This document shows, in pieces, positions 1 through 64,000 of a stretch of DNA of 64,000 bases. The position numbers and the translations under genes were made by a program. Origin of the DNA: a virus. How positions within the stretch are numbered: position 1 is the first letter of the stretch; every line of letters begins with the position of its first letter. The stretch lies in the IMG/VR virus record IMGVR_UViG_3300050015_000276, positions 96,001 through 160,000 of that record. One strand, written 5' to 3'. The notes below the pieces were generated by a model. It did no database searches. It was not told the DNA's origin and saw only the letters and a program-made list of their open reading frames with translations.

Positions 1-5
1 TTTCC

Positions 6-743
6 TTGGCGGCATTGGTGCTGTGCTGTATGTGCTCAGTGTCTCAGGGCGCGATACGCTTTGTGGCGAGTGCTGTCGCACTTCGCTGTTCGCCAGCATT
101 CTGCACTGCGACCACATCCGGCATCGACACGACCGGCGCGACTTTGCTCGTGGTCGCAGTGCAGCAGTACGCTATGTCTACCACTGGCGGTTATGCGGTT
201 GTGGTTTCCGATTCCGTCGGCGGGTCCAGTAATACATGGACGGTCCTGACCAACTATGCGTCCAACGGCTCGGAGAACACCACGCTGTTCTACGCGGTTC
301 CCACGCACACAGGCAGCGGTCACACCTTTAGCGTGTACGGATATTACGCATCGCTTGTCGTGGGGTCGTGGTCTGGAACGCTCGCGGCGTCGCCGCTAGA
401 CGGCCAGGTTGGCTCGGGTAGTACGGGTGCTGTTGTGTCGTTTCAACCCGGCGCGCTGCTCCCCAGCGAAGACGGAGGCCTAGTTGTTGTGGCGGCCGTG
501 GCCAATGCGGGGACGGACACTGCGATTGCGGTGGATGGGCCGTTCGCTGACAATCTGTTCGCGGAGGATGAGTCAGGGCAAACGCTAGCCATGTCATACG
601 AGATTCAGACTACGGCCACATCCCGCAATCCAACTTGGTCCGGCCCAGGTAATTATGTTTATGCAGCAATCTCAGCAGTGTTTAAGCCAGCGGCGGGGGG
701 CGGCGGGCCTGCGCCGCGCCGGAGGGTGGTGATCGTACAATGA
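6..743 (+). CDS. Secreted Ala/Gly/Ser/Thr-rich hypothetical protein (probably 5'-truncated by the window)
   Basis: GC-rich ORF with a hydrophobic N-terminus resembling a signal peptide (AALVLCCMCSVSQG|A); beta-strand-rich; ends GGGGPAPRRRVVIVQ; ATGA overlap with the next gene. Confidence 0.6.
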   Translation: MAALVLCCMCSVSQGAIRFVASAVALRCSPAFCTATTSGIDTTGATLLVVAVQQYAMSTTGGYAVVVSDSVGGSSNTWTVLTNYASNGSENTTLFYAVPTHTGSGHTFSVYGYYASLVVGSWSGTLAASPLDGQVGSGSTGAVVSFQPGALLPSEDGGLVVVAAVANAGTDTAIAVDGPFADNLFAEDESGQTLAMSYEIQTTATSRNPTWSGPGNYVYAAISAVFKPAAGGGGPAPRRRVVIVQ

Positions 744-3598
744 GAGCAGCTTTCTTGTTGCTCGCCTGCGCGATTGTGACATGGGCGCAAACGCCGGCGC
801 ACACGCCGCACTATCCCAATACTTCAAACGGCCTCGTGATCTATGGGGCGATGCACCAGGAATCCTCGAATCTCTGGCCCTCCGTTAACACTTGGCTGGG
901 TGCGCACTTCGACTGGATCGTAGGCGGCCCCGATCAGTACATCGGCTGGCAAAGTACGGGAGACCCTCATGGGTCTTATCCGACTAAGACGTATTGGGCC
1001 GCTTACCAGGACATTCCTTCCCAGCGGCCTACGGAGATGTATCAGCTTCAGGAGTCGGCGGTAGCCAGCTCCTTGACGCTGGAGGATATGTTTCTGCACT
1101 CCAGCGTGGATATGGCGTACGCGAGCGGCCAGAGCTACACATCTCGAACGAGCCAGTTCGACTTCATGGAGCCCTACTACCAGAACACCGGGAATGTGTA
1201 CCAAGGAGGCGTCTTCCTCTACAACGGGAGCGTCTATACGGACGTGACCTCGGACACGTGGCTAGGAGGCGCCACGACGATCTCCAATACGCTTTGCGTT
1301 GGTTCCATGGAACCATTCGATCAGATGAACCTAGTCATGGTGACGCCGCGCGCTGGCGGAACGGTGACATACAAGTATTGGAATGGAACCGCTTGGAGCG
1401 TCTTGACGCCGAACTCGGACGGGACTTCCGGCCTCACGACAGCGGGCAAGATTTACTTCTACCCGCCCCCGGACTGGACGGCGCGTACCCTGCCCGTCAA
1501 GGAGACGACGCCAGTCGCGATCCCCGTGACCACTTCCAAGTTCTGGGTACAGATCGTGGTGTCTGGCGCCACCACCGCGCCGGTATACTCGACAATCAAA
1601 GGTGATGACTGGTCGGTTTCTTCGAGCGGAAATAACTCTCGGGGTTGGAGCGCCACCGATTCGCATCGTATCAACGTGGGGACGCGTCTGGAGTACAACC
1701 CCACTCCACCGGCGAACGCTTCCGCCAAGTTCCGCTACCAGGCCCGCATTACCGGGTACGGGCTGAACCTCGCGTATGGGAACCCGGCCAATGTGCAGCG
1801 GGGCGTATATTCCTGGGGTCGATACCTGGCCGACATGATTGATAGCCACATTTCCCCGAGCGCGGATTGGGCGCAGCGCACCGGGGCGTTGAGCAATAAC
1901 TACGATGGGGCGTTCTTCGACGACGCCGGGCAAACCCCACCGACTCCGACTACGCCAGCGAATGCCACGCAATACTACGACAACTACACCAACTCGGCCG
2001 CATGGGTTTCAGCCTGGGCGGGAGCCTACGCGCAGACTATCTCAGATCTCAAGACCAGACATGGGACGGCATTTTCGGTGAGCACTAATGGGTCGATCCC
2101 GTGGAGTCCCGATGGTGTTGCGACATTGGGCGATGCCTCCCTGGTGGAGTGGAACTATAGCGGAGCGGGTTCTCCGGCCACGTGGTCCCCCTACCCGACG
2201 TACGGCTACGGCGCAGGGACAATCTATTACGACTGGGGCCTTCCGGCGCACAACCCAAACAGCACGAAGTTTTATTTCCAGTGCATCGACAATTGGAGCC
2301 TCGGGTTCTCTTGGTCGTACCGGCTTGGCACGACGAATTGGCACTATGGAGACAGCGGAAATCGGACTCCGCTTATGTGCTTGGCGATGCACTATCTAGG
2401 GTGGAATTCGAACACGGGTTTCAGCTACGACGGCAGCGGCGCGACGTTTGCCAATTATAGCACCGTCGATCAGGTCTACACGTACCTTCCGGCAACAACG
2501 CTGACATCCCCGGTATCTCCGAACAATACGTCTTGCAACTGGGGAAGCCTCACGTGCGATGCGCGGACGGTAACGTTAGCGAGCGCCGCCGGCTGCGGAA
2601 CATACATCCGTCTCGGACCAACGACCGGCGGCGACGACGTCTACGCGCTGCCAGCCGGGGTTAAAGTGTACGTCTACGGACCTACCGACGTCACGAATGC
2701 CAGTCTCACTGGATCGGGACGAATCGCTTTGCAGAGCGGCCCTGCAAGTTGGGCGGGAAGCGCTTCGAAATTTGCGAGCCTGACCTTTGGCGGAATTACC
2801 CCCGTGGCCGGACAATCCGTGACGTGGCAGTACTGGAATGGAAGCGCGTGGGCAGCTCTTTCCATGACCTCCGACGCCACATCCGGCCTGACGACGGACG
2901 GAACGGTGTCCTGGACGGCTCCCAGCGACTGGGCCGCCACAACTATCAGCGGGACGACGGCGTATTTCGTGCAATGGACCATCACGACTTCTGGGCCGTA
3001 CTTCTACTACTCCACTCTGCGTTCCGCCGATTGGAAGACATTCAGCACTACATACCCGATCTGGAACTCTTACTCCTCCGGCGACTCGGCGTCCTGCATT
3101 CAACAGCAGCACTTATCCACCATGGCGGACCCGCCAGCGTCAAGCGTGTACAGTTGGACGCGCTGGTTCCCCGCCATGGGGGTGGATATCGGAACCCCCG
3201 ATCCAAGCGGCCTCAACGGCGGCGCGCGCATGGTCGAGGCTCCCTGGAAGAAGGGCGGCTCGCCGGATTACATTTCCGGCCAGAGCCATGGGACGTGCGA
3301 CGCGTCCGGCTGTTCGGACCTGTGGCGGCGCGATTTCACGCAAGCGCTCGTCCTGTTCCGCCCGTGGAAAAACACGCTTTCCGAGGCCGAACTAGACACG
3401 CCCTCGCAGTCCATCGCGCTCGGTGGGACCTACTACCCACTGAGCGCGGATGGAACGATTGGCGGCGGCGTGACCAGCGTGGCGCTCCGGGGCGGGGAGG
3501 GAGCCATCCTGATGAAGTCCGGGGGAGCGCCGCCGGTAGTGTCCGGCGGGGCGGGCTCGATCCGGGGGACTCGGATCACGGGCGTTGTGATCCGCTGA
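740..3598 (+). CDS. Large secreted protein, putative glycoside hydrolase (GHL15/PF14885-like TIM barrel) with two inserted copies of a beta module
   Basis: Signal peptide MRAAFLLLACAIVTWA|Q; motifs EDMFLH, YDGAFFDD, CLAMHYLG, GVDIGTP and LWRRDFTQALVLFRP resemble GHL15; internal repeat YWNG.AW..L...SD.TSGLTT.G.....P.DW. Confidence 0.55.
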   Translation: MRAAFLLLACAIVTWAQTPAHTPHYPNTSNGLVIYGAMHQESSNLWPSVNTWLGAHFDWIVGGPDQYIGWQSTGDPHGSYPTKTYWAAYQDIPSQRPTEMYQLQESAVASSLTLEDMFLHSSVDMAYASGQSYTSRTSQFDFMEPYYQNTGNVYQGGVFLYNGSVYTDVTSDTWLGGATTISNTLCVGSMEPFDQMNLVMVTPRAGGTVTYKYWNGTAWSVLTPNSDGTSGLTTAGKIYFYPPPDWTARTLPVKETTPVAIPVTTSKFWVQIVVSGATTAPVYSTIKGDDWSVSSSGNNSRGWSATDSHRINVGTRLEYNPTPPANASAKFRYQARITGYGLNLAYGNPANVQRGVYSWGRYLADMIDSHISPSADWAQRTGALSNNYDGAFFDDAGQTPPTPTTPANATQYYDNYTNSAAWVSAWAGAYAQTISDLKTRHGTAFSVSTNGSIPWSPDGVATLGDASLVEWNYSGAGSPATWSPYPTYGYGAGTIYYDWGLPAHNPNSTKFYFQCIDNWSLGFSWSYRLGTTNWHYGDSGNRTPLMCLAMHYLGWNSNTGFSYDGSGATFANYSTVDQVYTYLPATTLTSPVSPNNTSCNWGSLTCDARTVTLASAAGCGTYIRLGPTTGGDDVYALPAGVKVYVYGPTDVTNASLTGSGRIALQSGPASWAGSASKFASLTFGGITPVAGQSVTWQYWNGSAWAALSMTSDATSGLTTDGTVSWTAPSDWAATTISGTTAYFVQWTITTSGPYFYYSTLRSADWKTFSTTYPIWNSYSSGDSASCIQQQHLSTMADPPASSVYSWTRWFPAMGVDIGTPDPSGLNGGARMVEAPWKKGGSPDYISGQSHGTCDASGCSDLWRRDFTQALVLFRPWKNTLSEAELDTPSQSIALGGTYYPLSADGTIGGGVTSVALRGGEGAILMKSGGAPPVVSGGAGSIRGTRITGVVIR

Positions 3599-3640
3599 CA
3601 AGCGTATGAAGGGATTTATGTTAAGCAAACTTACGATGAG
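3598..3640. other. Abrupt GC-rich to AT-rich compositional junction
   Basis: Composition changes within ~20 nt after the stop codon of the 952-aa ORF. Confidence 0.9.
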
Positions 3641-3687
3641 TTGTCAATCCTTATAAAGAGTTAATAAATTAGTATATTAAATTCTTA

Positions 3688-3733
3688 ACTTAAAGTTGGA
3701 CTCATAAATATATTTATGAGTCCAACTTTAAGT
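3688..3733. repeat. Perfect 46-bp palindrome overlapping the gp3 late promoter and start codon
   Basis: ACTTAAAGTTGGACTCATAAATA|TATTTATGAGTCCAACTTTAAGT, no spacer. Confidence 0.95.
3703..3710 (+). promoter_or_regulatory. T4-type late promoter motif (CATAAATA)
   Basis: Matches the gp55-recognised TATAAATA-like motif just upstream of the gp3 ATG. Confidence 0.6.
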
Positions 3734-4294
3734 GGTATTTATACACGTCAACAAAAAAATGTAAATCCTTTATTACCAAATAAATTTACATTTATGCTCA
3801 CCAAGTTACCAGAATTATCAATGGCAGCTACAAGCTGTAATATTCCTGGTATTACTTTGCCAAATTGGAAACAATTGAGTCAATTTAATCCCATTCCACG
3901 ATCCGGTCTTAATCTTGAATATGAAGATTTAGAAGTCCGGTTCATTGTTGATGAAGATTTCAATAATTGGAGTGAACTTAATAATTGGATGAGATTGATG
4001 GCACTCTCAAAAGATAGTACTGAATATCAACAAGTAAAATTAGAACAATTACAACCTGGTCCTGAAGGTGGATTAGTATCAGATGCCCAAGTTGTTGTTC
4101 TCACTAACCAATCAGTTGCTAATATGGTATTTTACTTTCGTGATGCTTTCCCAGTTTATCTCAGTGAAATAGCTTTAACAAATTCAACAGATGATCCTAG
4201 TGTAATCGAATGTGTTGTACGTTTTGCCTACTCATACTACGAGTTCGAAAATGTTAATCCAGAACCATTAGACCCAACAGAACAGTCCTCATAA
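3716..4294 (+). CDS. gp3: Tail completion/sheath stabilizer protein (T4 gp3-like)
   Basis: N.L.PNKF.F.L..LP, NIPGITL and L.YEDLEVRFIVDEDF.NW motifs; syntenic upstream of uvsY-uvsW. Confidence 0.8.
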   Translation: MSPTLSGIYTRQQKNVNPLLPNKFTFMLTKLPELSMAATSCNIPGITLPNWKQLSQFNPIPRSGLNLEYEDLEVRFIVDEDFNNWSELNNWMRLMALSKDSTEYQQVKLEQLQPGPEGGLVSDAQVVVLTNQSVANMVFYFRDAFPVYLSEIALTNSTDDPSVIECVVRFAYSYYEFENVNPEPLDPTEQSS

Positions 4295-4302
4295 ATAGTT
4301 TT

Positions 4303-4494
4303 ATGAATGATATTTTATGGATTGTTTTTAAAGTTTCTGAAGTGGTGGAGTTTCAAGGTGTTTTTGAAAATGAGAAAGATGCTATTGACGCTTGCCGTGA
4401 TGAACGATATTGCATTGGTCCGGTAAAATTAAATGTTTCATTACCTGATAAGTGTGAAGTATGGCCTGGTTCTTATTTTCCAAAACAATTATAA
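4303..4494 (+). CDS. Hypothetical protein
   Basis: ORF in operon orientation, preceded by CATAAATA. Confidence 0.6.
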   Translation: MNDILWIVFKVSEVVEFQGVFENEKDAIDACRDERYCIGPVKLNVSLPDKCEVWPGSYFPKQL

Positions 4495-4508
4495 TTATGG
4501 AGTAATAA

Positions 4509-4946
4509 ATGAATCTTAAAGAATTGCAAGATAAGATTAAAATTGATTTAAAAATACAAAGCGATGAACTAGTATATGAATCTGTGAGAACACCTGATCT
4601 ACATAATGAATATTCCAAAATATACATGTCTGAAAAAATGGCCTTTAAAAAGCTAGAACGTGAATATGACATCTTATATCTCCAACAGTGGGAATATTAC
4701 AGAAAAAAGGCACCAGAAAGTTCCTATGTTGCAAAACCTCTATTAAAGAAGATATTGGATTCTGATATTAAAATTTATCTTGCGGCAGATCCTGAAATGC
4801 AAGAACTTAGAGCCCAAATAGATTCAAAAGAAGAAATAGTTGATTTATTGAAGCGTGCCTTAGACCAAATATCCAACCGACAATGGATTATTCGTAATTC
4901 TATTGAATATCTAAAGTATCTTGGAAATGAAAAGGGCCCTGCATAA
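4509..4946 (+). CDS. uvsY: Recombination mediator UvsY
   Basis: TPDLHNEY, YLAAD.E, LK.ALDQISNRQW.IRN.IEY motifs; GGAG RBS. Confidence 0.85.
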   Translation: MNLKELQDKIKIDLKIQSDELVYESVRTPDLHNEYSKIYMSEKMAFKKLEREYDILYLQQWEYYRKKAPESSYVAKPLLKKILDSDIKIYLAADPEMQELRAQIDSKEEIVDLLKRALDQISNRQWIIRNSIEYLKYLGNEKGPA

Positions 4947-5059
4947 ATTAAAAATAACGCATTTTTATTCAATTTTAATTAAATACACAGTAAATTACCC
5001 CGTGTTTGTATAAACAATTCACTGGTGAGTCTAGGAATGTCAAGGAAAGTACTTTTATA

Positions 5060-6595
5060 ATGTTGCCTGAAAACACAATAATGGTCCGTAAGAAAAACGA
5101 AACCTATTTAGAAGTTCTTGCGGTCGATTCTATTATGATGACCCTCCGTGATTTTTTCAGTTTCTTTGTACCTGGTCATCAGTTCATGGAGAAATTTCGT
5201 AAAAAATTCTGGGATGGTAAAATTTATCTTCTGAATAGAAATAATGGTGAATTGTATTGTGGTCTCCTCCAACATTTGAAGGAATTCGCACGTCAACATG
5301 AATATGAAATTGTATATACAGATGGTGATCTGGATATCGAAGAAGAATTTTCTATCCAAGAAGCCGAAGACTTTGCAACCAAGTTAAATCTTCATGTAAA
5401 ACGTATAGAGGATGGTAAAGAAGTTTATATACCTATCACGCCACACGATTATCAAATAGCCGCTTTCAGACATGCAGTACAAACAAAACGGTGTTTGTTA
5501 TTATCTCCCACTGCTTCCGGAAAATCTGCCATTTTATACCTTCTCATTCGCTACTATCAAGAACAAATAGAATCAAATCGTAAGATTTTACTTATTGTTC
5601 CTACAGTAAATTTGGTAAGTCAAATGTATACGGATTTTGGTGAATATTCTTATGATAATACCTGGGATGTACGAAATGAAGTACATATGGTTTATCAAGG
5701 AAAAGAAAAAGGATCCGAAAAACAAATTATAATTTCCACATGGCAATCATTATATCAATTACCTCTTTCTTATTTTGAACAATTTGACGTGATCTTAGGT
5801 GATGAATGCCATCTTGCCAAAGCACAATCTATTTCATCAATGTTACAAAAGTCCTATAAAGCCCAATATCGTATAGGAACTACAGGAACTCTTGATGGAT
5901 CAAAATGTAATAAATTAGTTTTGGAAGGACTTTTTGGTAAGGTATATAAAGTAACCACAACTGTACAATTACAAGAAAAAGGTACCTTGGCACAAATGAT
6001 GATTAATTGTTTGATGCTTCATTATCCTGAAGATGTTTGTAAGAAAATGAAAGGTGCCAAATACCAAGATGAGGTTTCTTTTATTGTTGAACACGAAGGA
6101 CGAAATAAATTTATTCGAAATCTATCACTTTCACTAAAAGGAAACACATTAGTACTTTTCAATCTCGTTGAACGCCATGGAAAAATATTATACGAAGACA
6201 TTTTAAACCATGCCAAAGATGGTAGGAAAGTTTTCTTTATTTCAGGAAAGGTTGATGTTGTAGACCGAGAATTATTCCGTAAAATTGTCGAAACTGAATC
6301 CGATGCCATTATTGTGGCGAGTCTGGGAACATTTTCTACTGGTGTAAATCTCAGAAATCTTCACAATATTGTGTTGGCATCACCATCTAAATCTAGAATC
6401 CGTGTATTGCAGAGTTTAGGACGAGGATTACGTCTTGGAGAAACTAAAGACACCTTATATCTTTTTGACATATCAGATGATCTCCAATATAAAACATATA
6501 AGAACCACGGACTAAAACATTTTCTTGAACGGATGAAAATTTATAACAGCGAGAAATTTTTGTATAAAATCTACAAAGTGAGATTAAAATCCTAA
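5060..6595 (+). CDS. uvsW: SF2 DNA helicase UvsW
   Basis: WDGKIYL, SPTASGKS (Walker A), DECH, QSLGRGLR. Confidence 0.92.
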   Translation: MLPENTIMVRKKNETYLEVLAVDSIMMTLRDFFSFFVPGHQFMEKFRKKFWDGKIYLLNRNNGELYCGLLQHLKEFARQHEYEIVYTDGDLDIEEEFSIQEAEDFATKLNLHVKRIEDGKEVYIPITPHDYQIAAFRHAVQTKRCLLLSPTASGKSAILYLLIRYYQEQIESNRKILLIVPTVNLVSQMYTDFGEYSYDNTWDVRNEVHMVYQGKEKGSEKQIIISTWQSLYQLPLSYFEQFDVILGDECHLAKAQSISSMLQKSYKAQYRIGTTGTLDGSKCNKLVLEGLFGKVYKVTTTVQLQEKGTLAQMMINCLMLHYPEDVCKKMKGAKYQDEVSFIVEHEGRNKFIRNLSLSLKGNTLVLFNLVERHGKILYEDILNHAKDGRKVFFISGKVDVVDRELFRKIVETESDAIIVASLGTFSTGVNLRNLHNIVLASPSKSRIRVLQSLGRGLRLGETKDTLYLFDISDDLQYKTYKNHGLKHFLERMKIYNSEKFLYKIYKVRLKS

Positions 6596-6596
6596 T

Positions 6597-7019
6597 ATGA
6601 CCATGAATGAAGAAATCACAAATGAAATCCTCAATTTACTTCCATGTTTTACAGAAGATGAATTGCATAATCTCCGAGCCATTAAATTAAATAATGGTAA
6701 TGATATTATTGGCTGTATTCTCACAATAGATTCGGAAAAATTAATTGTCAAGAGGCCTTGCCAAATATTCCGTATTTCTGATGAACATAATAACGTTTCA
6801 TTATTATTAACAAAATGGCAACCATTTTCCGATGATATCAATTTTGTTATTTCCAAAATATCACTTGTTACATATTGTAAAGTTAATGATTATATGAAAG
6901 AATCATATATCGATACTATACAAAAACAAATAGAAGATGATAATATTCCTAAAACCATTAATGATTTTGGCTGGCCAGCCAGGATTGGCCAATCCATCGA
7001 TTTATCAAAAATTAATTAA
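6597..7019 (+). CDS. Conserved T4-like hypothetical protein (Sm-like fold candidate) between uvsW and gp55
   Basis: IKLNNGNDIIG and KWQPFSDD motifs; conserved position. Confidence 0.6.
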   Translation: MTMNEEITNEILNLLPCFTEDELHNLRAIKLNNGNDIIGCILTIDSEKLIVKRPCQIFRISDEHNNVSLLLTKWQPFSDDINFVISKISLVTYCKVNDYMKESYIDTIQKQIEDDNIPKTINDFGWPARIGQSIDLSKIN

Positions 7020-7159
7020 AGAGAAAATAGAAACCACAATGCTCCTGCTGCAAGTGCCAATATACCAAAGAAAACAAATAAGGCTCCAAATACATATGTG
7101 AAACCTTTCTTCCAACCAAAAAGGAATACTGCCACAATTAATGCAATCAGGATCGTCAT
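7016..7159 (-). CDS. Small hydrophobic membrane protein (47 aa; not in the ORF track)
   Basis: MTILIALIVAVFLFGWKKGFTYVFGALFVFFGILALAAGALWFLFSL; AGGAG RBS upstream. Confidence 0.65.
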   Translation of the reverse strand: MTILIALIVAVFLFGWKKGFTYVFGALFVFFGILALAAGALWFLFSL

Positions 7160-7371
7160 AATAAATTTCTCCTAAGGCCTTTAAGGTTCTTAAAGGTTTA
7201 AAGAACTTTAAATAACCTTTATCAATAGGCTACACAAGCATTGTAGCATGTGTCAAGCTGGAAAGCAAGTGTTTATTTTAGAAAATGAATGAAATTGCTG
7301 TAAGTTATTGAAAACAAAAGAAAGATAGTTCCGAGAAATATTGTGGATTATAAAAATATTTTATAATATAC

Positions 7372-7400
7372 TTGATTTCCTGTAGTAATCGTGCTATAAT
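7372..7400 (+). promoter_or_regulatory. sigma70-type promoter for gp55
   Basis: TTGATT-17-TATAAT with TG extension. Confidence 0.65.
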
Positions 7401-7443
7401 AGAACAATAACAATTAGTCCCTCAGAGGCTATGCAAGGATTAC

Positions 7444-8091
7444 ATGGCATTAAAAAACACCAAACATTATGTTGACAACACCCTTTTCTTAGAGGCTCTT
7501 AAAAAATATTTACCATTGTTGAAAACTCTTAGAGTCGAACACACCAAGGTATGTAAGAAATTGATAAAGCAAGGAACATCAGAGGAAGATTTGCCTTCAT
7601 TTGTTAGACCACAAACACCAGATTACAATTATATTGGTGAATGCCTGATGAAGATTGCTAACCATCTATCATATAGTCCAAAATTCTTTCCTAATTTTAA
7701 TAACCAAAGTCTCCGTGAGGAAATGATTGGTGACGCATTAGAGAATGCTATTAAATGTTTGGAGAATTTTGATGTTAAAAAATATAAAAATCCTTTTGCT
7801 TATTTCACTCAGGTGATGTGGTATTCATTCTATAGAACAATAACTGAGGAATCTTATCATTCTTATATTAAACAAAAGAGTTTGGCGAGTGCTATTGAAT
7901 TCTTTTCAACACAAAATGATGATGATGGAGAATATAAAAATACATATGTCAAATTCTTAAGAGAACATCAAAATGATGTGATTGTTGATTTCGAGAAAAG
8001 AAAAGAAGATAAGAAAAAGGCTTCTATATCAACAAGGACTCGTAAGAAAATAGATAATCCTGGTATTGAAAAATTTATGGTGGTTGTATGA
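7444..8091 (+). CDS. gp55: Late transcription sigma factor gp55
   Basis: HYVDN..FLEAL, YIGECLMKIANHLS, NFD..K.KNPFAYFTQ. Confidence 0.92.
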   Translation: MALKNTKHYVDNTLFLEALKKYLPLLKTLRVEHTKVCKKLIKQGTSEEDLPSFVRPQTPDYNYIGECLMKIANHLSYSPKFFPNFNNQSLREEMIGDALENAIKCLENFDVKKYKNPFAYFTQVMWYSFYRTITEESYHSYIKQKSLASAIEFFSTQNDDDGEYKNTYVKFLREHQNDVIVDFEKRKEDKKKASISTRTRKKIDNPGIEKFMVVV

Positions 8092-8438
8092 AATTTAATG
8101 ATGTTGCCGATATTTGTTTAATAGTAGAAGAAATATTAGGAATTGAACCGATCAAAGTATTACATTTCTTATCCAAAGAAACTGATATGTGTATGTCAAC
8201 TTTCGATTTTGCATATGATATTATTACAGATAAGAGTACAAGTTATAAAGGAACAATAAATTCTAATATTTTACGGCGTCAAAAATCACCAAAAGGAAAT
8301 TGGGTTAATATAGATGGAAATAAAGAACAAAATTTAAATGCTCTTGATATGGCTCAGAAATATGGATTGTCGCCTCATTATTTTCGTTTAATTTTACGTG
8401 GAGAAAAAGAAACATACAAAGGTTGGCATCTTGAATAA
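8088..8438 (+). CDS. Hypothetical protein with C-terminal NUMOD1-like DNA-binding motif (possible homing endonuclease remnant)
   Basis: C-terminus AQKYGLSPHYFRLILRGEKETYKGWHLE; very AT-rich. Confidence 0.45.
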   Translation: MKFNDVADICLIVEEILGIEPIKVLHFLSKETDMCMSTFDFAYDIITDKSTSYKGTINSNILRRQKSPKGNWVNIDGNKEQNLNALDMAQKYGLSPHYFRLILRGEKETYKGWHLE

Positions 8439-9489
8439 AATAGCAATTTTGACAGACCAACATTTTGGAGCCAGATCTGATAGTTTAGTTTTCTTAGATT
8501 ATTTTGAAAGATTTTACCAAGATATATTTTTTCCTTTTCTAAAGAAAAATAAAATTACTGAAATAATTTCTTTAGGTGATATGTTTGAGAGAAGGAAATT
8601 TTGTAATTTCTTAACATTAAAGAGAACACGCAAAATGTGGCTTGAACCATTATTAGAAAATAATTTTAAAGTTCACTGTTTATTAGGAAACCATGATGTT
8701 TATTATAAAAATACTAATGATGTTAATTCAATAAAAGAAATTCTTGGAAATTATTCAAATTTTATAATTTATAATGAAACTGAAGAAATAATGATCGATG
8801 ATACCAAGGTACTATTAGTTCCTTGGATTAACGATGAAAATCGAGAAACTTCTTTAAAAATCATTAATGAAACTGATGCCAAATATTGTTTTGGACATTT
8901 AGAACTTAACGGATTTTTAATGAATCGAGGTCAAAAATCAGAAGTTGGATTTGATGCTGAGCCTTTCAAAAAATTTGAAATGGTTGCAACGGGACATTAC
9001 CATCACAAATCGGATAAAGAAAACATTCATTATCTAGGATCCCCATATGAGATGACCTTTGCAGATATTAATGATCCTCGGGGTTTTCATATCTGGAATA
9101 CCAATACAAAAGAATTGGATTTTCATAAAAATCCCTATAAGATGTTTTATAAGATTTTCTATGATGATAAGGATCAACCTCTTTCTTCGTTGTTAAAGAA
9201 AATAACCGACAGATATCAAGATACCTATGTCAAAGTGGTAGTACATAACCGAACCAATCCTGAATATTTTGACAAATTCATGGAACATTTGTTTTCTATG
9301 CAACCTGCCGATATTAAAATTGAAGAGGATATATCAATAGATGCACCAGATATAATTGTGGATATGGCTGAAGACACACTTACCATTTTAAATAAGTATG
9401 TTGATACTTTGGAAGTTGATATTGACAAAGATAAAATTAAAGAGGAATTACGTTTGCTTCATATGGAAGCCGTAAATATGGAAAGATAA
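8431..9489 (+). CDS. gp47: Recombination endonuclease subunit gp47 (Mre11/SbcD-like); start uncertain (8398 GTG or 8431 TTG)
   Basis: KIAILTDQHFGAR, GD.FERR, GNHD, GHLEL, GHYHH phosphoesterase motifs. Confidence 0.92.
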   Translation: MNKIAILTDQHFGARSDSLVFLDYFERFYQDIFFPFLKKNKITEIISLGDMFERRKFCNFLTLKRTRKMWLEPLLENNFKVHCLLGNHDVYYKNTNDVNSIKEILGNYSNFIIYNETEEIMIDDTKVLLVPWINDENRETSLKIINETDAKYCFGHLELNGFLMNRGQKSEVGFDAEPFKKFEMVATGHYHHKSDKENIHYLGSPYEMTFADINDPRGFHIWNTNTKELDFHKNPYKMFYKIFYDDKDQPLSSLLKKITDRYQDTYVKVVVHNRTNPEYFDKFMEHLFSMQPADIKIEEDISIDAPDIIVDMAEDTLTILNKYVDTLEVDIDKDKIKEELRLLHMEAVNMER

Positions 9490-9846
9490 ATGACAGTTCC
9501 TACTTTTACCGCATCAATTTTTATTGGTCTCAAACGTGGTTATACTGGTAAGGAGATGACAGTACAAGAAGTTGAAGACTTTTTGCAAGAAAAAGTAGAT
9601 AAAATTGGTTTGTGTGTTTCTATTACACCCACGCGATATGTCTATACTAATGGAAACGAAAATGGTTTAATAATTGGTCTGATAAATTATCCACGTTTTC
9701 CGTCTGATGAATATAAGATCCGTATGTGTGCTCTGGAATTAGCTGGCGATTTAATGTTGTTTTGTAAACAAATGCGTGTTTGTGTTGTATTTCCTGATAA
9801 AACTATTATGCTTTCTAATAGTGAAGAAATTGAAAAAGTAAAATGA
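9490..9846 (+). CDS. Hypothetical phage protein
   Basis: Coupled ORF between gp47 and gp46. Confidence 0.65.
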   Translation: MTVPTFTASIFIGLKRGYTGKEMTVQEVEDFLQEKVDKIGLCVSITPTRYVYTNGNENGLIIGLINYPRFPSDEYKIRMCALELAGDLMLFCKQMRVCVVFPDKTIMLSNSEEIEKVK

Positions 9847-10061
9847 CAATCTTTAAACGTATAAAGTGGAAGAATTTACTCGGAACTGGTGACCAATTTA
9901 CAGAAATTGACCTTAATAAATCACCAACTACTTTAATTTATGGAACCAACGGAACTGGAAAGTGCCTTGCAAATTCCACAATTGTTAGTATCTTTGAAAG
10001 TGAAGAAAATAAAGCATTTAAAGAATTTAGAAATTTTATTAAAAATAAGTCTCTTTCTTAA
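9843..10061 (+). CDS. gp46: gp46 N-extein (40 aa) fused to a short N-intein (32 aa, starts at Cys codon 9963)
   Basis: IFKRIKWKNLLGTG...TLIYGTNGTGK ends at the Walker A Lys, followed by intein block A CLANSTIVSI. Confidence 0.88.
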   Translation: MTIFKRIKWKNLLGTGDQFTEIDLNKSPTTLIYGTNGTGKCLANSTIVSIFESEENKAFKEFRNFIKNKSLS

Positions 10062-10072
10062 ACCGTTATAAG

Positions 10073-10080
10073 CATAAATA
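10073..10080 (+). promoter_or_regulatory. Late promoter motif for the endonuclease
   Basis: CATAAATA 5 nt upstream of the ATG. Confidence 0.55.
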
Positions 10081-10085
10081 TATGT

Positions 10086-11186
10086 ATGAATTTTAAAAGA
10101 AATCGTACATATGAAGAAAAATTAATTGATGCGTTGGACAATAATATTAAAAATATTGAACCTTCCAAAAGAGAAAATATTTTACAGGAAATGAAAACAA
10201 ATCTCGTAAGTGAAAATGTTATCAAAATACGAAAATATATTGTAGAAAAATATTTTGGAAGTCTACCTGAAAATGGAGCAAACACAGCGATTTATTGGAT
10301 TGCAAGAGGCTGGGAAGAATATACAGCAAAACGAAAATCTTCAGAATTTTTAGCCAAGAAAGGAAAGAGAAAATCACCTTTTCAAGTTTCGTTTTGGTTA
10401 GAAAAAGAAAATCCAAATACAGGTAAAAAGTTTACTGAACAGGAAGCAGAATATAAAGTAAGATCTCAAAGACCAATTAATTCAGAATATTGGATAGAAA
10501 AAGGATATTCTGAAGAGGAATCAATTAAATTAGCTTTAGATAAAAAAGATTCTAACAATAAAAGTGGTGCAAAAGCTAGTAGGAATAGATCTGGATTATC
10601 TATACGAAAAAGCAGTAAACGATGTGCTGAATATTGGATAGAACGAGGTAAGACAAAAGAAGAGGCTATTGAAGAAGTTAAAAAAAGTCAAAGTACTTTT
10701 TCTTTGGAAAAATGTATACTTAAGTTTGGTGAGGAAGAAGGAACTAAAAAGTGGCAAAAAAGACAAGACAAATGGATAAAAACTTTAAATTCTAAACCTC
10801 AAGAAGAAAAAGATAGAATTAATAGATCAAAAGTTGCTTTCGGTGGTATTTCAAAAGCCGAAAAATTTATAATGTCTAAAATAATTGATATTATTCCAGA
10901 ATTGCAAGTTCAATATAATATTGGAAATTATATTTGTGATTTTGTTTTGAACAAAAATGCTGTGGAATATTTTGGAGATTATTGGCATTGTAATCCTAAA
11001 AAATATAAACCAAAATTCATTAATAAAGTTAGTGGTTTGTCTGCTGAAGAAATTTGGGAAAAAGATAAGAAGCGAATAAAAGTTTATGAAGAAAATGGAT
11101 TCACAGTTAAAATTATTTGGGAAGATGACTTTAAAAAAAATCCTGAAAAAATTATATTGGATATTTTAAGTTTTTTGAAATCATAA
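10086..11186 (+). mobile_element. Free-standing Vsr/DUF559 (EDxHD-like) homing endonuclease between the split-intein halves
   Basis: C-terminal CDF.....AVEYFGDYWHCNP, KDKKR....E.GFTVKIIWE.D; N-terminal YW..KG.SEEE repeats. Confidence 0.8.
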
Positions 11187-11187
11187 A

Positions 11188-13143
11188 ATGATTTGTACAC
11201 TTCAAGATATTTATAACTTTTATAAAGAGTTTCCACAATATAGGGGACAACTTTCGGTTGAAACTCGTTTTGGATATTATCCAATTTTAGCTTGCGAATA
11301 TACGGCATACAATTCAGATGTTTATTTGGTAGAAATAGAAAATAATCATCTACTTTGTTCGCCAGAACATGAATTGTTTGTCAACGATTCATGGAAACAT
11401 GTTAGGGATATTCATTTAGGAGATAATATAAAAACTAAAGATGGTAATGAGAAAGTGAAAATATCCTTACTTCCGCAAAAAATGGATTTAATGGATTTAC
11501 AAGTTGCTGAAGTACATGAATTTTATGCCAATGATATTGTTTCTCATAATTCAACTTTATTGGATGCATTAACATTTGTATTGTTTGGAGTACCCTTTAG
11601 GAATGTTAATATTCCTATGTTAGTAAATGATACTAATGAAAGGGACATGGTTGTTGAGATTGAATTTAATTCTGGAAGAACAAACTATAAAGTCCGACGT
11701 GGATTAAAACCGCGAGTATTTGAAATTTATGCAAATAATGTGATGCTAGACCAGGAGTCTAAGGCAAAGGATTATCAGAAGTATCTTGAACAAAATATCC
11801 TTAAGTTAAATTTGAAATCATTCAAACAGGTTGTGGTACTTGGAAGTGCATCTTTTACACCATTTTTACAATTGTCTGCGGTTGAACGCCGAAATATTAT
11901 TGAAGATCTTTTAGATATTCAGATTTTTTCAGCCATGAATCTTGCACTTAAAGTAAAAGTGGCAGAAATGAAAGAGGAATACATTTCTCTTTCTAATTCT
12001 ATCGAATTACAAACGGAAAAGATTGCGCTTATAAATGCTTATCTTAATAAATTAAAATCGGATAATGTGAATGCTATATCTGATAAGCGTTTAATTATTA
12101 ATGATAATAATCAACAAATAGAAACAATTTCAGATCAGATCAGAGGTATTGAGGAAGAAATTTCAGAGTTATTTACAACAATCGATGATAAGGAAAAAGT
12201 TCAGGGTAGAATTCAAAAATTACAATCTGCGGAAGACAAATTAGAGACCAATAAAATTAAGGTTGTTAAAGAAAAAAAGTTTTATGAAGAAACAAGTAAT
12301 TGCCCAACATGTAAACAAGGTATTGATGATACATTTAAAAATGATATAATATCTCAAAAAACAGTTTTAATAAAAGATATTGAAAAGGCTTTGGTATCTT
12401 TAACAAAAGATCTGAATACTTCAGAGGCTAGGTTAGTTGAGATTTTGGAAATTACAAAAAATATTGAGAACAAAACAAATGAGATTAGACATTTGGAAAG
12501 TACTGTCCGCGCCATCGATTCCTTCATTAATAAAGTCGAAGTTGAGATTGAAGATCTCCAAAAGAATAATGGTAACACGAAAGAACAGGAAACTAAATTA
12601 CAAGATCTTGAAAGTGATATGATTTCTTTGGCATCGGAACGTGATATTTTGATTTCTAGAAAGCATTCATTGGATATTATTTCTGTGTTATTGAAAGATA
12701 CTGGAATTAAGACCAAGATTATTAGACAGTATCTTCCAATCATGAATAAATATGTCAATAGGTATTTGGCCGATATGGATTTCTTTGCCAACTTTGCACT
12801 GGATGAAAATTTTCGAGATACAATTCACATTCGTGGAAGTAAAGAAAGAACCTATTACCAATTAAGTGAAGGACAAAAATTAAGAATTGATTTGGCACTT
12901 TTATTTTGTTGGCGGGATATAGCTAAAATTAAAAATAGTGCAAGTACTAATCTTCTCATAATGGATGAGATATTTGAACGTAGTATGGATGCTACCGGTC
13001 TTGAGGATTTATTAAAAGTAATTCATAGTTTGAGTAGGGATATTAATATTTTTATTCTCAGTCCTCAGGGTGATTTGTTGATTGATAAGTTTATCAATAC
13101 TATTAAGTTTGTAGAAGATCATGGATTTTCCGTGATTGAATGA
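11188..13143 (+). CDS. gp46: C-intein (121 aa, 11188-11550) fused to the gp46 C-extein (Rad50/SbcC-like ATPase)
   Basis: Block B-like CSPEHELF, block F DLQV, block G IVSHN|STLLDAL; Zn-hook CPTCKQ; signature LSEGQK; Walker B LLIMDE. Confidence 0.9.
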   Translation: MICTLQDIYNFYKEFPQYRGQLSVETRFGYYPILACEYTAYNSDVYLVEIENNHLLCSPEHELFVNDSWKHVRDIHLGDNIKTKDGNEKVKISLLPQKMDLMDLQVAEVHEFYANDIVSHNSTLLDALTFVLFGVPFRNVNIPMLVNDTNERDMVVEIEFNSGRTNYKVRRGLKPRVFEIYANNVMLDQESKAKDYQKYLEQNILKLNLKSFKQVVVLGSASFTPFLQLSAVERRNIIEDLLDIQIFSAMNLALKVKVAEMKEEYISLSNSIELQTEKIALINAYLNKLKSDNVNAISDKRLIINDNNQQIETISDQIRGIEEEISELFTTIDDKEKVQGRIQKLQSAEDKLETNKIKVVKEKKFYEETSNCPTCKQGIDDTFKNDIISQKTVLIKDIEKALVSLTKDLNTSEARLVEILEITKNIENKTNEIRHLESTVRAIDSFINKVEVEIEDLQKNNGNTKEQETKLQDLESDMISLASERDILISRKHSLDIISVLLKDTGIKTKIIRQYLPIMNKYVNRYLADMDFFANFALDENFRDTIHIRGSKERTYYQLSEGQKLRIDLALLFCWRDIAKIKNSASTNLLIMDEIFERSMDATGLEDLLKVIHSLSRDINIFILSPQGDLLIDKFINTIKFVEDHGFSVIE

Positions 13144-13151
13144 TATTTAAC

Positions 13152-13180
13152 TTGTTCTCCTTAGAATTTTGTGTTATAAT
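13152..13180 (+). promoter_or_regulatory. sigma70-type promoter of the PLP-GNAT-ACP operon
   Basis: TTGTTC-17-TATAAT with TG extension. Confidence 0.6.
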
Positions 13181-13189
13181 AGTTAATGT

Positions 13190-14149
13190 ATGAATATTTC
13201 TTTGCCCAAATATACTCCAAATAATTATGAAAATTTAATGTCCTCGATAGATCCGATTGATGAATATTTGGGATTTTCACTGAAAATGGGAGATAATTTT
13301 CATCTTGGACCAATTGTTGGCTCGAAGGCGCGCCAATGTTTGCATGTTGTACATTCTAATTTGGAATATATCAAAAATAAATGTAACGGTGGTATTTTAA
13401 CTGCCGCAGGATTGCCATCTCCTCAAACAATGATTGTCTCGGCGGTTGCTAAATATTTTGGTTTAAAATGTGTTATTACGATTCCCAAATACGATAATAC
13501 TAAACGAGATTTTAATCGTATTAATGCTTCAATGGCGCAGAAATTTGGAGCGATTGTATACGGTGTGGGAAATCCAAATCCGGCTGGTCCAGAACATGAT
13601 GCAAAAGAATTATCAAAACAATTAGGATATTTTCAAGTTAAATTTGGTATGACAGGTGATGTTGCAATGCAGCCCGTATCTAATCAAGTTCAAAATATTC
13701 CAGAATATGTTAAAGATATTGTAATTATTAGTGGATCTGGTTTATCGGCATTGAGTGTCCTATTAGGTACAGCAATGTTCGATAATAATATTGAGACTCT
13801 CCATACTGTGTGTTTGAGCAATCATATATTAAAGAATAAAGAAAAGTGGTATGATTCTAATCCACTTTCATGTAAAGTAAAAACTAAGTTACATTTGATT
13901 CCTTCAGATATTAATTATCGAACAGAATATAAATGGAATAAATCTTTCGACTTTGATTTGATTTATGAGAGTAAAGCATTTTTGTGGATGGTTGAGAATT
14001 TTAAGCCTTCGAAGGAAGTTTTGTTTTGGGTTGTTGGAAAAAGATTATATGATTTGACTTTGATTGAGGATATAAACTGGCATATGTCCAATCATGAAAA
14101 AGAGTTAAGAGAAGAACCGACAGATTTTATGGAACAATTTTTCGTATGA
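13190..14149 (+). CDS. PLP-dependent enzyme, fold type II (ACC deaminase/D-cysteine desulfhydrase-like)
   Basis: GSKARQ (Schiff-base Lys), SPQ..IVSAVA..FGLKC, GSGLSA, D.IYE.KA, LFW..G. Confidence 0.7.
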   Translation: MNISLPKYTPNNYENLMSSIDPIDEYLGFSLKMGDNFHLGPIVGSKARQCLHVVHSNLEYIKNKCNGGILTAAGLPSPQTMIVSAVAKYFGLKCVITIPKYDNTKRDFNRINASMAQKFGAIVYGVGNPNPAGPEHDAKELSKQLGYFQVKFGMTGDVAMQPVSNQVQNIPEYVKDIVIISGSGLSALSVLLGTAMFDNNIETLHTVCLSNHILKNKEKWYDSNPLSCKVKTKLHLIPSDINYRTEYKWNKSFDFDLIYESKAFLWMVENFKPSKEVLFWVVGKRLYDLTLIEDINWHMSNHEKELREEPTDFMEQFFV

Positions 14150-14628
14150 GTTTACTAAGACTAGCAAAAATAGAGGAAGTTCCACAAATACATAAAGAGT
14201 TTCAAAAGTTTGAAAAGAAACAAAAGTTGGAGGGTAAACCTCCAGTATTTGCTTTTATTAGACAAGATTATTTAAAGCGGTGTGTTGCTGATGCAACATT
14301 GTATTTTGATGATGGAATTATTGCCGTATTGAAACAATATAAAGTGAGAACGAAATACGGTAATGAAAAAGGTGAGTGGGGTTTATTGGAACTTTTAAAT
14401 ACTAATTTATCGAATAATTTTACTATATTGAAATTCATGCATAAGTTATTAGATGAAAAGGTTAAAAATAGTAAACTTTATGCTACTATTAGAGATGATA
14501 ATGTAGCGTCAATAAAATTTCATACGGCGTTTGGATATAAACGTACAAAAGATATTATGTGGTCTAATGGTACGTTACCTGGTGGAGTTTATGTTTTTAA
14601 CAATATGAAAGATAAGGATTGGTTTTAA
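14146..14628 (+). CDS. GNAT-family acyltransferase
   Basis: ATIR.DN.ASIKFH..FGY motif B. Confidence 0.7.
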   Translation: MSLLRLAKIEEVPQIHKEFQKFEKKQKLEGKPPVFAFIRQDYLKRCVADATLYFDDGIIAVLKQYKVRTKYGNEKGEWGLLELLNTNLSNNFTILKFMHKLLDEKVKNSKLYATIRDDNVASIKFHTAFGYKRTKDIMWSNGTLPGGVYVFNNMKDKDWF

Positions 14629-14631
14629 ATA

Positions 14632-14934
14632 ATGGAAAAAACCTGTGTAGAAACACTTTGTGATATTTATTCGCGGTTTATACCTACCGGACAAGTATAC
14701 GTTGCAACTGCTAACACTAAGATTTTTGGATGTGATACTGTTTTGGATTCTTTTGGATTAGTTTCTTTCCTGGTAGATGTCGAACAGCATTTTAATGATT
14801 TGTATGATGCCAATATTGTTGTGACAGATAGTAAAGCTATGTCACAAAAACATAGTCCTTTCCGTACAATTGATACGTTATCCAAATATATAATTAAATT
14901 GTTGTCAGAAAAAGGTATCGCCAATGTTGTCTGA
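14632..14934 (+). CDS. Acyl carrier protein
   Basis: LDSFGLV phosphopantetheine-attachment Ser; SQKHSPFRTIDTLSKYI terminal helix typical of glycan-locus ACPs. Confidence 0.75.
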   Translation: MEKTCVETLCDIYSRFIPTGQVYVATANTKIFGCDTVLDSFGLVSFLVDVEQHFNDLYDANIVVTDSKAMSQKHSPFRTIDTLSKYIIKLLSEKGIANVV

Positions 14935-15628
14935 TTTACCGATTGCTCTTGTTACTGGTAGCAGAACTGGTTTGGGAGAATTCATTGCTAAAGGTCTTGT
15001 TTCCAAAGGTTTTTATGTTGTTGGATGCAGTCGCAATCAACCAAATTGGTCATTGAAAGGATACGAACATATTATTGCTGATGTGAGTGATGAAAATTCT
15101 GTATTAGATTTGATGAAGTATATTAGAGTTGAGTATGGACGTTTGGATGCCACTATTAATAATGCTGGAATAGCTTCCATGAACCATTCATTATTAACAC
15201 CTACGAAAACAGTGGAACATCTTCTTGGTGTAAATGTTTGTGGTACATTTACAGTATGCCGAGAAAGTGCAAAAATTATGCAAAAACAGAAATATGGACG
15301 TATTGTTAATTTTACTACCGTTGCGGTTCCTATGCATATTGAAGGTGAAGCTTTATATGCTGCCAGTAAAAGTGCTGTAGAAACTCTTACTAAAGTATTG
15401 GCATTTGAATTGGGTAGTTATGGTATTACTATTAACGCTGTAGGTCCTACTCCTATTGATACTAATTTAATACTTAATGTTCCTGAATATCGAACAAATC
15501 AGGTTATTCAGAAATTGGCAATTAAACGGATGGGTACGCGCGAGGACGTTTTTAATGTTATTGAGTTTTTTATACGTCCAGAAAGTAGTGCCATTACAGG
15601 GCAAGTTATATATTTGGGTGGGGTATAA
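14924..15628 (+). CDS. SDR oxidoreductase (FabG-like 3-oxoacyl-ACP reductase)
   Basis: TGSRTGLG, NNAG, YAASK catalytic motif. Confidence 0.88.
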   Translation: MLSDLPIALVTGSRTGLGEFIAKGLVSKGFYVVGCSRNQPNWSLKGYEHIIADVSDENSVLDLMKYIRVEYGRLDATINNAGIASMNHSLLTPTKTVEHLLGVNVCGTFTVCRESAKIMQKQKYGRIVNFTTVAVPMHIEGEALYAASKSAVETLTKVLAFELGSYGITINAVGPTPIDTNLILNVPEYRTNQVIQKLAIKRMGTREDVFNVIEFFIRPESSAITGQVIYLGGV

Positions 15629-16968
15629 TGAATCATCTTGATTGGTTGTTTGATATATTTAAACAAAATGCTGGCCGGACTTTCATGGTTTGGGGTGGCC
15701 TTCCTATTACATATTCAAATTTAATACGTTATATACAATATTATAAAGAGAAATTTATTGAATCTGGAATTAAAGGTGGAAAAGTAATAGCTTTACATGG
15801 GGATTATTCACCTAATAATGTGGCCGCTTTGTTAGCTTTGGTTGATGATGGAAATATTGTAGTTCCTTTAGCATCAATTAAAGAAGAATTTATAGATATT
15901 GCTGAAGTTCAGGCTATTTGTTCTTTTGATGAATATGGAAAAATACAACTTAAGTGGTTTCCTAGAGAAGTACATCACCAACTTAATTTGGATATAATTG
16001 CTAGTGGTAATCCGGGTTTGATTTTGTTTAGTTCAGGATCTACTGGAAAATGTAAAGCGTCAATGCATGATTTTTTGCAAGTATTGAATAAATTTAAAAT
16101 TCCTAGACGACAATTGGTAACATTACCTTTTCTTAAATTTGACCATATGGGAGGAATCAATACACTTTTTGGTGTATTATCAAATGCTGGTACTCTAGTT
16201 CTTAGTTCTAATCGAGATCCAGAATTTGTGTGTTCGGCTATTGAAAAGTATAGAGTTGAATTGTTGCCAACTTCACCTACTTTCCTTAATCTTTTGTTGG
16301 TTTCCGAGGCATATCAGAAATATGATTTATCTTCTCTCAAATTTATTAGTTATGGATCTGAAATGATGCCTCAGGTGACCTTATTACGTATTGCAGAACT
16401 TTTTCCCAATGTTAAGTTATTACAAACTTATGGACTTTCTGAGGTTGGTGTTTTAAGATCAAAGAGTGAGAGTTCCAATTCTTTGTGGCTCAAAGTTGGT
16501 GGTGAAGATTTTCAAACTAAAGTTGAGGATGGAATATTATTCATTAAGGCAAATTCTGCGATGAAAGGATATTTTAATGCTCCTTCTCCTTTTGTTGATG
16601 GTTGGATGAATACTGGCGACCGAGTAGAAGTGAAGGGAGAATATATACGTTTTCTTGGTCGTGATTCAGAAATCATTAATGTTGGTGGACAAAAAGTTTA
16701 TCCGGCAGAAGTTGAAAATGTTTTACTGTCTATGAGTAATGTTTGTGATGTTACCGTTTCGGCTGAATCTAATTTTTTAATGGGTTATATAGTAGTAGCT
16801 CGATTTAATCTAATTGATAATGAAGATTTCTTATCATTTAAATCCAGAGTGAGAGAATATTGTAAGTCGCGTCTTGAGTCATTTAAAATACCAACTCGAA
16901 TAGAGATAGTAGAAAAAGAACTATTTAATAGTCGTTTTAAGAAAATAAGGTTTCAGGAGCAAATGTGA
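15628..16968 (+). CDS. AMP-forming acyl-CoA/acyl-ACP ligase (ANL superfamily)
   Basis: FSSGSTGKCK, QTYGLSE, TGD, GR.SEIINVGGQKVYPAEVE, C-terminal K. Confidence 0.88.
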   Translation: MNHLDWLFDIFKQNAGRTFMVWGGLPITYSNLIRYIQYYKEKFIESGIKGGKVIALHGDYSPNNVAALLALVDDGNIVVPLASIKEEFIDIAEVQAICSFDEYGKIQLKWFPREVHHQLNLDIIASGNPGLILFSSGSTGKCKASMHDFLQVLNKFKIPRRQLVTLPFLKFDHMGGINTLFGVLSNAGTLVLSSNRDPEFVCSAIEKYRVELLPTSPTFLNLLLVSEAYQKYDLSSLKFISYGSEMMPQVTLLRIAELFPNVKLLQTYGLSEVGVLRSKSESSNSLWLKVGGEDFQTKVEDGILFIKANSAMKGYFNAPSPFVDGWMNTGDRVEVKGEYIRFLGRDSEIINVGGQKVYPAEVENVLLSMSNVCDVTVSAESNFLMGYIVVARFNLIDNEDFLSFKSRVREYCKSRLESFKIPTRIEIVEKELFNSRFKKIRFQEQM

Positions 16969-18674
16969 ATAACCAACCAAAGTATTATTATGATAGAAAT
17001 TCTTATATTATCGATGATTATAACATTAATAAAACTTTTGAAGAATTGTTGTTAATGTCAGTTACAGAATTTGAAGGGTGGGTTGACCACATGCGTTCAA
17101 GTGTTTTGAAGGTGTGGGATGAAAAAGGAATACCACCTCTTTCTGGAATGACTGAAGATGATATGTCTGAAGAATTCCGTAAAATGAGCGGAACGCCTGG
17201 TAAAACTATTTCATTATATAAACCAAAATCTGGAAGTACTAAGCCATATATTGATGAATTAGATGGTAAGGCTAATGTGATTATCAATGATGGTTATATG
17301 GGAAGTTGTGTAAATCAGTTCTTTCCAACAATGGCCCAGACAAAGATTAATTATCAGACAAAGATTAATGATGAAGGTAGTTTTTCTGGATATGCCGTAT
17401 ATGATCTTTTTGCTAATGATAAATTTCGAAATAGAATGCAAAAGGGATGTCGGAGACATTTTAAACGAGACTCATTCTACCGTTATTCAGCATCTATTCT
17501 CAAAAATAGTAATTTAGGGCTCGTACCAGCAGAAACCGGCAAAGAGTGGGTTCAATTATTTAAAAGAGATTTTGTCCGATTTGTAGATTATGGATATTGG
17601 CTCAATAGAGTAGAACCGACAGAAGAAGGTGAAACTGGTAGCGGATATACAGAAGTTGATGCTTCTAATTTCTTGTGGTTATCTAAAGCCGAGATTTTGG
17701 AATTATATCATTTAGGAATTATTAATGATGAAAATCTTACTAATTTGGTTGATTTGAGATCATATGAATTACTTCCTAAATTTGTTTGTTGGACTCCAGA
17801 ATTGGAATTAGAAAGACATTTGAAAGAGGATGAACAATATCATATTCGATTTTATAAGAAATCAACACGAATATTTCCAATAGGATTTACCGCTTTTAAA
17901 ATAGGTTACATACAAGTTGCAGTTAATTTTCCACCTATGATTGCTAAGTATTTGTATGAAAAATACACAGATAATTGTAAAGGACAGCATGTTATTAATG
18001 TTTACGACCCATCATCCGGATGGGGCGGCCGCATAGCTGGTGCTATGACAGTTCAGGAAGATCGGCATATTAATTATATTGGAACCGATCCGAATACAGA
18101 TAATTTTATTGATGAACTTGGTATTACTCGTTATGAGTATTTGGCACAATTTATTAATCAATCGCTTTCATCAGGATGGGGGTATGAACCTCATACTTAT
18201 GATGTTTATCAATTGGGTTCCGAAGTAATTGGAAAAGATAAGAAATTTAAAAAGTATAAAGGTAAATTAGATTTGGTGTTCACCTCTCCGCCATATTTTA
18301 ATCGTGAAGGTTATTCTGAAGATGAAACTCAATCTTTGAAGAAATTCCCTCAGTATGATGCCTGGCGAGAAGGATTTTTGAAGCCAACGCTGACAACAGC
18401 ATATACTTATTTAAAACCAGACCGGTATCTTTTATGGAATATTGCCGACATTAAAACATCTGAAGGATATTATCCTCTTGAACAAGATAGTAAAGATATT
18501 TTAAAATCTCTGGGAGCCGAATTTGTTGGAGTGGAAAAGATGGTTTTGGCAAATATGCCTGGAACTAATCGGGTAGGTGAAGATGGTAAACCTACATGCA
18601 AAAATTTCTGCAAAGTAAATGGTCGTTGGCATAAAACTGAATTGATTTTTATTTTTAGGAAACCAAAGATATAA
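16965..18674 (+). CDS. Large SAM-dependent DNA methyltransferase-like protein (N6A/N4C type)
   Basis: YDPSSGWGGR (motif I), IGTDPN, DLVFTSPPYF (motif IV). Confidence 0.78.
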   Translation: MNNQPKYYYDRNSYIIDDYNINKTFEELLLMSVTEFEGWVDHMRSSVLKVWDEKGIPPLSGMTEDDMSEEFRKMSGTPGKTISLYKPKSGSTKPYIDELDGKANVIINDGYMGSCVNQFFPTMAQTKINYQTKINDEGSFSGYAVYDLFANDKFRNRMQKGCRRHFKRDSFYRYSASILKNSNLGLVPAETGKEWVQLFKRDFVRFVDYGYWLNRVEPTEEGETGSGYTEVDASNFLWLSKAEILELYHLGIINDENLTNLVDLRSYELLPKFVCWTPELELERHLKEDEQYHIRFYKKSTRIFPIGFTAFKIGYIQVAVNFPPMIAKYLYEKYTDNCKGQHVINVYDPSSGWGGRIAGAMTVQEDRHINYIGTDPNTDNFIDELGITRYEYLAQFINQSLSSGWGYEPHTYDVYQLGSEVIGKDKKFKKYKGKLDLVFTSPPYFNREGYSEDETQSLKKFPQYDAWREGFLKPTLTTAYTYLKPDRYLLWNIADIKTSEGYYPLEQDSKDILKSLGAEFVGVEKMVLANMPGTNRVGEDGKPTCKNFCKVNGRWHKTELIFIFRKPKI

Positions 18675-18703
18675 TTGACATCCTAGAATTTTCTTGATAA
18701 AAT
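18675..18703 (+). promoter_or_regulatory. sigma70-type early promoter
   Basis: TTGACA-17-TAAAAT. Confidence 0.7.
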
Positions 18704-18710
18704 TGTTATT

Positions 18711-19184
18711 ATGAATATCTTTGTTTTGGATACTGATTTTGAAAAGTGTGCTAATTACATGGTAGATTCTCATGTGGTTAAAATGCCAACAGAACATACG
18801 CAGATTTTGTCCACAGTTTGTAGAGTTAATGGTTTAGATGTTGGAATGAAATCAACGCACCAACATCATCCCTGTACTTTGTGGGCCGGTAAATCTAAAC
18901 AAAATTATATTTGGTTACGTGATCTTACTCTGGTTATTGGTGAAGAATGGTGTACAAGATTTAATCATATTTGTGCGGATGAACATAAGAGTATTGCGGT
19001 ACTTAAAACTCTTCCAATACCAAATCTTCCTAATATTGGGTTGACAGAGCACGCATTGGCCATGCCGGAAGAATATCGGGAGTGTGATCCTGTTAAGGCC
19101 TATCGCAAATATTACATCGGAGCCAAACAGCATTTGGCTAAATGGAAGCACGGGATTACTCCTTCTTGGTATACAACCAAATAA
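18711..19184 (+). CDS. denV: Pyrimidine dimer DNA glycosylase (DenV/PF03013-like)
   Basis: MNIFVLD, D.HVVKM..E..QILST, TH.HHPCT.W. Confidence 0.75.
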   Translation: MNIFVLDTDFEKCANYMVDSHVVKMPTEHTQILSTVCRVNGLDVGMKSTHQHHPCTLWAGKSKQNYIWLRDLTLVIGEEWCTRFNHICADEHKSIAVLKTLPIPNLPNIGLTEHALAMPEEYRECDPVKAYRKYYIGAKQHLAKWKHGITPSWYTTK

Positions 19185-19238
19185 TAGTAATTATGATGAT
19201 TAAATTAAAGTTCGTTGATTTTTAGGAAACCAAAATAA

Positions 19239-20684
19239 ATGCAAAACCCCTTAGTATCCTGTATAACTGTTACGACCGCAAACCGTAAAGAATTCTTTCC
19301 GCAATTACTTCGTTGTTGGTGGGAACAGACATATCTAAACACGGAACTTGTAATTGTTTCGGAAGATGATATGTCTGATGTTATTCCAGTTCATCCGAGA
19401 ATTCGTTTTATTTCATGTCCATCCGGAACGTCCTTGGGACAAAAACGTAATATTGCATGTGAAAATTCTCAAGGTGAAATTATTGCTCATTTTGATGATG
19501 ATGATTGGAGTGCACCTATCCGAATTGAGGAATGTGTAAAGGCTTTAATTAAACATAAAGTCTTTATTACAGGTTATAGAAATGCTCGTTTCTATGAAGT
19601 TGATACTAAATTAACGCGTGTGTGGGATGGTGGTCCAAATCTTATTATTGGATCGAGTTTAGTATATGCTAAGAATTTTTGGCAAACTCATAAATTTGAA
19701 GATATTCCAACAGGAGAAGATCTTAAGTTTTTAGCATCTTCAGGTTTAATATATGCTATGAATGGTATGGAAAGAATGATTTTCCGAGATCATTCGAACA
19801 ATACGTGGCCACGTGCAGAAAAATATAATAAAGCTTGGAAAATTGTTGATTCTATTGAAACTCAAGAATTGTTATATAGTCAGAAACCTATTAAAATTGT
19901 AATGGGTATGTTGTCTTGGAATGATAAGGAAACAACACTCAATAATCTTGATACTTTATATGCTGAAGCAAAGAGATTACGACAATTTAATTTTGATTCG
20001 GAGGTTGTTGTAGTTGATAATGGATCTACTGATGGTACAAAACAGGCCCTTAGAAAAGTAAAGAATATTCATGTTATATCCAATAAAACTAATTTGGGTA
20101 TTGCGCCGGCTCGTAATCAATTGTTTGAATATGCCAAAGTCTTCGATTCGGAATTTACATTTTCTGTAGATTGTGATATTGCTGTAGTTCCATTTTCAGT
20201 TTTAGAAATGCTACGTTGGTTACGTTTACGGGCGAATATTGCAGCGTGTATTGGAACTGAATGGGATTTATGCACTGAAGATCCAACAAAAGTGGCCACT
20301 TGGTGTCCTACTATTACTATTAATACGCACATTCAACCACATCAGGCACCATTAGGATATGGTTTGTGGTTTACAAATGTTTTGAATCGATATAGATTTG
20401 ATGAACGATTTGGACCTGGTTGGGGTGGGGAAGATAATGATTTAGCATTGACAATTGAGTCTGAAACATATTTGAAAATGTTTGTATTTCCTTTAAAGTA
20501 TTTACATTTACATCCACATAAATCTATAGATTTACTTAAAGTTGATGGTGTGGATCCTGAAAAGGTTGTTCGTGAACGCTACCAAATACTTATTGATAAA
20601 TGGGTAGAAATTCCAGAGTTTAAACCTTTTATTAAAAGGTTAGTGCAATCTAAGAATTTGGAAAGTAATATTTTACCAACATGA
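19239..20684 (+). CDS. Tandem two-domain family 2 glycosyltransferase
   Basis: PLVSCI, HFDDDDW, GED; second domain VVVDNGSTDG, VDCD, GWGGEDNDL. Confidence 0.82.
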   Translation: MQNPLVSCITVTTANRKEFFPQLLRCWWEQTYLNTELVIVSEDDMSDVIPVHPRIRFISCPSGTSLGQKRNIACENSQGEIIAHFDDDDWSAPIRIEECVKALIKHKVFITGYRNARFYEVDTKLTRVWDGGPNLIIGSSLVYAKNFWQTHKFEDIPTGEDLKFLASSGLIYAMNGMERMIFRDHSNNTWPRAEKYNKAWKIVDSIETQELLYSQKPIKIVMGMLSWNDKETTLNNLDTLYAEAKRLRQFNFDSEVVVVDNGSTDGTKQALRKVKNIHVISNKTNLGIAPARNQLFEYAKVFDSEFTFSVDCDIAVVPFSVLEMLRWLRLRANIAACIGTEWDLCTEDPTKVATWCPTITINTHIQPHQAPLGYGLWFTNVLNRYRFDERFGPGWGGEDNDLALTIESETYLKMFVFPLKYLHLHPHKSIDLLKVDGVDPEKVVRERYQILIDKWVEIPEFKPFIKRLVQSKNLESNILPT

Positions 20685-21397
20685 AACCTATAATTTGGGT
20701 TTATTGGGAAAATAAACCAGGACAGTCTGATCCATTAATAGTTCAGAGATGCAAAGAGATTTTTAGACAATATAAAAATGTAATTATTCTCAATGAAAAT
20801 ACAATTAAAAATTATGTGAATTTGATAGATTGTAGTCATATAAAAATTCTAGCATATAAAGGTGATTATTATCGTGCCAAATTACTTTCTGAATATGGTG
20901 GAATTTGGTTTGATGCTGATTCTATTTTGTTGGATGATTTTAGTGATTTGTATGATCAATTATTAAATAGTGATTTTGAGATGTGCGCAGAGAATTCGGC
21001 CGAAAGTTGTAGTCCATCTTGTTTGTTATTTAAACCTAAAAGTGTTATTGCGAAGAAATGGAGTTTATATTGTGAAGAAATGATACTTGCTGGAAAATGT
21101 ATGGATTTAAATGATTGGGGACAACTTGCTGGATATGCTCTTGCTAGAATTATTAAAGAAACTAATAATAGTGTGATGGAATTTCCTGGAAGATATATGT
21201 TTTCTCTTGGTTACGAAAATAGAATTTTTATGAATTATTATAGTCAAGATGCCAGATATATTAAACAACAATTGCAACAAATTAAAACACAAGGAGCCAA
21301 AGTTATCACATTATATGGTACGTTTATGTATAATCTTATTATACCAAACCAATGCTTATTAGAACAGATGTGGACAATGGCAAAAATAAATGAATAA
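20681..21397 (+). CDS. DXD glycosyltransferase (capsular polysaccharide synthesis PF05704/GT32-like)
   Basis: IWVYWE, DYYRAKLLSEYGGIWFDAD. Confidence 0.75.
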   Translation: MKPIIWVYWENKPGQSDPLIVQRCKEIFRQYKNVIILNENTIKNYVNLIDCSHIKILAYKGDYYRAKLLSEYGGIWFDADSILLDDFSDLYDQLLNSDFEMCAENSAESCSPSCLLFKPKSVIAKKWSLYCEEMILAGKCMDLNDWGQLAGYALARIIKETNNSVMEFPGRYMFSLGYENRIFMNYYSQDARYIKQQLQQIKTQGAKVITLYGTFMYNLIIPNQCLLEQMWTMAKINE

Positions 21398-21961
21398 TAA
21401 CGAAGATGTTTCGGTATCGGGTGTTGGTTCCTCTCGGGCCGCTACTAAAAAATTAGATTAGAAATTCCTGAATTATTAAAAACTTTTAAGGTTAAGACAT
21501 TATTGGATTTACCGTGTGGGGATTATCATTGGATGCAACATGTTAATTTGTACGGTATATTGTATACTGGGGCCGATATAAATGAGGAAAGAATTGTGGA
21601 TAACAAACAAAAGTATCCAGAAATTCACTTTGAAGTATTAGATATTACTTCAGATCCTCTTCCTAAAAGTGATGTTGTTTTGGTGAGAGATTGTTTGGTT
21701 CATTTGGACAATAAGAGTATTTGGAAGACTATCAAAAATCTGAAGAAGAGTGGATCAACATATCTATTAACTACGAATTTTCCAGTCATTATTCATTCTA
21801 CTTTAAATAATAATATTAAAACCGGTGGTTGGCGTCCATTAAATTTTCAATTAAAACCTTTTAATTTTCCAGAACCTATTGGCGTGATTGTAGAGAATTG
21901 TACTGAGGAACCTTGGATTGATAAATCATTGTGCCTTTGGAAAATTGAAAATCTTTCTTGA
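21390..21961 (+). pseudogene. Class I SAM-dependent methyltransferase with a frameshift at an A6 run (~21455); possibly a sequencing deletion
   Basis: SVSGVGSS in frame 1 joins (K)IRLEIPELLK...LLDLPCGD after adding one A; span 572 nt. Confidence 0.7.
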
Positions 21962-21986
21962 CATTTAATTGTGTTTGTGATATACT
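21958..21986 (+). promoter_or_regulatory. sigma70-type early promoter
   Basis: TTGACA-17-TATACT. Confidence 0.72.
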
Positions 21987-21992
21987 TTATGT

Positions 21993-22841
21993 ATGGTACC
22001 TTTGAAGAATCGAAATCGAAAGGCGTATTCATTCGCCAATATTAATTTATTGGGAAAATGTAATGCTGATTGTTATTTTTGTCTCGGTAAAGATATTCCT
22101 TCTGAATTGGTCGGAAAGAATCAACTTTCGGTTCATTTTACACAATGGAAGAATTTTAAGAGTTTCTTAACGCAGTGCCGAGATAATGACATTTCGAAAT
22201 TATATTTAACTGGACAAACGGCCGACGGACTTCAATATGTTTACCTAGATGAATTAATTGATTATCTTCAGGATAAATGTGGATTTTCTGTTGGTATTCG
22301 AACGAATGGTTATCTCGCTTTAAAAAGGATGACAACCATTCGTAAGATGAAAGATGAAATCGGGTACAGTATTCACACCCTGAATTGTACTAATAATAAC
22401 CTTATTATGGGTAGACGAGATTTGCCAGAGTGGAATAAGATTATACCACAAAGTGGTGATAATGTACGAGTTGCCATTGTATTGAATCGTTATAATGTTT
22501 TAGAATTTTATTCTCTTTGTGAATATATTTCTCAATTTCCAAATGTTAATTATATTCAGGTTCGCCGGGTTTCAACAGATACTCGAATGGTATTTCTTAA
22601 TGAAGATATTGATATTTTTGAAAAGTTTTACCAATGCTTTATTTCTTACAATAAACCTATCCGCGAATATTATGGTGCTCCTATTTTCAAACTTTTTGGT
22701 AAGGATATTGTATTTTGGAGAACAGTTGAGACTTCAATAAATTCCTTAAACTACTTTACAGACGGAACGTGTTCCGATGAGTATTTTGTGGTAGAAGGAT
22801 ATCTTAAGAATCAGGATGTAAATAATGCAGAAGGCACTTAG
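21993..22841 (+). CDS. Radical SAM protein
   Basis: CNADCYFC (CxxxCxxC) near the N-terminus; RTNG. Confidence 0.78.
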   Translation: MVPLKNRNRKAYSFANINLLGKCNADCYFCLGKDIPSELVGKNQLSVHFTQWKNFKSFLTQCRDNDISKLYLTGQTADGLQYVYLDELIDYLQDKCGFSVGIRTNGYLALKRMTTIRKMKDEIGYSIHTLNCTNNNLIMGRRDLPEWNKIIPQSGDNVRVAIVLNRYNVLEFYSLCEYISQFPNVNYIQVRRVSTDTRMVFLNEDIDIFEKFYQCFISYNKPIREYYGAPIFKLFGKDIVFWRTVETSINSLNYFTDGTCSDEYFVVEGYLKNQDVNNAEGT

Positions 22842-23871
22842 TTTTGATGATACACTATTAGTTCCAAAAAGAACATTTGGTGGCAGTCGTGGGCAGGTTG
22901 ATATATCCACAAATATTTGTGGATATAATATGAAAATTCCTATTTTTTCGGCTAATATGTCTTCGGTAACTGAATCAGAAATGGCTATTGCAATGCGGCG
23001 AAATGGTGGCCTTGGAGTTCTTCATCGAATGTGTGATCCTGCCGAAAATATTAAAATGGTGAAAAATGTGTATTTGGGACTTTCAGAAGACGACTATACT
23101 AAAACTCCAGTATTTGTTTCTTTGCCATCTAATGGATTTGATGCTCTCAATAGAATAAAGGATACTCTTGAATTTAAACCTTATGGTTATTGCATAGATG
23201 TAGCACATGCTGATTCTCCTGATGTGGAAGAAACTGTAAAACGAATTATACAAGAATATCCGGAATTAAATTTGATTGTTGGTAATTATGCGACACCCGA
23301 AGGTATTAGAAATCTTATCAATATAATTGATAAAAAAGATCTTTCTAGAGTTGCATTTAAAGTGGGAATTGGTAGCGGAAGCCAATGTTCTACACGTATT
23401 GTTACCGGTTGTGGTATTCCTACATTAGAAAGTATATTTCGAATTAGAAATAATGATTATATACCAAAAGATATTAAATTGATTGCTGATGGTGGAATTC
23501 GTAATTCTGGTGATATTGTAAAAGTTTTGGCCTCTGGCGCGGATGCAGTTATGTTAGGTAGTTTGTTGGCTGGAACTAAAGAGGCTCCCGGTAATGTTAT
23601 TAAAAATTCTGGTGGTCTTTATAAGATTTATAGAGGCAGCGCCTCATATGGACAGAAGTTTGAAGTGGGAAAACAAGGATATATTGAAGGAACAGAAACT
23701 TTAGTGCCATACAAAGGCCATGTTACAACTATTCTTACTCAATTGGTAGAGGGAATCAAATCAGGATTTTCCTATTGTGGTTCCCTTAATCTTGAAGAAT
23801 TGCAAGATAATGCGGAATTTGTCGAAATATCAAATGCTGGATATAGAGAAAGTACACCTCATGGGGTTTAA
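22825..23871 (+). CDS. guaB: IMP dehydrogenase / GMP reductase (CBS-less)
   Basis: LSFDD.LLVP, SANM..VTE, GIGSGSQCSTR (catalytic Cys), IADGGI, GAD.VMLGSLLAG; IMPDH versus GMPR not resolved. Confidence 0.8.
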   Translation: MQKALSFDDTLLVPKRTFGGSRGQVDISTNICGYNMKIPIFSANMSSVTESEMAIAMRRNGGLGVLHRMCDPAENIKMVKNVYLGLSEDDYTKTPVFVSLPSNGFDALNRIKDTLEFKPYGYCIDVAHADSPDVEETVKRIIQEYPELNLIVGNYATPEGIRNLINIIDKKDLSRVAFKVGIGSGSQCSTRIVTGCGIPTLESIFRIRNNDYIPKDIKLIADGGIRNSGDIVKVLASGADAVMLGSLLAGTKEAPGNVIKNSGGLYKIYRGSASYGQKFEVGKQGYIEGTETLVPYKGHVTTILTQLVEGIKSGFSYCGSLNLEELQDNAEFVEISNAGYRESTPHGV

Positions 23872-23873
23872 AT

Positions 23874-24065
23874 ATGACAGTAAAAGAACGATATGAAGAG
23901 TGGTTGCGGCGAGCAAATAAAATTGCCGAAGATTTGGAAATTGAAATAAATTTCACTGTAGAAGTTCGAGATTATACACCAGAAGCCTGTGTGGACGTTT
24001 GTCAAAAATATACAGATTGTGGTTTTTATTCAAAACCTGGCAATACTTATATTAATTGTTGTTGA
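23874..24065 (+). CDS. Hypothetical protein
   Basis: Short coupled ORF. Confidence 0.5.
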   Translation: MTVKERYEEWLRRANKIAEDLEIEINFTVEVRDYTPEACVDVCQKYTDCGFYSKPGNTYINCC

Positions 24066-24090
24066 CATTCCCGGTCGTTTGTGCTAACAT
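24062..24090 (+). promoter_or_regulatory. sigma70-type early promoter
   Basis: TTGACA-17-TAACAT with TG extension. Confidence 0.65.
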
Positions 24091-24096
24091 ATTAGT

Positions 24097-26415
24097 ATGT
24101 CTGAAGAAACTAATATTGTAAATGTCCAAGCTAAAAAACTCCTGGCTCGATTGTTAGTAACGGAAGCTATAACAGTTATTCATGCAGGAACTAGGACAGC
24201 ATCATTTGATCCAAAACGAAGAATATTGACTCTTCCAATTTGGAAAACAATGAGTGGCGACCTTTATGACCTTTTTGTTCTTCATGAAGTATCTCATGCA
24301 CTTTATACTCCACAAGGAAGTAAACCTTTAATTGATGCGTGTAACCGGGTTGCTTCCAAATATCCAAAAGCAGCAAAAAGATTTGTTAATATTGTGGAAG
24401 ATGCCAGGATTGAACGACTTATTAAAGTAACATATCCGGGTGGTCGTGGTGCATTTATTCGTGGTTATACGGAACTGGTTGAACGTGATTTCTTCGGCAC
24501 AAAAGGAAGAGATATAAACGATTTTGGTATCATTGATAGGATAAACATTTATTTCAAAACTGGTAATAATGATATTCAGTTTACTGATTACGAAATGCAA
24601 TTTATTCATGATATTGAAAAGGTTTTAACTTTCGATGAAGTTATTGGAATTTGTGAAAGATTGTATACTTATGCCAAAGAGGAAAGAGATAAGAAAAAGG
24701 CTGAATCAGAAGAGGACTGCCAAGAAACAGAGAATGACGATCCAGAATCTGGAAATGAAGAATTGGATCCAAATTCTAAAACCTCAAAATCTTCCATGAA
24801 TGATTCGGAAGATGACGACGATTCTGATGTAGATGTCGATCCAGATACGGATGATGACGAAGATATACCGGATGAAAATGATGAATCTATACCGGATGAA
24901 AATGAAGAAACTTCAGGAGATGCTGATAATGGCGAAGAAACTAATTCGGACGAAAAGACCGATGAGGACAAGAAACCCGAAAAAGCCTTTAAAGACTCTG
25001 AAGCCGAAGCACCCAAAATAAATGATGATCCTATTGAATCTGTAACAGATAAAACTTGGGAAGAAAAACAGGAAGAGTTGTGTGATTTATATGCACGTCC
25101 AATTCGGTATTTGGGTATTCCTAAACCAATATTAGAAAATATAATTGTTCCTTATAAGAAAGTTCATTCTAATATTCGAAAACATTATTTGAATGCTGGT
25201 GTAGGTTTTGTAACGAGTCATTCAGAAGAATTTGCACGTTTCAAAGATGAAAATAAAACAGTTGTTGATTGGCTTATTAAAGAATTTGAAATGCGTAAGG
25301 CTGCCAATCAATATTCTAGATCATTATCTGCTAAGACTGGTATATTGGATATGAATAAATTGAACCAGTATAGGTTTGCGGATGATATCATGAAGAAGGT
25401 GACTTCAATTATTGGTGGAAAGAATCATGCGCTTGAGATATTTGTTGACTGGTCAGGTTCTATGGTCCAACATGCATTGGGAACAATACATCAATTAATA
25501 AATATTGCGATGTTTTGTCGTAAAGAACAAATACCATTTAATGCTTATACTTTTGGTGCCGAGACTGTCCATAGCCAAGAACTCAGAGGTAAAACAGGTC
25601 AGTGTGGCAATGCTGATGTTTTCCAATTTGAAATTGAGGATTTTGGTTTCTTTTATGGTTTTTCTTTACACCAAGTGCTTTCGAGTACAATGTCCGCAAT
25701 GGAATTTAATGATGCATGTATTAATTTATTCATGATGGCATCTTCTTGTGGTTCGGGACAAAGAGGACTTCCAAAAGCTGAAAAAATGAGTGGAACACCT
25801 TTGAATGAAGCCATTGTTTCTGCCATTGAAATTGTAAATCGCCTTCGTAAGAAAACTAATATTCAAGTTATAAATACAGTTTTTATTACTGATGGTGAGG
25901 CAACTACAGATGGCCGGTATATTCACGAAGTTAAAACATTATTTGAAACCACCTATATTGATTATGGAAAAGAAGATGTGTTTTTGCGAGATTCAGTAAC
26001 ACATATAGATTATCCGTTAAGCAATATAAAAAGGGATACTACAAAGGCATTTCTTCAAATATTTCGAAATAGAACTAAGACTAATGTAATTGGGTTTTTT
26101 ATTTCGGGAGGTGACAAATATAGTCAAAAGATTGACATCGCTACATTATATCCAGAACGTTGGGGTAAAGGTGAATTTGAACAAAATAAAATTGAAAAGG
26201 AATTAGAAGAAAATAATTTTGTTCTCGTGCCAAATATGGGTTATACTGAATTTTATATAATTCCTGGTGGAAGAGAATTACGAATTTCTTTACCAGGTTC
26301 ACCGTTAACTGGAATTATGGGAAATGGAAAAATGGTTACGGCGATGTCTGCACATGGTTTAAAGCAACGAAAGCAACGAATTTGTTTGAACCGTTTTATA
26401 AAAATTATTTCATAA
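24097..26415 (+). CDS. HExxH metallopeptidase-like plus vWA (CobT-like) protein
   Basis: LHEVSHALYT, NIVEDARIE, acidic linker, DWSGSM MIDAS, GTPLNEA, VFITDGE. Confidence 0.8.
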   Translation: MSEETNIVNVQAKKLLARLLVTEAITVIHAGTRTASFDPKRRILTLPIWKTMSGDLYDLFVLHEVSHALYTPQGSKPLIDACNRVASKYPKAAKRFVNIVEDARIERLIKVTYPGGRGAFIRGYTELVERDFFGTKGRDINDFGIIDRINIYFKTGNNDIQFTDYEMQFIHDIEKVLTFDEVIGICERLYTYAKEERDKKKAESEEDCQETENDDPESGNEELDPNSKTSKSSMNDSEDDDDSDVDVDPDTDDDEDIPDENDESIPDENEETSGDADNGEETNSDEKTDEDKKPEKAFKDSEAEAPKINDDPIESVTDKTWEEKQEELCDLYARPIRYLGIPKPILENIIVPYKKVHSNIRKHYLNAGVGFVTSHSEEFARFKDENKTVVDWLIKEFEMRKAANQYSRSLSAKTGILDMNKLNQYRFADDIMKKVTSIIGGKNHALEIFVDWSGSMVQHALGTIHQLINIAMFCRKEQIPFNAYTFGAETVHSQELRGKTGQCGNADVFQFEIEDFGFFYGFSLHQVLSSTMSAMEFNDACINLFMMASSCGSGQRGLPKAEKMSGTPLNEAIVSAIEIVNRLRKKTNIQVINTVFITDGEATTDGRYIHEVKTLFETTYIDYGKEDVFLRDSVTHIDYPLSNIKRDTTKAFLQIFRNRTKTNVIGFFISGGDKYSQKIDIATLYPERWGKGEFEQNKIEKELEENNFVLVPNMGYTEFYIIPGGRELRISLPGSPLTGIMGNGKMVTAMSAHGLKQRKQRICLNRFIKIIS

Positions 26416-26483
26416 AGGTCTTGCTTTTTAGACCAAAATGTAGTACAATAGTAATGATGAAAGGTATACAAGAAGGTTAATGA

Positions 26484-26936
26484 ATGGCAAAAGATAAAGT
26501 TGTTAATAAGAATCAACCAAAGAGTTTGACTTCCGCACAACATATGTTTGTGGAGCAACTTCAGGCGCGTTTTGGTGAGCAATTTACAAATGTTAAACGC
26601 AATGAATTGTTGAAGGCATCTCAAGATATTTTGAAGGCCGCTACAATTCCAGCTTGGATTGCAAGAAATTTGAAAGTTCGTAATAAGGAGAAGCGTGGAA
26701 GATATGATCTTAGTGTACTTCTTAAGTTGCCTGTTGTAGCCTTTGAAGAGGTGAAGACGGCAAAAGTAAAGAAGACTCCTAAGGTTGTTGCAAAGAAGGC
26801 TACTAAGGCACCTAAGGTTCCAAAAACTACTAAGAAAACTAAAGAAACAGGGATTGTTGATACTGAGACGGCATTGGCAGATTTAAATACGCCGGCAATT
26901 CAAGATGATCCTTTTTCCGAAGAAATAGCCGAGTAA
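26484..26936 (+). CDS. Hypothetical Lys-rich protein
   Basis: ORF with KK/AK-rich C-terminal half. Confidence 0.65.
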   Translation: MAKDKVVNKNQPKSLTSAQHMFVEQLQARFGEQFTNVKRNELLKASQDILKAATIPAWIARNLKVRNKEKRGRYDLSVLLKLPVVAFEEVKTAKVKKTPKVVAKKATKAPKVPKTTKKTKETGIVDTETALADLNTPAIQDDPFSEEIAE

Positions 26937-26961
26937 TACCATTTATATTGGCGAGTAATAT

Positions 26962-28188
26962 ATGACACTTAAACAAAAACAAGAGAATTTTGTTTCCATT
27001 GTTCAGAAACAATATGGAATTAATAGAGATTATATTACTCGCCAAGAAGTTATTTGGTTAATTAAGAATATTGGAATTAAAAGTCCAACCTGGTTAGTAA
27101 ACGATCTTCAATATAAAATTGCAAGAGGAAAGTATAAATTGCCGAATTTGTTACTTGGCCAAACTGCGCCACAATCCTCAGATGATGAAGATTTGACAAC
27201 TGTAGCCGAAGAAATATTTAATCCAAAACCAAAAAAAGAAGTAAAAAGGATTTTTCCAAAACATATTTCATATGTTCCTAGTGAAGGACTTGTTCCTGGT
27301 GCAGAACCTACATTTGTTCCTTTTGGTTGTTTTCAGGATGTGAAATCCATTATTGAAAGTGGTGTGTTTCTTCCAATTTATATTTCTGGACCGACACGTT
27401 CTGGAAAAACCTTAACGCCTATTCAAGTTTGTTCTCAACTCAAGAAAAATTTGTATCGTGTTAATATTACTATTGAGACAGATGAGAGTGATCTCTTAGG
27501 TGGATATAAATTGATTAACGGAGAAACAGTATGGGAGGATGGACCAGCAGTTAAAGCTATTGAAGATCCTACTGGTGCTGTATTGTTGCTAGATGAAATT
27601 GATTTGGGTTCTAATAAACTTCTTTGTCTCCAACCTATTTTAGAAGGAAATGGAATTTACATTAAGAAAACAAATAGGTGGGTTCGTCCTTCAGAAGGAT
27701 TTAATGTTATTGCGACAGCTAATACAAAAGGACGTGGTAGTGAAGATGGCCGATATATTGGTACTAATGTAATGAATGAAGCTATGTTAGAGCGGTTTCC
27801 TATTACATATGACCAAGGATATGCAAATAAGAAAATTGAGGCATCGATCCTTAAAAAGAATCTTAAAATGTATGGTGAAGAATCTCCGCAATTTATAGAT
27901 TGTTTGTGCCAATGGGCTGATAATATAAGGAAAACAAATGCTAACGGCGGCGTTGATGAAACTATTTCAACGGGGCGTTTGGTATACATTATTAAAACTT
28001 ATGTAGTTTTTGGACGTAATCGTATGAAAGCTATCAAAGATAATATTGCCCGATTTGATTTGAATACACAGACTAGTTTTTTGGATATGTATACCAAGAT
28101 TGATGAACATGCCGTAGATGGTCCAGACGACCAAATAGTTTTGGGAGTCGATCTTCAAACTCCTGTTGTGAAAAAAGTTTGTTGGTAG
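26962..28188 (+). CDS. MoxR/CobS-like AAA+ ATPase
   Basis: GPTRSGKT, LLLDEID, IATANTKGRG, N.A.LERF. Confidence 0.85.
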   Translation: MTLKQKQENFVSIVQKQYGINRDYITRQEVIWLIKNIGIKSPTWLVNDLQYKIARGKYKLPNLLLGQTAPQSSDDEDLTTVAEEIFNPKPKKEVKRIFPKHISYVPSEGLVPGAEPTFVPFGCFQDVKSIIESGVFLPIYISGPTRSGKTLTPIQVCSQLKKNLYRVNITIETDESDLLGGYKLINGETVWEDGPAVKAIEDPTGAVLLLDEIDLGSNKLLCLQPILEGNGIYIKKTNRWVRPSEGFNVIATANTKGRGSEDGRYIGTNVMNEAMLERFPITYDQGYANKKIEASILKKNLKMYGEESPQFIDCLCQWADNIRKTNANGGVDETISTGRLVYIIKTYVVFGRNRMKAIKDNIARFDLNTQTSFLDMYTKIDEHAVDGPDDQIVLGVDLQTPVVKKVCW

Positions 28189-28218
28189 TTGACTTCCAAT
28201 AGAAAATTGTGTTATAAT
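28189..28218 (+). promoter_or_regulatory. sigma70-type early promoter
   Basis: TTGACT-18-TATAAT. Confidence 0.6.
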
Positions 28219-28643
28219 TGATCAATATGAATAGTGCTGTGTGGGTCAAAGAACCTGACCCAGTAAAAAATAATTTACCTGCCGTGTGGGATCTGGTTTT
28301 GTCGGACCTTGAATTGTCACGGAAGAATCTTTCTAATGCTCCTCAATATCAAATATTGGATCTGTTAATAGCAGATATTCATTTGAGAGATATTACAGGC
28401 GAGAAGAAATATGGAGTTCGTCTTCAACCATTTAATGGTAGGAAGAATCTCAAAGATGCATATGAGGAGTTCTTGGATGCTGTTGTATATTTGCGTGCTG
28501 AATACTTCGAAATGACTTCTGGTGAGAAGACCGAAGAAATTGAAAGTTATGCCAGAAGTATTGGAGTTTTGTATACGACGGCACTGGATGCTTCTCTTAA
28601 ATTAAGATATTTAATGGAATTGAAAAAGGAACAGAATGGCTAA
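28218..28643 (+). CDS. Hypothetical protein, possible all-alpha NTP pyrophosphohydrolase-like
   Basis: G.KKYG..L...NGR..L.DAYEE.LDA.VYL. Confidence 0.45.
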   Translation: MINMNSAVWVKEPDPVKNNLPAVWDLVLSDLELSRKNLSNAPQYQILDLLIADIHLRDITGEKKYGVRLQPFNGRKNLKDAYEEFLDAVVYLRAEYFEMTSGEKTEEIESYARSIGVLYTTALDASLKLRYLMELKKEQNG

Positions 28644-29352
28644 AGCGAAATCGAAAATGGTAACAGAAATTACACCGGCAACAATTGAAGTTTTAAAGAA
28701 TGCTGCCCAGATTAATCAAACTCTGCTATTTCCTGTGGGAAATAAGTTGATAACGCGTTCAGTGAAAAAGCATACTTATTTGGAGACAGTTGTTGCTGAA
28801 TCTTTTCCAAAGAGGTTTACTATTTATGATTTGAATCAATTTCTTTCGGTAGTTACCCAATTTGAGAAACCAACATTGAATTTTGGTGATGCTGAGGAAT
28901 ATGTTAAGATCAGTGATGACGGTGGAGGAATGTCTGTTAAGTTTCATTATGGTGATGAATCGTTAGCATATATTCCTGATCCCAATAAGAGTGTTGCATT
29001 GCCAAGTACAGAAGTGACTGTGAAATTAACTGAAAAGGATTTCCGTCAAATTACAAATATGGCTCGTACTTTAGGCACTCCAGAACTTGCCCTCGAAAGT
29101 GATGGAAAAGTGTTAAAGTTGGTAACGATGGATAGTAAGAATTCGGCAACGAACACTACTGACCTACCAATTGGTGATGCTCCTTCAGATATTCCTTTTA
29201 CGTTTGTATGGAAGATTGAGTATCTAAAACTTATACCTGGAACCTATGAATTGGCAGTGAGTAAAGCGGGCTTGAGCCGATTCAAGCATTCGGATATGCA
29301 AATTGTATATCATATTGTCCTTGAGGCTGCTAGTACTAAATACGGAGAATAA
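28636..29352 (+). CDS. gp45: Sliding clamp gp45
   Basis: T..VLKN...IN..L, F.IYDLNQFLS; synteny with gp44/gp62. Confidence 0.85.
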   Translation: MAKAKSKMVTEITPATIEVLKNAAQINQTLLFPVGNKLITRSVKKHTYLETVVAESFPKRFTIYDLNQFLSVVTQFEKPTLNFGDAEEYVKISDDGGGMSVKFHYGDESLAYIPDPNKSVALPSTEVTVKLTEKDFRQITNMARTLGTPELALESDGKVLKLVTMDSKNSATNTTDLPIGDAPSDIPFTFVWKIEYLKLIPGTYELAVSKAGLSRFKHSDMQIVYHIVLEAASTKYGE

Positions 29353-29354
29353 TT

Positions 29355-29594
29355 ATGACAACAGAAGAGATTTTGAATATTTTAGAATTCATTCAGAAAT
29401 CTGCTGGTAGTGATACGGCGCATTTTATCGTATATGCTGATGGTAGTGGACATTTTGCGGCAGGTTATACGGAGGATTTTCCTCGAAAGACTTCTTGTTA
29501 TTTTAACCATGTTTCGTCAGTTAAATTGACTACGGTAGAAACAGAAATTTTAGAAAGTGATTCTTCATCTTTGATTCTTCCTTCAGAAAATTAA
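29355..29594 (+). CDS. Hypothetical protein
   Basis: ORF with GGAG RBS. Confidence 0.5.
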   Translation: MTTEEILNILEFIQKSAGSDTAHFIVYADGSGHFAAGYTEDFPRKTSCYFNHVSSVKLTTVETEILESDSSSLILPSEN

Positions 29595-29602
29595 TAGTTT
29601 AA

Positions 29603-29678
29603 GGGGATGTCTGCCAACTGGTAAAGCAAGCGGACCTTCAATCCATTAATCCGAGTTCGAGTCTCGGCGTCCCTACCA
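29603..29678 (+). tRNA. trnE: tRNA, anticodon most likely TTC (Glu) with non-canonical C33
   Basis: Cloverleaf GGGGATG/CGTCCCT, T-arm CCGAG-TTCGAGT-CTCGG, loop CC-TTC-AA, CCA end. Confidence 0.7.
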
Positions 29679-29683
29679 AAAAT

Positions 29684-29959
29684 ATGCCCAAATCAAATAA
29701 TGGTCGAGATACAAAACTCCACTGTCAAACATGTGGAAAGAAGCGAAATATGATTCAGTTTTTCGCTATCAACACGGATCAAAAGGATGAAAAGAGTAAG
29801 GTTTATCCTTTTGATCTTAAGAGGTTCTTGGAACTTATTAATTCTAATGAAATGGTAAAGTTGCCAAAGTATTATGTCGGAGTTTGCGGTATGTGTTATC
29901 AGAAGACATTTTTTCGTGGTAAGAATCATGGAAAGAAATTAGAAATTGTTGATGTATAA
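29684..29959 (+). CDS. Hypothetical Zn-finger protein
   Basis: CQTC...CGMC. Confidence 0.55.
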   Translation: MPKSNNGRDTKLHCQTCGKKRNMIQFFAINTDQKDEKSKVYPFDLKRFLELINSNEMVKLPKYYVGVCGMCYQKTFFRGKNHGKKLEIVDV

Positions 29960-29984
29960 TTTTCTTTATTGAGGATATTTTATT

Positions 29985-30929
29985 ATGATTAGATCTGAAA
30001 TTATCTGGACAGAAAAGTTTAGACCACATACAATTAAAGATTGTGTTTTGCCAGAATCTTTACAACAAATTTTTCGGGCGTATGTGGATAAAAATATTAT
30101 TCCTAATATGGTGTTATCTGGTGGTCCAGGTATTGGAAAAACTACTGTGGCTCGCGCTCTATGCGATGAATTAGATGCTGATTTTTTATATATCAACGCA
30201 TCAGAAAATGGTAATATTGATACCATCCGAACTGATATCCGAGGATTTGCCTCTACGGTTAGTATGACTGGTGGACGTAAAGTTATTTTGTTGGATGAAG
30301 CTGACGGACTCACGGCTGTGGCGCAGCAGGCTCTCCGTGGTTTTATTGAAGAATTTGCAGGTAATGCCTCATTTATTTTGACTTGTAATTTTAAAAACAA
30401 AATTATTGATGCATTACAATCAAGATGCCCTGTAATTGAATTCAAACCAACCAAAGCTGACAAACCCAAAATGGCAAGGCAAATGCATTTGCGAGCCGTT
30501 GATATCCTCAAGAGAGAAAATATACCTTATGAGGATAAGGTCCTTGCTCAATTGATTATGAGATTCTTTCCTGATTTTAGGGAAACTATTGGAGTACTTC
30601 AGAAATATTCGATTGTTGGAAAAATTGATTCGGGTATCATTTCTGCCCTTGATGATTTTCCAATCAAGACTCTTATGGCGTCAATGAAAGAAAAAGATTT
30701 CACCAAGGTTCGTAGATGGGTTGCAGATAATTCAGATAATGAGCCAACTAGGATTTATCGCCAATTGTTTGATGCTATGAATGATCTATTAGAACCACGT
30801 TCTATTCCTCCTTTTGTATTGATATTAGGTGATTTTTTGGACCAAGCTAGTAGGTCATTGGACCAAGAAGTTTGTTTACTTGCTTTTCTTACAAGAATTA
30901 TGATTGAAGAGGATATCAATTGGAAATGA
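29985..30929 (+). CDS. gp44: Clamp loader large subunit gp44
   Basis: WTEKFRP..I..C.LP, GPGIGKTT, LLDEAD, SRC. Confidence 0.93.
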   Translation: MIRSEIIWTEKFRPHTIKDCVLPESLQQIFRAYVDKNIIPNMVLSGGPGIGKTTVARALCDELDADFLYINASENGNIDTIRTDIRGFASTVSMTGGRKVILLDEADGLTAVAQQALRGFIEEFAGNASFILTCNFKNKIIDALQSRCPVIEFKPTKADKPKMARQMHLRAVDILKRENIPYEDKVLAQLIMRFFPDFRETIGVLQKYSIVGKIDSGIISALDDFPIKTLMASMKEKDFTKVRRWVADNSDNEPTRIYRQLFDAMNDLLEPRSIPPFVLILGDFLDQASRSLDQEVCLLAFLTRIMIEEDINWK

Positions 30930-31117
30930 AAGAACTTCACTTGCTCAGAGATGCTATAGTAAATGCCATTGATTATATGCATCATGACAGATTTTGTGAC
31001 ATAGATCAATGTGATGTTTGTACTTGCTATATGGAAAGGGCCGCCGAAGAATTGCGAATGGCATTTAATGCCGTTAATGCACAGGTATATAAATGCCGGA
31101 CCTCGGACAAATTTTAA
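30920..31117 (+). CDS. Hypothetical protein
   Basis: Coupled small ORF between gp44 and gp62. Confidence 0.45.
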   Translation: MEMKELHLLRDAIVNAIDYMHHDRFCDIDQCDVCTCYMERAAEELRMAFNAVNAQVYKCRTSDKF

Positions 31118-31506
31118 ATTCTATACACCATGTCAAGAATGATCTTTTTCGAGAAGAAGGTTCCGATCCTCAACTTGTAGAAAAAGAATATAAAAAATTG
31201 GCATTTGTGGTAAACCGATGCCTTTCATATTTTATCGATACGGTTTTCCACGCCCAAGAAATGAACCAACGTTCTTCCTTAGATGGTAAACCACAATATC
31301 AATACCACCTTCATGCCATTAAAAAAGGCAAGAGATTTTCTAGAGGAATGAAAATTGAGAATCCGGAGAATTTGAAAATTGTAAAAGAGTATTACAATTT
31401 TTCAGATAAGAAGGCAAGAAAAGCTTTACAGATATTGTCTCCTGAAGATATTGAATTTATTAAAGCGAGATTGTATCAGGGTGGAACTGGTAAGAAGAAA
31501 ATGTGA
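31093..31506 (+). CDS. gp62: Clamp loader small subunit gp62
   Basis: FVVNRCLSYF.DT, IKKGKRFS, VKEYYNFS..KA..AL.IL. Confidence 0.88.
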   Translation: MPDLGQILNSIHHVKNDLFREEGSDPQLVEKEYKKLAFVVNRCLSYFIDTVFHAQEMNQRSSLDGKPQYQYHLHAIKKGKRFSRGMKIENPENLKIVKEYYNFSDKKARKALQILSPEDIEFIKARLYQGGTGKKKM

Positions 31507-31510
31507 ATGA

Positions 31511-31518
31511 TATAAATA
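31511..31518 (+). promoter_or_regulatory. T4-type late promoter motif
   Basis: TATAAATA upstream of regA. Confidence 0.5.
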
Positions 31519-31600
31519 TCCATGTACTCTTTGTGGAATATTATTGAGTCTTTCAACCTTCATTATACCATGAGGAGAATTTGACCGAAGGAATAAAGAT

Positions 31601-32014
31601 ATGTTATTTGACGATGTTGGAATTGAAATTAGATTGAAAGCCGAAGATGATTTTTTGAAGGTGAGAGAAACATTAACTCGGATTGGTATAGCTTCAAGAA
31701 AAGAACCAAAATTATTTCAATCGGCACATATATTACACAAGCAGGGTAGATATAAGATTCTCCATTTTAAGGAACTTTTTAAGTTAGATGGTAAACCTAC
31801 AAATTTATCCGAAGAAGATATTGCACGGCGCAATACCATTGCAAATTTATTGGGCGATTGGGGTTTAGTAGTATTGTTAGATCCCGAAAAATCGGCTGCT
31901 CCTGTTGTATCTATTAACGTTTTAAAAATAGTATCCTTTAAGGATAAAGTAAATTGGGAATTGGTTCCGAAGTATAACATTGGTCGTAAAAAAGTTATTT
32001 TGAATGTGTCATAA
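31601..32014 (+). CDS. regA: Translational repressor RegA
   Basis: DDFLKVRETLTRIGIAS, QSAHILHKQGRY.I.HFKELF.LDG, W.LV.KYNIG. Confidence 0.95.
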   Translation: MLFDDVGIEIRLKAEDDFLKVRETLTRIGIASRKEPKLFQSAHILHKQGRYKILHFKELFKLDGKPTNLSEEDIARRNTIANLLGDWGLVVLLDPEKSAAPVVSINVLKIVSFKDKVNWELVPKYNIGRKKVILNVS

Positions 32015-32058
32015 AATAAAACTAGACATTTGTGTATTATTGTGATAAGCTAGATATT

Positions 32059-32793
32059 ATGAAACACCCAAAAGATCTATTACGAAATAGTAAGGTTTTA
32101 TTTCATTGGATTGAATCTAAGGTTGGCCAACCTTGGAATAATGTATATTCTGAATTGTGTTCTCTTGCAGATATGCGGAGTAAGGTTGGCCAAACTCTTC
32201 GTGGCCAGATAGGTTGGACTGTCGAAATTAATGTTTTTATTGGTGATGATGATAAGGCATATTCTCAAAAAACTGGTTATCCTGTCAGGAATTTCTACGT
32301 TCATCCCAAAACTGGGATCCTTTGTTCTCCTTTGAAAGTTGTTTATAAACCAAAACCCAAAAAGATTGAGAGTGTATTTTGGTATAGTATTAATTCCAAA
32401 GGAAGTGTTTGTTTTGAATCGGTAACTTTTGATCGTCCAGCTAAATGTGGATGTGTTCACTACAAACCTAAAATGGATATTAAAGAAAGATATTCCGATT
32501 TTAATGCTAAACCTAAGATTTGTATCCATGGTAATGAAGCTTCGAAGGAAACTATTTGGTATGTTGTAGAATATGGAGAACATGATCCGGACGATGTTTA
32601 TAAAATTTATTCTTATGAGACTTGTGAAAATGATTACGGTTTTCGCTTTTTTTATGGTTTGAAAAAACCGGGAGATAAATTTGTAGTTTATTATCGTGAT
32701 AATCCAAACGCCCAACGCCGATATGAGATTCATAGGAAACAGGCGAATCATAAAGAATTGTTAGTACTGCGGCAGTTGATAAATAAATTGTGA
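32059..32793 (+). CDS. Hypothetical protein
   Basis: Long ORF after a promoter-like TAGACA..TAAGCT. Confidence 0.6.
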   Translation: MKHPKDLLRNSKVLFHWIESKVGQPWNNVYSELCSLADMRSKVGQTLRGQIGWTVEINVFIGDDDKAYSQKTGYPVRNFYVHPKTGILCSPLKVVYKPKPKKIESVFWYSINSKGSVCFESVTFDRPAKCGCVHYKPKMDIKERYSDFNAKPKICIHGNEASKETIWYVVEYGEHDPDDVYKIYSYETCENDYGFRFFYGLKKPGDKFVVYYRDNPNAQRRYEIHRKQANHKELLVLRQLINKL

Positions 32794-32800
32794 GAGATAG

Positions 32801-33001
32801 ATGCGGCAATTAAACGAAGCATTAGAATTAGAACAGGAAAATGATAAGTACCGAGAAACTCTGTATTTATTGAAATCGGAAATTGCAAGAATCCGTAGTG
32901 AGTATTTTCTTGGAGCTATAATTTTGAATGAAATGGCAATTGAAGAAATTGATGAAGAATTGGAAACAGTTGCTTTGTCAATTGAAAACGTTTTGTTTTA
33001 A
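32801..33001 (+). CDS. Hypothetical protein
   Basis: Short coiled-coil ORF. Confidence 0.5.
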   Translation: MRQLNEALELEQENDKYRETLYLLKSEIARIRSEYFLGAIILNEMAIEEIDEELETVALSIENVLF

Positions 33002-33018
33002 CATTTAAGGATATTATT

Positions 33019-33924
33019 ATGCTCAATGTGAAAGGTCCAGAAGGTGATCTTGGAGTTATAATTGCAAGATTTCAAACTCCAGTACTTACACCAGCACACC
33101 GAGAATTGATTGATACTGTTAGGTCTCGCCATAAGAAATTTATCATTATTCTTGGTGTGTCTCCGGTTTGTCCATCAACTAAAAATCCATTTGATTTTTC
33201 TACGAGATACCAGTTAATTCAGGAATCTTATCCCACTGTGGCCATCATTCCAATACAAGATGTTCGTTCTGATAAAATGTGGTCTGATAATTTGGATCAA
33301 CTTATCCGAGGAATTTATTCGTATGAGAAAGTTGTTTTGTATGGATCTAGGGATTCTTTTATTACGCATTATAAAGGAAAGTTTATTACAGTAGATTTAG
33401 AGGCATTTGGAGATTTTGCCAGTACGAAAGCTCGTCAGGATGCATTTCATGATATTCGTTCTACTGAGGATTTTCGTAGAGGAATTTGTTATGCTGCGGC
33501 CAACCAATATAGGAAGAATATTCTTTGTGTTGATGTTGCCGTAATTAAACAAGAACAAGTTCTTTTAGGACGAAAAAATGAAGACGGCGAACTTTGGCGT
33601 TTTCTTGGTGGACACGTTAATGCTAATGAAACTGCCGAAACTACCGCGCGCCGAGAAGCATCAGAGGAAGCTGGAGGTATAGGTTTAGGAAATATCAATT
33701 ATATAGGAAGTACTCATATTGATGATTGGAGATATTCGGGAATTGATGATGGAATCTTCACAATGTTTTTTGCAGCAGATTATCAATTTGGTCAGGTTAA
33801 AGGAACTGATGATATTGATATTGTGAAGTGGTTTAATTTTTATGATTTACAATATACTATGTTTGTTCCGGAACATATAATTCTATACCAGATGTTTATG
33901 AAATATTTGAAAGGTCGAAAGTAA
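33019..33924 (+). CDS. Bifunctional NMN adenylyltransferase / Nudix ADP-ribose pyrophosphatase (NadM-Nudix)
   Basis: GVIIARFQ...T.AH (HxGH-like), LYGSRDSF; Nudix box GG......ET...ARREA.EE.G. Confidence 0.85.
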   Translation: MLNVKGPEGDLGVIIARFQTPVLTPAHRELIDTVRSRHKKFIIILGVSPVCPSTKNPFDFSTRYQLIQESYPTVAIIPIQDVRSDKMWSDNLDQLIRGIYSYEKVVLYGSRDSFITHYKGKFITVDLEAFGDFASTKARQDAFHDIRSTEDFRRGICYAAANQYRKNILCVDVAVIKQEQVLLGRKNEDGELWRFLGGHVNANETAETTARREASEEAGGIGLGNINYIGSTHIDDWRYSGIDDGIFTMFFAADYQFGQVKGTDDIDIVKWFNFYDLQYTMFVPEHIILYQMFMKYLKGRK

Positions 33925-33926
33925 TT

Positions 33927-35405
33927 ATGATTACAATTGAAAATTTCTCCGATATTTACCCACTCGCTTATGAACTTCTGGTAAATGTTATTATTGATTC
34001 AGATAGTTATAAGACTAGTCACTGGAAACAGTATCCTCCGGATACACAATATATTGTTAGTTATTTGGAAAGTCGCGGAGGCCGATTTGCAAAAACTCGG
34101 CAATTTGGTTTCCAGTATATTATTAAGAATCAGTTTTGTGGAATTACTGTTACACATGAAATGATTGATGTTGCCAAGTTTATTATTGTTCAGCATATGG
34201 GTGGTATTCCTGAATATTTTAATGAATCTGGTTGGCGATATATTGTTGATCATTGTGGTGGTAAGTTACCAATTTCAATTAAAATTATTCCTGAAGGATA
34301 TTTGGTTGAAGTTCACAATGCGCTTGCGGTAATGACTAATACGGATCCTCATTGTTATTGGTTGGTAAATTATCTTGAGACAGCATTTCATCGCGTATGG
34401 TATCCAATTACTGTATGTACTCTCAGTTCTGAAATTCGACAAGTGATCTTGGAATTTTTGACTAAATCTGGAACTCCAGAACTTATTGATTTCATGTTGC
34501 AGGATTTTGGTAGTCGTGGTGTGTCGTGCCGCGAGGAAGCTATGATCGGCGCGGCCGCTCATGCTGTTAATTTTCGTGGTAGTGATACTATGATAGCAAT
34601 TCCAATGCTTATGAAATATTATAATGCATCTAAAATGCCACTTTTTAGTGTTCCTGCTTCAGAGCATAGTACGATGACCTCATGGGGAAAAGATAATGAG
34701 GTTGATGCTGTAGAAAATATGTTGGATAGTTATCCTAGTGGTATTGTATCTATTGTCGGAGACTCTTTTGATATTTACAATTTTTGTAAAGTTATTCTAG
34801 GACAGAAACTTTACAAAAAAGTAATCAATCGGAGGGGTGTTGTTGTAGTTCGTCCTGATTCTGGAGAACCATGTGAAGTAGTTCCTAAATTGCTTGAAAT
34901 TCTTTCTGATGCTTTTGGTTATGAAACGAATGAGAAAGGATATAAAATTCTTCCGCATTTTATTCGCATTCTGCAAGGTGACGGAATGAACTTTCATACT
35001 CTTCGCCGATTGTGCGTCACAATTACTGATTTGGGATGGTCACTTGATAATATGGCTTGTTTTGGTATGGGTGGCAAGTTACTTAGAGGAGTGGATCGGG
35101 ATACACAGAAGTTTGCTTTTAAGTGTTGTGCTATTAATCGTGATGGAGAGTGGTTTGAAGTCTATAAAGATCCCATTACAGATCCTGGTAAGACCTCTAT
35201 CCGAGGTATTCCATATGTAACATATCGTTTTGGTTCTGGATTTAAAACTCATACCACACTTGATCCAACACCTCAATATGGAAATCGTCTTGTTGAAATT
35301 TACCGAGATGGTGAAATGATTAAGGAAACTACATTTGATGAAGTGCTAAAGAATGCGGCATTGGAAGATTACAGTATTCTTGTTAGCGACAAATATGGTA
35401 AGTAG
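33927..35405 (+). CDS. nadV: Nicotinamide phosphoribosyltransferase
   Basis: DSDSYKTSHW.QYP, DFGSRG, ASEHSTMTSWG, VVRPDSG, ILQGDG, RDTQKFAFK. Confidence 0.93.
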   Translation: MITIENFSDIYPLAYELLVNVIIDSDSYKTSHWKQYPPDTQYIVSYLESRGGRFAKTRQFGFQYIIKNQFCGITVTHEMIDVAKFIIVQHMGGIPEYFNESGWRYIVDHCGGKLPISIKIIPEGYLVEVHNALAVMTNTDPHCYWLVNYLETAFHRVWYPITVCTLSSEIRQVILEFLTKSGTPELIDFMLQDFGSRGVSCREEAMIGAAAHAVNFRGSDTMIAIPMLMKYYNASKMPLFSVPASEHSTMTSWGKDNEVDAVENMLDSYPSGIVSIVGDSFDIYNFCKVILGQKLYKKVINRRGVVVVRPDSGEPCEVVPKLLEILSDAFGYETNEKGYKILPHFIRILQGDGMNFHTLRRLCVTITDLGWSLDNMACFGMGGKLLRGVDRDTQKFAFKCCAINRDGEWFEVYKDPITDPGKTSIRGIPYVTYRFGSGFKTHTTLDPTPQYGNRLVEIYRDGEMIKETTFDEVLKNAALEDYSILVSDKYGK

Positions 35406-35410
35406 ATAAT

Positions 35411-35448
35411 TTAGCGGCTTGGCCTCACGGTCTGGCCGCTATTTTATA
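35411..35448 (+). terminator. Putative intrinsic terminator after nadV
   Basis: TAGCGGC...GCCGCTA stem followed by TTTTAT. Confidence 0.6.
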
Positions 35449-35574
35449 TTCAGAAGACTTTTAAATACTCGATCCCTGCGATTCCCAGACGATCCTAGAG
35501 GGGTTCAGTACAGGGTACGTGGTTTGGGGTGGGGTAAGTACTTAACCCTTCAAAAGGAATGCAGAACCAAAAAC

Positions 35575-35603
35575 TTGACATTCTAATTGCGATGTGTTAT
35601 TCT
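35575..35603 (+). promoter_or_regulatory. sigma70-type early promoter
   Basis: TTGACA-17-TATTCT. Confidence 0.65.
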
Positions 35604-35612
35604 TATATTGAT

Positions 35613-35831
35613 ATGACTAACGCACAAAAATTACTTAAGAGGCTCGAATGGTCTGATAGGAAACAAGGGCAAGGATATGGTTATATGGGTTCCGGAAATG
35701 ATGGTCCAATATTTCCAGCTTGTCCTATTTGTAATGGTGCTAAACCTGGTACCGGTGCTGAAAAAGAATTTAGTTCTGGAATAGGACATACCGTACGTTG
35801 CGTTCTTAAAAAAGAATTGGAAAAGGTATAA
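35613..35831 (+). CDS. Hypothetical protein
   Basis: ORF after promoter; CPIC motif. Confidence 0.55.
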   Translation: MTNAQKLLKRLEWSDRKQGQGYGYMGSGNDGPIFPACPICNGAKPGTGAEKEFSSGIGHTVRCVLKKELEKV

Positions 35832-35835
35832 TATT

Positions 35836-36846
35836 ATGAGTGATCATAAATGCGAAATCGTGCCAGTGGTTCTTGAGAAGCATCCAAATGCTGATACTTT
35901 GAGTGTGGTCCGTGTGTTTGATGGATATACGGTTATTGTGAGGACTGCTGATTGGGAAGGAATTTCTCAGGGTGTTTATCTTCCTCCCGATACTGTGGTT
36001 CCTGATACTGAGCAATTCAAATTCCTTGAAGGACACCTTAGAATTAAAGCCAAGAAACTCCGTGGTATTGAAAGTTACGGAATGTTGGTTCCTGTGCCGT
36101 GGAATGCTTCTGGTGATGATATTATTGAATATCATATTGGTGATGATCTTGCAGAAGTGATGGTAATGCAGCATTACGAACCGGAACTATCATCGTTCCT
36201 TAAGTCTGCTATGGGCAATGCTGGTGATCCTCCGCCAATCCAGGGCAGTATTTACGATATGGAAAACTGGCGCAAATACAAGAATGAATTTGTTAGTGGG
36301 GAAGAAGTTGTAATTAGCGAAAAGATTCACGGAACAAATTCACGATACACTTACCAGAATGGACGAATGTATTGTGGATCTCATCGTACATGGAAGAAAC
36401 AGGAAGTAGATGATTCTAAGAAAAATCTATACTGGGACATCCTTAAGTCTCACCCATGGGTTGAGGCATTTTGTCGATTGAATCCAGGTTTTATTCTTTA
36501 TGGAGAGATTTTTGGTGCAGTTCAGAAAGGTTTTAATTATGGATCAACTCAAGACAACCCTTACCAGTTTCGCGCTTTTGATGTCTTCGCCGAGGGGCGT
36601 TTTCTGGATTATGATAATGCTCTTGGGGGTGCCAAGTCTGATTTCTTGGTTCCCGTCCTCTACCGTGGCCCATATTCTCATGACATTGTTGCAAAGTATA
36701 TGAATGGTAGGGACAGTATTAGTAATACACATATCAGGGAAGGAATTGTTGTAAAGCCAACAGTGGAAAGATATAGTCCAAGACTTCATGGACGTGTTAT
36801 TCTTAAATGTGTTTCGATGGATTATCTTTCTCAAAAAGGAAAATAA
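35836..36846 (+). CDS. RNA ligase (Rnl2/DRB0094-like) with N-terminal OB/tRNA-binding domain
   Basis: HPNAD.L, IKAKKLRGIES.G; SEKIHGTN, LYGEI.G, F..FDV, REGIVVKP, LK.VS..YL. Confidence 0.85.
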   Translation: MSDHKCEIVPVVLEKHPNADTLSVVRVFDGYTVIVRTADWEGISQGVYLPPDTVVPDTEQFKFLEGHLRIKAKKLRGIESYGMLVPVPWNASGDDIIEYHIGDDLAEVMVMQHYEPELSSFLKSAMGNAGDPPPIQGSIYDMENWRKYKNEFVSGEEVVISEKIHGTNSRYTYQNGRMYCGSHRTWKKQEVDDSKKNLYWDILKSHPWVEAFCRLNPGFILYGEIFGAVQKGFNYGSTQDNPYQFRAFDVFAEGRFLDYDNALGGAKSDFLVPVLYRGPYSHDIVAKYMNGRDSISNTHIREGIVVKPTVERYSPRLHGRVILKCVSMDYLSQKGK

Positions 36847-36847
36847 A

Positions 36848-37102
36848 ATGCAAATTGTATATAACGGTGATATTAGGTATAGCCAAGAACTGGCTACAAG
36901 TTTAAAACCAGGAACAGTTTTTTGCGGAAAATTTGATAATGGATATTATAATTGTGATAGCACATATATGATTGTGAATCCCACGGATGGTTCCAATGGT
37001 TGTGATATTATTGTTGATCTTGTAACTGGTGTAGGAACAACAGCAAAAGGTAAAATGATCAAAAATTTGAGGATCTTGGATGCTTGTCTTACGGTGAAAT
37101 AA
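36848..37102 (+). CDS. Hypothetical protein
   Basis: Coupled ORF. Confidence 0.55.
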   Translation: MQIVYNGDIRYSQELATSLKPGTVFCGKFDNGYYNCDSTYMIVNPTDGSNGCDIIVDLVTGVGTTAKGKMIKNLRILDACLTVK

Positions 37103-37461
37103 TGCCTAAAAAGAAGACCAGAGTCCAACAAAGAATTGAGGCCGTAAGAGCAAAGGCTCGTCAGTGGACATTTGAAACTTCTGGAACTTATACTCTTGGT
37201 GGTGATTCTAATTTTGTTGGTAAGGTGAAAGATGAAAATGGAAAGATTGTTCTTATAATTAGAGAAGATCCTATTTATAACCAACTTTCTTTTCTTTTTA
37301 AAGTTACTAAGTATATGGATGATTTAAATGATATGCGCGGCCTGGCCGCATATCTTTGGGACCGAAACCTTATACCTTTGTCAAAAGAAGAAAAAGAAGA
37401 GTGGAAAAAGAAAATAAAACATTCTTCTCCTATTGACATTAAGCATGTAGTTGTTGTATAA
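37102..37461 (+). CDS. Hypothetical protein
   Basis: Coupled ORF. Confidence 0.55.
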   Translation: MPKKKTRVQQRIEAVRAKARQWTFETSGTYTLGGDSNFVGKVKDENGKIVLIIREDPIYNQLSFLFKVTKYMDDLNDMRGLAAYLWDRNLIPLSKEEKEEWKKKIKHSSPIDIKHVVVV

Positions 37462-37469
37462 TAGTAAAG

Positions 37470-37727
37470 ATGATACAAGAAACAAGAGTAATTTGTAAGG
37501 CTTGTGCCACTGGTAATGATAAACATCCCCATAGCGGGGATACAAGAACTTGTATAAACGGTAGATCCGAGTATATTAGGAATTTACCGGCCAACCAACA
37601 AGTAACACAATTGATGATTCAAGAGAGAATACCAGTATCGATGGGCAAGTTTATAACGGATCTTGCCAAGGAGAGAAAGAAAACTCCTTGGGAGATTATT
37701 GTAGAGGAAGGATTGAATTTACTATGA
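37470..37727 (+). CDS. Hypothetical protein
   Basis: ORF. Confidence 0.5.
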   Translation: MIQETRVICKACATGNDKHPHSGDTRTCINGRSEYIRNLPANQQVTQLMIQERIPVSMGKFITDLAKERKKTPWEIIVEEGLNLL

Positions 37728-37942
37728 GTGTGAGAAAGAAAGCTAACCAATTACGTATTGGTGATAAGATCCTTGGAAATACAAATTATTACAAGGTTAT
37801 GTCAGTTCGTAATAGTGCAATGACAGGAAGTACATATCCAGTTATTGAAGTAGAAGATATGTTTGGAAATAAACAGACAATTGAGACTGGTGCAAATGAG
37901 AAGTTCCAGGATCATTTGTATGAGGTTGAACCAGTAGGTTAA
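37724..37942 (+). CDS. Hypothetical protein (SH3/KOW-like)
   Basis: ANQLRIGDKI motif; ATGA overlap. Confidence 0.5.
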   Translation: MSVRKKANQLRIGDKILGNTNYYKVMSVRNSAMTGSTYPVIEVEDMFGNKQTIETGANEKFQDHLYEVEPVG

Positions 37943-37947
37943 TATAT

Positions 37948-38041
37948 GGAGAGGTGGCAGAGTCCGGTTTATTGCGCTAGCCTCGAAAGCTAGAGAACCC
38001 TTCTGAGGGTTCCGTGCGTTCAAATCGCACCCTCTCCGCCA
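37948..38041 (+). tRNA. trnS: tRNA-Ser(CGA)
   Basis: CTAGC-CTCGAAA-GCTAG arm, long variable arm, GCCA end. Confidence 0.9.
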
Positions 38042-38042
38042 T

Positions 38043-38121
38043 GCCGGCGTATCCCCTCTGCCTTCTAAGCAGACGAAAGGGTAATTGGAACATGTGAGTT
38101 CGACTCTCACCGTCGGTTCCA
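38043..38121 (+). tRNA. Non-canonical tRNA-like RNA, anticodon TCT (Arg), lacking a conventional D-arm
   Basis: Acceptor GCCGGCG/CGTCGGT, TCTGC-CTTCTAA-GCAGA, T-arm GTGAG-TTCGACT-CTCAC, TCCA end. Confidence 0.75.
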
Positions 38122-38291
38122 AATTTTATGAACAATGTCGTTTAAAAGTAGGATATCATGGTTCTCTGTGTGGGTTCATGAACCACGCAGAACAAGAATA
38201 GGTGGTGGGTGGCGAGCGGTTGACCAGTGACCGGTGGAAGCCGGTATCACACAACGGACGAGGCTTAGGCATCTATTCTTTGGAGGAATAA

Positions 38292-38711
38292 ATGAGTAAA
38301 TTGTATAGTTTTACAAATATGTACCTTTCCGATATTCAGAAGGGTATCCAGACAGCGCATCTTCTCAATGAATTTTGGAAAAAATACGCATATACGGAAA
38401 CACTTGGATCTGAAATGCTTACTAATTGGTCTTGTTTGGGCTCAACCATTATCATGTTAAATGGTGGTAATTGTGTGAATTTGAATAGAATTTCAGATCT
38501 TTTTCGTGATGTACGTAATAATTATCCATGGGCATACTTCGAGGAAGAAGCTCTTTATTATTCTCCAACGGCTGTAGGAATTATTCTTCCGGAAAATTTT
38601 AGTACTGCGGAAGATCGAACTGCAAGAATTGCCATGAAATGTTATAATTATCCAAATTTGTTAATGTATGCAAAATTGGCCGAATTGTTAAATAATTCCT
38701 CATTGGCTTGA
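38292..38711 (+). CDS. Hypothetical protein, possibly Pth2-like peptidyl-tRNA hydrolase fold
   Basis: Y.FTNMYLS.IQ.GIQ.AH, IMLNGG, F.EE.L...TAVGI pattern; GGAGG RBS. Confidence 0.45.
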   Translation: MSKLYSFTNMYLSDIQKGIQTAHLLNEFWKKYAYTETLGSEMLTNWSCLGSTIIMLNGGNCVNLNRISDLFRDVRNNYPWAYFEEEALYYSPTAVGIILPENFSTAEDRTARIAMKCYNYPNLLMYAKLAELLNNSSLA

Positions 38712-38810
38712 TTTATAAATATATGAGTGAAACATAGATATTGATTCGGTAGCTTTCTTTCATATTAAAGTTATTGAAAAAATTGGTTTAACAATATCTG
38801 AATTGCAATT

Positions 38811-38888
38811 GGCGCTTTAGCTCATCATTGGAAGAGCAAGAATCTTTTAAATTCGAGGTGTCCGGTTCGAGTCCGGAAGGCGCCACCA
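38811..38888 (+). tRNA. trnK: tRNA-Lys(TTT)
   Basis: AGAAT-CTTTTAA-ATTCG, T-arm TCCGG-TTCGAGT-CCGGA, ACCA. Confidence 0.88.
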
Positions 38889-38898
38889 AAATTTCTTG

Positions 38899-38927
38899 TT
38901 GACATTGTTGTGAAATTGTGATACTCT
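38899..38927 (+). promoter_or_regulatory. sigma70-type early promoter
   Basis: TTGACA-17-TACTCT. Confidence 0.6.
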
Positions 38928-38986
38928 ATATTAGAGCGTAGAAATTACTACGTATCGAAATTGTACCAAATAAAAGGACAAATATT

Positions 38987-39328
38987 ATGAAATTTACAAA
39001 TGCAAATATGGGCAAGGTTGTGATTCGTTTTCGTCATCGCCTTCCGTCCGTGACAATTCCTAACCAGAATAACAGCTTGGTTTCTACTATTAATGGTATG
39101 AAGTTTAACCAAGGCTGTACTGAATGCACCATTAACATTGATTGCGATGAGTCTAATTCTCCAATGTATGTTTTCTTTGGGGAAGCTCTCACACATCCAG
39201 CAGACAATTATAAGAAGGAAACAGGTCGCCTACTTTCTCTTACCAGGGCAGTAGAGGCGATGGTTGCTTCCAAGTTGTTTTCTGAAGCTGATGGCCGTGC
39301 TGTAATGGTTGGTTATTATAGTCGTTAA
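38987..39328 (+). CDS. Hypothetical protein
   Basis: A.THP.DNY.K..GR.LSL.RA motif; AGGA RBS. Confidence 0.6.
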   Translation: MKFTNANMGKVVIRFRHRLPSVTIPNQNNSLVSTINGMKFNQGCTECTINIDCDESNSPMYVFFGEALTHPADNYKKETGRLLSLTRAVEAMVASKLFSEADGRAVMVGYYSR

Positions 39329-39415
39329 TAAAATTGAGGTCGAGCGACCGGTAATGGCAGGGTAAAACAATACACTATCCGTGTGGTGTCGCTTAGGTCC
39401 TGCAACCGTAATTTT

Positions 39416-40201
39416 ATGTTTAATATAAAAGACTTCCATCTCGGTGATCGTGTAGGAAATTATATCTTGGTTGGTCAATTAGGATCTAAGGCCTACGGAA
39501 CCAATACACCTGAATCAGATGATGATTTTACTGGTGTGGTAGTTGCACCTCTTTCTCATTATATTGGTCTTAAGAAATGGGAAAATGATGGAACACTTAA
39601 GATCGATTTGAAAGAAAGCCATAATGTGGAAATGACAGCTTTTGATGTCCGCAAATTTATTAGATTGGCATTGGCTTTTAATCCAAATATCATTCCACTT
39701 CTATATCTTCGGCAACAAGATTACGAAATTATTACTGATGGCGGCCAGAAACTTATTTCTGTGCGTGATGCCTTTACCAGTAAACGAGCATACGCCACAA
39801 TGATTGGATATGCATATTCGCAGAGACATGCGGTAGTAAATTGTAATACTGGAAAACTTGGTAAGAAACGCAAAGATTTGGTTGCTAAATTTGGGTATGA
39901 TACCAAATATGCGAGTCATACTATCCGAATTTTAAATATGGCGATTGAATTCTTCCGAGATGGTAAATTAAATGTATATAGGGCCTTTGATAGAGATGAA
40001 TTATTGGATATTCGACAAGGTCGCTGGACTCTTGGACAATGGATTTCTGAAGTTGACAATTTACTTACAAAGGCGAAAGAGGCAGAAAAGGAAAGTAATC
40101 TTCCAGAAACTCCCGATTTCGAGAGAGTAAATGATTTGTGTATGGAGTTAATTGAAACGTATGCAAAGGATGATTGGAATTATGTCTATGACGGCACTTA
40201 G
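39416..40201 (+). CDS. Pol-beta superfamily nucleotidyltransferase (PF10127/RlaP-like)
   Basis: GSKAYGTNTPESDDDF.GV, NPNII.LL, GYD.K.ASH..R.L. Confidence 0.82.
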   Translation: MFNIKDFHLGDRVGNYILVGQLGSKAYGTNTPESDDDFTGVVVAPLSHYIGLKKWENDGTLKIDLKESHNVEMTAFDVRKFIRLALAFNPNIIPLLYLRQQDYEIITDGGQKLISVRDAFTSKRAYATMIGYAYSQRHAVVNCNTGKLGKKRKDLVAKFGYDTKYASHTIRILNMAIEFFRDGKLNVYRAFDRDELLDIRQGRWTLGQWISEVDNLLTKAKEAEKESNLPETPDFERVNDLCMELIETYAKDDWNYVYDGT

Positions 40202-40273
40202 AAAATTCCAATATGGATCTCTTATATTTGCGGTTATCCTCGGGTTTGCAGAGTGGTTAGCTTGGAGATTACT

Positions 40274-40741
40274 ATGAAAGAAATTAAAGGTAATTTGTGG
40301 GATTTTCAATGTAGTCCTGATTTTTCACCTGTAGTTATTACTACTAATTGCAATGTAAATTACAAGGGTGACGCTGTAATGGGTAAGGGTATCGCTTTAG
40401 AAGCAAAGCAACATTATCCTGGTTTGCCAAAAATGTTAGGAAAACACATTGAACGGTATTTTGATCGTGTAAAATATTTTACAACATGTAATTTGTATGT
40501 ATTGCCTACTAAGTATAATTGGTGGGAAAAATCTAATATTGAATTGATTGAACAGGGTATAATATCATTAGAATCAATTGTTAATTTGCAATGTTATTAT
40601 TACAAAGAACAACCAGAAAAATATAAGAAGATTTATATGGTTCGTCCTGGATGTGCAAATGGACAGTTGAATTGGGAAATTGATGTTAAACCTATTTTAG
40701 TCAAATACCTCGATGACCGTTTTATTGTGGTGAATAAATAG
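40274..40741 (+). CDS. Macro domain (ADP-ribose-binding) protein
   Basis: KGNLW, VITTN, VMGKGIA, LPTK..W, RPGC.NG.L.W. Confidence 0.78.
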   Translation: MKEIKGNLWDFQCSPDFSPVVITTNCNVNYKGDAVMGKGIALEAKQHYPGLPKMLGKHIERYFDRVKYFTTCNLYVLPTKYNWWEKSNIELIEQGIISLESIVNLQCYYYKEQPEKYKKIYMVRPGCANGQLNWEIDVKPILVKYLDDRFIVVNK

Positions 40742-40748
40742 TTTTAAC

Positions 40749-40777
40749 TTGACAACATGTGTCGAGTGTGATAAAAT
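40749..40777 (+). promoter_or_regulatory. sigma70-type promoter upstream of a non-coding structured region
   Basis: TTGACA-17-TAAAAT. Confidence 0.7.
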
Positions 40778-40789
40778 AGTATTTGATAA

Positions 40790-40952
40790 ATGGTCCCAAG
40801 TCGTTAACGCGCCGGCGCGCGCCGGCGTTTAACGTACACAGTTTCCAAATAAATATCGTTTTTTGGAATTAAAATTGAACTTACCGGTTGTACGATGAAC
40901 CTTGTAGTCCAATCTGGAGCGCGTTCGTTTGGTAAATCGCGTGAGGGACCGA
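40790..40952 (+). ncRNA. Candidate structured ncRNA
   Basis: Closing stem GGTCCC/GGGACC with several internal hairpins; flanked by two promoters. Confidence 0.45.
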
Positions 40953-40955
40953 TAC

Positions 40956-40984
40956 TTGACAATACAAATGAAAAGTAGTATACT
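40956..40984 (+). promoter_or_regulatory. sigma70-type early promoter
   Basis: TTGACA-17-TATACT. Confidence 0.7.
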
Positions 40985-41005
40985 TTAATAGTGAGAGAAA
41001 ATATT

Positions 41006-41203
41006 ATGACTTTACAACGTGCATTGGCTATCTTGACTAAGTTTTTTGTAGTTAACGGTGATTGTTTTCGTTCGTTGTCTAAGACGTCCACTATTGCATG
41101 GGCGCAACAGATTAAGGACTCCACAAAAGTGAAGCTAGGCGATTGCTATTTGCTAACACAACAGCAACACGCTTTTCTGATTGGGGAGATTTTGAATTTT
41201 TAG
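41006..41203 (+). CDS. Hypothetical protein
   Basis: ORF after promoter. Confidence 0.5.
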   Translation: MTLQRALAILTKFFVVNGDCFRSLSKTSTIAWAQQIKDSTKVKLGDCYLLTQQQHAFLIGEILNF

Positions 41204-41204
41204 A

Positions 41205-41450
41205 GTGAAAATTATGGCACAACGAAATTGTAGTAATCAGAAATGTACAGGTAAGGCCAATGGCCGGAATGTTTTTTGTTCAAAGTGTTGGTTTCATGTT
41301 CCTGGAGATCTTAGAGCCGCTATCAGAAAGGATAGTGAAAAGGGAGAACATACTTTGAGGGCCCAACCGAGCCGTGAGTGGTTGTCGATGGCACTGCGAT
41401 CTATTAATGATCGCCGACCAGTTAGCAATCAAGTAAGCGAAATCGTGTAG
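41205..41450 (+). CDS. Hypothetical Zn-finger protein
   Basis: C....C......FC..CW..VP..LR. Confidence 0.55.
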   Translation: MKIMAQRNCSNQKCTGKANGRNVFCSKCWFHVPGDLRAAIRKDSEKGEHTLRAQPSREWLSMALRSINDRRPVSNQVSEIV

Positions 41451-41584
41451 ATATTTGTGTGCTGGTGGCAAAAGTTATGGAATACCATAGCGCCTAGCTG
41501 TAGGGTATAACCAGTTCCCACCCCTATTAGGGAACAACATACAGTCAGCACATTACAGTAATAGGGAAAGATAGACTTAAAGAA

Positions 41585-41657
41585 GCACCGTTCGTCTAGT
41601 GGTTAGGACAAGTCCGAGAGGCGAAACATTGGTTCGAATCCAATACGGAAGCCACCA
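41585..41657 (+). ncRNA. tRNA-like RNA with D- and T-arms but the anticodon arm replaced by a short GAGA-capped stem
   Basis: GTCT-AGTGGTTA-GGAC, ATTGG-TTCGAAT-CCAAT, ACCA end; imperfect acceptor. Confidence 0.6.
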
Positions 41658-41711
41658 TCTTTTTGGAACAAAAAGAGCCGACGGGCTCGCAGTGAAATCC
41701 TTTCCCACCGG

Positions 41712-41719
41712 TATAAATA
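41712..41719 (+). promoter_or_regulatory. T4-type late promoter motif
   Basis: TATAAATA upstream of tRNA-Ala. Confidence 0.5.
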
Positions 41720-41731
41720 TTGTTAGTATGC

Positions 41732-41810
41732 GGGGTATGGAGTTGCATGAAGTGACTGCCGCACTTGCAATGCGGAAAACAGCAGGGTTTGATTCCCTGA
41801 TACTCCACCA
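41732..41810 (+). tRNA. trnA: tRNA-Ala(TGC), atypical D-loop
   Basis: CCGCA-CTTGCAA-TGCGG, G3:U70, ACCA. Confidence 0.85.
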
Positions 41811-41818
41811 ATAATTTT

Positions 41819-42025
41819 ATGTTGAGAAAATGTAAATATTCTCGTTGTGGAGAACGTCGATCAAATTGGTGTGTTCCGTATAAACCACGGGAACCACAGA
41901 TGATTGAAGAACCATATGAATATTGTTCTTTTGAGTGCGCTTGTTACGATGGTGCTTTTTGTATAAATTGTGGTGTGTTAGAAGAAAAACATAAACACAA
42001 AGAAGATTGTCACTATAATGGATGA
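41819..42025 (+). CDS. Cys-rich hypothetical protein
   Basis: YCSFECACY..FC..CG. Confidence 0.55.
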   Translation: MLRKCKYSRCGERRSNWCVPYKPREPQMIEEPYEYCSFECACYDGAFCINCGVLEEKHKHKEDCHYNG

Positions 42026-42037
42026 GTTTATTTTAAT

Positions 42038-42114
42038 GCGTCGGTAGCTAAGTGGATTAAAGCACAGGTCTGCAAAACCTGGAATCGTAGGTTCGAATCC
42101 TACCCGGTGCTCCA
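42038..42114 (+). tRNA. trnC: tRNA-Cys(GCA)
   Basis: CAGGT-CTGCAAA-ACCTG, U73, TCCA. Confidence 0.9.
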
Positions 42115-42138
42115 ATATTCGTGGTTGTAGGAAAAAAT

Positions 42139-42843
42139 ATGAAACGTCAAACAAGAGAAAATAATCGCCGGCTCCAACAGTTGCAATTGCAATTGAGACA
42201 AGCCCAATGTGAAAAGGAACAATGGGCTCTTACTATTGGTGACTTGCAAGCGCAAATTGCTGAATTGGGAGATTCTGAGGAATTTGAAGATTCTGAGGAT
42301 TCGGCCGCTGAACTTCGTGAGGATCTAGGGGCTTTACAAGAGTCGTATGACAGTCTTTATGAAGAATTGATGGATAAAGATGCCGATCTTGAATCTTTGC
42401 AAGATGATTTAGATGCGGCCCAGAGTGAATTGGATGCTGTCAGGAGTGATCTAGAAACTGTACAGAATGAAAATGAAGATTTGTCGTGTCAATTGACAGA
42501 TCAGTATAATGATATCGAGGAACTTGAGAGTGAATTGGAAGATTTTCGAGAAGGGGGAGAAGAAGCAGAAGGCCTTCGAGAAGATTTGGAAAGTGTTAGG
42601 GAAGAACTAGAGGAAGTTCAGAATGAGCTTAATGAACTCCGAGATGAAAATTATGAGTTGAGAAGTCAACTTGATGAATCCGAGCAAGTTCCTGAGGAAA
42701 TGGATAGTCTAAAGGACCAGCTTTCTGATTTTGAAACTCAAGTTGATTATTTGGAATCGGAAAATGCTAGATATGAAGAAGAAATTGATGATTTGAAATT
42801 TACTATTGATAAGCTTCAACAGAAGTTGAGTTTTAAGCTTTAA
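42139..42843 (+). CDS. Highly acidic coiled-coil protein
   Basis: Heptad L/E/D-rich sequence. Confidence 0.7.
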   Translation: MKRQTRENNRRLQQLQLQLRQAQCEKEQWALTIGDLQAQIAELGDSEEFEDSEDSAAELREDLGALQESYDSLYEELMDKDADLESLQDDLDAAQSELDAVRSDLETVQNENEDLSCQLTDQYNDIEELESELEDFREGGEEAEGLREDLESVREELEEVQNELNELRDENYELRSQLDESEQVPEEMDSLKDQLSDFETQVDYLESENARYEEEIDDLKFTIDKLQQKLSFKL

Positions 42844-42904
42844 GTGGTATACCGGTATGAGAATACCGGTCGGAGTAGTAAACGTACTAAATAGTAATAA
42901 GATT

Positions 42905-42992
42905 GGTAGTATAGTCTCGTACGGCGCGGAGGGCAGACTGTAAATCTGTTGTCTCATAGAAGGCCCAGATAGTTCGATTCTATCTATTACCA
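42905..42992 (+). tRNA. trnY: tRNA-Tyr(GTA), no encoded CCA
   Basis: GCAGA-CTGTAAA-TCTGT, long variable arm, T-arm GATAG/CTATC. Confidence 0.82.
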
Positions 42993-43014
42993 ACATATAA
43001 GTTTATTGAATTTT

Positions 43015-43100
43015 GGCGGGGTGGTGGAACGGTATACACACCAGTTTCAAGAACTGGCGCCCGAAAGGGTATGAGAGTTCGAATCTCTCGCCCGCTACCA
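43015..43100 (+). tRNA. trnL: tRNA-Leu(CAA)
   Basis: CCAGT-TTCAAGA-ACTGG, V-arm CCC-GAAA-GGG, ACCA. Confidence 0.88.
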
Positions 43101-43128
43101 AAATATTGAAAGACCCTAATGAGTAATT

Positions 43129-43371
43129 ATGCCTCCAATGTATGAATATGAGTGTGGCCGTTGTGGTGCCACCTTTGAAGTTCGCCAGAAAATGAGTGAT
43201 CCGCCACTGAAGAATCATACGGGTCCAAATGATGATCCGGATTTTTGTAATGGTTCTGTTGAGCGGAAAATATCCGCACCTTCTTTAAAGTTTATAGGAA
43301 AAGGGTTTTATGTAAATGACTATCCTAAGAACAAAGAACGCAGAAATGGCAATAAAACTTTTGGCTCTTAG
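43129..43371 (+). CDS. FmdB-family zinc-ribbon regulatory protein
   Basis: MP.YEYECGRCG..FEV.QKMSDPPL...C.G.VER.ISAP.L.F.GKGFY.NDY. Confidence 0.82.
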   Translation: MPPMYEYECGRCGATFEVRQKMSDPPLKNHTGPNDDPDFCNGSVERKISAPSLKFIGKGFYVNDYPKNKERRNGNKTFGS

Positions 43372-43541
43372 TTATGCATACGATACACCAGTCAAATTAA
43401 CACACAAACAAATTGCTGATTTGTTGAGTTGGATAAAAGAAATAGACAGTTTCGGAGAGTAACCGCGAATCTAATCGGTATTAGGCGTTCGGGAATGGTT
43501 ATTAGATTACTTCCTGATATAATCTCCTGCTCTCCGGATTT

Positions 43542-43564
43542 GGGAATTTAGCTCAATTGGTAAG
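43542..43564 (+). pseudogene. 5' tRNA fragment (acceptor 5' strand plus D-arm start) directly before the HNH gene
   Basis: GGGAATTTAGCTCAATTGGTAAG. Confidence 0.6.
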
Positions 43565-43565
43565 T

Positions 43566-43997
43566 ATGAATAATAGTAAAAAGAATAAAAATGATTTTCT
43601 TGGTGAAAATTCTAGTACTGCTGCTGCTAGATTGAGAAGGAATATTTTATTTCATTTAGCTAAAAAATGTGGAATGAATAAATGTTTTCGTTGTGGTATT
43701 GAGATTGTTGATCCTGAAGAATTTTCTATTGACCATAAACTACCTTGGTTGTATGTAGATATTAAATTATTTTGGGATATGAATAATATTGCTTTTTCTC
43801 ATAAGCGATGTAATAAGGTTGATAGACCAGAATTGATTCATCGACAAAAAATAAAAAATCCAAAAGGTAAAAATTGGTGTGGCAAATGCAAGACTTTCAA
43901 AAGTAATAAATTTTTTGGCAAGAAAACCAGTAGTTTGGATGGTATGAGCAATTCATGTTATGATTGCCGTAAAGCTAAAAATTGGGATCATAAATAA
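43566..43997 (+). mobile_element. HNH homing endonuclease within the tRNA array
   Basis: CFRCG, SIDHK.P, NIAFSH..CN; C-terminal WC.KC...C..C Zn finger; very AT-rich. Confidence 0.78.
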
Positions 43998-44005
43998 AAT
44001 TTTGT

Positions 44006-44081
44006 GCCTATGTGGCTCAATTGGTAGAGCGCCGCACTTGTAATGCGGATATTGGAGGTTCAAGTCCTCTCATAGGCTCCA
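44006..44081 (+). tRNA. trnT: tRNA-Thr(TGT)
   Basis: CCGCA-CTTGTAA-TGCGG, TCCA. Confidence 0.92.
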
Positions 44082-44221
44082 CAAGTCAGGATGGGTCGTC
44101 TGGCATCCAAAACGGCGCCTATTCACGTAGAGCGCCGTCCTCCTTTAGATCAGCTTATGCATCCGCATAAGTTACCAGGCTGAGAATAGAATCGGGCCAG
44201 AATATTCTGGCCCGATTTCGG

Positions 44222-44250
44222 TTGACATCCACATTAAAATTTGATATACT
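44222..44250 (+). promoter_or_regulatory. sigma70-type early promoter
   Basis: TTGACA-17-TATACT. Confidence 0.72.
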
Positions 44251-44256
44251 TAGAAT

Positions 44257-44529
44257 ATGAAAAACCCCTGCGAACAATTTAAACACACATTGACTGTCGA
44301 AATAACAACTCAATTTCCACAAACATCTAATAGTTTCACTGAATTGATCCGACAAATGTTGGGTCCTTGGTGTAAATCTGTGAACGTAGTTCGTATGAAT
44401 GATGAGGGTGTGGAATATACTTCACGGCAATTAAATCCCTTAAGTGATGAATATGTTGGCCATATTATTGCGGATGAATATATGAAACACCTATTATTTG
44501 CAGGTGATCGTTTGAAGGCTTTAAGATAA
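44257..44529 (+). CDS. Hypothetical protein
   Basis: ORF after promoter; TAATG coupling to the ligase. Confidence 0.55.
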   Translation: MKNPCEQFKHTLTVEITTQFPQTSNSFTELIRQMLGPWCKSVNVVRMNDEGVEYTSRQLNPLSDEYVGHIIADEYMKHLLFAGDRLKALR

Positions 44530-45629
44530 TGAATAAAACGAAAACTACATTCCCCATATTGTTTCATAAAGGCAAAAGTGGTAAAATTGTTCAGTGGAAG
44601 ATTTGGACATATGGTGATACAATCTTTGTTGAACATGGCCAGGTTGGGGGAAAGCTGCAATTGACGCCCGGCATCATTTGTGAAGCGAAGAATGTTGGTA
44701 GATCCAATGCTACTACTCCGGAAGAACAGGCTATTTCTGAAGCACGTTCAATGTGGACTTATCAATTAGAAAGAAAATATAGTGAGACTTTAGCAGATGC
44801 GGAAGAAACTGTATTTCTTCCGATGTTAGCTGGAAAGTTTACAGCCCGCAAAAACAAAATTAAGTACCCGGTATCAGTTCAACGGAAAATTGATGGACTT
44901 CGTTGTGTTGCTTCTTGGTCGGGTAATAATGTTAGACTCATGAGTCGTGGAGGTAAAGATTTAAATCTTCCTCATATACAAAAAGAATTAGAATCATTTT
45001 TACCAAAAGGTACCGTTTTGGACGGCGAATTATATACGCACGGAATTCCATTTCAAACGGTCACTTCTTGGATTAAAAAATTACAACCCGAATCACGAAA
45101 TATCCAATATTTGGTATATGATTGTCCTGAATATAATGGAACATCTAAGAAGTGGATAGAAAGATTGGAAGATTTGAAATCTTTATTTAAAATGGACCGT
45201 AAGAATATTAAATTATTGGAAACACAATCGGCTGATAATGAAGAAGAAGTTCAGAAATTACAGAAACAATTTGTCCAAGAAGGATATGAGGGTGCTATTA
45301 TCCGTGTAAATGATGGAAAATATTTATATGGATTTAGAAGTAATGATCTTCTTAAATTAAAAGATTTTGATGATGCTGAATTTCTAGTAATAAGTTTTGA
45401 ACGAGGGGTAGGTAAATTTGAAAACACACCTATTTTAGTGTGTGAAACTAAAGAAGGAAAGACGTTTAAAGTCACACCAAAAGGAACTCAAGAGTATAGA
45501 GAACAACTCCTAAAGAATATTAAAAAATATATTGGCAAGCAATTGACAGTAAGATATTTTGGTGTTTCTCAGGATTTAATTCCTAGATTTCCGGTTGGTG
45601 TTGGTTTTAGAGAATCATTTGATATTTAA
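44529..45629 (+). CDS. ATP-dependent DNA ligase
   Basis: [42 protein letters not shown]. Confidence 0.92.
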
Positions 45630-46247
45630 TTTTTCTTGGTATTGTTTCTTTTTAGTTTCACTCATTTTCTTTTTTGTTTCTTCTGAGTGTTTTTTACCGA
45701 AGAAAGGATTATTTTTACCGGAAATATTAGCATGATTTTTAGAAATTTTCTTTCGGGTTTCTTCTGATCGTTTTTTGCCTGTAAGGGATATTGATAATTT
45801 CTGTTTATGTTCTTCAGAAAATTTCTTTCCTTTACGAGAATTACTCATTTTCTTTTTAGATTTTTCGGAATGTTTCCGTCCATACATAGGATGATTTTCA
45901 TTAGAATTTAAGTAATTGTTATTTTGTTTTATCCGTTCAAATGATTTTAAATTTATATTTCGATTTTGTTTTGCATTAGTTTGTCCCATTCGGGTAAAAG
46001 CCCAATACATTTTAGATTTGCCAACTCCACTTACCATTTTTAATAAAAGATGGTGGCAAACCCAATGTTCTTTGAATGTTAAGGATATTAGATTTTCTTT
46101 TGTATTTGGTCCACAGAATGGTTTACATTTTGGAATGATATGGTGTTTTTCGGTGTAACCAAAAGTAACTGGTCGGACTTTGGCACGGTCAATAATTCGG
46201 TAATAGGTTTTGGTGTATTTGTTATCGAGATAAATAGTATCAGGCAT
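45615..46247 (-). mobile_element. HNH (Mob-like) homing endonuclease with NUMOD3 repeats
   Basis: [12 protein letters not shown]...NL..LT.KEH..CH.LL; GRKHSE.SKKKMS repeats. Confidence 0.85.
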
Positions 46248-46319
46248 TTGTATTCCTTTCCAAAATACGAGTGCTTAGAGGACATGTGGTATTTCGGTAC
46301 TACTTGTCCTCGATACTAT

Positions 46320-46327
46320 TATTTATA
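46320..46327 (-). promoter_or_regulatory. Late promoter motif for the reverse-strand HNH gene
   Basis: TATAAATA on the minus strand. Confidence 0.55.
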
Positions 46328-46367
46328 GTTGTTGACAATTTGAGAATAGAAGTGATATCATAAACAT

Positions 46368-46736
46368 ATGAAGACATTCCGAGACATTTATAATCTGGTA
46401 TACCAAATTGAATTGATGACTTATTATGGATATTCTGGTCCAGAAATTGGTGCTGATGGACATAAAACATTTACTAACAGAGTAAATCCTGAGATTCAAA
46501 TTTTAGTTGATTTGCCGGGGAATGAATGGCATCTTATGGTTAAAGGTGTGGTTCATGTTGTGGGTAAATTGAATGATGAATCTCTTCGGGATATTTTGAG
46601 TGGTAATATAACAGCGGCAATGGAATATGAAGAGACTGATGATGAACGCCTGGCCCGCGCGAAAACTTATGAGCCAGATGGTGGCACAAGTTCATCGTCT
46701 GACAATACATCTTCATCGGCCGGTACTCATAATTAA
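46368..46736 (+). CDS. Hypothetical protein
   Basis: ORF after TTGACA-18-TATCAT. Confidence 0.6.
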   Translation: MKTFRDIYNLVYQIELMTYYGYSGPEIGADGHKTFTNRVNPEIQILVDLPGNEWHLMVKGVVHVVGKLNDESLRDILSGNITAAMEYEETDDERLARAKTYEPDGGTSSSSDNTSSSAGTHN

Positions 46737-46740
46737 ATAA

Positions 46741-46817
46741 AGGGGTATAGTCTAATTGGCTATGACGCCAGGCTCTGAACCTGGAGACTGAAAGTTCAAG
46801 TCTTTCTGCCCCTACCA
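46741..46817 (+). tRNA. trnQ: tRNA-Gln(CTG)
   Basis: CCAGG-CTCTGAA-CCTGG, ACCA. Confidence 0.88.
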
Positions 46818-46946
46818 ATTTTGTGGGTCGTCTAAGAGTAGGACGGCGCTGCGCAACGTTATACCAAAGCGATTGATGGATGAGGTATCCTTTAGATACT
46901 TTACAGAGTCGGTCGAACACATGGTCCCACAAATAATAAGGAATAT

Positions 46947-47146
46947 ATGAATGATAAATTACTGACTTTATTTTTCTTTTGTCTTTTACGTGATTTGTAC
47001 CTGCTGGTATTATAGCAAAATGTGTAGAAAATGCGGAATTGTGTAATAAATTTACCGGATCCATTTCAGTTGATACGGACGTAACTTCTTCGATGTTGAA
47101 ATTGGCACAAAGTTTTACTGATCGTTTTGTTAATGAAACTAAATAA
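46947..47146 (+). pseudogene. Small ORF broken by a one-base frameshift
   Basis: MNDKLLTLFFFCLLRD joins VPAGIIAKCVE...NETK; span 200 nt. Confidence 0.45.
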
Positions 47147-47154
47147 GGATATTA

Positions 47155-47231
47155 GCGAAATACTGTATAGATGGCTAGTACGCTAGGCTTCCAACCTTGA
47201 GGGCCGGATTCGAGTTCCGGATTTCGCTCCA
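47155..47231 (+). tRNA. trnG: tRNA-Gly(TCC)
   Basis: Acceptor GCGAAAT/ATTTCGC, loop CT-TCC-AA, TCCA. Confidence 0.85.
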
Positions 47232-47241
47232 AACTAAAATT

Positions 47242-47481
47242 ATGAAGTGTTATATACTAAAGCGAAATGATACGGGTCAATATTACCGTGGAAATAATAA
47301 ACGAAATTTTAGAGATCGTTGGACAGAGAAATTAGAACAAGCAAAGAAATATAAACGTCAAGGTGACGTTGCCAACGCCGTTACAACCATGAGAGATTAT
47401 TCGGCTTACAGGGAAGTTAAGAATGTGACATTTACGGTCTTGTCATATTCCTTGGAATATATTGCGGAATATGAACTCTAA
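47242..47481 (+). CDS. Hypothetical protein
   Basis: ORF. Confidence 0.55.
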   Translation: MKCYILKRNDTGQYYRGNNKRNFRDRWTEKLEQAKKYKRQGDVANAVTTMRDYSAYREVKNVTFTVLSYSLEYIAEYEL

Positions 47482-47553
47482 ATAGTTTAGTAGTGAAACC
47501 AATTGGCTTAAAACAAACGGGCATTTTAGCCGATATGCCGAGAAAAGGAAAAT

Positions 47554-48327
47554 ATGATGTATAAAAATGGCCTCGTGGCCGTTATTAAAGTTGGAGGACG
47601 TGTCCTCCGTGAAACAAAAGATGTTGTTTATGTTCCCTTCGGGTCTGAATATTCTGTATTAATCAAGAATCTGAAAACCAAAAGAGTGTTAATTAATATG
47701 GCTATTGATGGCACTGATGCTTTTGATGGTACTCAGATTGTGATCCCTGCTAATTCAGAAGTTGAATTGGAACGATTCATTAGGAATGGTAATTTAAATT
47801 CGGGTAATAAATTCAAGTTTATTGAACGTACAGAAGCCATTGAAGAATTCCGAGGTGTTAAGTCTGACGATGGTTTGATTCGTATTGAATATTGGACAGA
47901 GAAAGTTCATGATCCGATGATATTGGTAAACAATGCTTGGAAATATGAATTTGGAACAAACTATCGAAATCCATATGGAAATTTTCGTTCATTCAATTCT
48001 CTCGATGATTCTTATTCCTTTAATGATGTTTCTACTTGTGGACTTACATATTGTGCATTTAATCAACAATCGTTAGAACCGGTGAATGGTGCTGGTATTA
48101 CTGTTGCCGGTAGTCAGAGTAATCAAACATTTGGGACATGTGGTTGGTTTGAGACCGAACCACAAAGTGAAGTTCTTATTTTGAAGATGTGTGGAAAGAC
48201 AGAAACACAAAAGGTAGTAAAACCTATTACAGTACAGATGAAAAAAGTTTGTGTGACTTGTGGCAAGAAAAGTCATGGAAATGTAAGTTTTTGTCCGCAG
48301 TGTGGAACTGCATTGAATTTGATTTAA
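47554..48327 (+). CDS. Conserved hypothetical protein with C-terminal zinc ribbon
   Basis: VYVPFGSEYSVLIKN; C.TCG....G...FCPQCGT. Confidence 0.7.
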   Translation: MMYKNGLVAVIKVGGRVLRETKDVVYVPFGSEYSVLIKNLKTKRVLINMAIDGTDAFDGTQIVIPANSEVELERFIRNGNLNSGNKFKFIERTEAIEEFRGVKSDDGLIRIEYWTEKVHDPMILVNNAWKYEFGTNYRNPYGNFRSFNSLDDSYSFNDVSTCGLTYCAFNQQSLEPVNGAGITVAGSQSNQTFGTCGWFETEPQSEVLILKMCGKTETQKVVKPITVQMKKVCVTCGKKSHGNVSFCPQCGTALNLI

Positions 48328-48335
48328 AGGTTTGT

Positions 48336-48411
48336 TCCTCGGTAGCTCAATTGGTAGAGCGGGTGGCTGTTAACCACCTCGTTGCAGGTTCGACTCCTGC
48401 CTGGGGAGCCA
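48336..48411 (+). tRNA. trnN: tRNA-Asn(GTT)
   Basis: GGTGG-CTGTTAA-CCACC, GCCA. Confidence 0.93.
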
Positions 48412-48416
48412 TTTTT

Positions 48417-48509
48417 GGCCACGAAATGTAAGGTGCATGGGCGGATTTATATCCCGTATAATCGCCAGATAAGCGTACTGGCTGGGTTCGATTCCCAGCG
48501 TGGCTACCA
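48417..48509 (+). tRNA. Atypical tRNA-like RNA, probable anticodon TAT (Ile), short D-loop and long variable arm
   Basis: Acceptor GGCCACG/CGTGGCT, ATGT-AAGGT-GCAT, loop TT-TAT-AT, T-arm CTGGG/CCCAG, ACCA. Confidence 0.65.
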
Positions 48510-48530
48510 AATAATGTCAATAATTCTTTA

Positions 48531-48559
48531 TTGACATTCGGGGTTGTAAATGTTATAAT
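48531..48559 (+). promoter_or_regulatory. sigma70-type early promoter
   Basis: TTGACA-17-TATAAT consensus. Confidence 0.8.
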
Positions 48560-48565
48560 AGATTC

Positions 48566-48981
48566 ATGAGTGATATTATATACTGTGGGTTTACCGGCAC
48601 TAGAAAAGGAATGACGTTATTCCAAAAGCAACGATTGATCAGTTATTTAACTCAATTTAAAAATAACGACACTCAATTAGTTTGGCACCATGGTTGTTGT
48701 GAAGGTGCCGATGTTGAATTTGATGGAATCGTTCGTAAATTTTATCCTAATGGACATTTACATCCATCGAATATAAGTAAAACTCAAGTTGTTTGTTTGT
48801 GGATGGTGACGTTCTTTATAAACCTAAACCTCCACTGGCACGTGATCGTGATATTGTAAATGCAGTTGAATTTTTGATTGCGGCTCCAAAAAGTGATGAT
48901 CAAACTTTGAGAAGCGGCACGTGGACGACAATACGGTATGCTCGGAAAACAGGTAAAGAGATTTGGATGTTAGAACGGTAA
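48566..48981 (+). pseudogene. SLOG-family (Smf/DprA-like Rossmann) protein with a one-base frameshift near 48790
   Basis: GFTGTR.GMT, HHG.C.GAD; R.RDIV.....LIAAP......RSGTW.TIRYARK.GK. Confidence 0.7.
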
Positions 48982-48985
48982 ATTG

Positions 48986-49071
48986 GGCCCTGTGGTGAAA
49001 TTGGCAGTACACGCAAGTTTAAGGAACTTGTGCCTTCGGGCGTGAAAGTTCAAGTCTTTCCAGGGCCACCA
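48986..49071 (+). tRNA. trnL: tRNA-Leu(AAG), A34 anticodon
   Basis: CAAGT-TTAAGGA-ACTTG, V-arm GCC-TTCG-GGC, ACCA. Confidence 0.85.
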
Positions 49072-49087
49072 AAATTTGGAGATAATT

Positions 49088-49300
49088 ATGAATAAACTTT
49101 ATAAGTTGTTTCTGGCAGTCATTGCTACAATTATAGCATTTTTCCCTACTGAGATTTATGTGATAATTTACCACTCATTGGGTCCTTTAACGTTCTGGGA
49201 GATGGCTTCTTTAGGACTTGGTTTTTTCTTTGGTGGTGCTTTTCAAGTATTTCTTTTGGGTTTGTTGGTAGCATTTCTTGTGTGGTTATCGGATTTTTAA
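49088..49300 (+). CDS. Small membrane protein
   Basis: Two hydrophobic helices. Confidence 0.6.
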   Translation: MNKLYKLFLAVIATIIAFFPTEIYVIIYHSLGPLTFWEMASLGLGFFFGGAFQVFLLGLLVAFLVWLSDF

Positions 49301-49302
49301 TT

Positions 49303-49473
49303 ATGGAAAAGAAAGAACCTCGTTTTATTCTTCATGAAACCGATCCAAGTACTAGTTTGAAAACGGTATTTGGAAAGTATGATACTTACCAAGAAGCGTG
49401 TGATATAGTTGAAAGATTACCGAAAGAAAGAATACCTTTCTGTTCTATTGAGGTTATGGATTTTAAAATATGA
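49303..49473 (+). CDS. Hypothetical protein
   Basis: Coupled ORF. Confidence 0.45.
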   Translation: MEKKEPRFILHETDPSTSLKTVFGKYDTYQEACDIVERLPKERIPFCSIEVMDFKI

Positions 49474-49754
49474 AAGTATATGATTGTTTTAAACGCGAGA
49501 TTACGGTTGGTTGTTTTCTTGCGGCAGCCACAATGAGTTTTAAACGGCGTAGTATTAGAGTTGGAAAAGTAATTAAGATTCACAAATCCGGAAAGATTAC
49601 TATAGATACTGGTAGTAAACTTCATTCGTGGAGTACTACAACTCTTTCCGTAATTAATGGTGGATATGAATCTTGTATTATTGATCCAAGTTCACTTCCT
49701 TCTGAGGTTTTGGGAAAGTTTGCAATAGGGGTCTGGCACTTCCAGAGGCGCTAA
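49470..49754 (+). CDS. Hypothetical protein (SH3-like)
   Basis: YDCFKREITVG..LA motif. Confidence 0.5.
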   Translation: MKVYDCFKREITVGCFLAAATMSFKRRSIRVGKVIKIHKSGKITIDTGSKLHSWSTTTLSVINGGYESCIIDPSSLPSEVLGKFAIGVWHFQRR

Positions 49755-49760
49755 ATTCAT

Positions 49761-49836
49761 AGGAGAATAGTTTAAATGGATAAAACGGCGGTCTCCAAAA
49801 CCGTTAATCTCGGTTCGAGGCCGAGTTCTCCTGCCA
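49761..49836 (+). tRNA. trnW: tRNA-Trp(CCA)
   Basis: GCGGT-CTCCAAA-ACCGT, GCCA. Confidence 0.92.
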
Positions 49837-49852
49837 ATACATAAATAGTATT

Positions 49853-50155
49853 ATGATTCCCCTTGCATTTAAAGATTATCAAAAAGAAGTTCAAGATTTT
49901 CCTGGAACGGTAATTCTTTTCTTTACTTCTCCATGGGATACCCCGGGTTTAAAAACTGCTAAGTTTTTACGTTCTTTTGTTAAAGATGGAGTTAAAATTT
50001 TCTCTGTAGATTATGATTCTGAGAGAGAATTGGTACAAAAATTTTCAGTAAGAGTCTTGCCTATTTTGTTTTCCCTGAAGGCAGGAGAGGTTGTTTCTAC
50101 AGTAAGTGTTTGTGAAACACCAGAACAATTACAAAATCTATTAGAGGAAAAGTAA
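49853..50155 (+). CDS. Thioredoxin-fold protein lacking CxxC
   Basis: ILFFTSPWDTPG, VDYD.E.ELVQKFSVRVLP; CATAAATA upstream. Confidence 0.65.
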   Translation: MIPLAFKDYQKEVQDFPGTVILFFTSPWDTPGLKTAKFLRSFVKDGVKIFSVDYDSERELVQKFSVRVLPILFSLKAGEVVSTVSVCETPEQLQNLLEEK

Positions 50156-50937
50156 TGACTTTAGAAAAATTCCTTACTTTATCTAAATCTATTTTGTGTC
50201 TTTCTGTTGCTGCTTCAGTTCTTGTGGTTCTTCCTTTTATTGTTAATCAACAAATTACAGTTTTGAATACTACGGTTGCACAAACTAAAACGGAAACAAT
50301 TGCTTTAGTGGATCGTAGATTTGATACGCTTCAAGGAGGAATAGATTCTTGGTTGAAAATTGCAGATAATCGTATTGCATCTTTAGAAAAGAACACCTAT
50401 GGATTAGCTGGTGATCTTCGCAAAGATACATTTAGTGCAATAGCAAACACTCGTAAAGATATGTTTGGTGCGATTGTAGAGACGCGGGTTGACGCGCTTA
50501 CAAAGATTGATAGTATAGCGTCAAATTTAGATAAACAGTTAACAAAAACGAATGAATCCGTTTCTACATTAGTAACAGCATATGCGGATATTCCAACAGC
50601 AGTTGGTGCAAGATTTGATAACCAAACAGATTGCACACGTAATGCTTTGTGTTGGCAAAATTTAACTACAGATACGTTAACTAATTTCCGATTTACTGGA
50701 AGAGATATTAGTTCTTCGACTAAAACTTTCAATGAAGGGTTTCCAGTATTAATGTCTGGAGTTAATACGACGGTAATTAATTTTGCTTCCATAACAAGTA
50801 ATATTAACCGTTTGACAACACCGAAATGGTACGATAGGTTGTTGGGGTATGGATTAAATGGTGTTATGATTTATAGGAATTTAAATCCAGCAACGAATAT
50901 AGTGGTAAAAGGTACGCAATTTTTAACATCACACTAA
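50155..50937 (+). CDS. Membrane-anchored helical protein
   Basis: N-terminal transmembrane helix followed by amphipathic helices. Confidence 0.6.
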   Translation: MTLEKFLTLSKSILCLSVAASVLVVLPFIVNQQITVLNTTVAQTKTETIALVDRRFDTLQGGIDSWLKIADNRIASLEKNTYGLAGDLRKDTFSAIANTRKDMFGAIVETRVDALTKIDSIASNLDKQLTKTNESVSTLVTAYADIPTAVGARFDNQTDCTRNALCWQNLTTDTLTNFRFTGRDISSSTKTFNEGFPVLMSGVNTTVINFASITSNINRLTTPKWYDRLLGYGLNGVMIYRNLNPATNIVVKGTQFLTSH

Positions 50938-50956
50938 ATATAGGATGAAAGATTGA

Positions 50957-51316
50957 ATGACGAAAATTGATAATGATATAATCCAAATTGTAACCGAAGA
51001 AAGGCAACCAACAATGCTGGAGCAAACTTCCTGGGTAAAAGTGAGCAAACAATGCCACACATTGATCGATGAAGATTGTAAAATTCTTGCAGTGATCTTT
51101 ACAAGTTATGATGAAGACGACGGTGACGAAAATTTTATTTGGGATGTTGAAATTGAGGGTGAAGAATTTGGTAGTTATGTGAGTCTTTATTGTGCCAAGA
51201 TGGCGGTGCAAACAGCCATTGCTGAGTGGGATGCTAAAATGGCCGCGGCCGCGAATAGGAAGAAAAAGACTACAGCAAAGAAAAAGAAAATGGAGAAAAG
51301 TGTTGCTAGAAAATAA
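50957..51316 (+). CDS. Hypothetical protein
   Basis: ORF; basic C-terminus. Confidence 0.55.
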   Translation: MTKIDNDIIQIVTEERQPTMLEQTSWVKVSKQCHTLIDEDCKILAVIFTSYDEDDGDENFIWDVEIEGEEFGSYVSLYCAKMAVQTAIAEWDAKMAAAANRKKKTTAKKKKMEKSVARK

Positions 51317-51818
51317 TGTTTTGGGTGTTTATAGATTGAGTGAAACTGTTGAGATGCCGACATTTGCCACAGAAGGTTCGGCAGCATTTGACTTGCGGGT
51401 GTTCCTTGATGGAACAGCAGTTAAGGGATATGATGAATTCAACGATGTGTTCCTTGTTGAGACTGCACCATATAATATATTAAAGCTTTTGCCTGGGTGT
51501 CGGTATATGATACCTACGGGATTAATTTTGGATATTCCAAAAGGTTTTAGAGTAGATATTAATATTCGTGGAGGCACAGGACTTAAGAAAGGCCTTTGTC
51601 TTTCTAATGATACTGGATTAGTAGACGAAGATTACGTACAAGAAGTATTTGTATTGGTCTTGAATACCAGTAATACCGTTGTGACATTAGAAAACGGTGA
51701 GAGAATTGCCCAGGCGAAATTAGAAAAAGTTGAACCTCTGACGTTATTGGAATTACAGGTTCCTCCTTATCAGAAGACTTCACGGTCCGGTGGATTTAAT
51801 TCAACAGGAACCAAATAA
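51300..51818 (+). CDS. dut: Trimeric dUTPase
   Basis: GSAAFDL, IPTGL, GLVDEDY, GERIAQ, RSGGFNSTG. Confidence 0.9.
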   Translation: MLLENNVLGVYRLSETVEMPTFATEGSAAFDLRVFLDGTAVKGYDEFNDVFLVETAPYNILKLLPGCRYMIPTGLILDIPKGFRVDINIRGGTGLKKGLCLSNDTGLVDEDYVQEVFVLVLNTSNTVVTLENGERIAQAKLEKVEPLTLLELQVPPYQKTSRSGGFNSTGTK

Positions 51819-51819
51819 A

Positions 51820-51987
51820 ATGAAAACTTATACGATTCAATTTGCCGCTTCTAGAAGTTCACAGTTTAAAGCTACATCTTTTGAAGTGATAAGTGGAGAT
51901 TTGACTCTTCTTGATAATGGCGAACCAATTGCTGCTTTTGCAAAGGGAACTTGGTCGGTTATTTGTGAAGATGGGATTTTTAATTAG
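51820..51987 (+). CDS. Hypothetical protein
   Basis: Short ORF. Confidence 0.45.
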   Translation: MKTYTIQFAASRSSQFKATSFEVISGDLTLLDNGEPIAAFAKGTWSVICEDGIFN

Positions 51988-51990
51988 TTC

Positions 51991-52019
51991 TTGACATCCT
52001 TCTTTCTTCGTGTTACAAT
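51991..52019 (+). promoter_or_regulatory. sigma70-type promoter for the DNA polymerase
   Basis: TTGACA-17-TACAAT. Confidence 0.72.
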
Positions 52020-52130
52020 GTAATTGTAAGCTTATTCATCTAAAGACTAAGATACTTCTAGTTGGCGTATGCCCGGAGGAAATGTGAAATCGTTACTCAC
52101 ATAAGCTTGCCCATTCCTTTAAAATCAATT

Positions 52131-54710
52131 ATGAAATTTTATACCAACGCCCAGGTATCGGGCAATACCATATTATTAAAAGAGTTCTATAACGGTAAGC
52201 GTAAAAGATACCGTGTCGAATATCAGCCAACTCTTTATGTGAATGGCAAACCTGATAGTACATGGCATACATTGACTGGTGAACCAGTTGAACCCTTGAA
52301 GTTTGAAAGTATTAAAGAAGCCCGCGAATTTGTAAAAACGAATACGGACATCCCAGATTATCCTCTGTACGGCAATACCCAATTCCAATATTCTTTTATA
52401 GCTGATGAATATCCAGAACATGAAATCAGTTACGATTTAAAAGATATTTCAATTTTCACTATTGATATCGAAACTGAGAGTGAATCGGGGTTTACTCAAG
52501 ATGCTGCCGAGAAGACACCAGAACGTGTTAATGTCATAACATTAAAAGATTTTAATAAAGATGAATACCACGTTTTTACATTTGTTGATGATGGCATCTA
52601 TAATAAAAAGAATCGGTTTGTTCCAAAGACAGATAACATTATTCATTATGAATATAAATCCGAAATGGAAATGTTATTGATGTTCCTGAAAGTATGGAAT
52701 AAACTGGATCCTGATATTGTTACAGGATGGTCGAGCCGGTTTTTTGACATACCTTATTTGTATAATCGTCTTGTATTGTTGTTTGGTGAAAAGACTGCCA
52801 AGAAATTATCTCCCTGGAACCAAGTTAATTCCGAGACCGTAAACTTTATGAATCGGGATCATAATTGTTATGCCATTAGTGGTATATCACAGTTAGATTA
52901 CATTCAAATTTACCGGAAGAATGTTTTGGATCCGAGAGAAAATTATAAGTTGGATTATATTGCGAAAGTAGAACTTGGCGAAGGTAAGATTGATTGGCGA
53001 GAGAAATACGGAACAATGAAGGAATTCTATAAGAAGGATTTCCAATGGTTCGTAGAGTATAATATCCAAGATGTGAAGTTACCAGATATGTTAGAAGCCA
53101 AACTCAAACTCATTGAGTTGGTGGTGTCCGTTGCATATATTGCCAAAGTAAATTATGTGGATGTTCTAGCCCAAACCCGCACTTGGGATATGTTGATTTA
53201 TAATTATTTGTTTCAAAAAAATATTGTTTATCCAGTTAAAAAAATATTTATTGAAAAAAAGGAACAATTTGAAGGAGCGTATGTCAAGGATCCTTTACCG
53301 GGAATGTATGAAGATATTTGTAGTTTTGATGTAAATTCCCTTTACCCGTCAATTATGTTATTGACAAATATGGGAATAGAAACAAAACAAAATAAAAAGT
53401 TTAAGTTAAATCCAGAAGATTTTTTAAATAAAACTGAAAAATATCTTGAAGCTATAGAATATTCTAAAAAAAATAATTTAACTCTTGCTGCAAATGGTAT
53501 TTTATATGACCGAAAAAATTATAGTTTTTTAACGGTATTGTTAAATCAAATTTTGAATGGTAGAAAAATAGCAAGAGAAAATATTAAAATCAAGAAAAAT
53601 GAATTAAAAAATAATACAGAAGAAAATATAAAATCAAAAAAACAAATTGAATTAGATATATCTTCTCTTGAGGTTAAGCAAAAAAGTTTGAAGGTATTAG
53701 CCAATTCTTGTTACGGTTGTCTTGGAACACCATATTTTAGATGGTTCGATATTGATAACGCTGAAGCTGTAACTTTAACCGGTAAAGTTATTATTCAATA
53801 TATTCAGAATGGTATAAATAGTTTTTTAAATAAACTATTGAATACTAATTCCGATTATGTTATTGCTGTGGATACAGATTCAAATTATATTACATTAAAG
53901 GTTTTGGTTGATAAAGTTTACAAAAATAAACGTCCATCTGATTTAAATAAGATAACAAATTTTATTGATACGGTATGTAAAGAAAAATTAGAACCAGAAA
54001 TTGATCGATTATTTTCAATATTAACAAATGAATTTTTCAATGGAATGATTGAAAAAGAACCATTGTTAAAAATGAAACGAGAAATAATTGCCAGTAAAGG
54101 TATTTGGGGTTCTAAAAAACATTATATTTTATTGGTTCAAGATACTGAGGGATTTAGACATCCAGAATCAAAATTAAAAATAATGGGATTTGATTTAGCA
54201 AAATCCAGTTTGCCGCAATTTACAAAAGATGCAATGCGTAAAGCGGTAAATATTGTAATGTCTGGAACTCAAGAACAATTAGCAGACTTCATAGAAGAAA
54301 CTCGTTTAAAGTTTTTGAAGTTGCCAGTTGAAGATGTTGCATTTCCTCGTGGTGTAAATAATCTTGAAAAATGGGGAGATGAGGAAAACATCTATACAAA
54401 AGGAACTCCAAAGGCTGTAAAGGGAGTTTTAATTCATAATGAATGTCTTGAACGTTTAGGATTACTTTCTAAATACCAACCGATTACATCTTCCGAAAAA
54501 ATCAAATACGTTCATCTCAAAATACCAAATCCAATACATTCACCAGTAATTGCATTCAATGGTAAATTACCAAAGGAATTTGGTCTTCACAAATATGTGG
54601 ATTTTAATGATATGTTTGAAGGAACACTTATTAAACCACTTGAGAAAATTCTTGATCCTATAGGATGGTCAACAGAAAAAATAGTAGATATGGAGCAATT
54701 TTTTATATGA
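52131..54710 (+). CDS. gp43: Family B DNA polymerase gp43
   Basis: DIETE, GW...FFDIPY, YNIQDV exonuclease motifs; DVNSLYPS, KVLANSCYG, DTDS. Confidence 0.95.
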   Translation: MKFYTNAQVSGNTILLKEFYNGKRKRYRVEYQPTLYVNGKPDSTWHTLTGEPVEPLKFESIKEAREFVKTNTDIPDYPLYGNTQFQYSFIADEYPEHEISYDLKDISIFTIDIETESESGFTQDAAEKTPERVNVITLKDFNKDEYHVFTFVDDGIYNKKNRFVPKTDNIIHYEYKSEMEMLLMFLKVWNKLDPDIVTGWSSRFFDIPYLYNRLVLLFGEKTAKKLSPWNQVNSETVNFMNRDHNCYAISGISQLDYIQIYRKNVLDPRENYKLDYIAKVELGEGKIDWREKYGTMKEFYKKDFQWFVEYNIQDVKLPDMLEAKLKLIELVVSVAYIAKVNYVDVLAQTRTWDMLIYNYLFQKNIVYPVKKIFIEKKEQFEGAYVKDPLPGMYEDICSFDVNSLYPSIMLLTNMGIETKQNKKFKLNPEDFLNKTEKYLEAIEYSKKNNLTLAANGILYDRKNYSFLTVLLNQILNGRKIARENIKIKKNELKNNTEENIKSKKQIELDISSLEVKQKSLKVLANSCYGCLGTPYFRWFDIDNAEAVTLTGKVIIQYIQNGINSFLNKLLNTNSDYVIAVDTDSNYITLKVLVDKVYKNKRPSDLNKITNFIDTVCKEKLEPEIDRLFSILTNEFFNGMIEKEPLLKMKREIIASKGIWGSKKHYILLVQDTEGFRHPESKLKIMGFDLAKSSLPQFTKDAMRKAVNIVMSGTQEQLADFIEETRLKFLKLPVEDVAFPRGVNNLEKWGDEENIYTKGTPKAVKGVLIHNECLERLGLLSKYQPITSSEKIKYVHLKIPNPIHSPVIAFNGKLPKEFGLHKYVDFNDMFEGTLIKPLEKILDPIGWSTEKIVDMEQFFI

Positions 54711-55249
54711 GTAATATAGAATTAATTCCACTAATACCGACACCGGAAGAGGTGAAGGTATTGTGGTCAGATAAAAAGACTATAAAATTGGAACAAATAC
54801 CATCAATAACAGAAGTAGTAAATCCATTAACAAAGTCATTAAAAGCCGTTTGGCCACAATATTGTGATTCAAATTTAATGCCGATACCGGTATTAGATAC
54901 AATGAGATCTTTTGAAACTGGTGCAACCAGAGATTCGAAAACTGGAAAATTAGAATATGAGGAATGTTTGTCACCTATTGCATTAGAAGCGTATGCGGAA
55001 TATATGTTAGATTGTAGTGTGCTTCCAGATGGAACAAAAAGACCGGGGGACAATTGGCAAATTGGTATTCCTCTTGAAGCTTATATGGATTCTCTTTTGC
55101 GGCATGTTTTTGATTTATGGAAATTACATCGAGGATATAAAACATTAGATAGAAAAACTGGTGAGCCTATTACTATTAAGAAAGCTTTGTGCGCCATTTT
55201 ATTTAATACCTTTGGTTATCTTCATGAGTACATTAAAAAGGAATTATGA
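54707..55249 (+). CDS. dATP/dGTP diphosphohydrolase (DUF5664-like)
   Basis: RSFETGATRD..GK..Y, NWQ.GIP...Y.DSL.RH. Confidence 0.75.
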   Translation: MSNIELIPLIPTPEEVKVLWSDKKTIKLEQIPSITEVVNPLTKSLKAVWPQYCDSNLMPIPVLDTMRSFETGATRDSKTGKLEYEECLSPIALEAYAEYMLDCSVLPDGTKRPGDNWQIGIPLEAYMDSLLRHVFDLWKLHRGYKTLDRKTGEPITIKKALCAILFNTFGYLHEYIKKEL

Positions 55250-55917
55250 GTGAAAAAATTGTTGAATTGACTGGCGAAGAATTATTTCAAGATCAATTAA
55301 GTGGACATGACAATAATTACAAAAAAGGTACCTACATGGTTACTTATACTGGAAAAGAATTCTATCCATTAGATCCGAATCCAGGTGATATTGATATTAA
55401 AGATATTGCACACGCGTTGTCCAATTGTTGCCGTTTTACAGGACATGTAAAGAATTTTTATTCGGTAGCACAACATAGTGTAATGGTTAGTGAATTGTGC
55501 GAACCTGAAAATGCTCTTGCGGGTTTATTGCATGATGCATCGGAGGCGTATCTAAGTGATGTTGCCAGACCGGTAAAGTATACTGAACAAATGGAAGGAT
55601 ATCGGGCAATTGAACATCATTTAGAGGAAGTTATTTTTGCCAAATTTGGCCTCCCATTCCCGATGACTAAAGATATTAAGTTGGCTGATGATATGGCATT
55701 ACTTGCAGAAGGGTATTATTTATTTAATCCTATTCCATCCTGGATCAAACGTAGATTGGTAGACAATAATTTGGAGAAACCAGTTGTAGATTTCCTTCAT
55801 TGTTGGCCGCCAGCAATTGCTAAAGCAATGTTTATGAAAAGATTTATCCTGTTATCTCTGGGAATTAATACTGAAGCAACACAAGAGGAAATAAATGCCG
55901 CGACCAAAGAAAATTAA
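55246..55917 (+). CDS. HD-domain 5'-deoxynucleotidase (YfbR/DatZ-like)
   Basis: DIAHALS..CRF.GH...FYSVAQHS, LLHDASEAY..D. Confidence 0.85.
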   Translation: MSEKIVELTGEELFQDQLSGHDNNYKKGTYMVTYTGKEFYPLDPNPGDIDIKDIAHALSNCCRFTGHVKNFYSVAQHSVMVSELCEPENALAGLLHDASEAYLSDVARPVKYTEQMEGYRAIEHHLEEVIFAKFGLPFPMTKDIKLADDMALLAEGYYLFNPIPSWIKRRLVDNNLEKPVVDFLHCWPPAIAKAMFMKRFILLSLGINTEATQEEINAATKEN

Positions 55918-57046
55918 AGAAAAAAAGACTAGGGTTTCAACCAAGGCACCGCGTGAAGTAAAGAAGGTAAAGTATTCTGAAAATAGTTTATTTTTCAATA
56001 CTCTAGTAAAAGAAACCGGAAATGATTTAGCGCAGGCCGCATCACAAGGAATTATTGCTGGAGATATTAAATCTTGGATTGATACTGGGGTTTATTTATT
56101 AAATGCACAATTATCTGGTTCTCTCTATGGCGGATGTCCAGATAATAAAATTGTTGTATTTGCCGGTCCAGAAGCAACTGGTAAAACATTTTTTGTTTTG
56201 AGTATTGTAAAACATTATTTGGAAAGTAATCCTAAAGCTGGTGTTTTTTATTTTGAAAGTGAATCAGCTATTGATAAGCGAATGTTGGAACAACGAGGAA
56301 TAGATATTTCGCGGGTGTTTGTTGTTCCAGTATCTACCGTTCAAGAATGGCGAACACAAACATTAAAGGTTCTTAAAGGATATTCTGAAATACCTGAAAA
56401 TAAAAGACAACCATTGATGTTTGTTTTAGATTCTCTTGGTATGTTGTCGACCACCAAAGAAATGGAAGATTCGGAATCTGGTTCGGAAAAAGCTGATATG
56501 ACACGAGCCCGATTAATTAAAGCCGCATTTAGAACTATAACTTTAAAATTAGGTAAATTGGGTGTTCCACTTCTAGTTACAAATCACACATATGATGAAA
56601 TGGGGAAGATGTTTTCTACCAGAAAACAATCTGGAGGAAGCGGTATACTCTATTCAAATTCAATGACGGTTTTTCTTTCTAAAGCAAAAGATAAAGATGG
56701 TGATGATGTTATTGGGTCCTTAATTTCAAGTACTTTAAAGAAGGGTAGAATTACTAAAGAAAATACTTTGATTAAAGTAAAATTAAATTATGCTTCTGGA
56801 TTAGATAAATATTTCGGTTTATTGGATTTGGCCAGTGATAATGCTTTAATTAAAAAATTAGATAGGAAATATGAATTTCCTGATGGAAAAAAAGAATTTG
56901 AAAAAAAGATTTATGAAAATCCTTTATTATATTTTACACCTGAGTTTATGGAAAAATTAGAAGTGTTGGCAAAAAAGACATTTTTATATGGGGAGGTAAT
57001 TGAAGAGAATGGAGATGATACTTTTTTGGAAAAAGAAATTCTTTAA
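55895..57046 (+). CDS. uvsX: RecA-like recombinase UvsX
   Basis: IDTG.Y.LNA.LSGSLYGG, AGPEATGKTF, LDSLGMLST.KE, ADMTRA, LVTNHTY. Confidence 0.93.
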   Translation: MPRPKKIKEKKTRVSTKAPREVKKVKYSENSLFFNTLVKETGNDLAQAASQGIIAGDIKSWIDTGVYLLNAQLSGSLYGGCPDNKIVVFAGPEATGKTFFVLSIVKHYLESNPKAGVFYFESESAIDKRMLEQRGIDISRVFVVPVSTVQEWRTQTLKVLKGYSEIPENKRQPLMFVLDSLGMLSTTKEMEDSESGSEKADMTRARLIKAAFRTITLKLGKLGVPLLVTNHTYDEMGKMFSTRKQSGGSGILYSNSMTVFLSKAKDKDGDDVIGSLISSTLKKGRITKENTLIKVKLNYASGLDKYFGLLDLASDNALIKKLDRKYEFPDGKKEFEKKIYENPLLYFTPEFMEKLEVLAKKTFLYGEVIEENGDDTFLEKEIL

Positions 57047-57710
57047 TTACATATACGTTGATTTGAGAAAACCAGGACACTATTCTTATGAAGGACTTAA
57101 TATCTCTTTTCTTTATGAGCCTTTTTATGTTGGAAAAGGAAAAGATAAAAGATGGAAATCCAAACACCGAAATCCTTATGTTAAAAATATAGTGAATATT
57201 TTAGGTGATCCTATAAATTTCACCATATTAATTAATATTTGCACTGATGAAAAATTTGTATTATTTGAAGAAATTCGTATTATTTCTTTAATTGGAAAGA
57301 GTTCTAATGGCGGTCCTTTAAGAAATTTTACTGATGGAGGAGAAGGTACCTCAGGACACGTACAAAGTGAAGAACATCGGCAGAAAAATCGAAAATCTCA
57401 TTTAGGACGAAAACATACAAAAGAATCTAAAAAATTAATTGGAAATTCTTCAAGAGGAGAAAAACATTATAGATTTGGAAAACATTGCTCTCAAGAAATT
57501 ATTAATAGAATAAAAGAAACCAAATCAAAACGTATTTATCAGATATCATTTCCTTCTGGAGAAATTAAAATAATTAAAAATCTTAATGAATTTTGTAAAG
57601 AAAATAATTTAAATCATAGTAATATGTACCAAGTATTGAAAGGAAAGGTATGTCACTGTAAAGGATACAAAGTGAAATATTATGATCCAGAATCAACAGA
57701 TACCGACTAA
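57000..57710 (+). mobile_element. GIY-YIG (Seg/LEM-3-like) homing endonuclease with NUMOD3 and NUMOD1 motifs
   Basis: YIYVD...PFYVGKGK..R, E...I..IG...GPL.N.TDGGEG; GRKHTKESKK; NL..FC.ENNL. Confidence 0.82.
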
Positions 57711-58041
57711 TATTCTTCCAGAAGGATACTATAAAAGAGATCCAATGAATCCGTACCTGATAAGTCTCCAAATGGGGCCTTATCAGGGATTAGTTCTCCA
57801 AATTTGTGAAGACATTAAGATCATTACGGATCGCTTGACAAATACCCCACAACTTTGCTATAATTATAGAATACTTCAGTACAGTGATAAAGAACCCCTC
57901 GAGTGTGAATCATCTAAATCTCTTTCACGCATCATTGGCGCTATTGCTGTGGAATTACTTTCCGAAGAAATATTAAATGATGGAGTTTTAGAACCGATTT
58001 CAAAAAATGCCAGAAAACAAAATAGAGACGGTAATTCTTAA
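57682..58041 (+). CDS. gp40-like protein (head vertex assembly chaperone position)
   Basis: Between uvsX and gp41; L.YNY.I....IGAI.VELLSE pattern. Confidence 0.5.
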   Translation: MIQNQQIPTNILPEGYYKRDPMNPYLISLQMGPYQGLVLQICEDIKIITDRLTNTPQLCYNYRILQYSDKEPLECESSKSLSRIIGAIAVELLSEEILNDGVLEPISKNARKQNRDGNS

Positions 58042-59458
58042 AAATCTATTTCACAATGATGAATATACTAGAAAAGTAATTCCGTATCTTCGGGAGGATT
58101 ATTTCCGGGATGAAGAAAGGATTATTTTTCGACATGCCAATTCCTTTATAACTGAGTACAATAAACTACCAACAGTTTCTTCTATTGCTATTTCTGTGGA
58201 TGGTGATAAAAAAATCAGTGAAGATGATTATAAAGAGGTTCTCCAAGTACTTGAACATTTGGAAACCAATGAAGTTGTCGATGATACCTGGCTGATTGAT
58301 AAAACAGAACAATTTTGTAAAGACAAGGCTCTGGCTAACGCAGCTTTTAAGGCTGTTGGTATTCTCGAAGGCAATGATAAAAAACTTGATAGTGGTGCCA
58401 TTCCTGGTATATTTGAGGATGCGTTGGCCATATCTTTCGATTCCTCTATTGGACATGATTATTTTACGGATGCTGAAGCCAGATATGATAAGATCCACTC
58501 TAGTGAATATAAGATGCCATTCGACATCGATATTTGTAACAAGGTAACTAAGGGTGGAGTTGGAGCAAAGAAATTACATATTTTAGCCGGTGGTGTGTAT
58601 GTTGGAAAGACTTTAGGATTATGTCATTTTGCCAAGTCCTATATGTGTGCTGGAAAGAATGTTCTGTACATCACATTAGAAATTAGTGAAGAGGATATTA
58701 ACACTAGAATAGATTGTAATCTTTTGAATTTGTCTATTGATGAAGTGGATAATATTCCAAAAGAAGTATTCATGGCCCGCGTAGAAAAGGCAAGGGCTGC
58801 AACACCTGGCAAATTGAAGACGAAAGAATATCCCCAAGGTTCGGTTCATGTAAATAATTTCCGAGCATTGATACATGAATTGAAACTGAAGAGTAATTTT
58901 ATTCCGGATGTAATTATAGTTGATTATCTTGGATTAATGTTATCGTGTAGAGTTAAATCGAGTGAGCCAACACATATTACAATGCCAGCTATTGCCGAAG
59001 AGTTGCGTGGTTTGGCACAAGAGTTAGGTATTCCTGTTTGGACGGCCACTCAATTGAATGCTGAAGGTATGCAGAGTTCTGATCCGGGTATGACTGATAC
59101 TGCTGGGTCAAAAGTCGGGTTGGCAGCAACATGTGATATTCTTTGGATGTTGGTGAGTAGTGAGAAGTTGCGAGAGTTAGGTCAGATTATGATTATACAA
59201 CATAAGAATAGGTACAAGGATGCGGCAGACCATAAAAAGTTTTATGTTGGATTGGATCGTAAAAAATTCAGATGGCACTCCGTAGAGCAAAAGGGACAGA
59301 CTGCGCCGGCCGAAGAATCTGAAGAAGATGGTGAAGCGGCTATTAAAAGAGAAGTGACAAAGAAATATGGTACGGCCGCATATGAATCTGGATATAAAAA
59401 TACTCGGCAAGCAAGAGCATTCGGGCCTCGGCCGGGGTTTGCTGATTTGAAGGTATAA
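58007..59458 (+). CDS. gp41: Replicative DNA helicase gp41
   Basis: GHDYF.D...RY, AG...VGKT, YITLE, IVDYL, WTATQ, K.RY.D. Confidence 0.93.
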   Translation: MPENKIETVILKNLFHNDEYTRKVIPYLREDYFRDEERIIFRHANSFITEYNKLPTVSSIAISVDGDKKISEDDYKEVLQVLEHLETNEVVDDTWLIDKTEQFCKDKALANAAFKAVGILEGNDKKLDSGAIPGIFEDALAISFDSSIGHDYFTDAEARYDKIHSSEYKMPFDIDICNKVTKGGVGAKKLHILAGGVYVGKTLGLCHFAKSYMCAGKNVLYITLEISEEDINTRIDCNLLNLSIDEVDNIPKEVFMARVEKARAATPGKLKTKEYPQGSVHVNNFRALIHELKLKSNFIPDVIIVDYLGLMLSCRVKSSEPTHITMPAIAEELRGLAQELGIPVWTATQLNAEGMQSSDPGMTDTAGSKVGLAATCDILWMLVSSEKLRELGQIMIIQHKNRYKDAADHKKFYVGLDRKKFRWHSVEQKGQTAPAEESEEDGEAAIKREVTKKYGTAAYESGYKNTRQARAFGPRPGFADLKV

Positions 59459-59466
59459 GTATCGAT

Positions 59467-60591
59467 ATGCAAGAAATAACACTTCCAATTCTTAAGTCTA
59501 TCCTTTTGAGTTTTGGTTATAATCACGTACAGACTCTTCCATTAGGAAGTCCTAATCCTAAAACCCTTCATATTGTATTAAAAACGAGTGACATTAGTTG
59601 GAGAGCACCGATATTAAAACATTTGAATGAGTTGTCAAGTGTTTTTGGTGAGCCAAAATTTGGTAATTCAAATTCCAAAGCTCACAATAGAGATTTTGAT
59701 TATATTGAAATTGGAAAATATAAAATCTTTGCTTCTTTAAAAGAAAAGAAAATAATTAAAATACAACCAGGTAAAGCCAATGAGTTGGTATTATATAATA
59801 CCATTAAAGAATACTTGAAACAATATTCCGTAATCAATATTAAATTTCAAACTTCTGGTAAATTCTTTTATATTGCTAACGTTAATAAAGTTGAACATGT
59901 GGCCCATGATATTTCCAAAAGAAAGAAATCTGATATTAATTTGTTTGGAGCATTCTTTGGTTCATATTCACTATCAGTAAAAGAACCAAAGTTTGCTGCG
60001 TGGGAAGCTGTAGAAACTTATTGGAATGAAAAAAGAAATGTTCTCGATTATACATTGGATAATTTTTCAAATAAAGTAATACTAAAGAAAGTTGACAGTG
60101 AATATACTTTGAATCCGGCAATTGCCATTAAATGCACAAATGACGAGGCGAGAGATGTAATTTTCGGTTCTGATATTCTTGGTAAGGGTTTGGTTATTTC
60201 ACAGAAATGGAAATCTGGGCATTTTGATTGGTATGAAAATTCAAAAACACTCATATTAGATTGTGAAAACATTATACATACCATGAGTGATGTTGATAGA
60301 AAGTTGTGGCCATATTTTCAATTAAGAAATCATAAAGGACATAAATCTATATTTCTTCCGGGCATAGCAGCAAATGCCATTCCCTTTGTTAATGTGTCTT
60401 CTACGGATTTAGTAGTTCTGGATGTAGATGTTGCTAAAAATTATCAAAGGGAAAATTATTTTGAATTAAAAGCATCATTAACACCATTAAATTTCCAAAA
60501 TATTGAAAAGACTTTAAAGGAAGAGAAGATTAAATATATTGTTGTTCCTAATTCTAATTTATTAGATATTTGGATAGCTAAAAATTTATGA
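59467..60591 (+). CDS. Hypothetical protein, possible PD-(D/E)XK nuclease
   Basis: G.ANE..L, K.DI.L....SLSVK pattern. Confidence 0.45.
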   Translation: MQEITLPILKSILLSFGYNHVQTLPLGSPNPKTLHIVLKTSDISWRAPILKHLNELSSVFGEPKFGNSNSKAHNRDFDYIEIGKYKIFASLKEKKIIKIQPGKANELVLYNTIKEYLKQYSVINIKFQTSGKFFYIANVNKVEHVAHDISKRKKSDINLFGAFFGSYSLSVKEPKFAAWEAVETYWNEKRNVLDYTLDNFSNKVILKKVDSEYTLNPAIAIKCTNDEARDVIFGSDILGKGLVISQKWKSGHFDWYENSKTLILDCENIIHTMSDVDRKLWPYFQLRNHKGHKSIFLPGIAANAIPFVNVSSTDLVVLDVDVAKNYQRENYFELKASLTPLNFQNIEKTLKEEKIKYIVVPNSNLLDIWIAKNL

Positions 60592-61211
60592 TAAAGGAAT
60601 TTAATAATATCCCAGTTCCAAAATCTCTTATTATTAAATTGAAAAATTTAGGTGTAGAGTTAAGAGAAGGGGAAGTTACTAAAGCTACATTTAATGTTTC
60701 GCATATTGAATTTTTAGATGAGATATTTTCAGCATTAAAAATTGTTAAACGTAAAGGTTTTCCTATTCCGGGAATTATAGTTCCGTGGGATGTTGTTGAA
60801 AAAGGTGCCGCAGGTTGGCATCCCGCAAATCACAATAGAGGCACGTTAGGGGTTGGAGTTAAAGGAGAATATAAACCTATTTATAGCGGTTATGCAGTTA
60901 ATCCTAGTATACCAGGAATTATATTTCATGAATGTGGTCATCTATACCATTTCACATACAACAAATGCATTTTTAATGGTTATGATGGTTATACCAATAA
61001 AAAATTAATATCTGAACAAAATTTAAATCAATTTGATGTTACAATGAAAGATATTGAACTAAATGTTAGTAGTTATGCTTTAGAAAATATTAGGGAATTT
61101 GTGGCAGAAGTTTTTTGTGGTGTTATTAGTGGAAATAAATACCCTAAAAATATTATGAAGGTTTTTCATAATTATGCTTATGAAAATTGGAATTCAGGTT
61201 ATAAAATATAA
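60588..61211 (+). CDS. Zincin-like metallopeptidase
   Basis: HECGH plus S.YA..N..EFVAE.F. Confidence 0.6.
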   Translation: MIKEFNNIPVPKSLIIKLKNLGVELREGEVTKATFNVSHIEFLDEIFSALKIVKRKGFPIPGIIVPWDVVEKGAAGWHPANHNRGTLGVGVKGEYKPIYSGYAVNPSIPGIIFHECGHLYHFTYNKCIFNGYDGYTNKKLISEQNLNQFDVTMKDIELNVSSYALENIREFVAEVFCGVISGNKYPKNIMKVFHNYAYENWNSGYKI

Positions 61212-61212
61212 A

Positions 61213-61620
61213 ATGAGACACGACCGGCACATGAATACTGTTTTTCAAATAGCCATTGAAGTTCCGAAGTGTTCTGACCAGAAAGTGGCAGCTATTATTG
61301 TTTCCAAAAATAACGTGGTGAGTGTTGGATTTAATCAAGATAAATCACACCCTATGGTAGCATACTACCAATATAATGATTGGTGTGAAAATCTCCACGC
61401 CGAGGCAAGTGCCATTATTAATGCACTAAGACAAATTGGTCGCCGGCGACTGGCTAAGTGTGACATGTATGTGTGTAGAGCAAAAGTGGTAGATGGAAAA
61501 TATCAGTGGGGATTTTCCAAACCCTGCAAAAATTGTCAGAATTTTTTGAAATCGTATCCTGTTCGGAATGTATACTATTCGAGTGAGGTGACCGGCGTAT
61601 ATGAAAAAATTGTCTGTTGA
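61213..61620 (+). CDS. Zn-dependent deaminase (dCMP/cytidine deaminase fold)
   Basis: HAE and PC..C motifs. Confidence 0.8.
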   Translation: MRHDRHMNTVFQIAIEVPKCSDQKVAAIIVSKNNVVSVGFNQDKSHPMVAYYQYNDWCENLHAEASAIINALRQIGRRRLAKCDMYVCRAKVVDGKYQWGFSKPCKNCQNFLKSYPVRNVYYSSEVTGVYEKIVC

Positions 61621-62143
61621 AGATTTTGTTGGAAAGATGTATAATATTCCATACAATAAAAAATTTGAAAAGGCTACAGAGTCTTTTTTATTAACCCATG
61701 GGGCAAAAATTATCCGGGAGCCTAATGGGGGTCAGACTTTCCCGGATTTTCGAGTTACTATACCATTAGAAAATTCTATATATTGTTTTGATTTGGAAGA
61801 AAAAACTTCCAAAGAATCATCTGGTAAACCCAATTATAATGCCCATTATCCAAACCCCGAAGATTTCTTCATTTATATAAATTCCAGTTTTTCTGTTCCC
61901 TTCCTCGGAAAACATTTACCTTTGGCGTCATCTCAAGAAAAAAAGAAAATTAGGCAATTTTTCGATGATGTCCAAGTCCGTTTTGATAAGTTTGCCGATT
62001 CTTGTAAAGGATTTCTTGTTCCTCGAATGCGAGTTCAATTCACACCTAAGAGAAAATGCCCAATAGATTATAAAGGAATATTTTCTGATCCAAAAGTGTT
62101 CGATGATATTTGTGAACATATTCGTCAAAAGAAGATTGACTAA
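61601..62143 (+). CDS. Hypothetical protein, possible restriction-endonuclease-like PD-(D/E)XK
   Basis: PNG.Q.FPDF...LEEK. Confidence 0.5.
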   Translation: MKKLSVEDFVGKMYNIPYNKKFEKATESFLLTHGAKIIREPNGGQTFPDFRVTIPLENSIYCFDLEEKTSKESSGKPNYNAHYPNPEDFFIYINSSFSVPFLGKHLPLASSQEKKKIRQFFDDVQVRFDKFADSCKGFLVPRMRVQFTPKRKCPIDYKGIFSDPKVFDDICEHIRQKKID

Positions 62144-62164
62144 CCGTATATAATATGTTATAGT
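62136..62164 (+). promoter_or_regulatory. sigma70-type early promoter
   Basis: TTGACT-17-TATAGT. Confidence 0.6.
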
Positions 62165-62171
62165 TGGGTAT

Positions 62172-63308
62172 ATGAAGAATTGTCACCTTTCTCACGTAGA
62201 AGACCTAATGGTTATTGAAGCTGATGCTAATGCTCCTTTGAAATATTTGGAGGAGATGTTTCAGACTCTTATGTTTAATAAGTCTGGGAATTCTCAATTA
62301 TCAGTTAAATGGGATGGTTCTCCTGCATTCGTTTGCGGGGAACACCCAGAAGATGGTGAATTCTTTGTTGGAACTAAAAGTGCCTTTACTGGTAAAGCTT
62401 GTAGAACAAAAGAAGAGATCGATAAGTTTTATGGCGACCAACCTGAATTGGTTGCTAAATTAAAAAGTTTATTCCAACATCTTCGTCCGTATAATTGGAA
62501 AGGTGTTACTCAAGGTGATCTTTTATGGACCGAAGATTCTAAAGTTTTTGATTATAATGGATTTTGGTTTCAACCAAATTGTTTGAAATATCATTTTCCA
62601 TTTCGTGCAGGACTAGAAGTTGGTGTGGTTTTACATACCACATATACTGGGAAAACTTTTAAAGATATGGAAGCACAATTTTGTGCAAGCATTCCGTCTT
62701 CTTATTGGATGGGATCTGCTGATACTTTTATTTTTGAACCCAATTTGGTTGTCCTTGAACCTTTGGATGAAAAGGATATTCTGGATACATTAATAAGATC
62801 ACTTACTGAATTGGAAAAAAGGGCAGTAATAATTAATAGAACTCCAGAAATTTTGAAAGTACTTAGAGAACCTAAGGCTCTTACTCTCTTTCTTCGTTTT
62901 GTTAATTTTCAGATTAAAAATCCACAACAATTTAATTTTGGTGCTAATGAATTTATAGAATTTATTGAGGAAGAATATACCAAACATATTAATAGTTTAA
63001 AAACGGCAAAAGGTAAAAAAAGATTGAAAACTGAAAGGTCTGACTTTTTGTATTCAATTGGAGATGATAATTTATGGCAACTTTTTTCTTTTTATCGATA
63101 TGTTGTATATGTCAAGGAAACGATGGTTGGTTGGCTTGACAGAAAATTTTCTGAGAATATTGATTATGGATGGAAAATTACACTACCAGATAATACACCT
63201 TGTGGACATGAAGGTTATGTTTTATCGATAGATAATAAGCCAGTAAAGTTTGTGAATCGTTCTACATTTTCAAAAGCAAATTTTGATTTGCAAAGGAGTT
63301 GGAAATGA
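62172..63308 (+). CDS. Conserved T4-like phage protein with ligase/nucleotidyltransferase-like motifs (DUF6267-like)
   Basis: HL.H.EDL, SVKWDG.PA..CG, QGD, HEGYV, KFV.R..FS.ANF. Confidence 0.65.
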   Translation: MKNCHLSHVEDLMVIEADANAPLKYLEEMFQTLMFNKSGNSQLSVKWDGSPAFVCGEHPEDGEFFVGTKSAFTGKACRTKEEIDKFYGDQPELVAKLKSLFQHLRPYNWKGVTQGDLLWTEDSKVFDYNGFWFQPNCLKYHFPFRAGLEVGVVLHTTYTGKTFKDMEAQFCASIPSSYWMGSADTFIFEPNLVVLEPLDEKDILDTLIRSLTELEKRAVIINRTPEILKVLREPKALTLFLRFVNFQIKNPQQFNFGANEFIEFIEEEYTKHINSLKTAKGKKRLKTERSDFLYSIGDDNLWQLFSFYRYVVYVKETMVGWLDRKFSENIDYGWKITLPDNTPCGHEGYVLSIDNKPVKFVNRSTFSKANFDLQRSWK

Positions 63309-63892
63309 TAGTAGAAACTGCTGTTATGATTTTCGGTAGATTTCAACCTCCAACAAAAGCGCATATTGAATTGTTTGATAGATTTTTGGAAGTGGCATAT
63401 CAATCTAAGGAACCAGTACATGGACAAATTTTCATATCTCCGGCATTTGATAATAAACGTAATCCACTTTCTCTTTCTGCACGTTATGATTTTCTCAGTA
63501 AATTATATCCTCATATTAATTTTTTGGCTGATCCTGAAATTAAAAATCCTTTTCAGGCGGTTCATTATTTGGGTGGATTAGGAATACATAAAGTTATTTT
63601 GATTGCTGGCACAGATCAGGCGCCAAGACTTCGCCAACAACTGACTAAATATATACATAATCCTAATCCAGAACTTACTTTTTTGAATATTGAAGAAATA
63701 AAAGTCATTGAATTTGGCAGACGTGATCCAGATTCAAAGGATTTTATTGAATCTTGTAGTGCCACAAAAGCAAGACAGGCTGTAAAAGATGGCCAATTTA
63801 GTCTGTTTTGTGAAATTATACCAGAGTGCAGTCTATTTGACCAAACCTGGCTTTATGATGAAATTAGCAAAGGATTAGGAATCTCTAAATAG
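63305..63892 (+). CDS. Cytidyltransferase-like (HxGH nucleotidyltransferase)
   Basis: FGRFQPPTKAH, SATKAR. Confidence 0.75.
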   Translation: MIVETAVMIFGRFQPPTKAHIELFDRFLEVAYQSKEPVHGQIFISPAFDNKRNPLSLSARYDFLSKLYPHINFLADPEIKNPFQAVHYLGGLGIHKVILIAGTDQAPRLRQQLTKYIHNPNPELTFLNIEEIKVIEFGRRDPDSKDFIESCSATKARQAVKDGQFSLFCEIIPECSLFDQTWLYDEISKGLGISK

Positions 63893-63909
63893 TAGTTAAG
63901 GAGAGATTC

Positions 63910-64000
63910 ATGCCAGGATTAGTACGCGATTTAAACTTTGGTGATCGGACCCAAAATGAAGAAATAGTACAAGAAAATATTCATTCTTATCTTCCATTTA
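63910..64000 (+). CDS. Partial ORF, 3'-truncated by the window end
   Basis: ATG after GGAG; open to the end of the window. Confidence 0.45.
   Translation, partial: MPGLVRDLNFGDRTQNEEIVQENIHSYLPF

Follow-up and report, generated by a model that had tools for sequence, protein, structure and literature searches.

Split inteins, fractured genes and their endonucleases

To our knowledge, only a few naturally split inteins have a short N-terminal fragment, namely AceL-TerL/GOS-TerL, VidaL and PolB16. Two atypical split sites have been defined (PMC13014065): at S1 the chain is broken between beta2 and the beta3/alpha1 segment, so that the IntN is short and the IntC long, and at S2 it is broken directly after helix alpha1. 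VidaL (PDB 6vgv) and PolB16 OarG are split at S1 (PMC10189870; PMC13014065) and have an IntN of 15–16 aa; their host protein is apparently other than gp46. AceL-TerL and GOS-TerL are of the S2 type. They share with the consensus Cat intein the lopsided architecture with a short N- and a long C-fragment and an association with T4-like phages, and the GOS locus has an endonuclease between the halves.

Fractured gp41, IMPDH, NrdJ and terminase genes were described by Dassa, London, Stoddard, Schueler-Furman and Pietrokovski in 2009 (PMC2677866), and the background on such genes cited in the preliminary description of the present locus (gp41, IMPDH, NrdJ, TerL) agrees with that work. The hosts listed there were gp41, NrdA, NrdJ, IMPDH, DnaE, ligase, terminase and one unknown protein; all inteins but one were split at the canonical endonuclease-insertion site, with an IntN of 88–105 aa, and the terminase intein had a 122-aa IntC (PMC2677866). 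In most of these loci, but not in all, a regulatory hairpin with a TATAAATA box was found 5' of the endonuclease (PMC2677866). The canonically split NrdJ-1 (PDB 8ubs) and gp41-1 (PDB 6qaz) inteins, with an IntN of ~88–105 aa and an IntC of ~35–50 aa, were likewise derived from fractured genes of uncultured, cyanophage-like origin, and their chemistry is of the Cys1/Ser+1 type. Among endonucleases, the closest described enzyme is I-Bth0305I (3r3p; PMC3239194), which is encoded in a recA intron.

The locus reported here resembles the loci of Dassa et al. in that a free-standing endonuclease gene lies between split-intein halves on the same strand, that its 3' end overlaps or adjoins the IntC start and that endonuclease-free alleles exist. 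Unlike them, it is hosted by gp46/SbcC, a protein absent from their list of hosts; an SbcD-like gene in that study was fractured without an intein (PMC2677866). We found no paper that describes gp46/SbcC as an intein host; an earlier mention in the VidaL papers (Burton 2020; Sekar 2022) is possible. The element is thus of a known kind and its mechanism is not new, and its host protein, gp46, is new to the literature found.

Layout of the fractured gp46 gene

The window, i.e., the whole stretch of 64,000 nt that was analysed, belongs to the complete genome (179,687 bp) of an uncultured T4-like phage with a single gp46. In T4-like phages, gp46 and gp47 are the driver of recombination-dependent replication. 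All features given below are on the plus strand. The gene for gp47, the Mre11/SbcD-like nuclease partner of gp46, is at 8398–9489 (Pfam Metallophos, E 4.4e-07) and is followed by a conserved small ORF of 118 aa (9490–9846; phrog_4848, E 9e-23), the stop codon of which overlaps the gp46 start codon (ATGA). The order gp47, small ORF, gp46 is also found in Syn1 and related loci, and in locus L004 a similar ORF sits between gp47 and the N-piece.

Three further ORFs follow, all present as the preliminary description had reported them. The first, the N-piece (9843–10061, 72 aa), consists of the 40-aa gp46 N-extein (9843–9962; phrog_77, E 1.5e-12), which ends with the Walker A residues GTNGTGK, and of the 32-aa IntN (9963–10061, CLANSTIVSI continued by FESEENKAFKEFRNFIKNKSLS) with beta1, beta2 and a helical tail, closed by a TAA stop at 10059–10061. 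The second (10086–11186, 366 aa) follows the IntN stop (10061), ends before the IntC start (11188) and encodes the putative endonuclease. The third, the C-piece (11188–13143, 651 aa), begins with the IntC (residues 1–121, 11188–11550) and continues from Ser122 (Ser+1, STLLDAL) as the 530-aa gp46 C-extein (11551–13143; phrog_77, E 7.9e-127). This C-extein includes the CxxC zinc hook and the C-terminal ATPase lobe and is 41–43% identical to gp46 of cyanophages and other T4-like phages.

It had been claimed that gp46 is fractured between the Walker A Lys and Ser and that splicing would regenerate GTNGTGK-ST. The exteins do adjoin exactly: on phrog_77, the SbcC profile, the N-piece covers positions 295–333 and the C-extein positions 334–953, with a gap of 0 and an overlap of 0, and when the exteins are joined (570 aa), their alignment to the uninterrupted gp46 of Syn1 has no gap at the junction (LIYGTNGTGKSTLLDALTFV in the window vs LIVGENGAGKSTILDALTFS in Syn1); residues 1–40 of Syn1 gp46 are matched by the N-extein. 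Since profile positions 333 and 334 adjoin and the Syn1 junction is gap-free, taking out the element leaves a conserved host protein with no interruption.

One reading frame holds both the N-piece and the middle ORF, with the TAA alone between them, and the C-piece is in the +1 frame; a contiguous reading would therefore require two changes, one to the stop codon and one to the frame, in agreement with the earlier argument. The existence of contiguous relatives, and of one relative, L007/L008, in which the pieces are set apart only by a +1 frame shift beside an A-run, could be taken to mean that the locus is a contiguous intein-bearing gp46 broken by a sequencing or assembly error. We give this explanation a negligible probability: besides the two changes required, the halves are separated by 1.1 kb of endonuclease gene that has a start and a stop codon of its own, and the same layout occurs in many independent samples and assemblies. 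The search for homologous split gp46 loci found this layout in dozens of independent contigs; its recurrence rules out chance or an assembly artefact, and the initial judgment that a sequencing artefact is unlikely is thus confirmed.

The endonuclease stop codon is placed one base 5' of the IntC start codon, and in 15 of 18 loci the 3' end of the endonuclease gene overlaps or adjoins the IntC start. No clear ribosome-binding site was seen upstream of the IntC start codon in the window. The endonuclease gene and the C-piece may be translationally coupled. The middle gene had also been credited with its own late-promoter motif, and this claim gained no support. Only a CATAAATA box (10073–10080, 5 nt 5' of the endonuclease ATG) is present, with 7/8 positions of the T4 late-promoter box; exact copies of TATAAATA number 11 in the window against 9.5 expected, which is no enrichment, and the hairpin over the endonuclease start codon is not significant (z −0.77), i.e., neither the late-promoter box nor regulatory hairpins exceed chance. 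Unlike in the loci of Dassa et al., the combination of hairpin and TATAAATA is not convincingly present at the gp46 locus.

Intein halves, split site and intervening endonuclease

The sequence motifs expected of a class-1 intein were found in both halves. Position 1 is a Cys that directly follows GTNGTGK in the N-piece; in the IntN of relatives, Cys1 is conserved in 34/34 distinct sequences and Thr6 in 33/34, and there is further conservation of I/V at residues 8 and 10 and of F..FL at residues 21–25. In the IntN of the window, residues 19, 22 and 25 are F, compared with F21, F24 and L25 in the family consensus; therefore its docking helix is shifted or divergent. In the IntC, block B (SPEH) occupies residues 58–61 (11359–11370), block F (DLMDLQV) residues 100–106 (11485–11505) and block G (VSHN) residues 118–121 (11539–11550), directly before Ser+1. 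The patterns S-P-x-H, D-L-x-D and V-S-H-N and the Ser+1 are invariant in 35 family sequences, and in the alignment SPEH corresponds to CSEEH of gp41-1 and to CTPDH of NrdJ-1. The earlier reading of the locus as a short-N/long-C split intein with blocks A, B, F and G and a +1 Ser is well founded in this respect, the catalytic residues being invariant among relatives.

According to the phmmer search of PDB sequences, the IntC matches the gp41-1, NrdJ-1, Mtu RecA and VidaL intein structures. For the fold, the single-chain contiguous homolog L016, which is 53% identical to the window IntC, was modelled with AF2 and stands in for the two fragments of the window; the model (pLDDT 91.3, pTM 0.85) has the Hint (horseshoe) fold, and the helix equivalent to the IntN tail has a pLDDT >90. 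The top 20 PDB matches listed for this model are all inteins, with NrdJ-1 first (E 1.3e-12), followed by VidaL (E 3.8e-12, TM 0.74–0.83), Npu DnaB and gp41-1. NrdJ-1 and gp41-1 are the closest solved-structure relatives by sequence (NrdJ-1: E 1.9e-06, AKTTIKDIVDFYDN vs GKTTIKEVVEIFDN) and fold, but they differ in their canonical split and in their host proteins.

The canonical beta3/alpha1 segment (TLQDIYNFY) is encoded in the IntC and not in the IntN, and the IntC start aligns to residues 17–30 of NrdJ-1 and to Ssp DnaB from residue 16, so that the break falls between beta2 and beta3/alpha1 and not directly after alpha1. Judged from its sequence, the gp46 intein is an atypically split intein of the S1 site, like VidaL and PolB16. 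The AceL/GOS-TerL class, to which its architecture had first been compared, is of the S2 type and is ruled out by the position of alpha1 in the IntC. The gp46 intein resembles VidaL further in its predicted cysteine dependence, but their sequence identity is only ~20% (phmmer E 0.59), and its IntN, at 32 aa, is longer than those of VidaL and PolB16 owing to the conserved helical tail that it carries beyond beta2. The same phage genome carries a lopsided S2-type intein in its terminase, and comparison of the two IntC sequences gave no significant similarity (E 0.15).

We consider it highly probable that the element is a naturally split class-1 intein between the Walker A Lys and Ser of the phage's only gp46, with an endonuclease in the break. 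The anatomy of the locus, its homology, the modelled fold of the contiguous homolog, the conservation and the distribution are the demonstrated part of this assignment, and sequence and model together make trans-splicing activity most likely. Translation would yield the 72-aa N-piece and the 651-aa C-piece as separate proteins, and beta1–beta2 of the IntN, together with its short docking helix, would complete the Hint fold of the IntC. Cys1, the block-B His, the penultimate His, the terminal Asn and Ser+1 would then allow standard protein trans-splicing, with the spliced junction reading ...NGTGK-STLLDALTFVLFGVPFR. The product, a gp46 of 570 aa and ~66 kDa, would have its GTNGTGKST P-loop restored and would be able to act together with gp47.

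It is unlikely, in our opinion, that the intein halves are docking modules only and that the gp46 fragments assemble non-covalently into an active ATPase without splicing. Such assembly has a published precedent in the endonuclease-fractured NrdA of phage Aeh1 (PMC3045599), and peptide-bond formation at gp46 is itself inferred from sequence and model. However, the residues needed for catalysis (Cys1, the His residues of block B and of the penultimate position, the terminal Asn and Ser+1) are all invariant at only 40–55% sequence identity, and docking alone would not call for such invariance; moreover, without excision, 153 intein residues would stay between the P-loop Lys and Ser.

The middle ORF is predicted, from its sequence and modelled fold, to be a free-standing Vsr-like (EDxHD) homing endonuclease. 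Its N-terminal part is a helical DNA-binding region with three xYWxxKGxxEEEA repeats, for which no Pfam match to NUMOD models was obtained (xYWxxKGYSEEEA), and a Vsr-like (EDxHD) nuclease domain lies at about residues 270–366. The Pfam DUF559 match (E 9e-06) scores 26 bits against a cut-off of 20.6. A phmmer search of PDB sequences gave nothing useful, and matches came from the fold search alone: for the AF2 model (pLDDT 86), Foldseek ranked the I-Bth0305I catalytic domain (3r3p) first and Vsr fourth (1cw0) and fifth (1vsr) with a probability of 1.00, the E-values being weak (0.02–0.045) because the whole 366-aa model was searched. In the motif CDF...VEYFGDYWH...EKD, a Glu stands seven residues before the His, which is the spacing of Phe62 and His69 in Vsr; an invariant Glu at the Vsr Phe62 position is reported in PMC2677866, and the motif fits the descriptions of this family in PMC2677866 and PMC3239194. 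The claim of an endonuclease gene between the intein halves is supported by these results. Like I-Bth0305I, the protein combines a repeated-motif N-terminal DNA-binding region with a C-terminal Vsr-like nuclease and its D...E...D.WH...D residues; in contrast to that intron-encoded enzyme (PMC3239194), it is free-standing inside an intein break. Site-specific cleavage and homing would be its predicted activities, and it would probably spread the element into endonuclease-free or intein-free alleles.

Relatives, distribution and significance

Relatives of the gp46 intein are common in metagenomes, both with and without an endonuclease gene. The split state was found in at least 50 of 80 viral contigs, whether the endonuclease gene was present or absent, and in at least 61 of the best 150 cluster representatives, among which split and contiguous forms stand at ~3:1; within this large metagenomic family most members have the split arrangement, which is not rare in nature. 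N-pieces of relatives were taken from their loci and not from the word-indexed search with the 72-aa N-piece, which returned that piece alone; in ~20 related loci no N-piece was found by pattern within the flank examined. Contiguous mini-inteins of 142–178 aa occupy the same gp46 site and are collinear with IntN plus IntC. The family shows four states at this one site: the intein is contiguous, or it is split, in which case the break holds no endonuclease, a Vsr-like endonuclease or a nuclease of another type. Pfam named one of nine related intervening ORFs (GIY-YIG with NUMOD3, in L049).

Megablast of the locus against GenBank phages returned nothing, and tblastn of the IntC gave only weak matches to inteins in terminase, DnaE and tail proteins; the best match, LR756501, was rejected as a gp46 relative, being a terminase with its own lopsided intein. 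No relative of the gp46 intein was found among the 50,697 deposited phage records searched.

Homing-cycle models predict the decay of intein and endonuclease, and truncated endonuclease ORFs do occur in some relatives (105–135 aa in L064 and L041; two fragments in L076). The locus might accordingly be a decaying one, in which endonuclease insertion killed both the intein and gp46, leaving a phage that does without gp46 or uses host SbcCD/RecBCD. We regard this as very unlikely, since all three ORFs are intact in a complete genome with no other gp46, and since the split state with every motif is retained after endonuclease loss in ~22 loci. Furthermore, IntN, IntC and extein are under purifying selection of similar strength (dN/dS 0.11–0.51, 0.14–0.28 and 0.13–0.41, respectively, these values being rough because dS was saturated, >1, in every pair used).

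The split intein favored here has consequences for protein engineering, which would gain numerous natural pairs of the S1 type that are mutually divergent and use Cys1/Ser+1 chemistry. The presence of the gp46 S1 pair and the unrelated terminase S2 pair in one phage suggests a naturally orthogonal set.

The split state, and not the contiguous one, may be what selection maintains, with the 40-residue P-loop peptide serving as a post-translational gate on the timing of the Mre11-Rad50 nuclease. We offer this as a speculative reading with a low probability; it is based on the ~3:1 predominance, on the retention of motifs after endonuclease loss and on the nesting of contiguous forms in split clades. 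The last point comes from an intein tree of 120 columns in which most branches are unsupported, and only the supported clade that places contiguous L057/L059 among split forms was used. If the split state is indeed maintained, the separate P-loop peptide might be more than a neutral scar of endonuclease invasion. Gating apart, the family would amount to a natural collection, so far undescribed, of dozens of divergent split inteins of the S1 type, and its four states at one site form a natural series for the study of intein breakage and of endonuclease recruitment and swapping. In this phage and in many uncultured relatives, the sequences indicate that the ATP-binding loop of gp46 would exist only after protein splicing, so that an essential function would ride on a selfish element.

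Anatomy of the fractured gp46 locus and identity of the intein

The source IMG/VR record (179,687 bp, with direct terminal repeats; the window is its bases 96001–160000) is rated complete, and its GC content is 27–30% across the gp46 locus vs. 35.7% over the window. Five consecutive ORFs on the + strand lead from gp47, the Mre11/SbcD-like partner of gp46 (8398–9489, 363 aa, with a Metallophos match), through a conserved small ORF (9490–9846, 118 aa), the N-piece (9843–10061, 72 aa) and a middle ORF (10086–11186, 366 aa) to the C-piece (11188–13143, 651 aa). The three-ORF layout of the fractured gp46 proposed in the preliminary description was confirmed from the sequence in every detail, and its frame argument also held: the middle ORF is in the frame of the N-piece, with a TAA between the two, and the C-piece lies in the +1 frame.

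The N-piece consists of 40 gp46 residues ending in GTNGTGK and 32 residues beginning with Cys-Leu (IntN). The C-piece starts with 121 residues (IntC) containing SPEH, DLMDLQV and VSHN; after these come Ser-Thr-Leu-Leu-Asp-Ala-Leu and then the whole of an SbcC/Rad50-type body. Matched to the SbcC profile phrog_77, the N-piece spans positions 295–333 and the C-extein positions 334–953; therefore, no part of gp46 is missing or duplicated. When the joined exteins (570 aa) are aligned to the gp46 of cyanophage Syn1, which is uninterrupted (576 aa), no gap falls at the junction; the gene order in Syn1 (gp47, small ORF, gp46) is the same. Decay of the locus is disfavored, since gp46 is single-copy in this genome and intact.

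The IntC sequence matches the solved inteins gp41-1, NrdJ-1, Mtu RecA and VidaL. A search for relatives returned 36 clusters of IntC-plus-gp46 proteins of ~650 aa, and several relatives of 717–722 aa contain the N-extein, intein and C-extein in one polypeptide. The contiguous mini-inteins (147 aa in the related loci L016 and L018) are collinear with IntN plus IntC of the window, and the sole variable stretch is the linker, located at the window's break. The AlphaFold2 model of the L016 intein (pLDDT 91.3, pTM 0.85) had only inteins as its best PDB matches: NrdJ-1, VidaL, Npu and Ssp DnaB, gp41-1 and Mtu RecA. Across the 35 aligned members, S-P-x-H, D-L-x-D, V-S-H-N and Ser+1 do not vary, and each of the 34 distinct IntN obtained from related loci has Cys1. 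Thus, by every test applied (sequence, conservation and the contiguous-homolog model), the gp46 element is a class-1 intein. Docking of the two halves without splicing is disfavored by this invariant catalytic set.

The anatomy, homology, fold, conservation and distribution of the element are established here, and the best-supported scenario, in which splicing activity is inferred, is trans-splicing of gp46. The products of the N-piece and the C-piece would be made separately, and IntN would complete the Hint fold of IntC. Class-1 splicing would then proceed through the Cys1 thioester, transfer to Ser+1, cyclization of Asn121 and an acyl shift, yielding gp46 with an intact GTNGTGKST loop, able to pair with gp47.

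Position of the split

In the L016 model, the elements follow in the order beta1 (CL), beta2 (TVIDI), a short extra helix, beta3 and helix alpha1 (KDIVDFYDNY). With phmmer, the segment AKTTIKDIVDFYDN aligned to residues 17–30 of NrdJ-1 (GKTTIKEVVEIFDN) and, in Ssp DnaB, to the stretch beginning at residue 16 (GKRVSIKDLLD), which is the canonical beta3/alpha1 region. The window counterpart of this segment (TLQDIYNFY) sits at the start of IntC, leaving IntN with just beta1, beta2 and the extra helix. Natural atypical splits occur either right after beta2 (S1: VidaL, PolB16) or after alpha1 (S2: AceL-TerL, GOS-TerL) (PMC13014065, 2026). In accordance with these definitions the gp46 intein is of the S1 type, and not of the AceL/GOS-TerL class, with which its architecture had previously been matched. 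Its IntN has 32 aa, compared to 16 in VidaL and 15 in PolB16, owing to a helical tail. This tail is conserved within the family (F..FL at positions 21–25), so that it probably helps docking.

The endonuclease gene and other inteins of the genome

The C-terminus of the middle ORF passed the cut-off of the Vsr-like family DUF559. The best PDB matches of its AlphaFold2 model (pLDDT 86) were the catalytic domain of I-Bth0305I (3r3p), followed by Escherichia coli Vsr (1cw0, 1vsr). Its motif CDF...VEYFGDYWH...EKD is consistent with the EDxHD family, a name given by Taylor et al. (PMC3239194), and has Glu where Vsr has Phe62, in line with the description by Dassa et al. (2009; PMC2677866). The N-terminal two-thirds are helical, with three xYWxxKGxxEEEA repeats. 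One base separates the endonuclease stop codon from the IntC start. Of 18 related loci, 15 have the 3′ end of the endonuclease gene overlapping or adjoining the start of IntC (−38 to +7 nt), a feature also reported by Dassa et al. (2009). A perfect 7-bp inverted repeat (11178–11194, AAATCAT AAA ATGATTT) holds both of these codons in its stem; its local fold was not significant (z −1.19), nor were hairpins at the start codons of the endonuclease and IntC. The late-promoter motif previously ascribed to the middle gene is CATAAATA, a 7/8 match, and the window shows no enrichment of the exact TATAAATA.

We compared the window endonuclease with those of L060, L054, L023, L032, L089 and L049. Apart from L049, where an unrelated GIY-YIG plus NUMOD3 endonuclease occupies the break, they have a common N-terminal repeat module (xYWxxKGYSEEEA, QSTFSLEKCI..KYG). 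It is joined to at least three types of C-terminal domain: Vsr-like, YPNS...RxDF...IE and YYKIGIT, the latter two having no Pfam name. The pattern resembles a swapping of nuclease domains on a single DNA-binding module.

The same genome contains two more inteins, three in all, both outside the window. The flavin-dependent thymidylate synthase ThyX (~164777–166672 of the whole record, + strand; L012:988–2883) carries an intein that is contiguous and contains an inserted HNH-type endonuclease (PF14890, E = 1.5e-12), located inside a conserved ThyX motif (...NTHRQF|CLDGDS...GLVVHN|SRNSASSRA). The terminase large subunit is fractured (L019, positions 72500–79500 of the record; ORFs 63–443, 503–1492 and 1438–2727). 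Its IntN, which has Pro-Cys at its start, contains helix alpha1 (S2-type). The ORF of a 329-aa Vsr-like endonuclease has a 55-nt overlap with the start of IntC, and the end of IntC reads VLSHN|CEFLGSG. The terminase and gp46 IntC had no significant similarity to each other, and their endonucleases have only the nuclease core in common (28% identity over 85 aa). In the relative L018, a UvsW-type helicase C-terminal piece (125–961) begins with a canonical short IntC (...NGHLVHN|CHRL), indicating a second, typically split intein in a gene neighboring its contiguous gp46 intein.

Distribution and history of the gp46 inteins

The family alignment was used for a pattern scan of IMG/VR, which yielded 80 loci that were then classified by scripts. 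Forty-two are split with an upstream N-piece (IntN 21–40 aa, IntC 122–130 aa), a looser Walker A pattern added ~9 split loci, and five are contiguous; the remainder were unclassified by the scripts or lie in other host proteins. When 1.84 billion cluster representatives were searched in full with IntC (HMMER), there were 440 matches at E ≤ 1e-3 (103 at E ≤ 1e-10); of the best 150, at least 61 are SbcC-type proteins that begin directly with IntC, and 16 or more are contiguous. No relatives of this gp46 intein were found among 50,697 deposited phage genomes. Homologous split loci, the search for which had been proposed, are numerous, and their occurrence on many independent contigs disfavors an artefact.

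The distances between the IntN stop codon and the start of IntC form two classes: 19–355 nt without a full-length endonuclease ORF (~22 loci), and ~900–1500 nt (~20 loci), mostly with one ORF of 270–519 aa, L041 and L076 having endonuclease fragments only. In L007 (3787–4017 and 4001–5974; also L008), from two samples, the ORFs of the N- and C-pieces, with no endonuclease, have 17 nt in common in a +1 frame next to an AAAAAAG run, one frame shift away from a contiguous intein. In a divergent clade (L062:860–2227, L079:703–2058, L068:1977–3275), the IntN-bearing N-piece has 430–455 aa vs. ~70 aa, with the Walker A segment fused to a large N-terminal domain and IntN ending in a conserved GF[LI]P.ELK. 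In L003 and L058 (IMGVR_UViG_3300027896_000328, 1–2567), a GIY-YIG-like ORF in antisense orientation and a fragment of an IS605-type TnpB lie upstream of IntC-gp46; no N-piece was found within 2.5 kb upstream, up to the contig end, and it may be encoded elsewhere.

Between related split loci, dN/dS was 0.14–0.28 for IntC, 0.11–0.51 for IntN and 0.13–0.41 for the extein, values that are rough upper bounds because dS is saturated. Conservation of IntC exceeds that of the host protein in several pairs (e.g. 66% vs. 44% identity for L075 and L081). A tree of the intein region, a short stretch that gave mostly weak support, has the contiguous L057 and L059 inside a well-supported clade of split forms, with endonuclease-bearing and endonuclease-free loci interspersed. 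This pattern fits repeated gain and loss of the endonuclease, with occasional split-to-contiguous or contiguous-to-split changes.

The arrangement is what Dassa et al. (2009) called a “fractured gene”; gp46/SbcC is absent from their eight host types, and their only related report is of an SbcD-like gene that is fractured but lacks an intein. The reviews consulted list only TerL, VidaL and PolB16 as atypically split inteins (including PMC13014065). Our literature search, with the original VidaL papers outside its scope, found no combination of a split intein with gp46 and nothing relevant for SbcC or Rad50. Overall, the gp46-hosted split intein is real, widespread and mechanistically ordinary, and apparently undescribed in this host. 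The family represents a natural library of S1-type split inteins, which gives it some practical interest.

Follow-up and report, generated by a model that had tools for sequence, protein, structure and literature searches.

A run of six genes in a T4-like phage from peat soil raises the question of what the phage acylates, and from which donor. The genes lie in the recombination/replication block between gp46 and gp45, within the window that has been analysed (a whole stretch of 64,000 nucleotides, IMG/VR record IMGVR_UViG_3300050015_000276), which belongs to a complete genome of 179,687 bp with direct terminal repeats. A preliminary description of this DNA had proposed an acyl-carrier-dependent pathway for the acylation of DNA (or glycans). 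The carrier trio and the PLP-enzyme links lend this proposal partial support. The operon is no ancestral six-gene pathway but a composite of recent date, seen in a single lineage, of a proposed phage-specific base-modification core (P0006, P0001, and P0002) and a captured bacterial trio. Judging from the sequences, the probable recipient of a fatty-acid-like group is the phage's own DNA.

Organization of the Operon

All six open reading frames have been found on the plus strand (Table 1), and the overlapping or abutting junctions described earlier have been reproduced, namely an ATGA overlap between P0001 and P0002, a 3-nt gap before P0003, an 11-nt overlap of P0003 with P0004, TAATG between P0004 and P0005, and GTGA between P0005 and P0006, with no terminator-like sites seen between the six genes. 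The motifs named at that time have likewise been recovered (LDSFGLVS for the carrier DS(F)GL serine, AMP-binding for the ANL ligase, YAASK for YxxxK, and TSPPY for SPPY). The single promoter that had been claimed is less certain. Read by eye, the 46-nt gap after gp46 holds a sigma-70-like pattern (TTGTTC at 13152-13157, TGtTATAAT at about 13173-13181), which makes it a candidate promoter; a consensus scan has given a weak match nearby (ATGATA-16-TAGAAT, 13140-13167, 9/12), and promoter-like sites in the scanned region do not outnumber those of shuffled sequence. The best match of that region, TTGACA-17-TAAAAT with TG, follows the P0006 stop. An assembly artefact has been ruled out, as the same six genes stand in the same order behind gp46 in the independent soil-metagenome contigs L001-L003 (70-86% amino acid identity), and the block is covered by contigs of peat-metagenome runs from two other studies, one of which shows it in each of its 30 depth bins.

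Table 1. Coordinates and assignments of the operon features (window positions).
Feature	Position	Strand	Basis
Candidate promoter-like region, gp46 to P0001	13152..13189	+	Pattern only
P0001, 319 aa, fold-type II PLP enzyme	13190..14149	+	Family profile, gp226 homology
P0002, 160 aa, GNAT-fold acyltransferase	14146..14628	+	Pfam (weak), family profile
P0003, 100 aa, acyl-carrier-like protein	14632..14934	+	Trio identity, profile, fold model
P0004, 234 aa, classical SDR, FabG-like 3-oxoacyl reductase	14924..15628	+	adh_short_C2, NCBIfam
P0005, 446 aa, ANL-superfamily adenylating ligase	15628..16968	+	AMP-binding, AMP-binding_C
P0006, 569 aa, virus-specific N-domain and class I amino-methyltransferase-like domain	16965..18674	+	Pfam, model
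Strong promoter-like site closing the unit, before a denV-like gene	18675..18703	+	11/12 matches

The PLP Enzyme, the GNAT, and the Thymidine Route

By its sequence, P0001 belongs with the fold-type II PLP enzymes of the ViI gp226/M6 gp52 kind, which decarboxylate amino-acid:base adducts. The protein alone matches Pfam PALP below the Pfam cut-off (4e-4), and its family profile A2 has retrieved cysteine synthase, TrpB, and ACC deaminase from PDB sequences at 6e-7. The match to ViI gp226 (BLASTP 1e-11; family A2 by hhalign 99.1%, E 4e-19) aligns K46 with K92 of gp226, and this predicted Schiff-base lysine is invariant in 16 relatives; the C-terminal tail ends in DFMEQFFV. The link of PLP enzymes to phage base hypermodification, which had been claimed in general terms, has thus turned out to be much more specific. 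Decarboxylation of amino-acid:base conjugates within DNA has been shown biochemically for ViI gp226 and M6 gp52 (PMC8989533), and in Glutamicibacter phage Montesquieu a further member of the P0001 family has aGPT-Pplase2 and a kinase as its neighbours.

P0002 is classified as a GNAT-fold acyltransferase of a phage-specific family, based on a Pfam Acetyltransf_4 match below the cut-off (3e-4) and on family profile A3, which has found GNATs among PDB sequences at 7.5e-6. In alignment A3, the CoA-binding Q/RxxGxG/A loop is degenerate in the P0002 clade (NLSNNFT) and reads GNGxA in marine members.

In the thymidine hypermodifications of ViI, M6, and PaMx11, a base already within the DNA polymer receives an amino-acid-type adduct, which is then sculpted, and PaMx11 gp48 acetylates 5-aminomethyl-dU (Lee et al., 2018, PMC5889632; 2021, PMC8989533). 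The operon shares with these systems the PLP family, the location inside the replication block, a GNAT that could acylate an unmasked amine as gp48 does, and possibly this common logic. The likeness of P0002 to gp48 is no greater than that of any GNAT, which counts against a DNA target. In contrast to those pathways, dUMP hydroxymethylase, 5-hmU kinase (5-HMUDK), and aGPT-Pplase (amino-acid:DNA transferase) are all missing from the complete genome. It also encodes neither a thymidylate synthase (ThyA, ThyX) nor a PPTase, so that the lack of PPTase, kinase, and aGPT-Pplase noted before for the window extends to the whole genome. The ViI/M6 route itself cannot run under these circumstances, and an amino-acid handle consequently needs another installer. 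Because P0006, the constant partner here, resembles SAM-type amino-methyltransferases and carries a virus-specific N-domain, both the modified base and the installation of its adduct must differ from ViI, M6, and PaMx11, whose pathways also hold no counterpart to the ACP/ketoreductase/ligase acyl-donor machinery.

The Methyltransferase-Like Partner and Its Fusions

In P0006, an N-terminal domain (about 1-320) matching viral hypothetical proteins only precedes the amino-methyltransferase-like domain (Pfam N6_N4_Mtase, 1e-6), in which motif I YDPSSGWGGR (DPSSGWGGR at about 348-356) and motif IV TSPPY (SPPY at 441-444) are both invariant in 20 relatives. The model (pLDDT 86.5) is nearest to the solved folds of Trm11, Trm14, TrmN, and lmo1582 (Z 14-15), with TrmM, METTL5, and RsmC also among the nearest (Z 12-15 overall), the tRNA/rRNA amino-methyltransferases standing slightly above generic methyltransferases (Z 15 vs 12). 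The earlier designation as a DNA methyltransferase has not been borne out, neither in its DNA action nor in its methyl transfer, as the nearest folds are tRNA amino-methyltransferases; this counts against the DNA reading and leaves room for an RNA target or for plain methylation.

Relatives of P0006 number 2081 in protein clusters, occur in at least 596 IMG/VR stretches (uncultured phage contigs), and lie directly downstream of gp46 in the sampled loci. Among 86 such loci, some of them redundant, a P0001-type gene occurs in 34 and a P0002-type gene in 28, most of these genes immediately preceding the P0006 relative, often with an overlap, and both types together in the soil clade only. The slot is highly variable, containing, among others, N6_N4_Mtase and Dam DNA methylases, a homing-endonuclease-like gene, DnaB-like genes, or sugar-type genes (epimerase/dehydratase, TylF, HAD, GT), and in some loci the relative follows gp46 without a partner. 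The constancy of P0006 has been counted in favour of its role as installer, the sugar-type neighbours against the DNA reading.

The PLP and GNAT families are tied to the methyltransferase-fold gene rather than to sugars, since both are fused to methyltransferase-like domains in other viruses. In gp1 of Erythrobacter phage vB_EliS_R6L (807 aa) and gp70 of Pseudanabaena phage Pam4 (829 aa), a P0001-type PLP domain is inserted into a methyltransferase-like protein, with motif I (DPFAGGS) ahead of it and motif IV (SCPPY) behind it, and in Microcystis phage Mae-JY30 the two parts are adjacent, overlapping genes. In P0246, the catalytic domain is of the P0006 type (99.9%, 33% identity) and is fused to a P0002-type GNAT (99.9%). 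Like the operon, the R6L, Pam4, and Mae-JY30 systems unite a P0001-type enzyme with an amino-methyltransferase-like domain in which motif I comes before motif IV, carry the signature PPY-x3-E-x-YS-x-D, and adjoin no 5-hmU genes. They differ from it in being one polypeptide or a two-gene unit, in having a ParB-like N-terminal part in place of the T4-like N-domain, and in lacking both GNAT and carrier trio; their methyltransferase-like parts are only remotely similar to P0006 (hhalign 93%, E 2e-7), which has been weighed against the DNA reading. A literature search has found no study of R6L gp1, Pam4 gp70, or the Mae-JY30 pair, and these proteins are annotated merely as DNA modification methylase or PLP-dependent enzyme.

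A Trio Captured From Bacterial Glycan Loci

P0003 gives no Pfam match, and profile and fold support its assignment as a probable acyl-carrier-like protein: each of the 50 PDB matches of its profile is a carrier protein (best 5e-5), and in the model (pLDDT 87) the predicted phosphopantetheine site Ser40 (LDSFGL), invariant in 26 sequences, starts helix 40-58, with carrier proteins in 49 of the top 50 Foldseek matches (TM 0.4-0.78, at E 0.1-1.4). P0004 contains TGxxxGxG beside YAASK and matches adh_short (6e-41), adh_short_C2 (1.4e-42), and the NCBIfam model for 3-oxoacyl-ACP reductase (2.8e-45, short of the equivalog cut-off). P0005, predicted to charge P0003 with an acid, matches AMP-binding (5.5e-30) and AMP-binding_C and is 55-65% identical to a 450-aa bacterial family; species-representative genomes from many phyla contain at least 567 stretches that match.

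To the bacterial trio, P0003, P0004, and P0005 are 43, 64, and 59% identical (43-44% for the small protein, 64% for an Acidobacteria member), and the three genes keep the phage order without interruption in 78 of the 82 bacterial loci surveyed, which come from many phyla (Acidobacteriota, Chloroflexota, and others), with the carrier serine invariant. The trio has its origin in bacterial loci for the N-acylation of amino sugars, from which it was captured and placed immediately after the GNAT. The kinship with a surface-glycan trio had been stated before and has been confirmed; group II flagellin glycosylation islands of Aeromonas carry the same ACP/3-oxoacyl-ACP reductase/AMP-synthetase set (PMC7874193). 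The bacterial genes and those on four other viral contigs stand beside 4,6-dehydratase, DegT aminotransferase, acyltransferase, and glycosyltransferase genes (or flippases in bacteria), and relatives of P0001, P0002, or P0006 have been found in none of the 82 bacterial loci. We know of no functional test of the bacterial trio.

Regarding this origin, the trio might simply keep its bacterial job, with P0002 N-acylating a host-made nucleotide amino sugar with a (3-hydroxy)acyl group, phage glycosyltransferases attaching the sugar to virion fibres or the host envelope, and P0006 being an ordinary methyltransferase and a chance neighbour. A double GT2 and a Caps_synth-like GT at 19239-21397, 0.6-2.7 kb downstream, the FucT, GT2, and Methyltransf_21 genes downstream in relatives, and a weak PseH-like match of P0002 (8e-4, far below the cut-off) agree with such a role, and the amino-sugar service of the trio elsewhere argues against a DNA target. 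We nevertheless regard it as unlikely. The glycosyltransferase genes lie behind the separate strong promoter-like site and the denV-like repair gene, and P0001, related to a DNA-acting decarboxylase, belongs like P0002 to a family bound by position and fusion to methyltransferase-like enzymes. Moreover, the phage encodes no own route to an amino sugar, as its complete genome has no sugar aminotransferase (DegT), dehydratase, or epimerase, and it also lacks the acyltransferases that accompany the bacterial trio (either LbH enzymes, present in 31 loci, or a GNAT of 250-288 aa directly before the ACP), P0002 taking the same slot.

Proposed Pathway

Should the site after gp46 be an insertion hot spot, P0006 could be a plain DNA N6A/N4C methyltransferase and the other genes unrelated auxiliary metabolic genes, as the variable slot, the partnerless loci, and the joining of trio and P0006 in a single lineage would allow; the independent fusions (PLP in two cultured phage groups, GNAT in P0246), the recurrence of P0001- and P0002-type genes directly upstream of P0006 relatives, and five tight junctions out of five render this improbable. 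Least probable is an amino-acid-derived, then acylated, side chain on a phage or host tRNA or rRNA base, tuning translation or guarding against anticodon nucleases, which the nearest P0006 folds and the restriction of known SAM-dependent aminocarboxypropyl transfer to RNA (TapT, PMC12630136) favour, but to which the small fold margin, the DNA-acting P0001 relatives, the gp46-gp45 location, and the R6L and Pam4 fusions, with their ParB-like DPxNxRxH motif and records (own or of neighbours) reading ParB/Srx or DNA methylase, are opposed.

We see about even chances for a reading in which the core equips a base of the DNA with a side chain whose amine is then acylated by the GNAT from the acyl-carrier protein. 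P0006 would bind a flipped-out base of phage DNA via its SPPY pocket and install an amino-acid-type side chain, most economically the 3-amino-3-carboxypropyl group of SAM. Tyw2 and Tsr3 are SAM-dependent aminocarboxypropyl transferases acting on RNA, and, together with TapT and the spermidine synthase class, they set a precedent for moving the amino-acid part of SAM instead of the methyl group onto a nucleobase or amine, some of these enzymes sharing the class I methyltransferase fold. P0006 has shown no specific sequence or fold kinship to them (BpsA at Z 12.3, the level of generic methyltransferases), and to our knowledge none acts on DNA; the likeness is one of analogy, not of membership. 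P0001 would then decarboxylate the side chain to a primary amine, as ViI gp226 does with O-serinyl-thymidine. The substrate of P0005 would be a short acid, probably of the 3-oxo type, which the ligase would adenylate and load onto holo-P0003; a host PPTase would have to prime this carrier (the missing phage PPTase has been counted against the DNA reading). P0004 would reduce the loaded acid to its 3-hydroxyacyl form, and P0002 would pass the carrier-bound acyl group on to the amine of the modified base, yielding an N-acylated aminoalkyl base, which may shield the DNA from host nucleases. If true, DNA acylation from an acyl carrier would be a chemistry so far undescribed.

A Six-Gene Unit Behind gp46

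Six ORFs on the + strand (13190-18674) encode a PLP enzyme (P0001), a GNAT (P0002), a carrier protein (P0003), an SDR (P0004), an ANL-type AMP-ligase (P0005) and a methyltransferase-like protein of 569 aa (P0006), and they belong to a T4-like phage of ∼33% G+C, whose record of 179,687 bp has direct terminal repeats and is rated complete. The window spans bases 96,001-160,000 of this record. The preliminary description regarded these genes as a candidate system for carrier-protein-dependent acylation of DNA or of a glycan; its junctions between the six ORFs have matched exactly on reading the sequence, and its motifs have all been found in the proteins. The 46-nt gap after gp46 is occupied by a sigma-70-like site (as judged by pattern), and no promoter-like site in the region scores better than TTGACA-17-TAAAAT, which starts one base past the last operon stop. 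Since promoter-like sites stand both before and after the six genes, these look like one unit that excludes the downstream denV and glycosyltransferase genes. Three soil-metagenome contigs show the identical gene order after gp46, with proteins 70-86% identical, and the block is tiled by short contigs of two other peat studies that bridge the GNAT/ACP, ACP/SDR and SDR/ligase junctions. An assembly chimera is ruled out by these three soil contigs and two independent peat studies.

Public runs containing the stretch come from peat, pond and lake metagenomes. Against cultured phages, neither megablast of the block nor tblastn of P0001 has given a match, and the nearest cultured relatives of the phage are cyanomyoviruses, at distant similarity only. 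The IMPDH-family gene of the downstream region occurs at the same place in the related loci L001, L010 and L011. The G+C content rises to 0.55-0.60 at window positions 1-4000, compared with ∼0.33 elsewhere in the genome, and further high-GC stretches lie at 52-64 kb and 92-100 kb of the genome.

Coordinates of features in the window and in the compared loci (L-numbers)
Feature	Position	Remark
gp47 and gp46 homologs	10086-13143	
denV-like gene	18711-19184	
Double GT2	within 19239-23871	481 aa; behind denV-like gene
Caps_synth-like GT	within 19239-23871	238 aa
Short SAM-methyltransferase-like ORF	within 19239-23871	152 aa
Weak radical-SAM-like ORF	within 19239-23871	282 aa
GMP reductase/IMPDH-family gene	within 19239-23871	348 aa
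gp45 and gp44	28636-30929	
P0001 C-terminal extension	window 14100-14149; L001:8500-8542; L010:12700-12739	
Erythrobacter phage vB_EliS_R6L gp1	L171:3816-6236	
Pseudanabaena phage Pam4 gp70	L179:2310-4799	
Microcystis phage Mae-JY30 pair	L172:4111-5702	
Glutamine-synthetase-type neighbours	L077:11600-13099, L037:11575-12675	and 9 further loci
AspH-like gene upstream of P0006 relative	L023:2005-3222	
DNA methyltransferases and homing-endonuclease-like gene in the gp46-P0006 slot	L064:8384-9049, L063:2827-3327, L052:6970-8049	
250-288-aa GNAT-like protein before ACP	L004:8126-8983, L176:6142-6984, L177:5499-6347, L182:4768-5526, L185:6101-6874	weak or absent Pfam matches

The Core Enzymes: P0001, P0002 and P0006

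The profile of the P0001 family (A2) matches fold-type II PLP enzymes, among which beta-replacement and deamination occur as well as decarboxylation. P0001 is similar to gp226, the PLP-dependent decarboxylase of Salmonella phage ViI, in BLASTP (1e-11), and A2 aligns with the same protein over 259 columns in hhalign (99.1%, E 4e-19). K46 of P0001 (IVGSKARQ), invariant in 16 relatives, is aligned with K92 of gp226 (INGSKLRQ), which has been named as its Schiff-base lysine, and pure gp226 and its Pseudomonas phage M6 counterpart gp52 have been reported to decarboxylate amino-acid:base conjugates within DNA (PMC8989533). By sequence, P0001 is a homolog of the gp226/M6 gp52 family, with adduct decarboxylation as its predicted activity. 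An intermediate family member (from locus L064) has matched 346 cultured-phage records, mostly of Salmonella, Vibrio, Klebsiella and Escherichia phages, with E values of 1e-18 to 1e-20 for the matches listed on ∼157-kb genomes, and in Glutamicibacter phage Montesquieu a P0001 relative is flanked by an aGPT-Pplase clade 2 gene on one side and a kinase on the other. Soil-clade P0001 proteins have a 30-residue C-terminal extension ending in DFMEQFFV, DFMDQFFI or SIERFFV, which is missing from marine relatives; we take the ...DFMEQFFV tail to resemble the clamp-binding tails of T4 replication proteins.

The P0002 family is a GNAT family, as its profile (A3) matches Naa50, PaiA and RimI-type GNATs in the PDB (7.5e-6 and weaker). 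On reading the alignment, the Q/RxxGxG/A acyl-CoA pyrophosphate loop appears degenerate in P0002 and the soil clade (NLSNNFT, NLTDNFA or DNPLHV), and marine relatives have GNGxA at this position. One such marine relative has found no match among cultured phages by tblastn. A link of the P0002 family to gp48 of Pseudomonas phage PaMx11 (hhalign 93%, 15% identity) reflects generic GNAT likeness and has been set aside. The predicted P0006-P0002 complex has reached a score of 0.09, which we count neither for nor against an interaction.

Protein clusters contain 2081 relatives of P0006, and at least 596 IMG/VR stretches match it; DPSSGWGGR (motif I) and SPPY (motif IV) are invariant in 20 relatives. 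Its model (pLDDT 86.5) contains a class I methyltransferase domain whose nearest solved folds are Trm11, Trm14, TrmN and lmo1582, with Z scores of 13.7-15.4 against ∼12 for generic methyltransferases; lmo1582 aside, these best matches are amino-methyltransferases of the (D/N)PPY type that act on tRNA and rRNA. Foldseek with the whole model has returned generic methyltransferases only (TM ∼0.2-0.27 by query), and the Pfam model N6_N4_Mtase scores 29.2 bits at a cut-off of 26.7. The P0006 profile has matched none of the PDB sequences, hence no solved DNA methyltransferase by sequence, and an ESM Atlas search with the N-terminal 320 residues has given viral hypothetical proteins only and no assignable fold. 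Fold and motifs place P0006 in the (D/N/S)PP(Y/F) amino-methyltransferase class, with DNA as putative substrate and methyl transfer as one candidate reaction.

Fusions and Gene Neighbourhoods

The three proteins are tied to each other by fusions. One P0001 relative of marine origin shares 40% identity with part of gp1 of Erythrobacter phage R6L and with a protein of 236 aa in Microcystis phage Mae-JY30, and is more distantly like part of gp70 of Pseudanabaena phage Pam4. R6L gp1 (807 aa) and Pam4 gp70 (829 aa) share 37% identity over ∼700 residues and the same layout, in which a ParB-like start is followed by motif I (DPFAGGS), the PLP domain, motif IV (SCPPY) and the remaining methyltransferase-like domain; the inserted PLP domain is complete (A2 profile 99.8%, E 3e-28). 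The PLP gene of Mae-JY30 overlaps a gene for a methyltransferase-like protein of 294 aa, and this protein bears a remote likeness to the catalytic domain of P0006 (93%, E 2e-7), with the signatures ...PPY-x3-E-x-YS-x-D... and LKPDR(F/Y) present in both proteins. The annotation in all three phages reads merely 'DNA modification methylase' or 'PLP-dependent enzyme'. A search of long proteins with the GNAT profile has revealed P0246 (562 aa), in which a catalytic domain of the P0006 type (99.9%, 33% identity) precedes a GNAT of the P0002 type (99.9%); P0245, from the same search, (588 aa, from a metagenome contig) joins a P0002-type GNAT to an AspH-like oxygenase, i.e., an Asp/Asn beta-hydroxylase-like 2OG enzyme.

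Gene order tells a similar story in the 86 sampled loci with a P0006 relative, some of them redundant. The P0006 relatives occupy the same slot just downstream of gp46 (∼30 follow it directly), and they are accompanied by P0001-type genes in 34 loci and by P0002-type genes in 28, in most cases as the next gene upstream and often with an overlap; both together have been observed in the soil clade only. The fusions and the repeated, often overlapping gene pairs speak for action of P0006, P0001 and P0002 on one substrate. The sister phage L010 has the order P0006-P0001-P0002 and no P0003-P0004-P0005 trio, so that the trio is seen as an addition in one lineage, set directly behind the GNAT.

Other neighbours in the slot vary. 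A protein of 362-499 aa with a glutamine-synthetase catalytic domain directly follows the P0006 relative in 11 loci, and a 371-385-aa protein devoid of Pfam matches follows it in 38; both could be additional sculptors in the module. AspH-like oxygenases, encoded upstream of P0006 relatives as in L023, NAD-dependent epimerase/dehydratases, TylF-like and small methyltransferases and a HAD-like protein have been found as well. The slot between gp46 and the P0006 relatives also houses a homing-endonuclease-like gene and DNA methyltransferases of the usual kinds (N6_N4_Mtase, Dam) and can therefore be regarded as a general insertion hot spot.

The Carrier Protein, Ketoreductase and Ligase

Relatives of P0005 number in the thousands. 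One phage relative is 76% identical, and the other best ones are 450-aa proteins of 55-65% identity from Acidobacteriota, Chloroflexota and many further phyla. Homologs of the trio are contiguous and in the order P0003-P0004-P0005 in 78 of 82 bacterial loci, with identities to one Acidobacteria locus of 59% (P0005), 64% (P0004) and 43% (P0003). The commonest neighbours in the 82 loci are hexapeptide-repeat acyltransferases (31), DegT (13), UDP-GlcNAc 2-epimerase (12) and 4,6-dehydratase (11), and GT2 enzymes and sometimes KAS III adjoin the trio too. This setting beside amino-sugar and glycosyltransferase genes points to a role in amino-sugar N-acylation, in which the bacterial trio would provide the acyl group for nucleotide-linked amino sugars. 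In the nearest bacterial loci, as well as in four further viral contigs, the ACP is directly preceded by a 250-288-aa GNAT-like protein, which is likely to serve the sugar pathway as acyl-ACP-dependent N-acyltransferase, and DegT, dehydratase and GT genes follow downstream. The bacterial 285-aa protein at this position is unrelated to P0001 and to the P0002 family (hhalign 0.3% for the latter). No relatives of P0001, P0002 or P0006 have been detected in the 82 bacterial loci or in the other viral trio contigs. Scanning IMG/VR with the single P0005 protein has returned nothing, and with a profile five contigs; tblastn of P0005 against cultured phages has found distant ANL ligases only, mostly in records resembling bacterial contamination. 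Aeromonas flagellin glycosylation islands are reported to contain this trio in identical order (PMC7874193).

P0003 is a divergent branch of carrier proteins. The PDB matches of a 26-sequence profile, in which Ser40 is invariant, are all carrier proteins (50 matches, best 5e-5), and in the model (pLDDT 87) this residue opens the second helix (40-58). Among the top 50 Foldseek hits, 49 are ACP, PCP or aminoacyl carriers (TM by target up to 0.78, E 0.1-1.4), and no family of Pfam, NCBIfam or PHROG, the curated PP-binding model included, matches at E up to 0.01. P0005 consists of an AMP-binding N-domain (PF00501, 5.5e-30) and C-domain (PF13193, 6e-5), and its SSGSTGK, YGLSE, TGD and terminal catalytic lysine K438 are invariant in 18 relatives. 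The complete phage genome has no match to PF01648, which covers Sfp-type PPTases, and a host enzyme is therefore required to prime P0003.

Proposed Pathway and Alternatives

The absence of a PPTase, a 5-hmU kinase and an aGPT-Pplase, initially noticed in the window, holds over the complete genome (PF01648 and single-sequence tblastn/phmmer), and the search proposed for hydroxymethylase, kinase and aGPT genes in the remaining genome has been run and found none. ThyA (PF00303) and ThyX (PF02511) are without a match, PaMx11 gp51 is without a credible one by tblastn, and PaMx11 gp46 (amino-acid:DNA transferase), PaMx11 gp49 (5-hmdU kinase) and the Bordetella phage CN2 neighbours have given none at E <0.01 in tblastn and phmmer, the kinase and aGPT-Pplase searches having the sensitivity of single sequences rather than profiles. 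With hydroxymethylase, kinase and transferase missing, the classical ViI/M6 route cannot operate here and is ruled out. The module shares the gp226-type sculpting enzyme with the ViI/M6 pathways, whereas their installing enzymes are not in the phage.

The substrate of a gp226-type enzyme must carry a free alpha-amino acid or amine, and that of a GNAT an amine, which has led us to seek the installing enzyme in the constant, SAM-type partner P0006. Its pocket would take an exocyclic base amine and move the aminocarboxypropyl group of SAM onto the base; P0001 would decarboxylate the adduct to an aminopropyl chain, and P0002, which occupies the position of the bacterial trio's own GNAT, would acylate the new amine with an acyl group from P0003 that P0005 has loaded and P0004 reduced. 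As a variant, P0001 could make decarboxylated SAM and P0006 would be an aminopropyl transferase. Precedents exist in the aminocarboxypropyl transfer to RNA bases and in the acetylation of 5-aminomethyl-dU in PaMx11. The aminocarboxypropyl model appears to be the simplest that would cover the three layouts, P0006 with the PLP enzyme, with the GNAT and with both. We infer the whole mechanism from family relationships, fusions, gene order and chemical precedent, and we give an even chance to DNA modification with carrier-dependent acylation.

Acylation of a glycan, with the trio keeping its ancestral role, would fit the glycosyltransferase genes 0.6-2.7 kb downstream. The trio is common to the phage and the bacterial amino-sugar cassette, but the dehydratase, DegT and the LbH or 250-288-aa GNAT acyltransferase of the cassette are not in the phage; as neither DegT (PF01041) nor sugar epimerase/dehydratase (PF01370) is matched in the complete genome, the phage makes no amino sugar of its own. 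A glycan target, which we consider unlikely though worth weighing, leaves two things unexplained: the capture of the trio without sugar enzymes and acyltransferase, and its place within a set of proteins that occur fused to methyltransferase-like ones. Mere co-location of the genes, with no common pathway, is at odds with the fusions and seems quite improbable. An RNA target, suggested by the structural neighbours of P0006, is very improbable, as P0001 relatives act on DNA and the fused forms are ParB-like.

Implications of a Possible Phage DNA Hypermodification

Coming back to DNA as the target, the module would belong with phage DNA hypermodification by sculpted amino-acid-type adducts, and its installing and acyl-carrier steps each have a considerable chance of being new chemistry. 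To our knowledge, all known phage hypermodifications with amino-acid-derived groups begin from 5-hydroxymethyl pyrimidines. In the searched literature, we have met neither the pairing of a methyltransferase-like with a gp226-type protein nor its fused forms, nor any base-modification operon that includes a carrier protein, a result that does not prove absence; queries on the trio with hydroxybutanoyl sugars and on aminocarboxypropyl or MTase-PLP DNA modification have led only to the Aeromonas island and thymidine hypermodification papers.

A wider reading, which we judge unlikely in its entirety, would see a large, so far undescribed class of phage DNA hypermodification, with P0006 as aminocarboxypropyl installer, swappable sculptors and, here, a recruited trio. 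This class would comprise at least 596 viral contigs together with the fused forms in cultured Erythrobacter and Pseudanabaena phages, its swappable partners would be the gp226-type decarboxylase, the GNAT, the glutamine-synthetase-like ligase and the AspH-like oxygenase, and the final base in this lineage would bear an N-(3-hydroxyacyl)aminopropyl chain. If true, it would be the first carrier-protein-dependent acylation of DNA.

The P0006-type protein is the constant partner in hundreds of uncultured T4-like phages of soil, fresh water and sea, and since three cultured phages (R6L, Pam4 and Mae-JY30) have the core, the question is open to direct bench testing. If the reading as DNA modification is true, there would be a second, widespread way to attach amino-acid-type chains to DNA, and phages could couple a carrier system of the fatty-acid or polyketide style to base chemistry. 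Such bases would bear on the evasion of restriction and CRISPR, would affect the completeness with which sequencing surveys see these phages, and might yield enzymatic tools for site-directed DNA labelling.
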